DNA of 64,000 nt from Eledone cirrhosa (taxonomy: Eukaryota), in the NCBI GenBank assembly GCA_964016885.1, contig OZ024752.1, positions 29,202,001 to 29,266,000 on the forward strand, in the 5' to 3' direction. Of this stretch, positions 1 through 64,000 are shown in pieces (positions within the stretch are counted from its first letter, which is position 1; every line of letters starts with the position of its first letter). The notes beneath the pieces are model-generated. The model was not told the DNA's origin. It saw only the letters and a list, made by a program, of their open reading frames with translations, and made no database searches. Both the position numbers and the translations under genes were made by a program.

Positions 1-829
1 TAGAATGCTGTTGAAGTGTGTATATATTTTTGGGGGACATCCTGTATATACACACATTATATATAATACAATAAACAGATAAATACACACATATATATAT
101 GAGCTTATTTAATTATAAATATTGTGAATTTTTAACTCAGTTCAATTATATATATAAATGGTTTCTACAGGACTAGAACTGTTTCATTCGAAAGAAATCA
201 TCATAATATTGAGAGGGGGGGACTAGATAAAATATTTCAAATCAAATGTGTATAAGTTATAAGTTAAAATGTATAAATAGAGACGATAGTGGAGGTATAT
301 CTGTTTAGTGGAACAGTAGACGATAGAATTAAATACAGACGATAATCTCCCTTTAATGAAACAGCAGACGATAGAATTAAGGCAATTTAAATTTTAAGCA
401 TTTGCATTTTTGCCTTTCATCGTTACGGGGTCGATAAAATAAAGTACCAGTAATACACTGTCACTAGACGACTTTCAAATTGAATTGTTGGTTCCATTTC
501 TTTAGTATTTTCAATTGTAGTTATCTACTTAAAAAGCGTTACACGGTTAGAGACATAATTCGTAAGTTATATCTTCCCTATTAAACCATTGCATTATTTC
601 GCCTACAATAGAACAAAAATGAAATGTTCTTTAAAGAAACAGGAATATAACTTTATAAAAAAAAAAGTTGCATCCGCTTCTTTTATCATTGATAATTTTT
701 TCGTTTTAATATTAATTGTTTTTTGTAGTTGTTTATATTAAAAATCTTACTGTAATATTTACTTAAACGAAGGCAAACATCTAAACTTATAGATTAATCT
801 TGAGCGAAGGACTAGATAAATCTCTCTCC

Positions 830-866
<37 letters not shown>

Positions 867-1983
867 AACGAAGAATGATAAAATTTCAAGCAAAGAGTTT
901 AATTAGGTATATTTTGTAATATTATTAACTAATTATTATAATTAACGCGCATATTTTGCTATCCTCAAACACGTTTACACATGGCATGAAATATAACTAA
1001 TCCGAGATGGCTAGGTTTCATCTTCTAACTGGATATACGAAATCCATTATGTCTTGACAACAACATGAGGTAACATTATGTTATTCACAGACACACTTTG
1101 TACACTGTTCCATATCAGAATGTATTTCCTTCGTCACATTCACAAACAGTATTGAAAATATGTTCTTCGGCAAATAAAAATGTTTTGTTCATAATATTTC
1201 AACTAGCGATTGCTCTACTCCACGCACGACCACCATAAATTAATGACCAGCTCAACACAAGTATTGGTAGAGCGTCAGACACCATGCTTTGCAGTATTGT
1301 TATGGTCCTTTGCATTCTAAGTTCAAATCCTGCCGAGGTTAACTTCGACTTTCATACTTACTAATTCGATAAAATAAAGTACCAGTAATGGACTGCCGTA
1401 ATGGATTTGTGCCGAAAAATAGAAACACTATTAATGTGCAATAAGAGCAAAATATAACGACATTGCTCAATTATTTTATCTAATGTTGTAATAACACAAG
1501 GAAATGTTGTTTGTGTATTTTTTTTTATATTTGCTCATAGGCTTTTACAATTTCGCTCAGCCAACAACTATTAAAAAGTGAGTTGCTTAAGATAACAATT
1601 TAATCACAAATTGTTGCTATCTTTTAATACACTCCAACAAGTCATCAAATTATGTACAATAAAAACAAATCTTATTAATTTGCTCAGGGAATATAAAGAA
1701 AATGTATATACACTGATAATTGCAATTGTATGTAAATATTTTGTTTTTGTATTGTATATTTTATGTTTTCTATTATGTATAATATATTGATTTAATATTG
1801 ATTGTTTTTTGTAGTTGTTTATATTAAAAGTCTGAAAATATTTTTATACATCTTACACTAATATTTATAAGATAATTTATAATAACAATTACATAATCTA
1901 ATTACATTACAACGATAATTTATTATTAATATATATCCTGTTTAACTAGAGTTATTACAAGCGTTGCCTTAAAAAAATATTAA

Positions 1984-2939
1984 ACTAGACATGAAAAATG
2001 CGCAAGCTCAAAAGTGCCACAGAATGTTATAATAAACCTTCAAAAGTGTGGGACTAGAGTTGTTGCTAAAAAATATTGTAATCATTATATATCGTACATT
2101 CTGTGGCATCCTTTATAAAAATAGCTTAAACCAACGAAGCCTTTATTTTTACGCTATTTCACTTAGTTAATTCTTAGAGTGTAACATATAAAAATAAATA
2201 CATCTATGTTTAATGTAATAACAGCTATAAATAATTACGTAATATTATTATCATATACTCATAGTAACAAAATAATTGTGTTGAAACTTAATATGATGCT
2301 TATATGAACGATCAAATCTATAATGATAATTTCTTAAATATACTAATAGTAAAATAATTTAGTTATCTATTGTTACATTTTCATAGAACTATAATATTAA
2401 CAATCGTATTGCATTATCAAATTTTTATCACTACAAACTTTCATATTGGAATTACCTTAAGCCACTTATTATTACTTCGCTTTCGTACTTTTACAGCTGT
2501 AGATATTGCGCTGTATCTTATATCTAATATCAATATCTCGTGGTAATTTGCATGAAGTGTAAAATAGGTTTATTAATAACTTTAATATGAAATGTATTAT
2601 ACAGGGCTGCGGAGTCGGCCAAAAATTGACTGGCTCCAACTCAGGATCCGATACTCCATTATTTCCTAAATTTCAGCTCCGCAGTTCTGTTATTATATTA
2701 ATTAATTTATTTTATAGTTGTAAATGATATTTTTATATGTTACACTCTAAGAATTAACTAAGTGAAATAGCGTAAAAATAAAGGCTTCGTTGGTTTAAGC
2801 TATTTTTATAAAGGATGCCACAGAATGTACGATATATAATGATTACAATATTTTTTAGCAACAACTCTAGTCCCACACTTTTGAAGGTTTATTATAACAT
2901 TCTGTGGCACTTTTGAGCTTGCGCATTTTTCATGTCTAG

Positions 2940-2940
<1 letters not shown>
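1984..2940. mobile_element. Foldback/MITE-like element with 213-bp terminal inverted repeats
   Basis: 1984-2196 is the reverse complement of 2728-2940 (ACTAGACATG...CATGTCTAGT), with a ~530-bp AT-rich non-coding spacer; no clear TSD. Confidence 0.75.
2602..2689. mobile_element. Small hAT-type MITE nested in the foldback element
   Basis: TIRs CAGGGCTGCGGAG / CTCCGCAGTTCTG (11/13 match); flanks GTATTATA / TTATTATA resemble an 8-bp TSD. Confidence 0.55.
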
Positions 2941-2974
<34 letters not shown>

Positions 2975-3277
2975 GTATATTATATATATGTATAAAATAT
3001 AATATGTTGAAAAGGTAACACACTAGAGAGAGATGTAGTGCGTTATGAATAAAACGGAAAAACCACCACTGGTGGTTTTTCCCTGTTTTATTAATAACAT
3101 TGTATTTTAAAGAGCTCAGGATTCCTTCTTCTTTGAGCACAATATTAACAGGGAATAGCGAGAGTCTATGGCTCCATTAATTTATCGTGATATATGTATA
3201 TATATATGTATATTTATTAAAATAACAGATTAAAGTTTAAGCAAAGAATCGCTGCGTCTTCAAATTTATTATTATTA

Positions 3278-3502
3278 CTATATATGTATATATATATATG
3301 TGTGTATATATATATGTGTGTATATATATGCGTGAATGTATATATATATATATATGTGTATCTATGTATATGTGTGTGTATGTATATATATATAAATATA
3401 TGTGTATGTATGTATATGTGTATGTATGTATATATATATAAATATGTCTATGTATGTATATGTGTATGTATATATATATGTGTATGTATATATATGTGTA
3501 TG
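3278..3502. repeat. Degenerate (TA)n/(TG)n microsatellite
   Basis: Alternating TA/TG/TATG runs; similar tracts at 39750-40025, 55612-55882, 62480-62614 and 63345-63672. Confidence 0.9.
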
Positions 3503-4164
3503 TCAGGTCACCAGTTGGTGCTACTGGTAACATGTATCCCAGTACAACCTGTCTCATGGTCAGGTCGTTGGCGACTAATCTGGCAACCCCACCAAGGTTT
3601 CTTGGTGAGGAGGGTGACTTTGGACATCCTGCAGGACTAAAAACAAAACCTGTCAAAGGGCAAAGGAGCTCTTGAGAGTCAATGGCCATCCAAAATCACC
3701 GGGAGAGATGACCCCTTAGCCTTTGTCAAGGCAGAATTCTAGGAGAAGGAAAACTCTGATATAACACCTGCAACCCTGATGGTATCCAATGATGTTGACT
3801 TGTTCTTCTTTTTGGTAAATATCATCTTGGTTAAGAGAGTGGGACTGGCTTTGTGCAGTGCCTTTGCTCACTATAAAAGCTTCACAGCACAGGCATTGCT
3901 TTATATCTGGAGATCTCTCTGCACTTGTTGTCACATGGTACCATGGGCCCAGCACTATGTGTCAATAATTGTCACAGGTGTAGTGTTTGTACCAGAGTTT
4001 TCAAGTTGCTGGCTGGACTAAAAAGTCACACTTGTTCAGCGCATCGGTAGGGGTTCTCCTACATGGATATAAAGTAGTGGCCGTACTCGAAAACGAGTTG
4101 GCAGCCACCACCATGTATATATATGTATGCATGTATATGTGTATGTATGTATATATGTGTATGT

Positions 4165-7100
4165 ATCATCATCATCATCATCATCGGGTTTAGCGTCCGT
4201 GTTCCACGCTTGCATGGGTTTTCGACGGGGGTTTTCCCACTTGAGGCAAGAGTGGTTGTCTTGCTCGCATAGGACTGTCTGGCGGGTTTTCTACAGTTGG
4301 ATGCCCTTCCTAACACCAACCACATTTACAGTGTGGGGCTGGGAGGTTTTTACCGTGTTGCCTACACGGCCACATTACAGCGTGGACTGTCTGGCGGGTT
4401 TTCTACAGCTGGATGCCCTTCCTAACACCAACCACATTTACAGTGTGGGGCTGGGAGGTTTTTACCGTGTTGCCTACACGGCCACATTTACAGCGTGGAC
4501 TGTGTGTTTTTTTGTCGTGACACCTACACGATCTCATTTGTTTCGGCCTGGATGTTGTGGGACCAACATAACTTTACATTGAAAGGGGCGGTGTGGATGG
4601 GGTGGAGGTGGTGGGACGGGGGTGTGTTTTGATAGAGATGACTACTGACTGTAGTAGGTTTTTACTTTGTATTTAGGTAAGGCGGGTCTTCTCTATTACT
4701 GAGTACCGCCAAAGGTTTCGGTCCAGTGACATTGTCTTGGAGAGGTGTAAGCGTGTGAGGTCGGAATTTATCATGTCGTCCCAGGTTTTTCTGGGTCTGC
4801 CTACTCCGTGGCTACCGTCTATCTTTATTGCCCTGCACTTTGTTATACAGCTGTCGTCTTTCATGCGTATCACGTGACCGTACCAACGTAGCCTTCTCTC
4901 GAGTAAACAACATCTGATCCCTCTTATTTCTAATTTTTTCCTTAGTTCGTTTATGCTTTGCCGTTCACGTATATTACTATTGCACATCCAACGTAGCATG
5001 CAAGCTTCGTTCCTCTCTAGTCTGCGTATATCCTCTGCACACAATGCCCAGGTCTCACTGCCATGCAGCATTGCTGTTCGTATGCAGGCATCGTATAACC
5101 TGCCTTTCGTTTTTAGGGAGAACCCTCTAGCGGCTAATAGTGGTATAAGCTCTCTGAACTTTTTCATCCAGTTCTGACTCTAGCTACTGTACTTTCAGAG
5201 CACCCTCCCCCACTGCTGATTTTGTCACCCAGGTAACGGAAGCTGTCCACTATTTCTATAGAACCCTCTGCGCAGTTGAAGGAGCTAGTATTTTGTGGGC
5301 ACTTGCTGCTACTTATTGCACCAGAGCACCGGCCACATGTAAAATCTATGTTCTTAGTTAGCTTACCTGTGATCCCACTACATCTTTTATGCACCCATAC
5401 TTTGCATTTGGGACATAAAATGGAGTTTCTACCTACGCCTTTCCTACACACTGAGCATGGCCATTTCCCAGAAGGGACCGCCGCCTTATTTTCTTTCCTA
5501 CAAACTAGAACTTTAGTCTTAGCCAGGTTAATTTTAAGGCCTTTTGATTCTAGGCCGTGCTTCCATGTTTGGAATTTCTTCTCTAGTTCGGTCATTGATT
5601 CAGCTATGAGCGTTAGATCATCTGCGTATAGGAGTTCCCATGGGCAGCCGGTCTTGAACTCCTCTGTTATAGCCTGAAGGGCTAAGAACAGAGCCCTGAT
5701 GGACACCAACTTTTACGCTAAACTCTTCACTATATTCGTTGTTAATTCTAACCTTACTGACTGTTTCTTTATACATGGCTTGTATAGCTCTCACAAGCCA
5801 TTCGTCAACACCTAGTTTTCTAAGAGACCACCAGATAATGGAACGGGGGACTCTGTCGAAGGCTTTCTTCAAGTCGACGAAAGCTAAGTATAGGGGTTTA
5901 CTTTTAGCTAGGTACTTCTCCTGTAGTTGTCGTACGATGAAAAGAGCGTCTATGGTACTTTTGCCTGACACAAACCCGAACTGCATTTCATCTAGATCAA
6001 TTCTCTCTCTGATTAGTTGCGCTATTACTTTTTCCGTGACCTTCATGACCTGGTCGATTAATTTAATGCCTCTATAGTTACTCCTATCTAGGGCATCTCC
6101 TTTTCCCTTATAGCAGTTAACGATGATGCTGCTACGCCAGTCCTTCGGAACAACCCCATTCTGTACGACTTGGTTAACTATCCGGGTGACTATGGTGTGT
6201 CCCACCGAACCAGATGCCTTCAGCATCTCAGCAACTATTTCCGAAGGACCAGCCGCCTTACCCGTCTTCATATCTTTGATTGCCTTGCTTATTGTACTAC
6301 CCTGGACTAACACTGCTGGTCCCTCTATTGGGTCGATGTGGGGGAGACTGTCTTTCTCCCATTTATTCTCCTCATTTAGAAGCCTTTCGTAGTGACACTT
6401 CCAAGCTACCTTCTTATCAGTGTCGGTGATGGCAAGTATGCCATCATCGTTAAGTACACACTTCTCCCCGATAATATCACGGTTTTCCTTGACACATTGC
6501 CTGGCAATCCTGAACACCTCACGTTTTTGGTCCTCACGTTGTAGAACATGCTTGAACTTTCTTTCCTCTGCTTCCCTTCTTGCGAAGTACACTTGTCTCC
6601 TAGCTTCCCTCCTGGCCACTTGATAGTCTTCTCTACTTCCCCCATCCCGCCATACTTTCCAAGCCTGCTTTTTGGCCTTAATTGACTCCTCCACCTTACT
6701 GTTCCACCACCATGTTACTCTCCTCCCACCTACAGGCCTGCTCCAGCCACAGACTTCGTCTGCCGCCGTCAGCAGGTTTGCTCTCAGGAATTCCCACTGT
6801 TCCTCTATATTATATGACTCTAATTGCTCTTCCTTACTGTCGAAAGCGTCAAGTAATATGCTTTGAAATTTATTTCTGGCTATGGTAAGGATATAATCTA
6901 CCTGGCTTGTGTGTTCCCCCGATCTATAGGTTATCAAGTGATTGTCTCGTTTTTTGAAGTTAGTGTTACAGATAGTTAAGTTATTTGCGTCGCAGAATTC
7001 CAGGATTCTGGAGCCTTCCTCATTTCTAGTACCGAACCCATAGCCTCCATGGATTCCGTCATAGCCGTCACAATGTTGTCCAACGTGACCATTTAGGTCG

Positions 7101-8424
7101 CCTGCAATAATTATATAGTCACTGTCGGTTATTTGGGAGGTAGCGAGCATCAGTGTCTCGTAGAATCTGTCTTTTATAGCGCCGGGCAGTCCGGATTGGG
7201 GTGCGTACGCAGATATTACTGTCACCGTAGTTTTATTGAGGACAAGTCTTATTTTAATTATTCTGTCGTTCACTCTATTTACGTCTATTATCTTATCTGC
7301 CCACTTTTCTGCTACCATGATTCCTACCCCACCCAACCCATTGTCATTTCCCACCCAGAAAAGCTTATAGCATCGTTCTTTAACCACGATGAATCTAGCA
7401 GACCCTCTCCTCCACCTGGTCTCTTGAATACAACAAACATCGACCTCCTTACGTTCAAGCATTTCTACAACCTCGTTAGAGCGACCCTTTAAGGTGCCTA
7501 CATTCATGGTACCAACTCTGAAGTTTTGGATTGCGTTTGGAGGGTGGGAGCGGTGGGGCGCGGGGGGGGGGGGGATGGGGTTATGTTAGCCATCCTGGGC
7601 CGAAACAAGGAGGAGTGCTTGCATTCTCGTCCACGAGGTGAATTTGTCTTTATCTTTGGCATTGTCGCTGAGCGTCCACATTTTTCTCTCTTCAACTCTC
7701 CAGAATTCCGTAGTTCATCCATCATATCGCAAAGCAACCAGTTAAGCGATAGTATGGGCCTCTGACTTATGATTGGTCCACGTAATAATGGTGGTGCGTG
7801 GGGGCGGGTGGGAGGGATGATGGGTTGTTAGCGAGAATGTAAGGTTTAAGATAAGATCGCCGTATTTTGGGCATAATTTAACAATAAACGAAAATACAAG
7901 ATTTGTTTTGTTTCAGAAAATACGATAGAGAAAATGCGGTGATAGGGAAAATATGATTTTTAGAGAAAAAATATGATATAGAATGGTGAAAATATGATAT
8001 AGTGTGAAATTAGGACATAGAATAGTGATTGAATGAATGGATTCGAATGGAGAGAAGAATCGAGAAAAATATTTGAACGTTACTTTATACCGAAGGAACA
8101 GCCATCCCAGAAATAGCGAGTTGGCGATTTTGATTAATTTTGGTAGGGTTTATCTTATATGTATAGAGAGGGAGGGGGGGGGCAGGAACCAGCATGATGT
8201 ATGGGTAGGGGGTAGAAGATGGGATGGAGCATAGAGGTTAAGAGTTTAAATAGGCACTCGAAGTTTTGCGTAAAACTTAGCAAGTTTAACAAAATATATT
8301 TAAAGGAATATATGAGAGTGATTTGTTTTGTTATGAAAATACCACAGAATATGAAAATATGACAGAATTAAGCGAGAATGTAAGGTTTAAGATAAGACCG
8401 TATTTTGGGCATAATTTAACAATA
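4165..8424 (-). mobile_element. Near full-length RTE-clade LINE (decayed)
   Basis: APE + RT coding region at 4673-7507, 3' UTR ending in a (GAT)n tail at 4165, 5' region to ~8424 (5' limit approximate); flanked by TA/TG microsatellite. Confidence 0.85.
4673..7507 (-). pseudogene. RTE LINE ORF: APE endonuclease + reverse transcriptase + PHD finger, frameshifted
   Basis: Motifs MNVGTL, CIQET, AYAPQ, GDLNGHVG (APE); NYRGIKL, QFGF, FVDLKKAFD, HQGSVLSP, LLYADD (RT); C4HC3 finger; RRLRWYGHV. Split over ORFs 5618-7507, 5164-5709 and 4673-5167. Confidence 0.9.
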
Positions 8425-8477
8425 TGTATATATATGTATATGTGTATGTGTGTGTATATATATATGTGTGTATATAT

Positions 8478-10196
8478 ATAATAATAATGAAATTATTGTG
8501 TACAGTGCTCAGGTGCACTACAACTCATCAAAGGTGCAGTATAGTACATAGAATAACATACAAATGTCAGGGAGGTGAATAGTGTACGAGTTATGATATA
8601 CATGTGTGCGTGTGTATCATCATCATCATCATTTTACGTCCGCTTTTCCCTGCTTGCAAGGGTAGGACGGGAACTGATTCTGGCTTGATTTCTACAGCTG
8701 GATGCCCTCCCTAACACCAACCTCATTTACAGTGAGTGCTGCTCCACGACCACTTTTGCAGTGAAATAATATGGTCCCTATCATCTCATTTCTACAGCTG
8801 AGTAAACTGGAGCAATGTGAAATAAAGTGTCTTGCTCAAGGAAACAACACATCACCCGGTCTGAGAATTGAACTCACAACCTTTCGATTGCAAGGCCAAT
8901 GCTCTCACCACTAAGCCATGTGCCTCCATGGAGGGGGAATATAGTTGGCAAATCTCAGGAAGCATGGAGGTTTTAAAGGATGCCGTGTCTCGACAGCTAA
9001 TAACTGATGCAGGTAGTTTGTTCCATGCTTCAGCAACTCTGAGCGTTAAAAAATCTTTCCGAAAGTCATGGGGGATGTGCAGTTTTCTGACTTTGTTGGC
9101 ATGCCCACGTGTGTTAGACACATGGAACTCAAAAAGGTACTCAGGGTTGTTGTTGTCAAGATGGTTAATAATTTTGTGTGTATTTACCAAGTCAGTTGCC
9201 AGACGTCGGAGCTTCAATGTATCCATGCCCAGGGAAGCAAGGTGTTTAGAGTATGGTAGATGCCTGATGGAGGGTATTCGCTTGGTTGCACGTCTCTGAA
9301 CAGTTTCCAGGTGGTCAATGTTCTGAGCAAGATAGGGGTTCCTGACTGGTGATGCAAATTCTAAGTGTGGCAGCACCATAGCTATATACAGCTTTAAATA
9401 GATAGCTGGAGAGCGGCTGACAAAGGTCTTGCTGAGTGATGCTAAGACACCCTCGGCCTTCTTGATAATTTTAGAGACATGCTTCATCCAACGCAAATCG
9501 CTGTTGACAGTAATGCCCAGGTCACGTTCACAAGAGGACTTCTTGATATCAGTGTTGTGGAGGGAGTATGTGGACGCTGGATTTTTCCTCCCAAAATGCA
9601 TGGTGGTACACTTGTCCACAACCAGCTTCAGTTGCCAGTCTGTGATCCATTGCTGCATTGTGTCCATGTCTGATTGTAGGAAAGAGTTGTAGATTTCAGG
9701 ATCAGTCCTTTTGATTTCAAGGTACAGCTTGATATCATCTGCATATTTCAGTACCGTGGCATTCTGTAAGTTGGCATCTATGTCATTAATATATGCCACA
9801 AACAAAAGGGGACCAAGAACAGATCCCTGTGGTACACCAGATGACATCTCATATGGTGAAGAATGCTGTCCTAGAACCGTGACTACCTCTTTTCTGCTGA
9901 GCATGAAGGATTTCAACCAGTTAAAAAGATCATCCCTCACACCCATTGCAGAGAGTTTTGCCATAAGTCTTTTGTGTGGCACAGAATTGAAAGCTTTAGC
10001 AAAGTCATGATAAACAACATCCACCCATGAGCTGCCATCAGTGATCCGAGTGATGTCTTCAAGAAACTCGATAAGTTGATCACAGCAGCTGGATTTAGGG
10101 ATAAATCCAAATTGCGAGGGCCGGATAAGATAAGTCTGTGAGAGTTCCAGAAGTTCCAAAGTGTTTCTGTGACACAGGATCCCATCAGTTTGGCAA
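8478..10196 (-). mobile_element. 5'-truncated CR1-clade LINE (RT and 3' UTR), interrupted by a SINE
   Basis: RT motifs QFGF, DFAKAFNSVPH, GVPQGSVLGPLLF, YADD, ERDLGI; close similarity to 23140-24552; (ATT)n tail at 8478. Confidence 0.9.
8616..8927 (-). mobile_element. tRNA-derived SINE with RTE-type 3' tail, inserted in the CR1 3' end
   Basis: Minus-strand head GGAGGCACATGGCTTAGTGG...GAGTTCAATTC (pol III A/B boxes); tail CCCTTGCAAGCAGGGAAAAGCGGACGTAAAA(TGA)n; CR1 sequence resumes on both sides. Same head at 49282-49480 and 36972-37240 (+). Confidence 0.75.
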
Positions 10197-10559
10197 TATA
10201 TGTGTGTGTGTGTGTGTGTATATATATATGCGAGACAAACTACAACAGAAACACAAACCCTCCATCTCAATTTTACATAAGAACTGTGAAACTGGTAAAG
10301 TAAATAAATAGATATTCTTAAAAGACTCCAGTTGCATTTTCAATTGCTTTTCCTTATATATATATATAAGACAATGTCACTGGACTGAGATCTTTGGCGC
10401 TACGCAGTAATAGAGAAGACCCGCCTTGCAAAGCGAAACCTACAGCCAGTAGGCACCTCTTAACCATAAATACACCCCCATCCCACTACCCCTACCCCCA
10501 CCCATATCTACACCACCCCTTTCTCTGTAAAGTTATGTTGGTACCACAAAATCCAGTCC

Positions 10560-10768
10560 TAAATAAATGAGGTTGTGTAGGTGTCACGACAAAACACAGT
10601 CCACACTGTAAACGTGGTTGGTGTTAGGAAGGGCATCCAGCCATAGAAAACCTGCCAGACAGTCCTAAATGAGCGAGACACGGTCACCCGACCAATCTTG
10701 CCTCAAGTGGGACAATTCCCGTCTAAACCCATGCTAGCGTGGAAGATAGACGTTAAACGATGAATATG

Positions 10769-10770
<2 letters not shown>
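10560..10770 (+). mobile_element. RTE-tail/SINE-core dispersed repeat
   Basis: GGTTGGTGTTAGGAAGGGCATCCAGC...AACCCATGCTAGCGTGGAAGATAGACGTTAAACGATGA. Further copies near 18565-18770, 28157-28370(-), 28870-29106, 36600-36788, 38930-39400(-), 51380-51548, 54350-54925(-), 55354-55595(-). Confidence 0.75.
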
Positions 10771-10804
<34 letters not shown>

Positions 10805-11011
10805 ATATATATTATATATATATTGTATATTTGTTCCTCTGTTTTGGGAGCTGGTCTACATGTGCGTGTGACTTATTTAATAGTAATTTTTTCCCAAATA
10901 TCTATCGATCCATCCATTAGAGGATAAAATGAGAGATAGAAGAAGAAAACACATGATATTGAGTGCTTCAATGAGAGGAAAGGAGGGAAAGGGCTAGGAT
11001 TGTTAAATAAT

Positions 11012-11180
11012 TGTTTCTACTTTAGGCACAAGGCCAGCAATTACTCAGTGCATTACTGGTACTTTATTTTATCGACCCCGGCAAAGTCAACCTTGGCGGG
11101 ATTTGAACTCAGATTGTAAAGGGACGTAACTATGCTGGAATGCATGGCGTCCGACCCTCTACCGATACTGCCAATCCACC
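11012..11180 (-). mobile_element. tRNA-derived SINE (family 1) with 19-bp TSD
   Basis: Head GGTGGATTGGCAGTATCGG...GAGTTCAAATCCCGCC; TSD GCTAGGATTGTTAAATAAT at 10993-11011 and 11181-11199. Confidence 0.85.
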
Positions 11181-11387
11181 GCTAGGATTGTTAAATAATG
11201 AAAGAAAGGGGGAGAGGTTGACAGACTCTGTACCTAAGTCAACGTGGTGTTTCGGTTAGTTAATGAGAACAAAAAGAAGAAAATTCACTTTTATACCTGA
11301 TAGTATTACCATCAATTCATCAATTATATCCAAATTGATATCATTAACTGTCACATATTTCTTTCACATTTTATATATTATCTACAG

Positions 11388-11550
11388 AAGTTTGAAAGAT
11401 TTAAGTCCTACAACAAATATTAATTTAGATGGAGAAGAAATAACCTGTAATGTTGATGATTTGAAACAATTATCTATTCTTGGTCATGGAAGCTTTGGAA
11501 TTGTCTATGAGATGCAACATGAACCAAGTAAAAAAATTATGGCTGTTAAG
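11388..11550 (+). CDS. MAP2K6: MKK3/6-like dual-specificity MAP kinase kinase, first identified exon (subdomains I-II); 5' exon unresolved
   Basis: tctacAG|..SLKDLSPTT...LGHGSFGIVYEMQHEPSKKIMAVK|GTatgt; P-loop and VAVK-type lysine. Confidence 0.85.
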
Positions 11551-11860
11551 GTATGTATTTAACATATGTAAATTAAAATCCATGACACTATCAGAGATAT
11601 TATCTTTATTAAAATATAATAGAAAGATTACTTGAAAAAAATATACCTTCAGACTTAATTGTCAACGTATTGACATAATAGTTCAGAATCTTGATAAAGT
11701 TATCAGCAAATAGAAAGATTATATTACCGAGTCCATCAGGAAATAATATTCCCTATGAAATTGTTATATTTGGGGAGGGTCATGTTATGATATTGACAAA
11801 AAATAGTAAAACGCACTCACTGTTTGGTTTGGTTTTCGTTTCAGTATATTTTTATAAATA

Positions 11861-12543
11861 TACTGTAAAGTGGACGTGTAAAAGACACAGTAAAAAGCAC
11901 CCAGCCACACTGTAAAGTGGACATGTAAAAGACATGGCAAAAAGTACCCAGCCACACTGTAAAGTAGACATGTAAAACACACAGTAAAAAGCACTCAGCC
12001 ACACTGTAAAGTGGACATGTAAAAGACACGGCAAAAAGCCCCCAGCCCACACTGTAAAGTGGATGTGTAAAAGACACGGCAAAAAGCACCTAGCCCACAC
12101 TGTAAAGTGGATGTGTAAAAGACACGGCAAAAAGCACCCAGCCCACACTGTAAAGTGGATGTGTAAAAGACACGGCAAAAAGCCCCAGCCCACACTGTAA
12201 AGTGGACGTGTAAAAGACACGGCAAAAAGCCCCCACACTGTAAAGTGGACGTGTAAAAGACACGGCAAAAAGCCCCCAGCCCACACTGTAAAGTGGATGT
12301 GTAAAAGACACGGCAAAAAGCACCTAGCCCACACTGTAAAGTGGATGTGTAAAAGACACGGCAAAAAGCACCCAGCCCACACTGTAAATGTGGTTGGTGT
12401 TAGGAAGGGCATCCAGCCATAGAAAACAAGCCAGAAACACCCCTATTTGAGCGAGACACGGTCACCTGACACAACTTGGCTCAAAATAGGACCCGTCTAA
12501 CCCATGTTAGCGTGGAAGATGGACGTTAATTGATGATGATGAT
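11861..12543 (+). repeat. ~48-bp minisatellite (about 11 units) expanded from the RTE-tail repeat, followed by its core and (GAT)n tail
   Basis: Unit AAAAGACACGGCAAAAAGCACCCAGCCCACACTGTAAAGTGGATGTGT repeated 11861-12390, then GGTTGGTGTTAGGAAGGGCATCC and tail. Confidence 0.85.
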
Positions 12544-12809
12544 ACTGAAGTGAAAACCAAACTGAGTGTATTTTACTATTTTTTGGCAATATTAGGACAA
12601 CATGACCCTCCCTAAATATAACATCTGTTTCAACACACAATTTCATATCAAAAACCTTGCAAAACAAATATATTGCCTCTATAAAATTATTTTGCTAAAA
12701 AGTTGATTTTATTTTTGTCATTTCTGCTGCGTTATGTCTACAAGGAATTTTCAAACATTGCATACAAAAGTCATTGACACTGTAATAATTTGATGAAAAT
12801 AATGCTGTT

Positions 12810-13050
12810 ACAAGGTCAACTTTGACTTTCATCCATTCAAGGTCAATAAAAAAAGTACCTGTTTAATACTGGGGTCGATTCTTCCTCTATATCTCTTTCT
12901 CAATTTCATTCTCTCACTCTCTCTATTCTTCTCTGGAAGAAATCTGCTGTATTCAGACCTGGAGAGGAGATGGACTCTGCCAGGTTTAAAAAATGTCCTA
13001 GAAACTCTGTATATCAATGTGGTGCCATTTCGGCTCCCCCGGGAGTTACA
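12810..13050 (-). repeat. Dispersed unclassified ~240-bp repeat (possibly SINE-related)
   Basis: Related copies at 27280-27490(-), 43520-43735(+) and 48340-48745(+, split by a MITE); share CAGCAGATTTCTTCCAGAGAAG...GGAAGAATCGACCCCAG. Confidence 0.6.
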
Positions 13051-13650
13051 GACCTAAACATGCTGTTATACTTGGTTATGTTGTACAGTTACTGACTGGA
13101 TGGATGAGGCAGCACAGGAACATTTTAAAATGAGTTGTAAGCTTGTATATTACAATATGTACTGCAATGTGTCTCATGACCAGCCACTACTGTAGATTTG
13201 TTATTGGATTATAGATATATCGCTTAAGAGTAAGGTTCTTTTAATGAATCCAAGGCTGAGGAAATATATGTCAATCTCTGGCAGAACAAATAGATACTAT
13301 AAATATTATTCTTGACATTAGCTAAAAATTTGATATTCAGTCATGTTCTGAACATTTGATGTTCGTTAATTTTCTATGATGAAGAAATTGCCATTGTTTT
13401 TATTTGTACCATGGTTTTATTTCATATTGTCTTCTTTACATGATTAACTTGACCTATTTTGTAAACCACCTTTTACTTTTCCTATGCACAATAACTGTTT
13501 TCTTTCTCTAATTGTTACATCATCATTGTTTAATGTCCATCTTCCACACTAGCATGTACTTAATATCTTGAAATATCCATTTTTATTTTTAATAATTGCA
13601 AAATTTTATGAAGAAATATTATAAATTATCAATTTGTATTTTTCTCTTAG

Positions 13651-13770
13651 AAAATAAAATTTATTACTACTGACGCAGACAAACAAAAACGTTTGATACG
13701 AGATCTGGAGATTTCCAAGAAAGTAGATAGTAATTTTACTGTGAAATGTTTTGGAAGTTTATTCTTTGAG
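13651..13770 (+). CDS. MAP2K6: MKK3/6-like MAP2K exon
   Basis: ttctcttAG|KIKFITTDADKQKRLIRDLEISKKVDSNFTVKCFGSLFFE|GT; resembles MKK6 QKRLLMDLDIS...FTVTFYGALFRE; phase 0/0. Confidence 0.9.
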
Positions 13771-13839
13771 GTAATTTTTTAGTTTTTACTTCAATTGTAT
13801 TATTGGCAATACCTTCACTGCCTCATTTTATCCAATTTA

Positions 13840-14590
13840 TCTAAACTAAATTGACATCTGCTACAGACTGAAATCCCTCTCAGCTAACCTACCTGTGATC
13901 CCACTTCAATTGCATCAGTGCCAATACCCTCACTGCTTCATTTTATCCAATTTAAACTAAATTGGCATCTACTACAGATGAAATCCACCCTCTTAGTCAA
14001 CTGGTTTGTGATTCCACTACACCTCTTGTGTATTAATTGTACATACTATGTACACAGTATGGAGTTACTACATACATCTTTACTGCATATTGAGCACAGC
14101 CATTTTCCTGATGGTAGCAGGGTCTCGTTTACTTTCCTACTTACTTTAGTCTTTGTTAAGTTTACTTTGTGGACTTGCAATTCCAGACTTGGCTTCAACG
14201 TCTGGAATTTTTTCACTTATTCTTCTACAGATTTTGCTGTAAGGGCTAGGTCATCAGCATGCAGGGATTCTCATGGACAGTTTGTCTTAAACTCCTCAAT
14301 TTTTGCCTGGCAGAATATAATAAACAGGAATGTTTAGATAACTGAGCCCTGATGTACTCCTATCAGAATGCTGATTTTGTTATTGAAATCATTGCTGTGC
14401 AGGGCTTGTATGAGCCCCCACTAGCTTCACCTCTGTACAGGACTTGTATGAACCCCCACCTAACTGCACCTCTGTACAGGGCTTGTATGGGTCCCCACCT
14501 AACTGCACCTCTGTACAGGACTTGTACAAGCCATTCATCTACTCCTAGCTTCCTTAGTGACCACCAGATTACGACCCTGTAGAGAGTTTC
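13840..14590 (-). mobile_element. Highly decayed RTE LINE RT/PHD fragment with internal 39-bp triplication
   Basis: RVVIWWSLRKLGVDEWLVQ matches the RTE copies at 5.8 kb and 46.1 kb; repeats at 14398-14527. Confidence 0.65.
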
Positions 14591-15312
14591 TATTTGACTC
14601 ATTTTAGTTGGTTTATGTGAACATCATCATCCTGATCATCACACTTCTATTTTTCATGTTTACATAGGTTAGATGGGCTGTCATGTTATGAGGCTAAACA
14701 GGTCAGGTGACTGCGTCTTGCTCATAAGTGCTGTTTTAGCTTGATTTTCTACAGCTGGAGGCCTTTCCTAGCACCAACTACTTTACATTATGGACTGGGA
14801 GCTTTTTTTCATGACACCAGCACTACCACTTTACAGAGTGGATTGTGTGCTTTTTGTTATGGCACCAGCACTGCTGCCATACAGAGTGGACTGGGTGTTT
14901 TTCTTTTTCTTTTCTGCCACCAATATGACCACTTAATAGGGTGGACATGGTGTTTTTTGTCATGGTACCAGCCCTGCCACCATACAGAGTGGACTGGGTG
15001 TTTTCTTTTTTTTTTCTGCCACCAGTATGACCACTTTACAGGGTGGATTGGATGCTTTTTGAATGTAGGTAAAAAATAAGCACTAAAAATGAGAATAAAA
15101 GTAATGAGAGTTCTAAGTCATTAGAACTGATTTGTTTGAAGAAATGCATATATCATTAGTTCCACTATATACAAATGGCATGCCCTTTATAGACACTGTC
15201 TCGGAAATATTCTGGATAAACAAGGCAAAACTTTTATATACATGCACTTATATATGTATGTAGAGGCACACACATACACTTATGTTAATGTTGTTTATTT
15301 TTTTCAATGAAG

Positions 15313-15420
15313 GGAGATGTCTGGATACTTATGGAAAAGAAGGATCTGTGCTTGGAGCAATTCTATCAATATGTTAGTAAAACCATTCCTGAACCATTTT
15401 TGGCTAAAACTACTTTAATT
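15313..15420 (+). CDS. MAP2K6: MKK3/6-like MAP2K exon
   Basis: aatgaAG|GDVWILMEKKDLCLEQFYQYVSKTIPEPFLAKTTLI|GTAAGT. Confidence 0.9.
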
Positions 15421-16091
15421 GTAAGTATTATGATTACTACTGACATCACTATATCAGAATTAACATAATTACCAACCTTACTAATGTTTGCCATAGTCAC
15501 TAGACAGAAGAAGAAAACTCCCTGCTCTTCCTTATCAAAGGACAAAAATAAGCCAATGTTCACAATAGACTGATAGCAGGATTTATCCCACATGTGCTAA
15601 TAGCTGTTTGACAAACTCACAAATCAACAATATATGAACACTGAAGGAGTGTGTACTGGACATTTTTGTCACTCTGCATGCATCTTGGACAGGTTCTGTT
15701 GCTGGCAGCTTTAACACGACCATACCTGTAAAATTATATCCTGAACTGTAGCACTTCCAGGTGAAAGAATTTTGAAAATTGTCCATAAACCCCAACCTAC
15801 TAAGATTGTCTTCATTAATGCACGGAATCACTCCTTTCTCTTCAGAGCAGAAAATACTACCTCATTCCAACCCCTACTCAAACCTCACTCCAACAACTAC
15901 TAACCCTCTACAAAGCTCAGTTGAGACACACAGATAGTCTTGCTGTTATGCACACAAACATCCTAAACTGCATCCATAGAAATGTCACACAACTGATTGA
16001 CACGAAAATCACAAACAAACACATTACAACATCTGGCTCATAAAGGTGCCATCTCCTCTCTTTACTTTTTCTACTGCTACTACAATAGCCA

Positions 16092-16315
16092 TTGCTCTGT
16101 GAAGTTTGTTGGCTTTGTGCCACCTTCAATCAGGCTTGTTGGTCTTGTACCACATTCAATCAGGTTTGTTGGCCTTGTACCACCTTCAATCAGGCTTGTT
16201 AGCCTTGTGCCACATTCAGTCAAGCTTGTTGGCCTTGTGCCACTTTCAGTCAGACTTGTTGGCATTGTGCCATCTTCAATCAGGCTTGTTGGCCCCGTGC
16301 CACCTTCAATCAAGC
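16092..16315. repeat. 30-bp minisatellite, ~7 copies
   Basis: Unit CAGGCTTGTTGGCCTTGTGCCACCTTCAAT. Confidence 0.85.
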
Positions 16316-16808
16316 CCTTTCAACTGACTTTTCTCTCTGCTTATCACTCCTTGTGTCAAACTCCCTCAATCTCTACACCAAGTGCTTTCTTCCCAGAACG
16401 TCAGCCCCCTGGAGTTCCCTCCTTGCTCATGTCTTTCAGGCAGAATGTTAACATTAATCTCAACAGTTTCAGAGGATCTACATGGGTGATGGATCTAACC
16501 TCTTCCTTCAGATTTAACTAATGAAAATAAAAGTTTTTTATCCTTTATAGAAATCAATGGTTGACTTTTCACTGACCACATTGTCTAGTTAGTAGAGTAC
16601 AGTGAGTGTCTGGCAACATTCCAGATGTCAAGCACCTAACTTTGGTCTGTGCTTGACCAAGGACTGTAGCTCAGTGAAATAGATAAGCTGTGGAAAGCTA
16701 GGCCACACAAACAGCATTTACACATGTTCATTGTCATCCAGCAACTTTTATATGTGATGCTGCCTCAGCCTGCACGTCATCAGTCACAGCATCCCAAGAC
16801 TTTCTTAA

Positions 16809-17018
16809 CCCTTTAGCATTTACATTACTCTATATATACTATTATATTGTCATGGTAAAGACTTTACCTCACATAATTATCTTACATAATATTGAATCTA
16901 TGAGATTTGTATATTATTTATTTTGAGAACAATACCTTAACATCACTATGAGCAGCTAGTTACAGTCAGTTTGAACAGAAAGAGGTGAGAGAATACGTCC
17001 GGTTTAAATGCTAAAGGG
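16809..17018. mobile_element. piggyBac-type MITE (TTAA TSD)
   Basis: TTAA-CCCTTTAGCATTTA...TAAATGCTAAAGGG-TTAA; other copies at 26202-26409, 29599-29796, 47863-48070, 48406-48626, 51783-51965, 52435-52647. Confidence 0.8.
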
Positions 17019-17670
17019 TTAAAGTAGGCATTGATAACAGATGTATCTCCTGATAAATATTACCTGTTATTTCAACAAGAAATGAAAGAGCATACACTCC
17101 TATATAGTTAGATGTTTGCTAGGGCAAGGCATGGCAGTCTGATGGTAGTATTCCACCAAACATTTTAAAGAGAGGAAACCAAGGAAGGTTGTGTGGTGGA
17201 TTACCACCAAAGTGATGTAGTTGATAGCTTTGTTTTACTTGACATTTCAAAGAGAGGAAACCAAGGAAAGTTGTGTGGTGGATGTGGTTGAATGGTTTGA
17301 GGACAGAGCTTTTGCTTATTTCCAGTAAATTTTATGAAAGGCCAGTGAAAATTGAGAAATTGATGTAACTGTGTCCACTCTTAACTGCAGCTAGAGATTC
17401 ATCATCATCATTGTGGGAAAAAGTCTTGTGCTTCAATTAGAAATCATTTTTATTATGCTAACCATCTCTCCACTATGGGATCGAGTGGTTAGCATTATGA
17501 AAACTATCCTGCTAAAAATACACTTTCTGCAATGGTTTCTACTTGAGAAAAAATTGACAAGTTTTGTAAAAAAACTAACTATTTATCTGGAAATGTTTAT
17601 AAATATAATTTATTAAATATTCATATTTGTTTATTATGTTGTTAAATATATCCTTAATCTATTTATCTAG

Positions 17671-17850
17671 GTTGTAAATGCTTTGCAATATCTGAGAAAA
17701 CAACTAAAAATAATGCACAGAGATGTAAAACCATCAAATATATTACTGGATAAAAGGGGAGGAGTTTGTGTATGTGACTTTGGTGTTAGTGGACCTCTTG
17801 ATGATTCATTTGCCAAGTCAATTAATGCAGGCTGTAAAGCATACATGGCG
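17671..17850 (+). CDS. MAP2K6: MKK3/6-like MAP2K exon (catalytic and activation loops)
   Basis: tatctAG|VVNALQYLRKQLKIMHRDVKPSNILLDKRGGVCVCDFGVSGPLDDSFAKSINAGCKAYMA|GTAAGT. Confidence 0.95.
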
Positions 17851-18988
17851 GTAAGTACTTTTTCTGATATTTTTCTGTTCTCTGCTGGTGTTTTTATAAA
17901 ATCTATATTTTAGTTTGCTTGTTTCGTAGAGATTGAAAAGGCATATGACTACATTCCAAGGGTGTTTTTATAAAACTTACATTATAAGTCGACTCTGTCT
18001 TTTGCATTGAATACCAGCAATGTAAAATTTTCATAACATTATGTAGGGCAGAAAATTAGCAGAATTATTAGTGGAAAGAATAAATTGCCTTCTGATATTT
18101 ATTCTGGCACTCTGCACCCAACGTTGAAATCCTACTGAGGTTAACTTTGATTTTCATCCTTCCCAAATCATCATCCAGTTTTTGATTATGCACAATTAAT
18201 CCCTAAGTAAGGTGGGTCCTGCCCGTCTGCATTCCTTAGCGTCCCACTCTGTGTGTTTCTGTCCATCGATCTCATTTGGGCCAGCCCAAGCCTAGCTTGA
18301 TCCTGATGGACATCCTCCATCCAAGTCCTTTTTGTTTTCCTGGGCCTCTACTGCCTCCTGGATCGGGAATCTATAGAATAAAATAGTAATTTAGATTGGT
18401 GTATCGGCAGAATTGTTAGACTGTCGGATGAGATACTTTGTAATATTGCTTCTGTCTCTCTGTTCACAGTTCTTAGGTGGTAGATTTAATCTGTTGCTTG
18501 GTTTAGCATTGCCACCTGGTCCTTGGGTGCCTACAGCAGAGTTTACTTAGCTATGCATTTAGGCCAGTAAAGTGGACGTGTAAAAGACACAGCAAAAAGC
18601 ACCCAGCCCACTCTGTAAATATGGTTGGCTTTAGGAAGGGCATACAGCCATAGAAAACCAACCAGAAACACCCCTATTTGAGCGAGACACGGTCACCCAA
18701 CACAACTTGGCTCAAAATAGGACCTGTTTAACCCATGCTAGCGTGGAAGATGGATGTTAATCGATGATGAATAACTTCCTTTCACCAGATTCTGAAAGGT
18801 GCTGCTTTTCCCTTCCTGACTAATGAATAAGACCCCACCCCCCTTCCTAAAAAAATGGATGCACTTCCTTTTGGTCTTAGTCTTTTAGTGATAGAACCAG
18901 ATAACTTTGCCAAACACTAAAGGAATCTTTAACTACAAAACAAAATCTGAGAAGTCAGAACTAATCAATATATTATTTGCTATTCTAG

Positions 18989-19066
18989 CCAGAACTGATC
19001 AATATTGAGCTAACAGATATACGAAATGATGTCCGTTCAGATGTCTGGAGTTTAGGAATAACACTG
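18989..19066 (+). CDS. MAP2K6: MKK3/6-like MAP2K exon
   Basis: attctAG|PELINIELTDIRNDVRSDVWSLGITL|GTAAGT. Confidence 0.92.
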
Positions 19067-19083
19067 GTAAGTCATTTTCATTT

Positions 19084-19270
19084 GGTGGATTGGCAGTATC
19101 GGTAGAGGGTCGGACACCATGCTTTGACACATAGAGTTACGGCCCTTGCCATTCTGAGTTCAAATCCCACTGAGGTTAACTTTGCCTTTCATCCTTACGG
19201 GGTCGATAAAATAAAGTACCAGTAATGTACTGGGTAATTGATGGCCTTGTGCCAAAAGTAGAAACAATTA
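19084..19270 (+). mobile_element. tRNA-derived SINE (family 1)
   Basis: Same sequence family as 11012-11180; further copies near 1255-1430, 19793-19970, 25010-25126(-), 25480-25600(-), 42122-42490, 48826-49015. Confidence 0.8.
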
Positions 19271-19569
19271 TTTTCTGCTTAATTTTCCTTGGTTTCACAT
19301 TTTAGTAACACATTATCTGCTCTTAAAGAATACTTTCAATTATTTATGTTTTTAAGTAAACCTTTTTCTTTATAAATTTACTATATTTTAAAAAATGTTT
19401 AAAAAGAATTGATTCTTGTTTTTCTTCTCCTTCTCCCCGTGTCCCCATCCTCCCTCCTAATCCAGTTTCCCCTCCCCCTCCTCCCAGTCCTGTTTCTCCC
19501 CCTTCCAGTCCTGTTCCTCCTCTTCTAGAAACTTTATAACTATTAAAATTTTTTTTTTTTTACTTGTAG

Positions 19570-19709
19570 CTTGAAGTAGGGAGTGGAAGATATCCCTACA
19601 CAATCTCTCAAAATCCCTTTGATTTTGTAAAAGAGATTGTTGAAGGAGAACCACCAAAATTACCAGCTGGAAAATACTCAGCTACTTTTGAAGACTTTAT
19701 CTCAAACTG
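19570..19709 (+). CDS. MAP2K6: MKK3/6-like MAP2K exon
   Basis: poly-T tract, gtAG|LEVGSGRYPYTISQNPFDFVKEIVEGEPPKLPAGKYSATFEDFISN-TG|GT (phase 2). Confidence 0.92.
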
Positions 19710-20367
19710 GTATGTTTTGTTTTGTTTTCATATTTCTAGTATAGAGAATGATCTAACTCAAAACATATATCTATCTTCCTATCATTATGATTTTGGCAGT
19801 ATCGGTGGAGGGTTGGACGCCATGCTTTCCATCATAGTTACGTCCCTTTACGATCTGAGTTCAAATCCTGTCGAGGTTAACTTTGCTTTTCATCCTTACG
19901 GGGTCGATAAAATAAAGTACCGGTAATACACTGGGTAATTGCTGGCCTTGTGCCAAAAGTAGAAATAATTATGATTAGACTATTATGTTAGGAAGGGCAT
20001 TCAGCTGTTAAAAAACCCAGCAAAAATACAGTTTGAGCAAGGTATGGTTCGGCCAACTGGCCAGACTTGTCTCATAACGTCGACGACTCATCTAACATAT
20101 GCAAATTTGAAAATAAACATTAAACAGTGATGATAATGGTGGTGGTGGTGGTGATGATGATGATAATCTCAAAACATATATCTATCTTTCTATCATTACA
20201 ATTCTACTTTTTCAGACTATTAACCTCATCTTTAGAGATGACAAATGTTTTAATGTTTACACCTGGAAGATGGACATGAAATGATGATGATGGTCTCTTT
20301 GATCTCTGATCATCATCAGCTGTTTTATTTTGAATGTGTACATTGTTTACATTCTGTGTAGAATGGG

Positions 20368-21585
20368 ATGGGTAGAAATAACAAAATTGCCATGGTGATA
20401 TCCATCGATGAAGTATGCGACAAAACTGGTCGATGTTCCAAAATAGAACATTGCCCAGAAAACCACATCTGCCATATTTGTACGGAACCCGAAAACTCGT
20501 TCCGTAATCGCTGGGTCGAATGTGGAACCTGTCACATCTCTGTCTGCCTTCAATGTGCCACAGGCTTCCGGAGGATCCCAGGCCAAAAAAAGAGACATCA
20601 TAATGCTATGATGGATGGAATATGGGAGATGGTCCAGCTAAAATCCTGGTCTTTTCAGTGCCTGGCCTGTGTGCCTGCCTCCACTAATGTTATTGAAAAA
20701 CAGCAACAAAAACCGATGACTATATCTTCCTCTACCATTGTTACTGAACAACAGCAAAAACCTATGACACTGGCTTCTGCTGCTATTCCTGTGGAAGAAC
20801 ATCAGAAACAACAATAACCCATGTCTTCCGCTCCCAGTACATCTCGACACCAACAACCTGCGACTGTGTCTTCCCCTACCATTCCCGTGGAGGAACATCA
20901 TCATCACCAACAACAACAACAGCAACAGCAGCAGCAACAACAACAACCGACCAGTACAGATTTTGCAGAATTGCAACTAATGATTTCTGCTTTAAGAAGG
21001 GAAGTAACAGGAATAAAGGCAAGCATTCGGGTAGGACCCCACAATGAGGGGTCTTATCGGAATGCCTTGCTAAAGAATCTCCCTGTACCTCTTGCTGTAT
21101 CTGGGCACACTGAGAAGACTGCGGAATCTGCTACCCATGAAGTAATTGCCATTGGGGTACCAGAGGACAAGGCTGATCTTCAGGCATTTGCTGCCAGCTC
21201 AGCCAAAGACCTAGGCTGTGTTCCCCCAAAGGGTGCTCTCCGCCTTGGTCGACCTGGTCCAAAACCCAGACTCATCAGGCTGTCTTTTTCGGATCCCGCT
21301 GAGGCAATCTCATACCATCTGGCCTCTGTTAAAGCTGGGCGTGAAAATCGGATTACCTTCCGAACACGCCCAGGCCTACCACCCCATGTACGTCCAAAGC
21401 TCCGTGATGCAGCTTCCTTGAATCAGAACTCAGCACAACATGAAAGTTTTAGTCTGCGTGATGATGGGCAGATCTGGAGGTTTGTTAAGGCTGGTGAAAC
21501 GTGGAAGAGAGATACCAGCTGGTCTGAGTGTGCTCTACCCACAATAACTGGCAATGAAAAAACTGCAACAACTCTGGGAAACTAA
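20368..21585 (+). pseudogene. CR1 ORF1 (Cys-rich PHD-like finger, Gln-rich repeats, coiled coil, ORF1-type C-terminus) with one premature stop
   Basis: ORFs 20368-20817 and 20821-21585 are in frame, separated by TAA where the neighbouring repeats read AAA (QQKPM); motifs IGVPED and LRLGRPGPKPRLIRLSF. Confidence 0.75.
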
Positions 21586-21641
21586 ACCAGAACAACCTGC
21601 CACCCTCTACACACCATCATAAACTGCAAGCAGGGTACAAA

Positions 21642-24401
21642 TTGTTGTCCTTAAATGCTCGCAGTTTATGCAACAAGATACATCTGTTTGACTCCTACGT
21701 CAGAAGCATCGACCCTGACTTCATCACAGTCATGGAAACATGGGCACATTCCTTACTCTGTGATGGGGTTTTCAGCATTACTAGGTACAACCTTTTCCGC
21801 AAGGACCGCATTCATCGCCGTGGTGGTGTGATGGTCTACGTTCGTTCAAACTTTTCGGTAATTCCTTGCGTTGATTTGAACGAATCACAGGAAGAAGTTT
21901 TTTTCTGTGACATACGTATGACCATGTCAACACTTCTGCTTGGTGTTGTTTATCTCCCCCCAAACTACCACCAGGACACCCAGCTTTGCGATATCCTCAG
22001 AGTTGGTGCCAAGAAAACAGCCACATATGTGGTTATTGCAGGTGACTTCAATCATTCTGAGATCGATTGGGAAACCTTTCGTTGGCCACAAGGTGCAAAC
22101 GATTTCCTTGAACTAGTGCTGGACTCAAACTGGTCACAAGTAGTCACCTCTCCAACAAGAGGTGACAACACTTTGGACCTGATCTTCACCACTACTCCTG
22201 AAGTGGTTATCAGTTGTACTACTGAGGAACCTCTAGGCAACTCTGATCATGCTATGATCATTGCCAATCTGGCTCTTGCGGGCAGCAACAAAAACCAGAG
22301 CCATCTCCAATCTGCTTGCTTTGATTGGAAGAAAGCAGATTGGAACTTGTACTGCACTGAGCTACAGTGCCCAAACTGGCATAAGATGTATAACTCTGGA
22401 GATGTGAACACTATACTCCAGAGCATCCTGGACTCAATATGGATAGCGTGTGCAGCATCGGTGCCACGTAAGCAGAAAAAAACCACCCCAAAAATGTAAT
22501 TTGGGAAACTTCAGCAGTCCAACTTGCCAGGAAAGAACGTCGGAACGCTGAACGGGAATATAAACTGCATAAATCAGATGCCAACAGAAAAAGCGGAATA
22601 AATCTTCTAACCATCTCAAGCAAGTGACAAAGAAGGCAGTGCTTGAATTTGAACAGTGCATAGCAACCAATCCTGACAGTAAGGTCTTCTGGAAATATGT
22701 TCATTCAAAGCAGAGACCTCACTCTCCAGTTGGTCCTCTTTGCAATCCCCACACAAGCCAGATCACTGACGATCCCAAAGAATGCGCAGAACTCATTGCT
22801 GAGTGCTATGCAAGTATTTTTACTGTTGAAAACCAGAATGTACCATCTCCACCATCTCTAACATCAAATTCCATAACAACTATGGAATTTACACCTGCAA
22901 TGTTGCGACGTCACCTTAAGAATAAGCGCAACTATGCCTCCCCTGGTCTTGATGGTGTTACATACCTGCTTCTCAAACGTGGCGGGTATTTCCTTTTGCG
23001 CCAGCTTTCTTTCTTCTTTCAATACTGTCTCAACAATGGTGCTACTCCGGAGCAGTGGAAAACTGCCAGTGTCATTCGCCTGTTCAAAAAGGGCAACCGC
23101 ATGTATATATCAACTATCGTCCAGTCAGTCTTACTAGCTGTATGGCCAAACTGATGGAATCCTGTGTCAGAGAAACACTTTGGAACTTCTGGAGCTCTCA
23201 CAGTCTTATCCGGCCCTCGCAATTTGGATTTATCCCCAACTCCAGCTGCTGTGATCAGCTTATCGAGTTCCTTGAAGACATCACCCGGATCACTGACAGC
23301 GGCTCATGGGTGGATGTTGTTTACCTTGACTTTGCTAAGGCTTTTAATTCTGTGCCACACAAAACACTTATGGCAAAACTCTCTGCAATGGGTGTGAAGG
23401 ATGATCTTTTCGACTGGTTGAAATCCTTCATGCTCAGCAGAAAAGAGGTAGTCACGGTTCTAGGACAGCATTCTTCACCATATGAGATGTCATCTGGTGT
23501 ACCACAGGGATCTGTTCTTGGTCCCCTTTTGTTTGTGGCATATATTAATGACATAGATGCCAACTTACAGAATGCCACGGTACTGAAATATGCAGATGAT
23601 ATCAAGCTGTACCTTGAAATCAAAAGGACTGATCCTGAAATCTACAACTCTTTCCTACAATCAGACCTGGACACAATGCAGCAATGGATCACAGACTGGC
23701 AACTGAAGCTGGCTGTGGACAAGTGTACCACCATGCATTTTGGGAGGAAAAATCCAGCGTCCACATACTCCCTCCACAACACTGATATCAAGAAGTCCTC
23801 TTGTGAACGTGACCTGGGCATTACTGTCAGCAGCGATTTACGTTGGACAAAGCATGTCTCTAAGATTGTCAAGAAAGCCGAGGGTGTCTTGGCATCACTC
23901 AGCAAGACCTTTGTTAGCCGCTCTCCAGCCATCTATTTAAAACTGTATACAGCTATGGTACGACCACACTTGGAATTCGCCTCATCAGTCTGGAACCCCT
24001 ATCTTGCTCAGAACATTGACCTCCTGGAAACTGTTCAGAGACGTGCAACCAAGCGCATACCCTCCATCAGACACCTACCATACTCTGAACGCCTTGCTTC
24101 CCTGGGCATGGATTCATTGAAGCTCCGACGTCTGGCAATGGACTTGGTAAATACCCACAAAGTTATTAACCATCTCGCCAATTGCAACCCTGAGCACCTT
24201 TTTGATCTCCATGTGTCTAACACACGTGGACATGCCTACAAAATCAGAAAACAGCACAGCTCCCATGACTTTTGTAAACATTTTTTCACGCTCAGAGTTG
24301 CTGAAGCATGGAACAAACTGCCTGCATCAGTTGTTAGCTGCCGAGACACTGCATCCTTTAAGACACTCATGCTTCCCGAAATACGCCAAAACTACACCTG
24401 A
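21642..24401 (+). pseudogene. CR1 ORF2 (APE endonuclease + RT), frameshifted
   Basis: LNARSL, ETW, GGVMVYV, GDFNH, LDLIF, SDH (APE); NYRPVSLTS, DFAKAFNSVPH, PQGSVLGP, YADD (RT); split into 21642-22499, 22624-23154, 23055-24401. Confidence 0.9.
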
Positions 24402-25125
24402 TGTGCCCCCTCCATACACATACACACATGTATACCATGACTCATACACTATTCACTTCCCTGACATTTGTGTATTAGTCTATGTACTATACATACACCT
24501 TTGACGAGTTGTGCACCTGAGCACTGTACACAATATTTCATTATTATTATTATAGTAGTGGAGTAGATTCAAACTATATATTCACACACAACAACCCATT
24601 CTGACGTGAAAAAAATGGATGTTAAATGGTGGCGGTGATGATGATGATACCTTCAGCCATTTCTGGCTTAGATGCATCTCCCCCTTGAAGGTTTCTTTTA
24701 ATGTCCTTCTATTCTGGGTGTTACTTTTGAGCACAGTTCTTATTTATGTGTCACCAACACAACCCCTTTGCAGTGTGCACTGGGCATTTTTTGTCTTAAA
24801 GGTACTTATTCGTATTTAGATTATGTTTTAGTTTGTGGTTAAACAAAATTGGAACATGATACCAACTTTTTGAATTACCTTAAAACTGCCAATCTAATCT
24901 TAAACAAAAAATAAATTTAAATTCATTCTAATATCAATTAACTTCTTAATCTATCTAAGGTAGTAGTAACATTACTTTTAGTTTACTAGTTCTTTTAAAT
25001 AATAATAATAATTGTTTCTACTTTCGGCACAAGGCCAGCAATTACCCAGTGCATTACTGGTACTTTATTTTATCGACCCCGTAAGGGTGAAAGGCAAAGT
25101 TAATCTGGGCGAAATTTGAACTCAG

Positions 25126-25365
25126 AATAATGAAAATGATTGTGTACAGTGCTCAGGTGCACTACAACTCATCAAAGGTGCATGTATAGTACATAGAATA
25201 ATGTACAAATGTCAGGAAAATGAACAGTGTATGAGTCATGATATACACACAGATACATGTGTGTATGGAGGGAGGAATATCAGGTGTAGTGTTAGTGAAT
25301 TTGGGGAGGCATGGTGGTTTTGAAGGATACAATGTCTCAACAGCTAACAACCAATGCATGTAGTT
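25126..25365 (-). mobile_element. CR1 3'-end fragment
   Basis: Reverse-complement match to 24320-24550. Confidence 0.75.
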
Positions 25366-26438
25366 CTATAATTAAAACTCTTCTTTTTAAAGCATTGAAA
25401 CTTTCTCAGTTGGTTGACTGAGAACTAGATCACTTGTGTATAAGAATTATATCAAATCAGTTGGTCCTGAAATCATTTGGGCTTCTAAATTAAGGTACAA
25501 GGCCAGCAATTTTGGGGGAAGGGAAATCGATTAAATCAACCCCAATGCATTACTGGTGCTTTATTTTGTTGACCCCGTAAGGATGAAAGGCAAAGCTAAC
25601 CTATAATATTATGTCATCATCATCATCATCATCATCATCATTTAACATCTATTTTCTATGCTTCCATGAGTTAGACGGGAAGTCACAAACTTAGTTTAGA
25701 CAGATCAGATGACTACGTCTTGCTAGTATGCTATGTTTTTGACTTGCTTTCTATTGCTAGATGCCCATCATATCATGAGTCATATTATAGTGTATAATAG
25801 AAGCATTTTATTGTGCCTCTGGCACTACAACCTTATAGTGGACTGAGTGCTTTTTGTTGTGGCACCAGCACTGCCATATAGTGCAGACTAGGTGTTTTTC
25901 ATCAGACATTACAACTTTACAGAGTGAGCTGGGTGTGTTTTATCATGTCACCTGCACTACATTATACACACACGTGTGTTTATGTAATCGCTGAGACTCA
26001 CAGAGGAGATCACAAAGAAATGTGAGTAGAGAGATGCTGTACTAAGAAGGATCTGTCCAACTCAGGCAAACATGGAACATTGACATAAAAATGATGATGA
26101 TGATATATCATAAATAAATGTTTTAGACACATAGAGTTCAGTGGATAAAACCCACAGTTCATTGTGTTGTTCTTTTCCATTTTTGAACTTGTTTTTTTTT
26201 ACCCTTTCGCATTTAAACCGGCCATATCCGGCCAGAATTCTCTCACCTCTTTCTGTTCAAACCAGCTGTAACCAGCCACTCATACTGATGTTAAGGTATT
26301 GTTCTCAAAATAAATAATATCAAAGTCTCATAGATTCGATATTTTGTGAAGTAAAGCCTTTACTGTGAAAATATAATAGTAAATATAGAGTAATGTAAAT
26401 TCTAAAGGATTAATTGATGTTTCTTTTCTTTATTGCAG

Positions 26439-26577
26439 TCTGAAGAAAGATGTGATAAGTCGACCCAAATATGAAGTACTTCTGGAACATATGTTTTTAA
26501 AAAAAGCTAAAACAGATGTCTTTGACATGATTGCATACATATCACCAATTATTGAAAAGTATCAATTGGGGTCATAG
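26439..26577 (+). CDS. MAP2K6: MKK3/6-like MAP2K last coding exon
   Basis: ttgcAG|(C)LKKDVISRPKYEVLLEHMFLKKAKTDVFDMIAYISPIIEKYQLGS*; phase matches the previous exon. Confidence 0.9.
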
Positions 26578-29500
26578 CATACATTTTTAAAGATTATTGT
26601 CAAAGTATTATCTTGGTTGTCAAATGCAAAGTAGAAATGTCCCACTTGAACACTATATCCAACTTTGCTTTGACCTCTTCCATCTTAAATAACTTGAGTT
26701 GTTATTTACATGATTAGGAGTAACACCAACACATACAGATGCTAAGAGTTTTGCTGTTTTCTCTCTGGTCATACTCTTAACCTTTTTTATTACCCCCCAC
26801 ACACCCACGTAAAAAATAACAGACTCTGGTTCTATGAAACAAAGCCGACCATTTTAAAGAGATCCTATTTAAATTAAAATCTTCCAGCATAACTTTATAT
26901 AAGAACTATATGTTAAGTTACTGTTTTAGTAATGAAGTATTTAATGATTTTAAAAAATTTCTCAAAATTCTTCATTAATTAATTGATAGAGTGAATTTCA
27001 CTAGAAATATTGTCATGAAATCACCACGTTTTTTACGATTTACTATTACTAATATTCTGTTAAAATAAGTATTTGATTGCACAGTATAAATGCTGGCTCC
27101 TGTTGTGATATCTTTCAGCCTCTACAACCTATTTTCCTATCATGGCAGTTCTTCTTATCTTTCAGTCATAACAGACTATTTGTTAACCTATGTTGGTAGA
27201 AGGAGCACATTTCTCACTAGGGATAGTATACATTATGTTAATAATTATTTGTCTATCTCTTTATACTGACTTTCAAGTCCTTAAAAGCGTACCAGTCTAG
27301 TACTGGAGTTGATTCTTCCTCTATATTGTTTCTCACTGTCTTTCTCCTACTCTCCCTCTCTCTATTCTTCTCTGGAAGAAATCTGCTGTTTCCACACTTG
27401 GAGAGGGATGGGTCTGCCATGTTTAAAAATGCCTTAGAAACATTGTATGTCAATACAGTGCCCCTCCAACTCTCTGAGCAGTTGTAGGTCCATACATACA
27501 TTAGTGTATATGCTTTGATATATGGTAACTAGGATTACAATACCATACCTAGTACCTTAATTTTGATCTTGACTAAGTAATTGCTACTAATAAATACACT
27601 AGCCTATAATGTATGCATATAATGCAAGAAGACTAAGAAACAGTTATCCCACTTGCCATGAATCATTCTTACAGTCTATATATTGCCTCTTTGGAGCTTG
27701 CCACACCCATTCAAGCATTCTTCCTTTCCACTTTCTCCTCCTTTCCTTGCCACTCATATCGTGTACTTCACAATGCCCCTCACAAACCATTATGCACAGT
27801 TCTTCCTTCCTAGAATGCCTATCCTCTGGATTTCCCTCCTAGTAGGTTGTTTTTTTTCCCTGCAGCTGTTGATTTACAACTGTTCAAGAGGAATATTAAT
27901 GGCATTGATCTCATTGTTCTTGGAGAGCCTGCAAATGTAAATGCTAAGGACGCAGCCCATTCCCAGAAGACAAAACCAATAAATGACTGGAACATTTCCA
28001 AAAACTTCAGCCTCAATCTCATCAGACTGCATTTTTCATTATGGCCATTTCAAAACTTTGTTTTCTATGTGGCAATTGCTATATCTTTGCGTGTTCTTTT
28101 ATTCTTTTACTGGTTTTAATCTTCAGGCAGCAATTCAGCCTCAGAGAGTTTTTAGTCATCATCACCATTTAACATCCATTTTTCCACGCTAGCATGGGTT
28201 AGACGAGTTGTCTCGTTGTGAGACAAGTCAGATCAAATGACTATGTCTTGCGCATACAGAACTGTTTCTGGCTTGGTTGCTACGGCTGGATGCCCTTCCT
28301 GACCCCAACAACATTTACAGTGTGGACTGGGTGCTTTTTTTTTCATGACACCTACACGACCACTTTACAGTGGTAGTGGGTGGGGGCTGGGGTGGTGGAG
28401 TACATGGGGATTGGTGAGGTAGATCTAGGGCAGCGCATTTATCTAGAGAAGGGTGGTGTGTTAGGACATGGGAGATGCATTCATAATTATTGAGTTTTTT
28501 TATTTGATGGATGAGCTCACTTATTGAGTTACATCCCTTTAGAGAGTAAAAACCTACAAGGAATTTTCACTGGTAAATATTAACACCATCAAGGGAGCCT
28601 TTATATGGGTCTTTGACTGGCTTGAAATAGCAGCTAAATCTCATGTAAGTCACTCATTTTAAAACAGGGAGGAGATCTTGGTTAATATGTTTGTAGATGC
28701 CCCTAAAAAGTCAGGAATATCCCGGCTGGAACGTCTTTCATCATAAGGTTTACTTGATTGGGGCTAAACAACAACAACAATACAATACACATATTTGTTA
28801 TCCTAATAATACTTTTTGTAATAGTTCTCTGTTTTCCACTTTTTATCTTGCACTATATATATATATATATAAAAAAAACCCACAGTCCATGCTGTAAAGT
28901 GGTCGTGTAGGTAACACGGTAAAAAGCTCCCAGTCCACACTGTAAATGTGGTTGGTGTTAGGAAGGGCATCCAACCATAGAAAACCTGCCAGATAGTCCT
29001 ATACGAGCGAGACACGGTCACCTGACCAATCTTACCTCAAATGGGACAATTCCCGTCTAACCCATGCTAGTGTGGAAGATGGACGTTAAACGATGATGAT
29101 GATGATATATGACAAAATTCACAGAGGTTTCTATCTACCACATTCCACTCACAAAGTATTGGTCAACTTAAAAAATTAATTGAATAAAATCCTACAACAT
29201 TGTCCTTATGTGTCAGTACTGACATGAAGAACCTTTTTTGCCATCAAAAGCGAAAGTAAAACCCACTGAAAAAAAAATCTTCCATATCTTACTAAGCTTC
29301 CACATGTCTCAATACAGAAAATGCAAGTCTGTTTTAACCCATACAAATCCAGCATCTAGATATTCAATCATCTACAATCATTAGACAAACATTATTTCAA
29401 TACAATTTTTTACCACCTAAAAACATACACCTTATATAATGGCATATAAGACCCATTGTTTTAATAAAATAAAAAAAAAAAAATGTTTTATAAGTGAAGG

Positions 29501-30223
29501 TGAGCTATGTAAGTTAATAACATAAGCTATTGATTCACAATTACACAATTTCCTTAATATTTTCTGCCATCAAAAACAGTACATACTAAAATATTTAACC
29601 CTTTAGCATTTACATTACTCTATATTTACAATTGTACTTTTGTGGTAAAGGCTTTATCTCACATAATATCAAATCTATGAGATTTTGATATCATTTATTT
29701 TGAGAACAATACCTTAACATCAGTAAGAGCAGCCAGTTTGAACAAAAAGAGGCAAGAGAATTCTGGCTAGATATGGCTGGTTTAAATGCTAAATGGTTCA
29801 GGAATCAAAACTAATGCATACTGATTGGGTTTAGTTTGTCTTTTGTAATTCCCATCCAAACATCTGGACATTTGAAACTAAACTAGATGCTTAATATTTA
29901 ACACTACACAATACTCTACTAAATGTTCTGTAACTGTATAATTTGATTCCATATCAGTTAAAAACATGGCATATCAAGTGTGATCGATTTATAGATAGTT
30001 CCTGGATGTTTGATTGGTTAGCTTTGTAGTGAAAAATTGGTCAAATAGAACTAATTAAAATTAAGAACTACCGATATTCATAAATAAAACAACTTTTGCT
30101 GAGATTATGAAAGTAATAACTTTAATGTGTTTCACATATAAAATGCTATATTCTGTGATTTGTTTTGCTTCAGTATTATTATTTCATCTAAAGATTATGA
30201 AATTTAAAACTTTACTCTATATA

Positions 30224-31887
30224 AAATAATAATAATGAAATTATTGGGTAAAGTGCTCAGGTGCTCTACAACTTGTCAAAGGTGTATGTATAGTACATAG
30301 AATAATACACAAATGTCAGGGAAGTGAATAGTGTATGAGTCATGGTATACATGTGTGTATGTGTATGGAGGGGGAACATTAGCTGTAGTGTTGGCAGATC
30401 TCGGGAAGCATGGAGGCCTTAAAGGATGCAATGTCTCGACAGCTAACAACCGATGCAGGTAGTTTGTTCCATGTTTCAGCAACTCTGAGCGTGAAAAAAT
30501 GTTTCCGAAAGTCATGGGAACTGTGCTGTTTTCTGACTTTGTGGGCATGTCAACGTGTGTTAGACACATGGAAATCAAAAAGGTACTCAGGGTTGTTGTT
30601 GGCAAGATGGTTAATAATTTTGTGGGTGTTTACCAAGTCAGTTGCCAGGCGTCGGAGCTTCAATGTATCCATGCCCAGGGAAGCAAGGCGCTCAGAGTAT
30701 GGTAGATGCCTGATGGAGGGTATTCGCTTGGTTGCACGTCTCTGAACAGTTTCCAGGCGGTCAATGTTCTGAGCAAGATAGGGGTTCCAGACTGGTGATA
30801 CAAATTCTAAGTGTGGCAGCACCATAGCCATGTACAGCCTTAAATAGATATCTGGAGAGCGGCTGACAAAGGTCTTGCTGAGTGATGCTAAGACACCCTC
30901 GGCTCTCTTGACAATCTTAGAGACGTGCTTTGTCCAACGCAAATCGCTGCTGACCGTAATGCCCAGGTCACGTTCACAAGAAGACTTCTTGATATTAGTG
31001 CTGTGGAGGAAGTATGTGGATGCTGGGTTTTTACTCCCAAAATGCATGGTGGTGCACTTGTCCACAGCTAGCATGAGTAGCTAGTCAGTTGCATTGTGTC
31101 CAGGTCAACACTGCATGCAAGATCTATAGTGTTCAGGATCTGTCCTTTTTTATCTCAAGGTACAGCTTGATGTCATCTGCGTACTTTAGTACCGTGGCAT
31201 TCTTTAAGTTGGCATCTATGTCATTAATATATGCCACAAACAAAAGGGGGCCAAGAACAGATCCCTGTGGTACACCAGATGACATCTCATATGGTGAGGA
31301 ATGCTGTCCCAGAACCGTGACTACCTCTCTTCGACTGAGAATGAAGGACTTCAACCAGTTAAAAAGATCATCCTTCACACCCATTGCAGAGAGTTTTGCC
31401 ATAAGCCTTTTGTGTGGCACAGAATTGAAGGCTTTCACAAAGTCATGGTAAACAACATCCACCCATGAGCCACCATCAGTGATCCAGGTGATGTCCTCAA
31501 GAAACTCTATAAGTTGATCACAGCAGCTGGAGTTGGGGATAAATCCAAATTGCGAGGGCCGGATAAGACTGTGAGAGCTCTAGAAGTTCCAAAGTGTTTC
31601 TGTGACACAGGATTCCATCAGTTTGGCGATGCAACTAGTAAGACTGACTGGACAATAGTTCACAGGTGATGTGCGGTCACCCTTTTTGAACAGAGGAATG
31701 ACACTGGCAGTTTTCCACTGTTCTGGAGTAGCACTGTTCAGACAGAATTGGAAGAAGCGTGATAACTGGTGCAGAAGGAAGTACCCACCACGTTTAAGAA
31801 GCAGGTACGTAACACCATCAAGACCAGGAGAGGCATGGTTGCGTTTATTTTTTAGGTGACGTCGCAGCATTGCAGGTGTAAATTCCA
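30224..31887 (-). mobile_element. 5'-truncated, decayed CR1 LINE
   Basis: RT fragments 31580-31888, 31133-31462 and 30550-31074 closely match the 22880-24552 copy; (ATT)n tail. Confidence 0.9.
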
Positions 31888-33126
31888 TGCTTTGCTCAAA
31901 AATTTTCCTAGTTTTGGTTGAATTTATGAGGGCATTTACCTTCAGCTCCCTAACAAGTATGTAGTACTATACTGACAGCAGTCCATCACATATCCATACC
32001 TTTATAATTCTATATTCCTTCATTACATTTTCTTTCTTACTGAATATTCATGCTATTTCATAAATATTCATGAAATACATAGATTTTTACAACTAATTCA
32101 GTATTTTCAGAGCTAAAAATACTTTAGATTCTCCAAATAAAAAACTGCATGAAAATGACTTTTGCAATAACCTTATCAAAATTAACAGAACATTCAGTGA
32201 CAACTTTTATAAAATAATACATACCTGTACTATTTCTTAATGGAATAAATTGAATATTTAGTTTATAATAATACAGTTAGCAGGTCAAAGGAGCTTAGTT
32301 GTACTATTAATGTTAATGGTACCATGAGAATGTACAGTAGACTTGCTAGGCAGGTTTTACAGTCACTGAAAATGCATGAGTATCAACATCTTCAAACAAA
32401 TATCTGTGTAGTGTGAGCCCCTGTTCTTTGTGTAAAAATTTGACCATAAAAAACTTGCACTATACTCAAGCATATATAACGACTTATTCTAATTTTTTTT
32501 TCATGAATAGAGGAATTATCCTCTATTCATGAAAAAAAAATTGGAATAAATCTAAGGAATTGGTTTATCAAATATTTTGGATAATTATTAGCCAACAATG
32601 AATTTGAAATCATTGTTAATTTGTTAAGTTGATTTTTTTTCTTCTTGCTTTGCTCAAAAATTTTCCTAGTTTTGGTTGAATTTATGAGGGCATTTACCTT
32701 CAGCTCCCTAACAAGTATGTAGTACTATACTGAACAATGGTCCTTGAGGGTACTCTCAACCTTTTTAAGCATGGTTTCTAGATGTATAATGCTGGAGTGA
32801 ATGAACAGACTAAGGAACAAATTATAATTGTTTCTACTTTTGGCACAAGGCCAGCAATTACCCAATACATTACTGGTTCTTTATTTTATCGACTAAGGAA
32901 TAAACTATAATGTGCAAGAAAGAAGATAGAGCTGGTACAGATATGTAATATGTATATTGGATATGACAGTTAAAGAAATATCAAATGATTCAAGCAAAGG
33001 AACTTGCAGCAGAGGTGGTGAGGTGTGATCTATGAATGTTGAATCTCTCCAAGGGCAGCCCTGGAACAACCATCAAGCAAAATATGCAAGTATTTAGGGC
33101 CTCAATTAAAGAGGGGTACCACAGAG

Positions 33127-33159
<33 letters not shown>

Positions 33160-33160
<1 letters not shown>

Positions 33161-34009
33161 AAGGACCCCACCGGTCACTAATGATCATGGTTTTGCACCT
33201 AGAAAATTTCCCTCTAAGGTACACTAAACTCTGCCAGTTGCAGACTGTGCATCAACATGAGATATTTTTCTCCACAAAGTTTAATCACCAGCAGCAGAGT
33301 TTAAAGAGCAAAGATCAAGTCCAGTTCATAAGTTGACATTATCAAGCCATCGTTTTGGCTGCCGGCCTCTGCTTCTCTTACCAGCCAACTTTCCTTCCAG
33401 GCATAACCTACTCACATCACGCACTGATCATTTTATATGACCGTATACTTTGAGCACTCTTGACTTGACAATTGATGTAATTGGTGTAAGTCTGGTAATG
33501 TTGAGCAGCTCACTGATACAGATACGGTCGCCGAGCCACTTGCCAGTCATAAGTCTCATGATGTGCTTCTGGAAGGTAGAGACTTCTGAAATGACCTTGT
33601 CATCCAATTAACACAGTCAAGACCATATAACACAACTGGTAGGATGTGAGTATCGAAGCTCTTAGCCTTCAAATGTTAGGAAACTCGTTTTGATGTTAGT
33701 AGTTCCTTGTTCTTGTTAAATCTTAGCTATGCAGACGATCTGTCCACGATGAGTTACTACCGAACTGATCTACAAGACTTTCTGAATGTACTGGCCAAAT
33801 ATTCACTAAAGGTTGGCTTACACATCAACATCTTCAAAACAAAATGTATGACAACTGATTAAAACAATGCCAATCTACAACCAGCAAATTGCTCAAGTTA
33901 CGGAGTTTGTATATCTCAGTCACAAACTATCATCAAACAACAATGGAATGGTTGCCGTGCAGTATCGCATTGCTCTAGGTTGGGCAGCTTTCAACAAGAA
34001 CAAGGCAAT
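33160..34009 (-). mobile_element. Decayed RTE-like LINE fragment with an inverted 5' segment
   Basis: Minus strand from 33720 down: FNKNKELL...LPVVLYG...YGHIK...LEGKLAGKRSRGRQPKRW; plus strand 33721-34009: LSYADDL...KTKCM...EFVYL...GWAAFNKNK. Confidence 0.7.
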
Positions 34010-34454
34010 ATGTATAGACATTTATAAAAAATAACCTAGGGCGTATATATTAAGCTCTTGCTTTATGAAATGTAATATGAACTATTTCAATTATTTTTCT
34101 GTGTTCTGACTTTAAATTCCGCAGGAATAAACTTCCTTTTCAAATATCAATATACCAAGTCAAAACGAAATACTTTATGTCCTATGTGGTTGCTTGACCT
34201 GGTAGAAATACCAGTTAAATCTCACTTTATTCCTATTAAATAAAGAAAGGAGATATTGGACAATGTAGTCCTTGACATACCTCTACAAAGAATGGTCATG
34301 ACTGGAATGCCTTTGATCATGCTTCTGAGTAACTTGGGGTAAGCAACAACAACCCAGTGTGTTTTCTTAGTTATCTGATATATTTTTGTAGAAGTGTTGA
34401 TCGTATTGCTAGGCACCTATCGATGAGCTACATCTACAATGTGGATTCTTGGAA

Positions 34455-34760
34455 ATTCCTTGCTAATGTGCTGAATGTAGGAAGCGTTGTCTTTAAATTT
34501 GTAGAGGGGAAAAATTCTGCAATTGGATTGTTCATTAAATGCTCTACATAGGAAAGACTAAAAACAGTCTTCGCCAACGTATGACCATCCATAGATCCCA
34601 AATTAAAATACGGGAATACAGAAAAATAGCACTGAGTGAACACATCTAATGAACAACCCAATTTCAGAATTCTTCCCCTCTACAAATTTAAAGACGCTTC
34701 CTACATCCAGCACATTAGCAAGGAATCACACTTTATCGCCAAATACAAACCCCTTCTAAA
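34455..34760 (+). mobile_element. Penelope-like element remnant (GIY-YIG C-terminal half) with 5' inverted duplication
   Basis: From 34545: YIGKTKNSLRQRMTIHRSQI...LSEHI, then FIAKYKPLLN; 34455-34541 is an imperfect inverted copy of 34643-34726. Confidence 0.6.
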
Positions 34761-37338
34761 TGCATTCACTTTGGACAGCTGGCACAAATTAACCCTTTGG
34801 CAATGTATCCTTTTCCAAGATTCTAGCAATTTTTGACAATTATATAATGCAGATCAAGCAACCACATAGAAACAGCCAAATTAGCTAGTTCTTGAGGATT
34901 TTCACAAAGATATTCTTTGTGGAATTGCTAGAAGCATTTGAATCAGGTCTCCGACGGTTTCAGCATGCCTTCTTTCCTCCCACCTATCGCAGTGACACTG
35001 CCATTTTCTTCCTAATTTAACATCAACTACAAAATAAAAATGTGTGTCAGTAAGTTGTTGTTTGGCCTACTAGAAAAGTAACTAAATCTCTTTTAAGTTA
35101 CACATTATTGTCTTGAAAAGAGAGAACACACTGGATATTGTAGTCCTAGATATACAATTCCAGAGAAGACAGAAGGGTTGTGGTTGGAACATCATTAATA
35201 ATAGGACCGCTGGATCAGGATTGACACAGAAATGAAACTGGAATAAAATTTGACAAGCTACTGTGTAATATGTCACCGGTGTAAAGATATTTTAAATATT
35301 AGTTTAAATGAAGGAGGTAAGTACATGAATGAACGATTTTATTAATTTCCTGGAAATATTAAACATTTTTCTGAGATATATTTTTCAGTATTGTATGATT
35401 AAATCGATAAAGAATCGTGAGTACTCTTTCAATATATAAGAGCGGTAAATTTAAAATTGTCGGAAAGTGGCAATTGTTGTTTGATGATAGTAAATAAAAG
35501 CAAGAGAAAAAATATATCAAAACAAATAGAGAAAATAGCTTAGAAAGTTTTATACGGTTAAATTCTTGTTTATTTAACTTAAATGTTAGAATTTCTGATT
35601 AATAAAAATTCTTTCAGATATATTTACTAAATGAATTTATGTTACGAATATGAAAACAATCGTAGAGAGGTTCCAGTGTTCCTCGCGATATCGTTATCTT
35701 TTGTTCTGGCAGTGGTTCGTATGTCAACCCCTTTCGCTTGCCTTTTGATGTATGTGGTCTAAGTATTACTTGCTTGTGTCTTTTTCTTTTTTTTTTTTAC
35801 TTTGTAGTATTATTTATACAATTGTGAATAAAATTAAAGTAATAATATATTCAATTTTTTAACGTCTAGTTCTACCTGTGCGCTGGCTTGCCTTAACAAC
35901 TATTAGAGGCAGGCTCCGTTACTCCTTGTAGTGTGTGACCCATTGACACACATTACTTAGTGTTGACTTAATGTTTTCTTTCGTTATTATTCTACATTTT
36001 CATGTGAAATATTTACGTAATTAATTAAGTAATAGAGATATATGCGTGTATGTGTTGAATTTTGACAGTTACGGCATTTGTGTTTGTAATTTCAAGCTAT
36101 CTATATTGTCAGGATATTTGTTTGGGAAAACGAGAACTTTGCTATTATGTAGTTTAATGTAGATCATTTATTTTGACATATTAAAATCATTTGTATTTAA
36201 TTTGTTAGTTCTGGAGTAGAATTAATCGTGAGGGCGACTTGATCTGGTGATTGGACTAATGCTTTGCATATGGCGAACAAACATTCGTGGCTGGTTTGTC
36301 TAGAACGATCTCCTTATCTCCATCATTCTTATAGTCAGAATATATTGCACATCATGTGGCGTAGAATATATTGCACATCATGTGGCACTTCAAATTAGAG
36401 ATTTCCTTCCTTTGACTGGAAAAGGGTTATCCTGTCTGGGCACTTGCCCTCATTACAGTCGAGGTTGGCAGGCTCCAGTTTTAAAGAAAAGTAACCAAAA
36501 TACTTTGTGGATTTACAGTAGCATTGAATATATGACATTTAGACGTCACTCTTATACACAGATACTCACCCCCATGCATATTTATTGTTTAACTACACAT
36601 CAAAAAGCACCCAGTACACATTGTAAATGTGGTTGGTGTTAGAAAGGGTATCCAGCTGTTGAAATCTAGCCAGAAACAGTCCTATATTGAGCAAGACACA
36701 GTCACCTGACCCAACTTGACTCTAATGGGACAAACCCATCTAACCCTTGCTAGCATGGAAAATAAATGTTAAATGATGATGATGATGATAATTGCATTTT
36801 CTACATAATACCATTTTAAGTTGTTTTGATATAAACATGCAAGATAAACAGGAATCCTGTTTATCTTGCATGTATATCGGAACCAAGGATTTACAATCAA
36901 CATGTACATTGTCTATATGGGAGAGATTTATTGCTTATTTCTACCTAGCACATCATTAAATCAATTTATTACCAGTGGTAAGGGCATTGGACTTAGGATC
37001 ATAATATTGTGGGTTCAATTCCAGGGCTGCATTGTGTGTTGTGTTCTTCAGCAAACCATTTCATTTCACGTTGCTCCAGAATACTCAGCTGAAAACGAGT
37101 ACCAGCAGTAGCTGGGTGTTTAACCCTGCAATGGACTGGCGTCCTGTCCAGTAGGGAGTCATGTAGTCTCAGTCACTTCATGCCATGAAACTGGGATAAG
37201 TACCAGCCTAACGAGCCTTCTGGTTTAAGACAGACTTTACATAGATATATGGAAGCCAATTCAATCAATATATGATTTAATTCTAGTTTTAGCTTTTTTT
37301 ATCAAAATTTCCTTTTTATATATTAGCTATGTTGTTAA

Positions 37339-37552
37339 CCCTTTACCAACCTGGCCCAAACCATCTCTGGGTCTATGAAATAAAACCACCCACTTTAAAG
37401 GTTTCCAATTTAAATTAAAATCTTAGAACATAATTTTATATAAGAACCTTATATTAGTAATGAAATAATCAATAATTTTAGTAAATCCTTAAAAATTCTT
37501 CATTAATTGATTAAAATAGAGTTATTTCATTAGAAATGCAGTCAAGAAAGGG
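37339..37552. mobile_element. Second piggyBac-type MITE family
   Basis: TTAA-CCCTTT...AAAGGG-TTAA; internal sequence shared with 26781-27020. Confidence 0.6.
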
Positions 37553-37922
37553 TTAAGGAGTTTTGTTTGCAACCATGTTGTTCTGGGTTCAGTCTTGTTG
37601 CATAACCTTAAGTTAACCAAAGTCTTATGAGTGGAATTTGGTAAATGAACACTGCTGAAGCTTGTCATTCAATTTACTATTCTTTATCTTTTACAAAAGT
37701 TGTGCTTGTATGTTGTTTTTTTAATTAATATTAAGATTTTAAGTGCTTTATTTCTTACTATTTTTTAATTACAGATCTGAATGAAACAAAAAACATTTAT
37801 TTTTTCCTTCATGTAAGTTATTTGTATTTTATGTCAATGCTAAAGTACTGAAATAAAGTTTTTTCTGAAAAAATCTGCAAAGCAAGTAAACCAACAAAAC
37901 AATTCAAAACATTTAAAACAAA

Positions 37923-38324
37923 ATGGATTTTGATTTCAATATACCACTTAAGAATAGACTTTTAGGTTTATCTTCTCAATTTCCTCACCCTGTTGTGAAT
38001 CTAGACAGTGAGGATATAGATTCAGATGTTTATTCACATGTTAATATTGAAGGTGATGAACTTCCAGATGTAATTCAAGAAAATCGAGATTTTACATCTG
38101 GTGGTTTGGTCCAAAATGTTGTAGATCTAGATAAGAAATATGGTGATAGTGACAGTTCAGATTCATTACCTGGATTTAGTGAACCAATCAGCTCCAACAG
38201 TGACCAAAAGATGTCAGAATTACAAAAGAGATTCACTGCTTTAAATGCATCTCCACAAACAGAAGTCATAAAGAGGAGAAAATGCTCATCAGAGAAGACA
38301 TGCGTAAAAAATATCCAAAAGAAT
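37923..38324 (+). CDS. EME1: Crossover junction endonuclease EME1, first coding exon (acidic low-complexity N-terminus)
   Basis: ATG MDFDFNIPLKNRL...VKNIQKN|GTAAGT, 134 codons, phase 0 joins the next exon in frame; N-terminus poorly conserved, so assigned by context. Confidence 0.7.
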
Positions 38325-40085
38325 GTAAGTTAAATTATATTTTAAACCCCTACCCCATCAAAGTCAGAAACAAGAGTCCCAAGAAACTAGTAATGGTCTG
38401 TATTTGGTAAAAACAGTTCATACATTTTTGCAATAATATAAATTTGTGTTCAGTGTGACATGTGAAATTAATACTTAAGTTTTGGGGTGGGCTCTTTGAA
38501 GAAATAAGGTATATGTTTGAAGGCTTTGAATGAAATTGAGGAATGTAAGGGATTGTATCAGAAAAAGTAGATGAGGGGAGATGATCAGTCATTAATTAGG
38601 TCAGTGATTAAAGTGAACAATATCATCATCATCATCATCATCATTTAATACTTGTTTTTCCATGTAAGCATACATTGTCACAGACCAAGTCAGCACTCAA
38701 TCAAAACCATCGTCCTCACAGACAAGCTGGAGGCCTCACATTTCACCGTGCTGGTGAGATGGATTTATAGTATTGAGACTAATGTGGAGTTACATAACTA
38801 CTATAGATTAGTCACTATATTGACTTATCATGATCAATCAATCTTCTGAAATGATCATAAACCAATAAACTGATTAAGCACTATACTTCACCTTTTGTTT
38901 CCATTGTTCAACAGACACATATATATGTATCATCATCATTGTTTAATGTCTATTTTCCATGCTTGCATGGGTTAGAGGCAAGTTGGGTCAGGTGATCATG
39001 TCTTACTCATACAGAACTGTTTCTGGCTAGGTTTCTATGGCTGGATGCCCTTCCTCATGCCAACTACATTGACAGTGTGGGCTGGGTGCTGGGTGCTTTT
39101 TGTTGTGACTCCTACACGACCTCTTTACAGTGTGGGCTTGGCACTTTTTGCAGTGTCACCATCACGATCACTTTACAGTATGGGCTGGGTACTTTTCATT
39201 GCGACACCTGCATGATCACTTTACAGTGTGGGTGCTTTTTGTCGTGACACCTGCATGACCACTTTACAGTGTGGGCTGGGTGCTTTTTGTCATGACACCT
39301 ACACAACCACTTTACAGTGTGGGCTGGGTGCTTTTTGTCGTGACACCTACACAACCATTTTACAGTGTGGGCTTGGTGATTTTTGTCATGACACCTATAT
39401 ATATATGACTCTGTAGCTCATTTGAATGTTCAATGAAATATGGTGAAAGCCTACGACAGAAACAAGAACTCATTACCTGATCTCGTTTGGAATAATTACT
39501 CCTGTACTACATGGTATCCCAACAGTGTTATCGGCTCTACCAGGATGTTACGGTCATCCACTTTACATAAAGCAGATACTTTTATTTTCTTTCATATGTG
39601 TATTATATGTTTATATATAAATTTGAGCGACTTCCATCCGTCTGTCTGTCACACAATGTGTGTGTGTTTGTGTGAATGTATCTGTGTGTAAAAGGAAGGG
39701 GGTGGTGAAAAAACTATAGCAAAACCATGGCTGGCGTTCCATTTGCTATGCTGTGCGTAAGTGTATGTGCGTGTTTGTGTAAATGTATGTGTGTTTATGT
39801 GAATATATGTGTATTTGTGTGAGTGTGTGTATGTATTTGTGTGAATGTATGTCTGAGTGTTTGTGAATGTATGTGTGTGTTTGTGTAAATGTATGTCTGT
39901 GAGTGTGTATTTTTGTAAGTGTGTCTGTGTTTGCACGTTTATTATATACTCTACTCCATACGTATAAATGTTTGCATATGCACACACATATACACATACG
40001 CATGTGCACACACATATACACATATGCATCAGCATGTTGAAAAAAATGTTAGTATTATATATTTTTGTTTATATCTATTGAATAG

Positions 40086-40208
40086 TTGGGGAAGAAAAAT
40101 GATAAAAATGAAAAGGTAACAAAAAAACAAACGAAAGAAAAGGCTGCTCGGATAAGAAAAGCTGAACAGCAGCAGCGTTTAGCTTATCAACCGAAAGACT
40201 GTCTAAAG
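40086..40208 (+). CDS. EME1: EME1 exon
   Basis: aatAG|LGKKNDK...QQRLAYQPKDCLK|GT; resembles the EME1 RPEECLK motif. Confidence 0.82.
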
Positions 40209-40532
40209 GTTTGTAGCTTTGTTTCTTATTTTCTTATTTATTAGCTGCTAGTTGTGTGCTCCACAAATCCGAGGGAGTGTTACCGCCTAGATCTTTGCTC
40301 CTGGTAGGGCCACCCTAGGCAGGCTGGTCTCTGAGGAGGTTCCAGACTGGCCAAAGACGTCTGTATTCTGCTGACATGCAGTCATTATCAAGTGCAGAGG
40401 AGGAGTTATTATGTCTTTTGACACACACTGAAGGATCTTCCTAACCTCGCTTTGGTAAGCTTTCTACGGCTGTATGCCCTTCCTAACACCAACCACTTTA
40501 CAGCATGTACTGGGTGTTTTTATTGTGTAGAT

Positions 40533-40870
40533 CAGGGGTTCTCAACCTTTTTTTCACTGTGGACCACCAAAATAAGTAATTTTTTCCTGTGGACCACCTA
40601 AACTTTTAAATCTTTTGTAATAGAACTGCTACTTATAAGCATCAGTAGATATTTTTTTTCAATGAATTAGAAGATGCTATTATCACGTCGCAGTGCCTAA
40701 AAATCTACGCAAATAAACAGCTGAAGTCGTACTTATGTGAAAAATAAGAACAGCGCTTTAAGTCAAATGCATGGATCAAAAAAGAATTTGCTATTGAAAA
40801 TTTTCTGTGGACCACCTGAATTTTCCTGTGGACCACTAGTGGTCCACATGGACCAGGTTGAGAACCCCTG
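40533..40870. mobile_element. hAT (Charlie-type) MITE with 8-bp TSD
   Basis: TIR CAGGGGTTCTCAACCT / AGGTTGAGAACCCCTG; TSD GTGTAGAT at 40525-40532 and 40871-40878; repeated subterminal GTGGACCAC. Confidence 0.9.
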
Positions 40871-41202
40871 GTGTAGATTACCAACACTAGGGAGGGTGTT
40901 GTGTTCTTAACATAACTAGAGGATCCTCCCAACCCTTTGTTTGGCAAGCTTTCTATGGCTGGATGCCCTTCCTAACACCAACCAATTTACAACATGTACT
41001 CTGTGTTTTTATTGTGTAGATCACCAGCACAAGGGAGGCTGTCATGTCTTTAAATGAGTTCCTGGAAGTCTATTGTTACTTTATTGTAGAAATTGGATCA
41101 AATCTTTAAAACATAATAGATATGAGAAGATTACTACTGATGTAAATAGTCAAACATAGTTTTCACACAATCATTAATATTTCTTTTTTCCTTTGTCAAC
41201 AG

Positions 41203-41373
41203 TTTATGACAGTTGTCATTGATCCAGGAATAGTTAACCAGCCTGGTGTTGGAACAGCTATTTTCAATGCATGTGAAGATCTTGGAGTTACTTATAAAAT
41301 TGAATCTCAAAATATGCCTTATATTGTAACTTGGAAACGGACAACCGTGTGTTATGATACTGAAAACCAAGAG
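41203..41373 (+). CDS. EME1: EME1 exon (start of nuclease-like domain)
   Basis: caacAG|FMTVVIDPGIVNQPGVGTAIFNACEDLGVTYKIESQNMPYIVTWKR...ENQE|GT; cf. EME1 IVVLDP...AVPCSVTWRR. Confidence 0.9.
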
Positions 41374-41689
41374 GTAATATATTTATGTCTGTATCTGGAA
41401 TATATGAGGAGAATCTGTTATCTAGATATTCAGATAAAACAATACAGTACTTAATAAACAAAAATGAAATAATTTTCTATACGGGGGTGTTGTAGTTTGC
41501 TTGAAGCATTGCTTAAAGTGTAGAAAATATATTTACTTGTCATATATATAAATATGTTTATTGTCATATATATACATATATTTGCAGTCATATATAAATT
41601 TAATTACTGTCATATATATATATATATATTTACTATGTTAGCATAGAAGATGGACGTTAAACGAAGATGAAGATGATGATGATTACTAT

Positions 41690-41880
41690 CACATATATAA
41701 ATATATTTACTATCACATATATAAATATATTTACTGTCACATATATAAATATATTTACTGTCACATATATAAATATGTTTACTGTCGCATATATAAATAT
41801 ATTTACTATCATAAATACAAGTATATTTACTGTCATAAATACAAGTATATTTACTGTCATAAATACAAGTATATTTACTT
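41690..41880. repeat. 24-bp AT-rich minisatellite
   Basis: Unit ATATATTTACTGTCACATATATAA, ~8 copies. Confidence 0.8.
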
Positions 41881-42552
41881 TCATTGTGTAAGTATATTTA
41901 CTTGTCATATATAGATCCATTCAAGCCATGAAATAAGAGATAAAACCTTTAGGGTGCTCCCTAATAATCAGTCAGAAACCTCTGTTACATGCCTATTTGA
42001 ACAGAACTAACTGAAGCCAAACAAAAGTGGCACCGATAAGCCCCATCGTTTCTTTTTTTGTTGTGAAATTGATCTAGTTTTTATTAACTATTTTTATTTT
42101 CAATATTAATATTAGAAAAAAGGTGGAGGATTGGTAGAATTGTTAGAGTATTGAACAAAATGCTTTGCTGTATTTAGTTACAGCCCTTTATGTTCTGAGT
42201 TCAAATCTCAACAAGGTCAACTTTGCCTTTCATCCTTCCAGGGTTAATAAAATAATGTACCAGTGAAGTACTGGTGTTTGATTTAATCAACTTTCTCCTT
42301 TCCCTCGTAATTTGTTGACCCTGCATATAAATTGGAAATCCATATTGGATAAAATGATTACTGCATTTAGTTACAGCCCTTTCGGGGGTCAATAAAATAA
42401 TGTACCAGTGAAGTGAAGTACTGGTGTTTGATTTAATCAACTTTCCCCTTTCCCTAAAATGTGCTAGACCTGCACCTAAATTAGAAATCCCTATTAATGT
42501 TAGAAAGAAAGTTTTCTCACATATAATAAAATCAGTTCATTTTAAACTTCAG

Positions 42553-42645
42553 GTAAAGACCTGGAATTTGGACATTGCTGAAAATGACATCATGATATTG
42601 ATGCCACTAGATGCCTTTACTGAAATACTGGATGATTTGAAACTG
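42553..42645 (+). CDS. EME1: EME1 exon
   Basis: ttcAG|VKTWNLDIAENDIMILMPLDAFTEILDDLKL|GT, phase 0/0. Confidence 0.8.
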
Positions 42646-43358
42646 GTATAAAACATTTTTGTTTTATTCCCTTTTTATCTATTGTAAAATTCTGTAAAAT
42701 GATCACCTTAACCGTTTTGTTACCAACCTAACCCAACCCAACTGGCCTATTAATTGGGTTCTAAACTATCATGTTGAATTCATCATCATCACCATTTAAC
42801 ATTGATATTTCAACATGAAATTTTAGAACTATTACCCTTTTTTCAAATGTGGGGCTGAAACAGTTCAAAATTAGATGAATGATCGATGTGTTTTTCCTTA
42901 ACTGGCCTATTAACTGGGTAATAGCCCTAAAATATGTTGAAATACACTGGGTAAAACATTACTTTGTTTTGTTTTATTTCTCATCATTTGCCCTTTGTAT
43001 TTTTCTACCATGTTGTACTAGGCTTTTTAAAAATGATTGGTCTTTTATTACTTCTATATTTATATGTAAGATTTCTGGAGTAAACCCCAATAGTTTATGA
43101 TGAGTAATTATATATAAATAGATTAAAATAGAAAAAGACAAAGCAATGTGAATGTTTTGGGGTTTCTTTTGAAAATGTAGCTTATTTTTCTTATTATTCA
43201 AAACATTCTCGAATATTGATTTTTTTACTGTCAGAGATGTACCAAATATTTTCTCCATATGTTTTCCTATTTTACATTCCATTCTTCTCAATCTAAATTT
43301 TCTTTTTCTATTAAACTGTATTTATTTGTATTTTCTTATATTTTTTTATTCAAAACAG

Positions 43359-43474
43359 AACAGTATGAGTAAGGATTGTGTCTCATCATTAAACCAATAT
43401 GCTGAGAATGTTCAGTCACTGTACCCAGGTTGCCCTGTAACATTAGTAGTTATTGGGTCAAGTATTGGAAACCA
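43359..43474 (+). CDS. EME1: EME1 exon
   Basis: aacAG|NSMSKDCVSSLNQYAENVQSLYPGCPVTLVVIGSSIGN-CA|GTAAGT. Confidence 0.82.
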
Positions 43475-44681
43475 GTAAGTAGATAAATATAGTAGTTTGA
43501 ACATCTAATGTTTACTATGGTTCCGTAACTCCTGTTGGAGTCGTCGGGGTGCCATAGTGACACAGCGTTTCTTGGGCATCTTCAGCCTGACAGAGCCCAT
43601 CCCTCTCCAGGCCTGAGTACAGCAGATTTCTTTCAGAGAAGGTAGAGAATAACTAAAAGGAAGTGAGAAAGAGATATGGAGGAAGAATTGACCCCAGTAG
43701 TAGACTGGTACTTTTTTTATCGACCTCGAAAAGATTAATATATTTGATGTACAATAAAGTGTGCTATTGTAACGTGTTATTTAGCCCTAGGTCAATACTG
43801 ATAGAGCAGACATATGATCAAAGGTATTATAGCTGTGACCACCTCATCTTTATATGTCAACATCATTGTTTAATGTCCACTTTCCCTGCTAGCAAGAGTT
43901 GACAGGTCTACATAGACCAAGCCAGTACTGAAGTGGTGGCTACTTATCTCTCAGACAAGTCAGGGATCTGTTGTCTCGCTTATGTATGATCTCGCATATT
44001 ACCAAGTGCACAGGAGAAGTTGTCATATCTTTGACACAACTGACAATCCTCTCAACCCTTTGTTTGGCAAACTTTCTATGGCTGGATGCCCTTCCTATCA
44101 CCAACCACTTTATAGCATATACTGGGTGTGTCTATCGTGTAGATCACCAACACTAGGGAGGCTCTCATATCCTTGACACGACTGAGGGATCCTCCCAGCT
44201 CTCTGTTTGGAAAGCTTTCTATGGTTGAATGCATTTCCTGTCACCAACCACTTTACAGTGTATCGACAACATTTAAGGAACCTCCCTGGCTACTTCATGT
44301 GTGTTCTTAGTGCTTACTTCTTCTGTGCATCTGCCACATACAAAGTTTATTTTTTCTGTTAATCTGCCTGCAATCCCACTTACATCTCTTGTGTGTCCAT
44401 AGATTACACCATGTGCACCTTATAGAATATCTGCCCACCCCATGGGTGGAGGAAGACTGGTGGTTGTCTGCTATTGTTGTATGATAAGTGAAGGATGGTT
44501 AAAGCAAAGCTAAGAAAATGAGGATTGAATAAGGAGCAGATTCCATGTCAAAGTAATATGGATAGCATTGACAAGGTAGACCTGATTAACACATAGCAAT
44601 GTAGTAAAAATATTTTAAAAATTAGCTTTCATGGATATTTATTGCAAATTTAACTAAATTCCTTATTTTTTTTATCACCAG

Positions 44682-44745
44682 AGCCAATAAAAAATCTCAG
44701 AAAATGGCAAAAAAGGGAATTGATGATCGTCTTTCTATAGAAGAG
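44682..44745 (+). CDS. EME1: EME1 exon
   Basis: accAG|A-ANKKSQKMAKKGIDDRLSIEE|GT; phase 2 in, phase 0 out. Confidence 0.8.
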
Positions 44746-44856
44746 GTTTGTGGCTAAGTTTGTTTTTTATTTCTACTAGGATTTTTTTCAACATGCTTAC
44801 ATGTATGTGTGTGTATGTACATATGCATACATTTGTATGTATGAGTATATAATATA

Positions 44857-47619
44857 AACACAAACTTTAAAAAAACCCGACAACCACCTGATCACCTATA
44901 GATCAGGGGAGCACTCTAGTCAGATAGATTTTATCCTCATCAGAGGACGTGACAGATGGACGGTCGTAAACACAAAAGCCTTCCCTAGTGAGGAATGTAC
45001 ATCCCAACATAGCTTAGTTGTCAGCGACCTCACAGTCAGAACTAGACGAACCTGGAAACAGAGGCCAACCTGGAGAAGAAAGATCTGGAAGCTGAAAGAC
45101 CCCTCAACCAGTAACAGATTTAAAGATATTCTACTCAATGCCTACGATAGTAAAGAAGAACAGATAGAGACATTCAATGTAGAAGAGAACTGGGAGTTCC
45201 TAAAAAATAACTTACTAGAGGCGACAGATGAGGTCTGTGGCTGGAGTAAGACCTCAAGCAGGAGGAGAGTGACTTAGTGGTGGAACAATAAGGTAGATGA
45301 GGCAGTTAAGGCCAAAAGACAGGCATGGAAAGAATGGAAGAACGGGGGGAGCAGGGTACATTACATAGAGACCAAGAAGGAAGCTAGGTGACAAGTATAC
45401 TTAGTGAGGAGGGAAGCAGAGGATAGAAAATTCAAGCATGTTTTGCAACGTGAGGACCAGAAACAGGAGGTGTTTAAGATTGCGAGGCAGTGTGTCAGAG
45501 AGAATTGTGATGTCATTGGAGAGAAGTGTATCCAGAATGATAAAGGTGAGCTTGCCCTCACAAGTGCTGAGAAGAAAGATGCATGGAAGAGTCATTATGA
45601 TAGATTACTAAATGAGGAGAATGCATGGGAAGAAGAGACCCTACCCAAAGTAAACTCTATAGAGGGGCCAGCAGTACAAGTCAGCAGCAACGTAGTAAGT
45701 AAGGCAATCAAAGATATGAAGATGGGGAAGGCAACCGGTCCATCGGGTATAGCTGCCGAGATGCTGAAGGCATCTGGGTCTGAAGGTCACACTATAACCA
45801 CACGTATTGTTAACCAGGTAATACTAGAAGGTGTCATACCAAAAGATTGGTGCAGTAGCATCATTGTCAACTGCTACAAAGGTAAAGGTGATGCACTAGA
45901 TAGAGGAAACTATAGAGGTATAAAGCTGATGGACCAGGTCATGAAAGTAACAGAAAGTTATAGCACAGTTCATTAGGGACCGGGTGAAACTAGACGAGAT
46001 GCAATTTGGGTTTGTACCATGAAGAGGCACCACTGATGCCCTCTTCCTTGTCACGCAGTTACAGGAAAAGTACCTAGCTAAAAGTAAGCCACTCTATCTG
46101 GCATTTGTCGACCTTGAGAAAGCCTTTGACAGAGTTCCACGTGCTGTAATCTGGTGGGCTCTTAGAAAACTAGGAGTAGATGAATGGCTTGTGAAAGCGG
46201 TACAAGCCATGTATAGGGGAGCAGTCAGCAAAGTTAGGATTAGCAATGAGTATAGCGAGGAATTTAGCGTACAGGTTGGGGTCCACCAGGGCTCTGTTCT
46301 TAGCCCCCTCCTGTTCATCATAGTCCTGCAGGCAATAACGGAGGAGTTTAAGACCGGATGCCCATGGGAACTCCTGTATGCTGATGACCTCGCACTTATA
46401 GCTGAATCTATGGTAGAACTAGAGAAGAAATTCCAAACTTGGAAGCAGGGACTAGAAAGAAAGGGTCTCAAAGTCAACATGACAAAGACTAAGGTCCTTG
46501 TAAGTAGACGAGAAAACAGAACCCAGATCCCCTCAGGGAAATGGCTTTGCTCAGTATGTAGGAAAGGTGTAGATAGGAACTCCATTCTCTGCCCCAAATG
46601 CAAACAATGGGTACACAAGAGATGTAGCGGGATCTTAGGAAGCTTAATTAAGAATGTAGGCTTCACATGCAGCAGCTGTGCTGGGACAGCAAGCAGCAAA
46701 CAGCCACAGGAAACAAGTACCACCAATCTCTGGGAGGGCTCTGTAGAAACAGTAGACAGCTTCTGCTACCTAGGTGACCGAATTAGCAGTGGAGGTGGGT
46801 GTTCAGAAAGTACAATAACTAGGGTAAGAACGGGATGGAAGAAGTTTAGGGAACTACTACCCCTGCTAGCTGCAAAAGGCTTCTCCCTCAAAATGAAAGC
46901 CAGACTGTATGATGCGTGTATCCGGACAGCGATGTTGCATGGTAGTGAGGCCTGGGCGCTGAAGGTGGAAGACTTACGTAGATTAGAGAGAAACGAAGCC
47001 TGCATGCTCCGATGGATGTGTAATAGTAATATACGCGAACGACAAAGCATAAATGAATTGAGAGAGAGACTGAGCATAAGAGGAATCAAATGCTGTGTGC
47101 AGGAAAGGCGGTTGTGTTGGTATGGACATGTGATGCGTATGAAGGATGACAGCTGCATAAAAAGGTGCAGAACACTAGAAGTCAATGGAAACCGCGGAGT
47201 GGGGATACCCAAGATGACCTGGGATGAGGTGATAAAAGCCGACCTTACCCAATTACACCTCTCAAAGGCGATGACACACGACCGTGACCTCTGGTGGCAC
47301 GCAGTAATACAGAGTACCCGACCTCCCATGGGTACAAGCTGAAGCATATAGACAATATGCCCCCACAGCCCCCACCGCAAGGTGGTCGTGGAGGTGCCAC
47401 GGCAAAAAAGCACCCAGCCCACACTGTAAAGTGGACGTGTAGGCCCAGCACTCACTGTAAATGAGGTTGGTGTTAGGAAGGGCATCCAGCTGTAGAAATC
47501 AAGCCAAATCAGTTCCTGTATGAGCAAGGCATGGTCAGCCGACCAGACATTGCCCACAACAGGACAACCCGTCTAACCCATGCTAGCGTGGAAGAACGGA
47601 CGTAAAACGGTGATGATGA
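44857..47619 (+). mobile_element. 5'-truncated decayed RTE LINE (APE C-terminus, RT, PHD, 3' UTR) in an EME1 intron
   Basis: ORF pieces 45404-45976 and 46191-47342 (HQGSVLSPLLF, LLYADD, C4HC3 finger), several stops, (TGA)n tail; related to the 4165-8424 element. Confidence 0.9.
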
Positions 47620-48146
47620 AACATGCAGACACAGACACACTGACAAAAATACACAGTTACAGACATACATTAACTCAAATACAGAATGGGACTGAACCAG
47701 AGACTATGTAGTTGTACAGTGACCTTCTTAATCACACAGCCATGCACCATGCTTACACCTGATGTCTTTTTACTCAATCACTATATTGTTGTATTTAGTA
47801 TTGTGCAGTACACAGCCATTATCACTATATTGTAATGTCTGTTTACATTTGTGATGTTTGAACCTTTTAGCATTTAAACCAGCTGTATCTGGCCAGAATT
47901 CTCTCACTTCTTTCTGTTCAAACCGGCCATAACTGGCTGCTCATACTGACATTAAGTTATTGTTCTCAAAATAAATAATATCCAAATCGCATAGATTCGA
48001 TATTATGTGAGATAAAGCCTTTACCACAAAATTACAATAGTATATATAGAGTAATGTAAATACTAAAGGGTTAAATTAGGATCAGACAAATATTCATGAA
48101 TACTTTCAATGGAATTTCTATTTTTTATGTTAATTTTCCATTTCAG

Positions 48147-48262
48147 GCATTTTTAACTCTGCAATTACGGAATCTATTTAATTGTCAACTTATACAGACA
48201 AGTGCTGGTATTACTACTCTCATTAGATCATTCACGAAAGCTGTAGGCGAGAAACCAGGAAA
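48147..48262 (+). CDS. EME1: EME1 exon
   Basis: tttcAG|AFLTLQLRNLFNCQLIQTSAGITTLIRSFTKAVGEKPG-AA|GT; cf. EME1 ALVDLQL...FTKAVAEAP. Confidence 0.9.
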
Positions 48263-49281
48263 GTACGATTATTTTCTACTTTAGTCAATTACATTATCAT
48301 TAAAGCATTGTGATAATTATATATATAGTATGGTATAGTCCCGTAGCTCTTGATGGAGTCGTAGGGGTGCCATATTGACATATGGAATTTCTAGGGCATT
48401 TTTAACCCTTCTAATGTTCAAACCGTCCAAAACCGGCCAGAATTCTCTACCTCTTTCTGCTGAAACTGGCTGTAACTGATCACTCAAACTGATGTTAAGG
48501 TATTGTTCTCATAATAAATACTTAGAAAATCTCATAGATTCGATATTATGTGCGATAATTATGTGAGGTAAAGCCTTCACCATGAAAATATAATAGTATA
48601 TTTAGAGTAATGTGAATACTAAAGGGTTAAACCTGACAGAGCCCATCCCCTTTCCAGGTCCCAATACAGCAGATTTCTTCCAGAGAAGGAAAGAGAGTAA
48701 GAGAATGGAAGTGAGAAAGAGATATAGAGGAAGAATCGACTCCAGATAAATTTTAGATAAATTTAAATAGGTGAATTAACCAGAACTTTAGTGTGCAATA
48801 ATTTAATGTTAATGATATTAATAAGGGTGCAGGATAGGCAGTATCGGTAGAGCATTGGACGCCATGCTTTGCAGCATAGAGTTATGGCCCTTTACATTCT
48901 GAGTTCAATCTCACCGAGGTTAACTTTGCCTTTCATCCTTACAGGGTTGATAAAATAAAGTACCAGTAACGCACTGGAGTAATTGCTGGCCTTGTGCCAA
49001 AAGTAGAAACAATTATTGATATAAATATGTTGGAATAGTAAAAAGTGAAAAACAAAACAAAAACACCTGAAGTTATTTGAACATTGTGGACAGTAGTGTG
49101 TGCATGTATGTGTGTTTGTATATGTATGTGTGTTTGTGCATGTATGTGTGTTTGCGTATGTGTTTGTTAGTGTGTATGTTCAATGAGTGTATATAGTATT
49201 GTTTCAGGCTATTTTATTGTCTTTCTAATCTATTTATTTTATCAGGGAGTGTCAATTTACTATGAGATACATCTACTGCTG

Positions 49282-49480
49282 TGGAGACATGTAGCCTAGT
49301 GGTAAGGGTGTTAGACTTACGATCATAATGTTGTGGGTTCGATTCCTGGACTGGATTGTGTGTTGTGTTCTTGAGCAAAACTCTTCATTTCATGTTGCTC
49401 CAGTACACTTATCTGAAAAACGAGTACCTGCAGTAGCTGAGGGTTAGACCCTACAATGGACGGTGTCCTGTCCAGGATGG
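49282..49480 (+). mobile_element. tRNA-derived SINE (family 2)
   Basis: GGAGACATGTAGCCTAGTGG...GGTTCGATTCC boxes followed by TGTTGTGTTCTTGAGCAA core, as in 8616-8927 and 36972-37240. Confidence 0.65.
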
Positions 49481-51103
49481 GAGAGGGGTTTCTTGTACAT
49501 CTGGGGAAAGTTAGATACCCACTTGACGATGACTTCTCCAGGCCAAAAGCTACAGTTATAAATAAGTTGACTGAAAGTATCAATAGAAGATGTCTAAATC
49601 TGTCTCAAGCCCAAAGGCTTATCAGGCCTAGTTTCAATGGCATTAAGTGACTGAAGGTATCTAAATTTCCTTGGATGTTTTGATTTTAAAGCACAATGTC
49701 TTCCAGTTAGTTGGTTGGCAGTGATGGCCAAGTCACTGCCCATCTTCTCCTGAACTCCTCTCACCTGCTCCAGAGCCAGCAAAGGCTCTTTCTGCTGCTT
49801 CCCTCAACCTGCCAGCAGCTATCTTTCTCTACTGTCCTTCTATTCCTAGAGCTGCAAGAATCATCTACACAGACTGGACCAAGAAACCTATGCAGCCAAC
49901 CTTAACTGGAAACAGCCAAGCCTCCCACTTTATTTTTATATTGTTGGATCAGGTTCTGTTGTTTGGTAGTCTTCCTCTCTGGGGCCTCCTCATGGGACCA
50001 TTAGTTCAATTAGAATTATCTTCATCTCCTTGGACCATATGACAATATATGACTGAAAGGATGTTTGGATAAGCTAGAGAAAGTGTAGTTTCCTTCCCAA
50101 ATAATCACTCATCTCCCATCATTTTTCTGTTTGCAGGAAAGAGTCTCTTTTTAATTAATTCTATAATAGCTTGCAATTAAACAGAACAAGCAACAGCCTA
50201 ATTTACAATGCCGTTATAACTCTTCCCTTCTAATGAGTATTTTATGAAATGAAGCAAATCAATTTCTGTAGATCAATCCCCTTTTGTTTGCCTTCTGACC
50301 CCTATCCTTTCTATCTGTGAATGAGCTGACAGGTGTGAGCTAGTGAGAGAATTTAAAAGGTATAATTAAATGTGTTTAACTGGTAATTATAGTTTGCTGC
50401 TATTGGAGTTGTCCTATAATTCATTAGTAAACAATGAAATGCTTACAATCTTTTTACAGGCAAATATTCAGTTTATTTAAGCCTTTCATTACTGAATTTC
50501 TAATGAAAGGCACTGTCTATGTCATTAACCATTTCATTACCATATTTCCACTGAAAGACACTGCTTATGTCATTAACCATTTCATTATTGTATTTCTACT
50601 GAAACACACTGCTTATGTCTTTTAATTAATTTTTTAAATAATCAGGAATTTGGAGGAATTTAATAAAACAATTAAGTTTTTCATTAGTAAGTTGATATTA
50701 AAAACATTACTTAGATTAGAGTGTATACTCATTATGTTGAATTATATAGGAGTTAATTATTAGAGGTCGTTTCCCAGTGCTCCTCACAATATTGTTATCT
50801 TTTGCTCTGGTAGCAATTCATTTGTCTACCCCTTTCGGCTGCCTTTTGTTGTATGTGGTCCTAGATGTGTGTATTACCTGCTTGTGTGTGTTTTTTTCTT
50901 TTCCCATTTTTTCATTTCATTCATTCATGTCCGCTTTTCCCTGTTTGCAAGGCTCTTTTTTAATTATTTTTAAGGTTATATATACAACTCTTCAGTAAAT
51001 AAAATTTTGTAATTAGATTTTTACAAAATACATCATTGATGTAAATATATTTAGATCAAAAGTTTTCTTTTCTAAACATATTTTTCTCAAACATCACTTT
51101 CAG

Positions 51104-51278
51104 GAAGGATCGTTTACAGTCTGAATTTTCCTTTCATAATGAGAAAGGAAATAACAGTTGTGATTCATCTGATACACAAATGATGTGGAAGTTACAACTC
51201 CAACAATTTAAGAATATTAGTTCTGATGTTGCAAATGCCATTGTTTATCAATATCCTACACCAAAATCTTTGTATGAG
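51104..51278 (+). CDS. EME1: EME1 exon (first HhH region)
   Basis: tttcAG|G-KDRLQSEFSF...MWKLQLQQFKNISSDVANAIVYQYPTPKSLYE|GT; cf. [26 protein letters not shown]. Confidence 0.92.
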
Positions 51279-52340
51279 GTTAGTATCAAACAGCTTTATT
51301 TGTCAATATCTATTGCTCCTAGTGTTCTATATTTCTATGTCTCAAACATAATACTGTATCTGGTATTTGATATATATTAAACTGTAAACGTGGTTGGTGT
51401 TAGGAAGAGCATCCAGCCGTAGAAAACCTGCCAGACAGTCCCATATGAGCGAGACGACCAATCTTGCCTCAAGTGGGGCAATTCCCGTCTAAACCCATGC
51501 TAGCATGGAAGATAGACGTTAAATGATGATGATGATGATGATGATGATTAAACATGGTGCCATAACAAATCTGAACAGCATTCGTCTTGTCTATTAGATA
51601 GTCTAATAATGCTGACAGTAGAGAGTTAGAGTTAAGTTTTATCATATCTGGTTTTAAACTTTAACTCTTTTGTCACCTTATTTCAAATGAAAGACACTGC
51701 ATATATGTTTCAATTAATTTAAAATAATTTAATCAAGTAACTAACTCTTTCATTAGTAAACTGACATTTAAAAGATGTCTTACCCCTATAGCATTTAAAC
51801 CGGCCATATCCAGCCAGAATTCTCTCGCCTCTTCCTATTCAAACCGGCTGTAACCGGCCACTCATACTTATGTTAAGGTATTGTTCTAAAAGTAAATAAT
51901 ATCAAAATCTCATAGCTTCAATGCCTTTACCGAGTAAATATAGAGTAATGTAAATGATAAAAGGTTAAATAAAATTATGATGGAAGTATATAATATCGAT
52001 ATAAACATTTTAAAATGAGCAGTTTTGTATCTTAGAACCAGGGGCAGTTTCAGGTGGTTTGGTATTACCAGGTTCAACTTAACCATGTCTTTCAGAGTCA
52101 GTAGAAAAAGCCCCCAAAACAAAAAAAAAAACAAACTAACATTGGGATTAAATAATTTTATTTTCTCTTTCCTTTACAATCCCTCCCCCCCAAAAAAAGA
52201 ACTTAAGAAAGCAGTCAGTTCCCAGATGAATTTTTAAGACTTATTTGTTAATTAGTATTTTTGTAATTTGTGTGTATTTTCCATTTATTTGCTGCTTTTC
52301 ATTTTGTATTCCCTATTTATAAAAACATTTTTTTTCTCAG

Positions 52341-52397
52341 ACGTACCAAAATTGCTCTTCAGAGAAAGAAGGTATTAAAATACTTGAAAATATTATG
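52341..52397 (+). CDS. EME1: EME1 exon
   Basis: ttctcAG|TYQNCSSEKEGIKILENIM|GT. Confidence 0.88.
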
Positions 52398-52689
52398 GTA
52401 AATATAAACCCAAATATTTCTTTTTTTTTTTTTAACTCTTTAACATTTAAACTGGTCGTATCTGGCCAGAATTCTCTCACTTCTTTCTGTTGTAATCAGT
52501 TGCTCATACTTATATTAAGGTATTGTTCCCAAAATAAATAATATCAAAATCTCATAGATTTGATATTATGTGAGATAATTATGAGAGATTCACACTTTAC
52601 TATGAAAATACAATAGTAACTATAGAGTAATGGAAATGCTAAAGGATTAAAGATTATTATTCAATTATTAAAATGTTGCCTTGTATTCA

Positions 52690-53020
52690 GAATTAGCTAG
52701 ACAGCACACAAACAAATGAATCTGTCTTGGAAGAGATTGGTGCCAATCAACAGTCAGTTGGTTGAAACAGTAAGGACGAAGAAACTTCAGTATTTTGGTC
52801 ATGTCATTAGGGTTCAAAATTTGACTACCAATATCCTTAAAGGATGAATACAAGAGAAAAGGGCCAGGGGATGGCAGGAAAGGAGATGGACAGATGATAT
52901 TAAGGAATGGACAAGAAGAAGTTTGGTGGAATGTACAGCAATGGCAAGAGACAGGAATATATGGAAAACGCTGGACCATTATTCCCGACCCTCAGTTATG
53001 AGGATAGGATGAGGCTAGGC
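52690..53020 (+). mobile_element. Decayed RTE/BovB-like LINE 3' fragment
   Basis: KLQYFGHVIR...RRWTDDIKEWT...ARDRNIW in broken frames. Confidence 0.6.
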
Positions 53021-53606
53021 TAGGCCTTGTATTTAACTAATTTGAATTAATGTAGATGAGTACCTTCAGAAATACATAAATAACTGCAGGAGATCTTTAC
53101 ATTTAACACACCAGTTATTTCTTAAGTTGCAGTATAATCTATATATTAGAATATAATATATTTGGTTATATAGGGTGTAGTATGACATATTGGGAGTATG
53201 TTATATTAATTTTTTATTAGGTAACTTTTATCTTTGTTTCACTATTTTACTGGTTATTGCAACAGATGAAAGGTGGACCCAATTACAAGATAGCTTTGAT
53301 TCTTTGATGGTCTGTGTTCTTGGTAAAAAGAAAGGGTATTAATTTGTATGACACAATGCAGTAACTCACCATCTGCTTATTCTTTCATGATCAATGATCA
53401 AATTGGTGATCAGCCCTATTAATACTGATAATGAAGAAATGAGATTTGTCACATTCATGTCTTTTCCAATGGCCCTTCCTGCAATCATCATTTTACATCC
53501 ACTTTTTATGCTGACATGAGTTGGATGTGTTTTTATTCAGTTACTACACTCCTAAATGGGTTTGAGGACCATGTCTCACATGTTTAATTTTTTTTGCATA
53601 GTTTCT

Positions 53607-54012
53607 AAAGCTGGTCCTTTCTAGTACCAACTATATCACAGCACTAGATGGGTCTCTTAAGCTGGTCCTTTCTAGTGCCAACCACTTCACAGAACCAGAC
53701 AGGTTTCTAAGGCTGGTCCTTTCTAGTACCAACTATATCACTGCACTAGATGGGTCTCTTAAGTTGGTCCTTTCTAGTACCAACCACTTCACAGAACCAG
53801 ACAGGTTTCTAAGGCTGGTCCTTTCTAGTACCAACCACTTCACAATATTAGACAGGTTTCTGAATAAGGCTGGTCCTTTCTAGTGCCAACCACTTCACAG
53901 CACTAGACAGGTTTCTAAAGGTGGTCCTTTCTAGTAGCAACCACTTTACAACACTATACAGGTTTCTAAAGGTGGTCTTTCTAGTGCCAACCACTTCACA
54001 GCACTAGACAGA
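53607..54012. repeat. ~51-bp minisatellite, 8 units, derived from the SINE/RTE-tail core
   Basis: Unit GCTGGTCCTTTCTAGTACCAACCACTTCACAG...; resembles GCTGGATGCCCTTCCTAACACCAACCACTTTACAG. Confidence 0.8.
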
Positions 54013-55060
54013 TTTTCACATCCTCAACAAGGCTAGAGAAATTGTCTTTTGTGCTGCAAGAATAGACTCCTCTTTACTCTGTTGAAAAAAGAGAGGATGA
54101 TGGGGGGGGGGGGGTGTAAAAGAAGAGAGATAGTGATAGTTACATGCTGGTTGTTAGTAAGGAGATTGAATAGGAAGCAGCATGATGAGGTAGCAATAGA
54201 GTGATAAGGCGGTGGGGAGCTGGAAGCGAGACAGGTGATGATGAGTGTGACAGATGTCAATGTAGTGTCATATGGAAGAAGATTGATTGATATCTAGCTG
54301 TAAAGAATGGTGATTGTAGAGGTGTTGAATATGGTCAGATATAATAGTCTTCATCATCATCATCATCACTGACTAATGTCTATTCCTCCCCCCACACACA
54401 CACTAGCATGAGTTAGATGGGTTGTCCTGTTGTGAGATCAGATGACCATGTTTTGCTCTTACAGAACAGTTTCTGGCTGATTTCTATGGCTGGATGCCCT
54501 TCCTAACACCAACTACATTTACAGTGTGTACAGGGTGCTTTTTATCGTGGCACCAAAACGACCGCTTTACAGTGTGGACTGGGTGCCTTTTACCGTGGCA
54601 CCAAAACAACAACTCTACAGTGTGGACTGGGCACTTTTTATCATGGCACCAAATCAACCACTTTACAGTGTTGACTGGGCACATTTTGTTGTGCCACTAA
54701 CATAACCACTCTACAGTGTGGACTGGGGGCATTTTCTCATGACACCAACACGACCAATCTATAGTGTGGATTGAGGGAATTTTCTCATGACGTCAACACG
54801 ACCACTCTACAGTGTGGACTGGTGGTCTGGGGGAATTTTCTCATGACACCAATACAACCACTCTATACTGTGGCCTGGTGCTTTTTGTCATGATACCAAC
54901 ATGGCCATTTTACAGTGTTGACTGTTGATAGAGATATATTGTATGCTGTAGAAGTAATGTTGAACTGTTAATAACACATATTAAATATATGTCTGTCTTC
55001 TTAATATAAATACATTGCACTTAACTTTTTTCTTCTAAGTTGTTCATTTTGATTTTTCAG

Positions 55061-55171
55061 GTAAGAAGGAATGCTGGTGTGTTGCAGTCAGCCAGACGAA
55101 TAGGGAAAGAAAGTGCACGGAGAATTTACCAGCTTATGACATCAAAAGACCCAAACTTGTTATTAAAATAA
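55061..55171 (+). CDS. EME1: EME1 last coding exon (second HhH)
   Basis: tttcAG|VRRNAGVLQSARRIGKESARRIYQLMTSKDPNLLLK*; cf. [23 protein letters not shown]. Confidence 0.93.
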   Translation, partial: VRRNAGVLQSARRIGKESARRIYQLMTSKDPNLLLK

Positions 55172-55352
55172 ATCCTTTTTAGACATATTTTCTCATTGCT
55201 TTTAAAAATTAAATGCATAGTTAATTATAATAGTTTTCTAGACTTTAAAACTGTTGTCGTTACTTAGCTCTAGTCAGTCATGTGTGTGTGTGTGTAAATT
55301 TACTACAAAAAGTCTGGAAAGCTGTATCTGATGATGATATATATATAAATGT

Positions 55353-55385
<33 letters not shown>

Positions 55386-55701
55386 TTCGTTTAACGTCCA
55401 TCTTCCACGCAAGCATGGGTGAGACGGGAGTTGTTCCACTTGAGGCAAGGTAGGCGGGTGACCGTGTCTCGCTCATATAGGACTATCTGGCAGGTTTTCT
55501 ACGGCTGGATGCCCTTCCTAACACCAACCACATTTACATTGTGGAACTGGGAACTTTTTACCGTGTTACCTACACGACCATATTACAGCGTGGATTTAAA
55601 AAAAAATTTTTTATATGTATATATATATATATAAATGTGTGTGTGTTTATATATATATATAAATGTGTATATATATAAATATATATATATATATAAATGT
55701 G

Positions 55702-55733
<32 letters not shown>

Positions 55734-55734
55734 A

Positions 55735-55765
<31 letters not shown>

Positions 55766-55981
55766 CAAACACACACACACATATATATATATATATACAA
55801 ATTTATATATATATATATATACAAATTTATATATATATATATACACACATATATATATTTATATATATATATATATATATGTATTGAAATTTCCGTTGAA
55901 AACAGAAAAGGTCATAGAAGTGAAGAGTGCTCTATGTAAGTATCAGAGCAAAATTTAATGTATAAAAATCAATACAATATA

Positions 55982-56059
55982 ATTACCTCATTACCAGAGG
56001 TTTCCCGAATGAGGCGAATACGAAAGAAACGTCCTCATTCGTTCGTCAGACGAGGCAAT
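55982..56059 (-). ncRNA. Putative type I hammerhead ribozyme (left-arm copy)
   Basis: Exact reverse complement of 58509-58586. Confidence 0.65.
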
Positions 56060-56272
56060 ATAAAACATGGGTAAATACTTGGAAAGTCTCATCAAGAAAA
56101 GCAAAAAAAAACAAAAAAGATATAGACAAATGAATTAGAATATGAAATATATAATCTTTCAAGAAATATAGTTAGGTGTGTGTATATGTATGTATATACG
56201 CTCACAGATGTGCATATATGTGTATGCACATATGTATACGTATAGTGAAAAAGTGTGCGTAAATATATAATT

Positions 56273-56452
56273 GTTTCTACTTTAGGCACAAGGCCAGCAA
56301 TTACCCAGTGCATTACTGGTACTTTATTTTATCGACCCCGTAAGGATGAAAAGCAAAGTCAACCTCGGCGGGATTTGAACTCAGATTGTAAAGGGACGTA
56401 ACTATGCTGTAAAGCATGGCGTCCGACCCTCTACCGATACTGCCAATCCACC
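56273..56452 (-). mobile_element. tRNA-derived SINE (family 1) inserted in the left palindrome arm only
   Basis: TSD ATATAATT at 56265-56272 and 56453-56460; the empty site is visible in the right arm near 58290. Confidence 0.9.
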
Positions 56453-58508
56453 ATATAATTTAGGGCAAATGTATCTGTATGTCTGTAATCTACAGACAGA
56501 ATAGATACATCATAAGAATATGAAGGCACGCGCATAAACACACCTACACACACGCACACTTAGATGCGGAAGTAAAAGAGGTAAGGGAGTGTAATAATTC
56601 AAGGAAAGTATCAATCTCGATATATTTATAAAAATGGAACAATAATTTAGAAAGAAAAAATTAAAGAAAAGACAAACATACATACACACACACACATATC
56701 TCACAAAAGAAACGCAAAAATAAACATGCTTATATACACACGCACACTTACACATCCATACGTTCGATACGTACACACACACACACACACATACACATAC
56801 TTACACTCACGCATATTGACCTGTTTGCATGCACACGCATAAAAATGAGTAAGTAAAAAAAGGGGAAGAAGAAAAAAGGAACAAAACATAAAACCTAGAT
56901 GTAAAAAACACGGATATAAAGACATACACATACGCATACATAAAAAATAATAAAAATAAAGATAAAAAAATATATCTGGAGTGGAAAACGCAAATGACAT
57001 GTATAATCAGTTAGTGAAGGAAATAGGGAAGTAAAAAATGGAAAGTGAAGATATTAGGTAAGTGAATCGGAGAATAAAAGGGGGGGGGGGTTATTGGTGG
57101 ATGTGAAGTAAAAAAAAAAATAATAAAATAAAAAAAATAATAAAAATAATAATATATAAATAAAAATAAATGAAATTAATGATAAGGATAAAAATGAAAG
57201 TAAATCAGAAAGGGTAATTATAAAGAGAATAATAAGAGTTTATGGAGGATAAGTATCTGAAAGTGTGTTCAGTTTATATGAGCTCATATAAACTGAACAC
57301 ATTTTCAGATACTTATCCTCCATAAACTCTTATTATTCTCTTTATAATTACCCTTTCTGATTTACTTTCATTTTTATCCTTATCATTAATTTCATTTATT
57401 TTAATTTTAATTTTTATTTATATATTATTATTTTATTTTTTTTCTTTTATTATTATTACTTTTTTTAATTTTTACTTCACATCCACCAATAACCCCCCCC
57501 CCCCCTTTATTCTCCGATTCACTTACCTAATATCTTCACTTTCCATTTTTTACTTCCCTATTTCCTTCACTAACTGATTATACATGTCATTTGCGTTTTC
57601 CACTCCAGATATATTTTTTTATCTTTATTTTTATTATTTTTTATTTTTGCGCAGCCAATCTTACAATTTTATAATTTTATATTTGTACTTACATATACAC
57701 AAGTTTTTTTACACACTGTATCAATGTGGCTGAACGCCTTAATGTGTGTATACTTTCTATATATGTACATGAGCGACTATGTATGTGCGCGCGCGTGCGT
57801 GTATATATATATATATGCGTATGTGTATGTGTCTCTATATCCGTGTTTTTTACATCTAGGTTTTATGTTTTGTTCCTTTTTTCTTCTCCCCCTTTTTTTA
57901 CCTACTCATTTTTATGCGTGTGCATGCAAACAGGTCAATATGCGTGAGTGTAAGTATGTGTGTGTGTGTGTGTGTGTACGTATCGAACGTATGGATGTGT
58001 AAGTGTGCGTGTGTATATAAGCATGTTTATTTTTGCGTTTCTTTTGTGAGATATACGTGTGTGTGTATGTATGTTTGTCTTCTTTTCTTTAATTTTTTCT
58101 TTCTAAATTATTGTTCCATTTTTATAAATATATCGAGATTGATACTTTCCTTTAATTATTACACTCCCTTACCTCTTTTACTTCCGCATCTAAGTGTGCG
58201 TGTGTGTAGGTGTGTTTATGCGCGTGCCTTCATATTCTTATGATGTATCTATTCTGTCTGTAGATTACAGACATACAGATACATTTACCCTAAATTATAT
58301 ATTTACGCACACTTTTTCACTATACGTATACATATGTGCATACACATATATGCACATCTGTGAGCGTATATACATACATATACACACATCTAACTATATT
58401 TCTTGAAAGATTATTATATATTTCATATTCTAATTCATTTGTCTATATCTTTTTTGTTTTTTTTTGCTTTTCTTGATGAGACTTTCCAAGTATTTACCCA
58501 TGTTTTAT

Positions 58509-58586
58509 ATTGCCTCGTCTGACGAACGAATGAGGACGTTTCTTTCGTATTCGCCTCATTCGGGAAACCTCTGGTAATGAGGTAAT
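58509..58586 (+). ncRNA. Putative type I hammerhead ribozyme
   Basis: Stem I ATTGCCTCGT/ATGAGGTAAT (10 bp, 2 GU); core CUGACGA; stem II CGAATGAGG/CCTCATTCG; GAAA; short stem III CC-UCU-GG; GUA cleavage triplet ending at 58576; A.G mismatch at the base of stem II. Confidence 0.68.
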
Positions 58587-58610
58587 TATATTGTATTGAT
58601 TTTTATACAT

Positions 58611-58663
<53 letters not shown>

Positions 58664-60308
58664 ATTTGTATATATATTTATATACGATATTAATAAATGG
58701 AAACTATATTTATAAGACCATATTTATTTCATTATACATATTTCAAGGATACCATGTTAAATTATGGCATGCCTTCATCATATAAAATACAATATATACC
58801 AGTTTTATAAATAAACATTGACGTACCCTTTCAAAATGCGACCGTTACTTTTGGAAGACATCAGGATAGTGGTTTGTTTATTTTAGTAAGTCGTTGTGTT
58901 AAGGAGAAGGAAAAAGACGGGGAGAGATAAATAAAGAAAAAGAAGAAAGAAAAAAGAAAACAGAGAAAAACAACAGAGATATCAAACCACCAGACAGAAA
59001 AAAATCAAGAGAGAGAAATATAGAGATAGAGAGAGGGGGAGAGAACGAAAACCTTAAGTCATGTCATATTAAGTTGAGTTAACAATTGAGATGAAATGAA
59101 TAAATAAAATTAGAAATATTAATATTCATGAATGGAATATACATATATAATATGAGAAATTAATCATTGTTTAGTTATGATTAGATATTTAGTTTAAAAA
59201 TTGAGATCAATATATAAAAAATTGGAATTTAAACTTTACGAAATATATATATTGCTAGAGAAATTACCTATCATATAGCACGTACATATACGCAAAAATA
59301 CATAAATATATATATATACACACACACTCAGAAAATACACACTATATCTACTTCCGCATATAATATATACATACAAAACATAAATGATTTTTTTTATTAT
59401 TACTGCTATATATTCCTTGTGTTATTAAATAAAATTTTTTTAGTATATATATATATAAATATATAGGATTAACTTTCATGCATTTATGGCTGTTAAATTA
59501 TGCATATCAGCAATCAAATTGCATGGGTACACATGTACATGTACACACACAATTCTTACATATACATATATAAACGTGTGTGTGCATCTTCACCCAATTG
59601 GTAAACATGCGTCACTCATGCATATATACAGACAGACATATATTCATAAAAATGCATACAACACATGCATATGTATGTTAATACACATACATACATACGT
59701 AGTCGTATAGAGATAAGTATACATCAATATATTACATAGTACAATTGAGTATATAAAATACAAAAGGATTATATATTGGAAATATAATTATATCAATATA
59801 ACCTAAAAACAAATGAATTCTACAAATGTCAAAATATTAAAATATTTTTAAATATTATAGAATATTTTAAGTTAATAGATTTAGTATAGAAATTTATCTT
59901 ACGTATATTTTATTCAAGAAATTGAAAGGACAAACTTTTGAAAATTATGAGAAGCTATCAGAATAAAAATAAACCTAATAAAAAAGTAAATAAAATATTA
60001 TATCAATATAACTTAAAAAACAAAAGAATTCTACAAATATCAAAATATTAAAATATTTTAAAATATTATAGAATATTTTAAGTTAAAATAATATGTTTAA
60101 TATATTTAGTATAGAAATTTATCTTATGTATATTTTACTCAAGATATTGAAAGGATAAACTTTTCTAGAATAGTTTATTATATTTATATTTATATTTAGG
60201 AAGAAAATTTATTTATACTTGAGTACTTAATGAAAATGAAAAAGGTGAAGGAATCTAATGATTTATCGACAGGTTTCATATATTAACCAAATTACTTAAT
60301 TTATTATA

Positions 60309-62480
60309 CTACATTTTAAATTTATATTCATATTTAAACATTGAGTTCAATCTATGTCTGCAGCAACTGAATAAATTATTCCTTAAATTAAGGGAATTTT
60401 TGGTCTTTAATATAAAGAATATTTCCTCTATACAAAGATCGCAATTTTCTGAAGAGGAATTAAAAGGAGTAGCTTTTGAAATAATATTCCAAATCAGCGA
60501 ATATTCAACATTATCTTGTTTTAGGTCCCATAATAGGCTAGATAGCGAAGTTGAAGATTTTTTGTTTGGATCTGTAAAAGAATTTTTATGATTATTGAAG
60601 CGGGATTTAAACTCTGTGGAGGTGGAACCGACATAATTAAATGAATTTAAATTCGTTTTAACATTACAATTATAAACTACATTTTTAGCTAAGCAGTTGT
60701 TATTTAACGGACATTTGGATTTATTTCTACAGTTACAATTATTCGATTGAATATTGCTTGGGTTATTATTGGTATTTTGGTTAGGTTTTAAATTTCTATT
60801 AATTCTATTAATATTTTGCGCTAAATTTTTGGTGGAAGAGTAAGTTAATTTTATAGTATGTCTATTAAAAATTGAGTAGTATCTATGTGTTCTAGGGAAG
60901 CGTTTGTCAAGAGCTTTAAAGAATAGTTTAGCAATAGGGGTTTTAATATTTAGTGAGAAAGGAGGAGCGAAACATAATATATTCCTAGTTTTTTCGGCTT
61001 TCAGAATTATTGTAATATTTTCTATTATAGTTGTTAAAATTGATACCATAATTAAAGTTGTTATTATTTTGGTTAGTTTTTATATTATTATTATTATCGA
61101 TGTATTTAATTTTATTTCTATACCCAGCTCTACCTAACGCTTCGTTGTAATACTGCGCTTTTTCATCAAATATATTCTTATTCGATGAAATTCTTGAAAT
61201 TCTTTCTTGTACAGAGTTCACTATAGTATTTTTAACGGATCTGGGGGTGATTAGAGTTAAAATTGACATAATTTAAGTTCTCATTTAGTTTGAAATGGAT
61301 AATGAAGACATGTGTTGAGATTTAGTGTTACATCTAGAAAATTGACTATTTTATGGCTATTCTCTATTTCTACTTTTAGATTAAGGTAATTAAAAAATTG
61401 TATAATTTGTTTTCTTTTTCTATTTAGTTCACAGCTATTATTTTCTATAAGTAAAAGCATGTCGTCACGATATAAGCCTCCGGTTACACCTGGTATTTTT
61501 CTATGTAGAGAATTAATTATAAATAGGCCCACAAGGTCCGTTACCTGAGCTGAGTCTGAAGATCCCATAGTTATGTCGAAATTATTATTTCTATCTGCCC
61601 TAGTCCAGAGTTGGTTATTAAATTCTATTAATGTTTTCCATGCCGATAATATAATGTGCATTTCATTGCTAGTTAGGTCTGTATGTTTAAATGCGTAAGT
61701 TAGTGCCTTATTCAGTAGATTAGGAGTGATAGATGAGTAGTAGTTAACAATATCCAACTGAATAAACTTATTATTATAGTTATATTTAATTTCTTTAAAC
61801 CAATCGATAACTTCACTAGTCCCTTTCCATAATTTTAAGTAAGATAAATTAGGTAAATTCTTAATTTGTTGTATTATTCTGTCTCGAATATTTTTGCTAA
61901 GTCTGCCCAGGTCAGATTTAGATAGTGCAATTAATCTGACTGGTAAATCATTTTCAAAGTTTCTTTTATGATCCTTCATATTAATCTTAGGTTTCCTTGG
62001 CATGAAGGGTTGTGCATTATACAAGAAGCATCTGTATTCAGTTTTTCAAGTTCGTCCTTATTTGCTACTTTGTATTTCTTCCTTAGTTCCTTCAATATAA
62101 GGTCGTTATAAATGTCCTTTTGTATTCCGTAAAGATTATTGGTTTTGTCTGACTTGACTAGAATTTTCTCCGTTTTCTCCAAGTTTTCAATATTATCCTT
62201 AATATCTCTTAAGTAATCTTGGCCTTTGAAGTTGTTTTTGAATTTGATGCTTTGGATGATAGATATGATATCATTTTCAAAATCCATTAGTAGTTTGTTG
62301 GGGGGGGGGGGGGGGGGGGGGAGTTTTTTTAGATTTGAAGATTTTATCCAGATTTGAAACATTTTCATTTAGATTAGATTTATCGAAGTGGAAAGCATGC
62401 CACCTGATTCTTCTTCTTAATATCGTATATTTACTCCAAATACTTGTCGAGTGCTTTAAATTTAAATAGAACTTTTGCAT
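60309..62480 (-). mobile_element. Decayed Penelope-like retroelement ORF (RT + GIY-YIG), probably Naiad-type
   Basis: RRIRWHAFHF, VKSDKT, DIVNYYSSI, MGSSDSAQV, LYRDD, VNFLDV (PLE RT); CNCRNKSKCPLNNNC, VVY...YVGST...FKSRFNNH, CDLCIEE, CRH (GIY-YIG); four frameshifts. Confidence 0.88.
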
Positions 62481-62517
62481 ATATATTTATATATATATTT
62501 ATATATATTTATATATA

Positions 62518-62598
<81 letters not shown>

Positions 62599-62614
62599 AT
62601 ATATATATATATAT

Positions 62615-62729
62615 AAGTTGAAAAAAAATGAAAACGAAATTTCATTTCTCACTCTTAGTATGGCACTTACTTAAATGTAAGTATGTATGTATACGTACAT
62701 ACATATATGTATACAGACGTACAGTAGCA

Positions 62730-62770
<41 letters not shown>

Positions 62771-63338
62771 GCATACAGGTACACATACATATATGCACGC
62801 ATCAGTTTAGCCGACGTTTATTATAACGCAGCTTTGTTCGCTTGTTTGTCAACAAACCGAACAGCCTGAATTTATGCCATACGGTGTTAAGGCAACCACG
62901 TCACCTTTTTGTTCAACACTGACACAGGAACGATGTACTAGTTTCAAGCTTGTTAGCTATCATCAGCACCGTTTACCCATCTGCCAGATAGTTGAACGTT
63001 CGAAAGTATATACTTTCCTTATGAAAATTAACGGCTGAGCAGCCTAATTTGCATATTGAGTGAGTTAAATCGGTCAGGCATACCGAAAACGACAAGTTGA
63101 AAAAAAATGAAAACGAAATTTCATTTCTCACTCTTAGTATGGCACTTACTTAAATGTAAGTATGTATGTATACGTACATACATATATGTATACAGACGTA
63201 CAGTAGCAAACAAGCGAACAAACATACATACATACATATATGTATACAGACGTACAGTGACAAACAAGCGAACAAAGCTGCGTTATAATAAACGTCGGCT
63301 AAACTGATGCGTGCATATATGTATGTGTACCTGTATGC

Positions 63339-63397
<59 letters not shown>

Positions 63398-63434
63398 TGC
63401 TACTGTACGTCTGTATACATATATGTATGTACGT

Positions 63435-63441
<7 letters not shown>
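62615..63441. repeat. Compound direct + inverted duplication
   Basis: Direct repeat 62615-62729 = 63094-63208; inverted repeat 62686-62851 vs 63258-63441. Confidence 0.85.
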
Positions 63442-63518
<77 letters not shown>

Positions 63519-63606
63519 ATTTATATATATATATATATTTATATATATAAATATATATATTTATATATTATATATATATTTATATATATATATATTTATA
63601 TATATA

Positions 63607-63674
<68 letters not shown>

Positions 63675-63675
<1 letters not shown>

Positions 63676-64000
63676 CATCATCATCATCATCATCATCATT
63701 TTACGTCCGCTTTTCCCTGCTTGCAAGGGTGGGACGGGTCTTATTCAGCACAGCATCTCTCCACTCGTCACGGTCCCTCGTCATCTCCACCGTGAGCTTC
63801 AATGATCTGAGGTCTGTTCTCACCACCTCCGCCCATGTTTTTCGTGGTCTACCTCTACTACGTCTTCCTTCAACTGGCATTTCCTGGCACTTCTTCACCC
63901 ATCGGTCATCCTCCATGCGCATCACATGTCCATACCACCTCAGTCTCCTCTCCCGTACACTACATTCTATCCCTCTCAGACACAGTTTCTCTCTCAACAC
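63675..64000 (-). mobile_element. 3' end of an RTE LINE (continues beyond the window)
   Basis: [14 protein letters not shown]...RGRPRKTW...[12 protein letters not shown], followed directly by a (GAT)n tail. Confidence 0.88.

Follow-up and report, generated by a model that had tools for sequence, protein, structure and literature searches.

The 64-kb window, by which we mean the whole stretch of DNA that was analysed (64,000 nucleotides), carries the EME1 gene of an octopod on the plus strand, a long (TA)n tract, a 2.66-kb palindrome within this tract, and a decayed PLE on the far side of it. The preliminary description had named the gene as EME1 and placed its stop at 55171. Both points were borne out: one exon was 84% identical to O. 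bimaculoides EME1 (the one match among 8 candidates), 10 exon-like tblastn matches to EME1 span 37923-55168, and the stop codon TAA occupies 55169-55171, which is 785 bp ahead of the left arm of the palindrome. A search with EME1 exon 1 gave no match among 225 candidates, and a PDB search with another EME1 exon returned EME1 only at E=0.36. Poly(A) signals of EME1 were found at 55162, 55167, and 55208. The features of the locus are as follows.

55061-55171, plus strand: last coding exon and stop of EME1 (tblastn, O. bimaculoides EME1 residues 460-495, 89% identity)
55612-55884, no strand: (TA)n, presumed left half of the target (136.5 copies by Tandem Repeats Finder)
55885-55955, minus strand: one-sided tail extension of 71 bp, carried by the left arm and missing at the right end
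55956-57282, sense on the minus strand: left arm, 1327 bp, probably the 5'-truncated, non-coding 3' part of an element
55982-56059, minus strand: predicted type I hammerhead of the left arm (C3 at 56049; predicted cleavage after 55992)
56265-56460, minus strand: SINE with its direct repeats, left arm only
57264-57301, no strand: perfect palindromic junction, 38 bp
57283-58612, sense on the plus strand: right arm, 1330 bp, sequence as in the left arm, ending directly in (TA)n
57642-57809, plus strand: right-only block of 168 bp, a deletion or an insertion
58509-58586, plus strand: predicted type I hammerhead of the right arm (core CTGACGA at 58519-58525; GAAA at 58564-58567; predicted cleavage after GTA, 58576)
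58611-58684, no strand: (TA)n, right half of the inferred target (Tandem Repeats Finder), common to the 3' end of the neighbouring PLE
58685-62478, minus strand: decayed Hydra-type PLE of a different family, across the right (TA)n tract and not part of the palindrome

The palindrome had been described as free of any spacer, with scattered substitutions between its arms, and this was confirmed by the arm-versus-arm alignment. The centre lies at 57282|57283, the arms are perfect for 19 bp on each side, and the first mismatch comes 20 bp out. Twelve substitutions were counted in 1131 aligned columns (1.06%), and 10 of the 12 were transitions (P=0.0005 against the expectation of one-third). Short microsatellite indels also separate the two arms. 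The sense strand, measured on the right arm, is 46% T. As DNA, the junction hairpin was calculated at -15.9 kcal/mol for arms of 20 bp. Further copies of the arms were not found within the 64-kb window, and Tandem Repeats Finder gave no long-period tandem in the arms. Moreover, tblastn with 120 PLE-like proteins gave no match to an RT or endonuclease remnant in the arms, and their six-frame translation likewise held none. Long palindromes are unstable, and this instability is lessened by a spacer and by divergence, according to the accessible part of PMC3855049. Here the symmetry is interrupted by the mismatch at 20 bp, by indels from 115 bp onward, and by two blocks of 168-188 bp, and these interruptions may explain the persistence of the structure.

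Two larger differences distinguish the arms. The SINE reported for the left arm alone was found at 56273-56452, flanked by the 8-bp repeats ATATAATT at 56265-56272 and 56453-56460, while the right arm shows the empty site with ATATAATT once. Six of the 8 bases of ATATAATT also match the 3' end of the SINE family itself, as found in 6 of the 7 other aligned copies in the window. From its A- and B-box-like motifs we take this SINE to be of the tRNA type. The nearest copy in the window differs in 4 of 174 columns, an age consistent with insertion after the palindrome had formed. The idea that the SINE is older than the arms, which would have hinted at arm-to-arm conversion, was unsupported (4/174 differences, P=0.12 versus 1.06%). 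The block described as present only in the right arm also exists, and its extent was refined from ~170 bp at 57645-57815 to 168 bp at about 57642-57809. No second copy of it was found in the 64-kb window. Since the block has no flanking duplication, a deletion from the left arm is possible. The arm-specific history that had been proposed has an alternative: some of the differences may pre-date the insertion if two template RNAs served.

Both arm ends are predicted to carry self-cleaving hammerhead ribozymes. The motif is identical in the two arms, its sense points outward in each, and the descriptor scan gave stems I/II/III of 10, 9, and 3 bp; in the right arm, stem I is formed by 58509-58518 pairing with 58577-58586. 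When both strands of the 64 kb were scanned with the descriptor, three matches were obtained, one at each arm end and a third at 62966. In a control of 100 block shuffles, two shuffles gave one match at the loosest threshold, and none gave a match at stems of 7/4/2 or 9/9/3. The minimum-energy structure of the isolated 85-nt motif was the hammerhead fold. In contexts of 300-600 nt, the pair probability was 0.2-0.6 for stem I and 0.08-0.17 for stem III, and the hammerhead was the minimum-energy fold in one of three longer contexts. This modest population of the fold agrees with the weak monomer activity of PLE ribozymes reported in the accessible part of PMC4209133. A search of the whole window against Rfam at the gathering threshold gave no match. 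At E<=10, the region 55900-58700 gave 37 matches, all below the gathering score and with no hammerhead family among them; most were microRNA models answering to hairpins and microsatellites.

The motif has the Hydra layout, with a short stem III and an unpaired base preceding stem II. Its CTGACGA core was found only in Hydra-2_aJap among 26 Hydra ribozyme rows (25 families; counted by eye). Stem II is flanked by an A and a G, and such a pairing was not noticed in the Hydra table. Two motifs derived from the ribozyme are absent from the Craig 2021 supplement, while a third matches only inside an unrelated coding stretch. The family of the palindrome is thus not among the consensus sequences of that supplement, allowing for line breaks.

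The ends of the arms fall at a fixed distance from the predicted cleavage site, which is 36 nt in both arms. By counting, the consensus of Hydra-1_oBim likewise ends 36 nt past its cut, that of Hydra-1_aJap 46 nt, and the neighbouring PLE 31 nt. Beyond this point, the left arm alone continues into the 71-bp tail. A hairpin of 7 bp is predicted in the tail, with its arms inside 55928-55950. The 15-mer CATAGAGCACTCTTC from the tail had one exact match in the Craig 2021 supplement (584,176 characters), versus 0.0004 expected, a match that was first spotted by eye and tested afterwards; it falls at the 3' end of Hydra-2_Ajap, a consensus from a sea cucumber. By eye, GCTCTG before CATAGAGCACTCTTC and TGACCTT after it are also common to Hydra-2_Ajap, and GCTCTG starts 42 nt past the cut here and 38 nt past the cut in Hydra-2_Ajap. 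In addition, the 10-mer TAGAGCACTC from the tail opens the Hydra-1_Ajap consensus, and we therefore read the extension as the PLE tail, the start of the next unit. Comparison of the tail with the 5' start of the neighbouring PLE (62472) was not significant, as its score was matched by 483 of 1594 control windows. A candidate second copy of the tail at 29473-29514 (79% over 43 nt) was rejected because it has no ribozyme, hairpin, or (TA)n. The same segment was also the top-scoring control window in the tail comparison.

The neighbouring PLE lies across the right (TA)n tract. It has a broken frame of RT with a C-terminal GIY-YIG at 60309-62368, for which 494 relatives were found at E<=0.001 among 837 candidates, and its ORFs show DKT, RWH as a variant of RWK, CxCX5C, CxxC, and CxH. 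DKT, RWK, the CxCX5C linker, and CxxC/CxH without CCHH are features of the Hydra clade (PMC8557442). Pfam gave no match for the two ORFs, and RVT_1 was matched below the cut-off by one of three relatives. A damaged hammerhead was recognised by eye at about 58716-58780, ending 31 nt before the (TA)n; it fails the strict descriptor scan. The label Naiad was rejected for this element, since in Naiads the endonuclease is N-terminal and a canonical ribozyme is lacking (PMC8557442). The 3' UTR of the neighbouring PLE is 1.6 kb long and of low complexity, which indicates that long 3' regions rich in T and laden with microsatellites, as in the arms, can occur in Hydra-type elements of this genome. Homology of the 3' 200 nt of the arm to the 3' end of this PLE was rejected (z=-0.5; 212 of 300 shuffles were as good). 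Over the whole length, the score of 163 between the arm and the neighbouring 3' UTR exceeded 60/60 shuffles and 18/18 control stretches (best 114), although both sequences are of low complexity. With no demonstrable homology to the neighbouring PLE and no coding remnant, the arms belong to another family or to a non-autonomous derivative.

We consider it very likely that the palindrome is a single insertion of a Hydra-type PLE, in which two 5'-truncated, non-coding 3' copies, each ending in a predicted hammerhead, stand head-to-head in (TA)n. The preliminary description had offered no origin for the palindrome and had not noticed the hammerheads, the one-sided tail, the (TA)n target, or the neighbouring PLE. 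Four characters of head-to-head, 5'-truncated PLE insertions were found, namely outward ribozymes, a sense hammerhead near the 3' end, a tail on one side, and a palindrome at the junction. Such insertions also form dispersed multi-copy families with a fixed 3' end and variable 5' truncation, of which the 64-kb window gave no second copy. Of the characters of an autonomous Hydra-clade element, insertion in (TA)n is present, while an ORF of RT with a C-terminal GIY-YIG is absent from the arms. Since the arms hold no coding remnant, the element is truncated or non-autonomous and was not filed as an autonomous Hydra element, and the call of the clade is based on the non-coding ends. The full three-stem motif is present, unlike in Naiads, which have no canonical hammerhead. 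Non-LTR retrozymes have at least two hammerheads on the same strand in direct tandem, whereas one motif per strand was found here. The symmetric termini of TIR or foldback elements were not found either, as the left side of the unit is longer by 71 bp.

This architecture is already known for PLEs; what is different here is the length of the arms, the full symmetry, the longer tail, and the lack of an ORF. An inverted 5'-truncated copy directly adjoining a PLE, often with a tail at one end only, has been described, nearly all Hydra families lie in (TA)n, and Penelope-13_HM has an inverted copy of 966 nt with a ribozyme on both strands; the origin of tandem and inverted PLE structures was called unresolved in the same paper (PMC8557442). 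The Hydra-clade PLEs of that study, such as Hydra-2_Ajap, Hydra-1_Obim, and Penelope-13_HM, resemble the palindrome in the sense type I hammerhead near the 3' end with a short stem III, the end 36-46 nt past the cut, the (TA)n target, and the inverted 5'-truncated copy. Moreover, Hydra-2_Ajap has both the tail motif and the CTGACGA core in common with it. In contrast to these elements, the palindrome has no ORF, and both of its copies are truncated at the same base, hence there is no spacer. Its ribozyme comes after at least 1.2 kb of low-complexity sequence, compared to a 3' UTR of ~200 nt in Hydra-1_Obim. Its stem II (9-11 bp) is longer than in Hydra-clade PLEs, and its tail is 71 bp compared to the 30-40 bp published for PLEs.

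The Penelope pLTRs of Adineta vaga, as presented in the accessible part of PMC3846280, are alike in their head-to-head repeats, the palindrome at the junction, and the optional tail on one repeat. A further likeness is that 0.9-1.5 kb of DNA, apparently captured, precedes the 3' pLTR of Pen1_Av. On the other hand, the repeats in Adineta vaga are about 180-220 bp and the junction palindromes 18-38 bp, and an ORF is usually enclosed, while the present palindrome is symmetric over its whole 2.66 kb. Target duplications of 8-10 bp are often visible there, whereas any duplication here would be hidden by the (TA)n. The dual PLE hammerheads of Schistosoma mansoni, in the portion of PMC4209133 that was available, form a similar pair of motifs on opposite strands and were attributed to truncated PLEs; these motifs are 100-700 bp apart, minimal, and without stem III, compared to a distance of about 2.5 kb here. 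Non-LTR retrozymes, in the available text of bioRxiv 10.64898/2026.07.22.740005, are alike in being non-coding, carrying type I hammerheads, and having been proposed as derivatives of PLEs, but they form direct tandem arrays. In the literature searched, with most subscription papers outside reach, no description of such palindromes in octopus was found.

Two routes may be considered for a single insertion. In PMC11167929, as far as its text was available, a PLE protein nicked and extended both strands of AT-rich DNA in vitro and started at two adjacent sites that bound the tail. In the first route, a PLE protein supplied in trans would nick both strands of the (TA)n and prime reverse transcription from each nick. 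The left arm would come from the distal start site and include the tail, while the right arm would come from the proximal start site and have none. As the two cDNAs would have the same sequence, annealing between them would require a short self-complementary site of the template, presumably the GAGCTC-centred junction, and fill-in after annealing would leave a palindrome with no spacer. By either route, the SINE insertion, the 168-bp indel, and the divergence of ~1% would have come after the integration, and part of the difference between the arms may be older than the insertion if two templates served. In the second route, the cDNA would fold back at the junction site and prime itself, and the endonuclease would trim one end. 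Self-priming was the explanation given in the available part of PMC3846280 for the numerous head-to-head inverted repeats in which a palindrome marks the junction. Within the reading of a single insertion, we slightly prefer two-strand priming, with fold-back self-priming nearly as probable. Fold-back with trimming and two-strand priming yield the same product.

Whatever its origin, the palindrome might have been kept as a source of dsRNA, formed by read-through from EME1 and regulating this gene through ADAR editing or small RNAs. Read-through dsRNA is possible: by the arm alignment, a plus-strand read-through RNA could fold into 977 bp of uninterrupted duplex, in nine helices of 52-200 bp each, and the outer 200 bp of the arms, with both ribozymes included, are fully complementary. 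In the squid, editing of 3' UTR repeats is common, according to the part of PMC9068888 that was available, which makes editing plausible if read-through of EME1 occurs. A plus-strand read-through RNA would contain the antisense ribozyme first. Pairing of the 78-nt motif with its complement was calculated at -152 kcal/mol, versus -25 kcal/mol for the ribozyme fold, and the right-arm ribozyme would probably be silenced by this far stronger duplex. Nevertheless, a retained function is unlikely, given that the three poly(A) signals flank the EME1 stop and that chance could leave the outer 220 columns without a substitution (P=0.075). Furthermore, a SINE and indels were gained, and the divergence of 1% is that of a young insertion with no sign of selection. 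The preliminary description had judged the position beside EME1 to be probably coincidental. This was supported, because three or more PLE-like insertions lie in the (TA)n target at this site. The locus is probably inert today, and any role of the palindrome in the regulation of EME1 is speculative.

It is quite unlikely that one PLE copy was inserted first and later duplicated in inverted orientation by template switching during host repair or replication. Fold-back repair yields palindromes with no spacer, the right end lies within TA microhomology, and the junction hairpin is stable as DNA at the energy given above. Such a duplication leaves unexplained why the right arm ends where published Hydra consensuses end, 36 nt past the cut, with neither the tail nor the host flank copied. 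In addition, the identical geometry is routine for PLE integration, and two further inverted pairs with one end in (TA)n are present in the 64-kb window.

The palindrome is real in the assembly and very probably real in the genome. An artefact, in which a chimeric fold-back read or two haplotypes were joined in inverted orientation, is very improbable, even though inverted PLE structures were reported as troublesome to assemblers (PMC8557442) and the ~1% difference and the presence or absence of the SINE could also separate two alleles. The flanks are unlike on the two sides, and what limits the symmetry is the boundary of the element, which falls 36 nt beyond the predicted site of ribozyme cleavage, rather than the end of a contig. 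The excess of transitions among the substitutions also argues against an artefact, and a chimeric read would give neither a clean empty SINE site nor a PLE tail on one arm only. These points support the earlier judgement that the structure is real and aged and not a fold-back artefact. Finally, a DNA transposon of the foldback or MITE type, with two long terminal inverted repeats inserted at TA, is hardly credible: it would account for the long inverted arms, the TA ends, and the lack of coding capacity, but not for the outward hammerheads, the one-sided tail with PLE motifs, and the strand-biased T-rich arms, and the true unit is asymmetric.

The tail hairpin as a described feature was not found in the literature searched, and the words "hairpin" and "stem-loop" and the motif GAGCAC are absent from the main text of PMC8557442. 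A bolder proposal, which we regard as rather doubtful, is that the GCTCTG...CATAGAGC hairpin with ACTC, common to an octopus and a sea-cucumber element whose non-coding RNA is otherwise unalignable, is the cis signal that sets the two RT start sites of Hydra PLEs. Two-strand priming would then join twin cDNAs at palindromes of the template and seed the (TA)n tracts of octopus with gap-free palindromes of kilobase size, which would feed the RNA-editing pool of cephalopods wherever they land behind genes.

What looked like an unstable palindrome beside the gene of a cruciform nuclease can thus be recast as the footprint of a retroelement. It also serves as a warning that, in cephalopod assemblies, such structures should not be taken by default for artefacts or for DNA transposons. 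Two-strand priming and fold-back can be cleanly set against each other on this insertion, which is fully symmetric and has its tail on one side, and the tail hairpin, found across phyla, is a concrete candidate for an RNA signal of the Hydra PLE protein.

Besides the main palindrome (the probable head-to-head insertion of Penelope-like element, PLE, type downstream of EME1), the window carries the following features:

1929-2990: second inverted pair, arms 1977-2196 and 2728-2948
34455-34726: short inverted pair with 87-bp arms at 91% identity and roughly 100 bp between them
58685-62478, minus strand: decayed PLE of Hydra type flanked by (TA)n tracts, with a broken RT and GIY-YIG frame
62615-63445: small (TA)n-embedded non-coding element with a minimal hammerhead on the minus strand
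4673-7585, minus strand, and 44858-47342, plus strand: pair of LINE copies with endonuclease and RT frames
20362-24401, plus strand, 8852-10339 and 30222-31966, both minus strand: three copies of a second LINE family
56273-56452, 1260-1426, 11013-11180, 19084-19265, 19793-19965, 25014-25126, 32830-32893 and 48832-49010: SINE family copies
53601-54015, 54510-54822 and 11862-12396: 48-51-bp minisatellite arrays

The decayed Hydra-type PLE is probably near full length. Its 3' UTR of 1.6 kb contains a tandem duplication of roughly 160 bp (59787-59939 and 59997-60164), and a damaged hammerhead lies at about 58716-58780. The minimal hammerhead of the small element has C3 at 62966, stems of 7/4/2 and predicted cleavage after 62936. 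This element contains a direct repeat of 126 bp with identical copies (approximately 62615-62740 and 63094-63219) and an inverted repeat whose copies are nearly identical (62682-62851 and 63258-63445). It appears to be a non-autonomous PLE of very recent origin, whose terminal repeats (pLTRs) are both direct and inverted.

The geometry of the second inverted pair is like that of the main palindrome. Its 220-bp arms are 99% identical across a 531-bp spacer; (TA)n directly adjoins the right end, and about 45 extra bases followed by a short TA run lie at the left. No canonical hammerhead was found in this pair.

The paired LINE copies, about 75% alike, are presumably RTE-like, and the plus-strand copy lies in an EME1 intron. 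The second family, which we take to be CR1-like, has an upstream Cys/His- and Gln-rich frame, endonuclease and RT; its copies are 89-93% similar and one is apparently near full length. The minisatellite arrays are joined to a common short dispersed repeat, and the last EME1 intron includes such array sequence with the attached repeat. The SINE family ends 3' in AATTAT, and the overlap of this end with the target duplication hints at microhomology where priming takes place. A longer duplication, likewise with ATTAT at its start, accompanies the copy near 11 kb.

The one-sided tail of the main palindrome's left arm (55885-55955, minus strand) contains a predicted hairpin followed by ACT. By eye, this arrangement is echoed at the ends or starts of four Hydra consensus sequences, Hydra-1_Ajap, Hydra-2_Ajap, Hydra-2_Amil and Hydra-1_Crog (Craig 2021, supplement). 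Judged from these sequences, the hairpin and ACT may be an RNA signal conserved across four phyla.

Follow-up and report, generated by a model that had tools for sequence, protein, structure and literature searches.

Penelope-like elements (PLEs) of the Hydra clade, which are defined in section 11 of Craig et al. (2021, PMC8557442) by the motif set RWK, DKT, CxCx5C, CxxC, and CxH, are described in the same paper as having (TA)n targets, hammerheads, and inverted 5′-truncated copies in which a tail is often found at one end only. For instance, its Files S1 and S2 give Penelope-13_HM, a Hydra-clade entry of Repbase, as carrying a hammerhead on each strand, and for Octopus bimaculoides the paper records a Hydra-clade element that has one. 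A 2014 study had already reported PLE hammerheads paired on opposite strands (PMC4209133), and PMC8557442 treats the way in which PLEs come to insert in inverted orientation as an open question. A PLE from the anole is reported to cut and extend both strands, with a protein predicted to be a dimer and with two RT start sites that define a tail; in vitro, the start site did not differ between strands (PMC11167929).

Here we analyse a 64,000-nt stretch of the Eledone cirrhosa genome, referred to below as the window, which contains an imperfect 2.7-kb palindrome at 55881-58612. In our reading, to which we give a probability of about 0.9, the palindrome is one insertion of an autonomous Hydra-clade PLE into (TA)n, made of two 5′-truncated copies placed head to head, each with a pseudo-LTR hammerhead motif, and it likely arose from both target ends priming at two fixed RNA sites. 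Its parts are as follows.

55612-55880: (TA)n-rich target, left side, a repeat tract
55881-57284, minus strand: left arm, a 5′-truncated copy of the same PLE family as the right arm, with tail
55881-55955, minus strand: tail of the left arm, before (TA)n
55928-55950, minus strand: predicted 7-bp hairpin in the tail, a candidate protein-binding site
55982-56059, minus strand: hammerhead motif of the left arm, identical to that of the right arm, predicted cut between 55992 and 55991
56273-56452: 180-bp dispersed-repeat insertion in the left arm, a later event, 93% match to 19793-19972
57281-57284: arm junction, self-complementary AGCT, a 4-nt microhomology common to both arms
57281-57325, plus strand: end of the PLE ORF (final 14 codons with the stop codon), whose minus-strand counterpart is at 57240-57284
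57281-58612, plus strand: right arm, a 5′-truncated Hydra-clade PLE copy with the last codons, about 1.2 kb of 3′ UTR, and the hammerhead
58509-58586, plus strand: type I hammerhead motif of the right arm, predicted cut 58576/58577
58612-58684: (TA)n target, right side, a repeat tract

Over 1,131 aligned bases, 12 substitutions separate the arms (about 1% divergence), and there are 11 gap runs, among them the 180-bp insertion that the left arm acquired, with its 8-bp duplication (56265-72 and 56453-60), and its loss of about 170 bp of sequence present in the right arm; because of these differences, the palindrome is not an assembly fold-back. As the initial annotation proposed, it is a head-to-head insertion, the arms being inverted copies of one PLE family joined at AGCT. 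Both begin at the identical element position, 14 codons before the stop of the PLE ORF, and they share three variants, each of which is found in at most 1 of 24 other copies. The right arm terminates at what we call site 1, about 35 nt beyond the hammerhead cut and without a tail, and the left arm at site 2, about 111 nt beyond it. The earlier statement that both hammerheads lie about 25 nt from the arm ends is thus correct for the right arm, counting from stem I, and fails for the left arm, which continues for about 75 nt more through the tail to 55881.

A transcript of the palindrome would be 99% paired over more than 1.1 kb and might be acted on by editing or small-RNA pathways. A second palindrome, at 1981-2943, has 216-bp arms that are 100% complementary and ends at a (TA)n tract; no hammerhead in it passed a descriptor scan of the whole window. 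At 58680-58860, the end of another dispersed repeat adjoins the (TA)n tract (inverted pairs of this repeat occur in loci L085 and L142), and a degenerate hammerhead-like core lies beside it at 58864 on the minus strand. The window also holds LINE fragments at 4673-7585, 8852-10339, 20818-24401, and 45392-47572 (Pfam identifies APE endonuclease and RT, and a PHD finger in one of them) and satellite arrays of 48-51 bp at 11862, 39088, 53601, and 54510.

The right end of the palindrome has 1,916 candidate matches in the 3.0-Gb genome (96-100% identity among the 41 matches listed), and an exact 29-mer of the family has 1,105 genomic matches compared with 0 for the control; of the first 100 29-mer matches listed, 24 belong to divergent pairs spaced by no more than 10 kb. 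Solo and tandem copies are both common. Copies of the family have either of two end points, about 35 or about 112 nt beyond the cut, where (TA)n takes over, and public contigs from one study, possibly of the assembly's own sample and so possibly not independent, show the same two ends running into (TA)n. Since the ends fall past the cut site and not at it, the term "ribozyme-terminated" is not supported for these copies. Between the two end sites, a 7-bp hairpin is predicted in the window tail and in L142, L145, and L148, which belong to sister families. A motif that looks similar by eye occurs in a published coral element, Hydra-2_Amil, at its 3′ end.

How the two kinds of end are combined was examined in two sets of loci. 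In the first, one tailed and one short end could be told apart cleanly in ten head-to-head insertions, that of the window among them; L031 and L096 departed somewhat from this pattern but resembled it, and both ends were short in L032/L033. The second set took every divergent pair within 10 kb among the matches listed for the hammerhead pattern and the 29-mer, leaving out L035, which had already been seen, and one convergent pair; L150 was known beforehand. One arm ended about 35 nt and the other about 100-112 nt past the cut in 18 of 20 head-to-head pairs, and none of the 20 had two tails (P = 1.7e-4 under independent ends). The remaining two, L144 and L132 (the latter possibly two insertions), had two site-1 ends and are, with L032/L033, the exceptions to the one-tail rule. 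Arm lengths vary from less than 0.1 kb to 3.6 kb and are unequal within a pair, the tailed arm being longer in L133, L135, L139, and L140, and the tail-less arm in L134, L136, L138, and L141 as well as in L035, L036, L081, L082, L087, L099, and L100; the arms of L037 and L137 are symmetric. Pair junctions show overlaps of 1-16 nt or short templated inserts. That one end of each type is a rule of insertion we infer from these genomic counts, and the counts favour priming from both broken ends at two fixed RNA sites, with the cDNAs joined afterwards.

The alternative that survives best, which we nevertheless consider unlikely, is that a single cDNA snaps back at AGCT, copies itself, and becomes joined at site 1 to the opposite target end by TA microhomology. 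Such a process would explain the absence of two-tail pairs, and the window locus is well suited to it, given that both 1.33-kb arms begin at the same base with a self-complementary 4-mer and carry the same three private variants; L037 and L137 are also symmetric. However, a copy-back arm can neither exceed the length of its template nor gain a tail that its template lacks, and the eleven loci named above have a tail-less arm that is the longer one. Because snap-back cannot give a longer tail-less arm, two priming events joined at the cDNA ends are the better account of the family. For the window itself, the common start base, the AGCT overlap, and the private variants fit one template molecule, through either twin run-off or snap-back, and equal arms with private variants agree with the second just as well as with twin priming. 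Snap-back is thus tenable at this one locus, where we still hold it to be the less probable course, and not as a rule for the family.

Returning to priming from both ends, we are inclined to think, with somewhat more belief than doubt, that PLE insertion is obligately two-ended and asymmetric, a dimer on one RNA priming two (TA)n ends at sites flanking the tail hairpin, so that each head-to-head insertion receives exactly one tail. The RT/GIY-YIG protein, probably a dimer, would bind RNA of tandem copies near the hairpin and cut both strands of (TA)n, after which the two DNA ends would prime at different points beyond the hammerhead cut site, one at about 112 nt and the other at about 35 nt. 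Synthesis of each cDNA would end early, and the two would then probably be joined by microhomology end-joining; at the window locus, both would end at one base, owing either to one broken RNA or to snap-back of one cDNA. The template RNA would be uncleaved at the hammerhead, because every copy spans the cut. The insertion is mostly an ordinary one, and it is the pairing of one long with one short end that likely reveals how the element inserts, since the one-tail rule, with either arm being the longer, connects inverted PLE insertions with the pair of RT start sites observed in vitro. If this is true, the thousands of such pairs in the genome would be a fossil read-out of a step of PLE retrotransposition, and the tail hairpin would be an RT-binding element.

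The nature of the source element was established from 20 loci extended from the arm end and 20 more picked by the 5′ part of the ORF. Across the extended loci, the arms are variably 5′-truncated at scattered points and form nested 5′ extensions of one 3.7-kb coding element. Ten of the 20 loci extended from the arm end reach the arm start, and all ten run on into GIY-YIG coding sequence; the upstream sequence is common to the ten and encodes the end of the GIY-YIG domain. The adjacency of genomic copies to a PLE ORF, suggested initially as a check, was thus found, and the proposed tie between a type I hammerhead and a PLE is upheld, the arms being the end of a coding Hydra-clade element. A full unit consists, in order, of hammerhead, tail, 5′ UTR, ORF, 1.2-kb 3′ UTR, and hammerhead, with tandem cut-to-cut lengths of 3,643-3,712 bp; in tandem copies, the tail runs on into the 5′ UTR, and the ATG lies 229 nt past the cut. 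Locus L092 has an intact ORF of 712 aa and L097 an open frame of 716 aa, the other copies having mostly broken ORFs. The family is young, with intact ORFs, and offers a direct substrate for testing two-site priming.

Two neighbouring elements bear on the proposal of the initial annotation that the palindrome is a non-coding, retrozyme-like unit.

60309-62470, minus strand: neighbour PLE of another Hydra-type family, broken, with RT before EN, DKT, CxCx5C, and several broken frames
62925-62975, within 62616-63430, minus strand: a different type I hammerhead with a palindromic stem III and U.U at 10.1/11.1, Rfam HH9 E = 2

According to that proposal, a non-autonomous unit terminated by ribozymes would have been mobilised in trans, for example by the neighbour PLE. 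The window arms do hold almost no coding sequence, and animal non-LTR retrozymes with type I hammerheads and an origin in PLE pseudo-LTRs are described in a preprint (bioRxiv 10.64898/2026.07.22.740005); moreover, a true retrozyme-like tandem family lies 4.4 kb away. We nevertheless regard this explanation as very improbable, given that the arms begin inside the ORF, that longer copies are nested 5′ extensions of the 3.7-kb coding element with scattered truncation points, that no short tandem monomer was found in the 40 extended loci, that copy ends miss the cut site, and that the neighbour PLE has no DNA in common with the arm beyond simple repeats. The term "non-coding" is set aside in view of the ten loci that enter the GIY-YIG ORF, the intact ORFs, and the position of the palindrome centre in the last codons; a retrozyme identity was likewise rejected, since the unit is 3.6-3.7 kb long and coding, as opposed to the short non-coding monomers of retrozymes with one hammerhead each. 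The neighbour had been taken for a Naiad-type enzyme 1.7 kb away. In Naiads, the GIY-YIG EN is N-terminal and a canonical hammerhead is absent (PMC8557442), and the motif is DKA; in the palindrome family as in the neighbour, the EN is C-terminal and the motif is DKT. The neighbour is thus Hydra-type, and a Naiad mobiliser was dismissed. Its protein is 27-43% identical to that of the palindrome family, and at locus L039 a relative of it (75-88% protein identity) lies directly upstream of a palindrome-family copy. The unit at 62616-63430, which also has an inverted part, is likely the true non-LTR retrozyme of the window: its family repeats in tandem with periods of about 420-466 bp, which leave no room for an RT, and includes four hammerheads in L050 and nine in L044. 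Least probable of all is that the palindrome is an assembly artefact or a foldback DNA transposon of the kind with long terminal inverted repeats; this would account for the long inverted arms and the TA at both ends but is contradicted by the variable and unequal arm lengths, the unequal outer ends, the common solo and tandem copies, the 1% divergence between arms of which one took a later insertion, and the RT/EN ORF and the 5′-truncation series.

The encoded protein contains the motifs RWK, DKT, YRDD, CxCx5C, YVG, CxxC, and CxH. It has 888 relatives at E <= 1e-30, and in an alignment of 78 of the 150 relatives listed, key residues are 89-100% conserved, with two exceptions: RWK keeps its K in 43%, R being a frequent replacement, and DKT its T in 76%, with S there otherwise. 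Pfam searches with the intact protein and with the ORF fragments of the window, and a phmmer search of PDB sequences with the protein, returned nothing relevant, and Pfam searches on 79 members of the homologue set found GIY-YIG in 7 and RVT_1 in 4. The predicted structure (pLDDT 94) matches telomerase and other RTs, with telomerase RTs taking 6 of the top 10 ranks for the whole model and DRT9 and retron RTs the rest. The identification as an RT and EN rests on homologues, motifs, and predicted fold, the EN being assigned by motif and homologues. As for the clade, we found a single ORF with RT followed by a C-terminal GIY-YIG, the RWK and DKT motifs, a CxCx5C linker, and CxxC and CxH in the EN, together with (TA)n insertion, 5′ truncation, tandem pseudo-LTRs, inverted copies, and a tail at one end. 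Judged by these sequence features, the family belongs to the Hydra clade, its likeness to Hydra-1_Obim being one seen by eye.

With respect to the hammerhead, stem I, the CUGACGA core, stem II, GAAA, a short stem III, and UA are all in place at 58509-58586, as first annotated, and direct comparison bears out the identical minus-strand copy; the type I core CUGANGA / GAAA / UH is present, with three helices. The minimum free energy structure of the 78-mer is a hammerhead-compatible fold (-24.9 kcal/mol), in which pair probabilities are mostly above 0.8 in stems I and II and about 0.25 in stem III. Against shuffles, its folding energy gives z = -2.2, with 7 of 200 shuffles folding equally well; since the antisense strand reaches much the same score (z = -2.5), energy by itself lends weak support to a hammerhead. 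The number of copies is a different matter: 5,424 genomic sites, spanning several sister subfamilies, match a core pattern that includes the long stem II and stem III, compared with 3 for the reversed control, which puts the motif far beyond chance. The Rfam check initially suggested came back negative, as a scan of 50000-64000 gave no hammerhead match at either copy at E <= 10; its matches, none of which reached the gathering score, were to microRNA models and fell on the palindrome centre and on TA repeats. That Rfam misses 5,000-plus hammerheads of this type matters for repeat annotation. The whole-window descriptor scan found three hammerheads, namely, the palindrome pair and the unrelated one at 62966 on the minus strand.

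The 9-bp stem II noted in the window is indeed a perfect helix; however, it depends on an A-to-G variant absent from most family copies, and the unbroken helix is a minority variant of a stem II that in the family is long and in two parts, with a loop of 11-15 nt. The canonical 10.1-11.1 pair is replaced in the window by A.G. Decay of this copy as its cause was considered and rejected, since the position is unpaired in 23 of 28 related hammerheads (paired in 5) and T.T stands there in many published Hydra hammerheads (File S2, PMC8557442).

Covariation was assessed in 28 distinct hammerheads of four subfamilies, comprising 27 from the 30 loci returned and the window copy. In stems I and II, 86% of cells are paired, and 46 cells are changed on both sides, a count that covers about four related subfamilies and includes six subfamily-C rows one column out of register for stem I; the search pattern left stem III and the core no freedom to vary. 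None of 500 shuffles reached the observed value and slid controls were 33-49% paired, but two of the five measures, those counting pairs or types, were no higher than in shuffles. The other check put forward at the outset thus came out positive, with compensatory changes present in stems I and II across the genomic copies.

The suspicion that the monomer may have low activity gains support from predicted folds. Stem II has a predicted probability of at most 0.13 in the nine well-formed family copies folded from five loci (a tenth anchor match is a fragment), and majority family copies are predicted to form competing hairpins as monomers. Loop III (UCU) lacks palindromic symmetry, and a dimer stem III would accordingly hold three mismatches. 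Related minimal PLE hammerheads are reported to cleave poorly in vitro (PMC4209133), and the anole PLE hammerhead is described as cutting only with protein, and as protein-assisted and dispensable in vitro (PMC11167929). The hammerhead of our family would, on a slightly favourable view, trim tandem transcripts to unit length, slowly or with protein help. The window copies are probably inert at their own locus, as they have no same-strand partner and read-through RNA would pair each with its antisense copy over all 78 of 78 bases.

In summary, the motif is real, and what we describe is a new family in a known clade, with a known type of insertion. As a ribozyme find, the window motif is ordinary; its useful part is mechanistic. 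What is new is the family itself, with the long two-part form of its stem II, and the one-tail rule as counted here, and a literature search conducted mostly without subscription journals found no paper on this PLE family or on a counted one-tail rule. Compared with non-LTR retrozymes, as characterised in the preprint cited above, the type I hammerhead, short stem III, and PLE ancestry are alike, but those are short non-coding tandem monomers, whereas the window arms are the truncated end of a coding element. With the Hydra clade as presented by Craig et al. (PMC8557442), the family shares RT followed by GIY-YIG, the RWK/DKT/CxCx5C/CxxC/CxH motifs, (TA)n targets, and a 3′ hammerhead with a stem III of 3-4 bp. 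It differs in hammerhead sequence from the elements published there, in its long two-part stem II with an 11-15 nt loop, and in size, with a unit of 3.6-3.7 kb and a 1.2-kb 3′ UTR when most Hydra families in that paper are below 3 kb. The nearest member listed is Hydra-1_Obim, whose shown parts our protein follows closely by eye; it is entered as "no pLTR", unlike the tandem pseudo-LTRs found here. With respect to Penelope-13_HM as given there, the window arms differ in that both are truncated to the 3′ UTR and have the same start base. Poseidon_Ac (PAc) of the green anole belongs to a different clade, and in what Frangieh et al. (2024, PMC11167929) report of its inverted insertions we found no pairing rule; its start sites are inside the ORF, whereas our tail lies in the 5′ UTR and is about 75 nt long instead of the typical 30-40. 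Nevertheless, in both systems the target is AT-rich, insertions span the uncleaved ribozyme, and two fixed ends define a tail downstream of the hammerhead.
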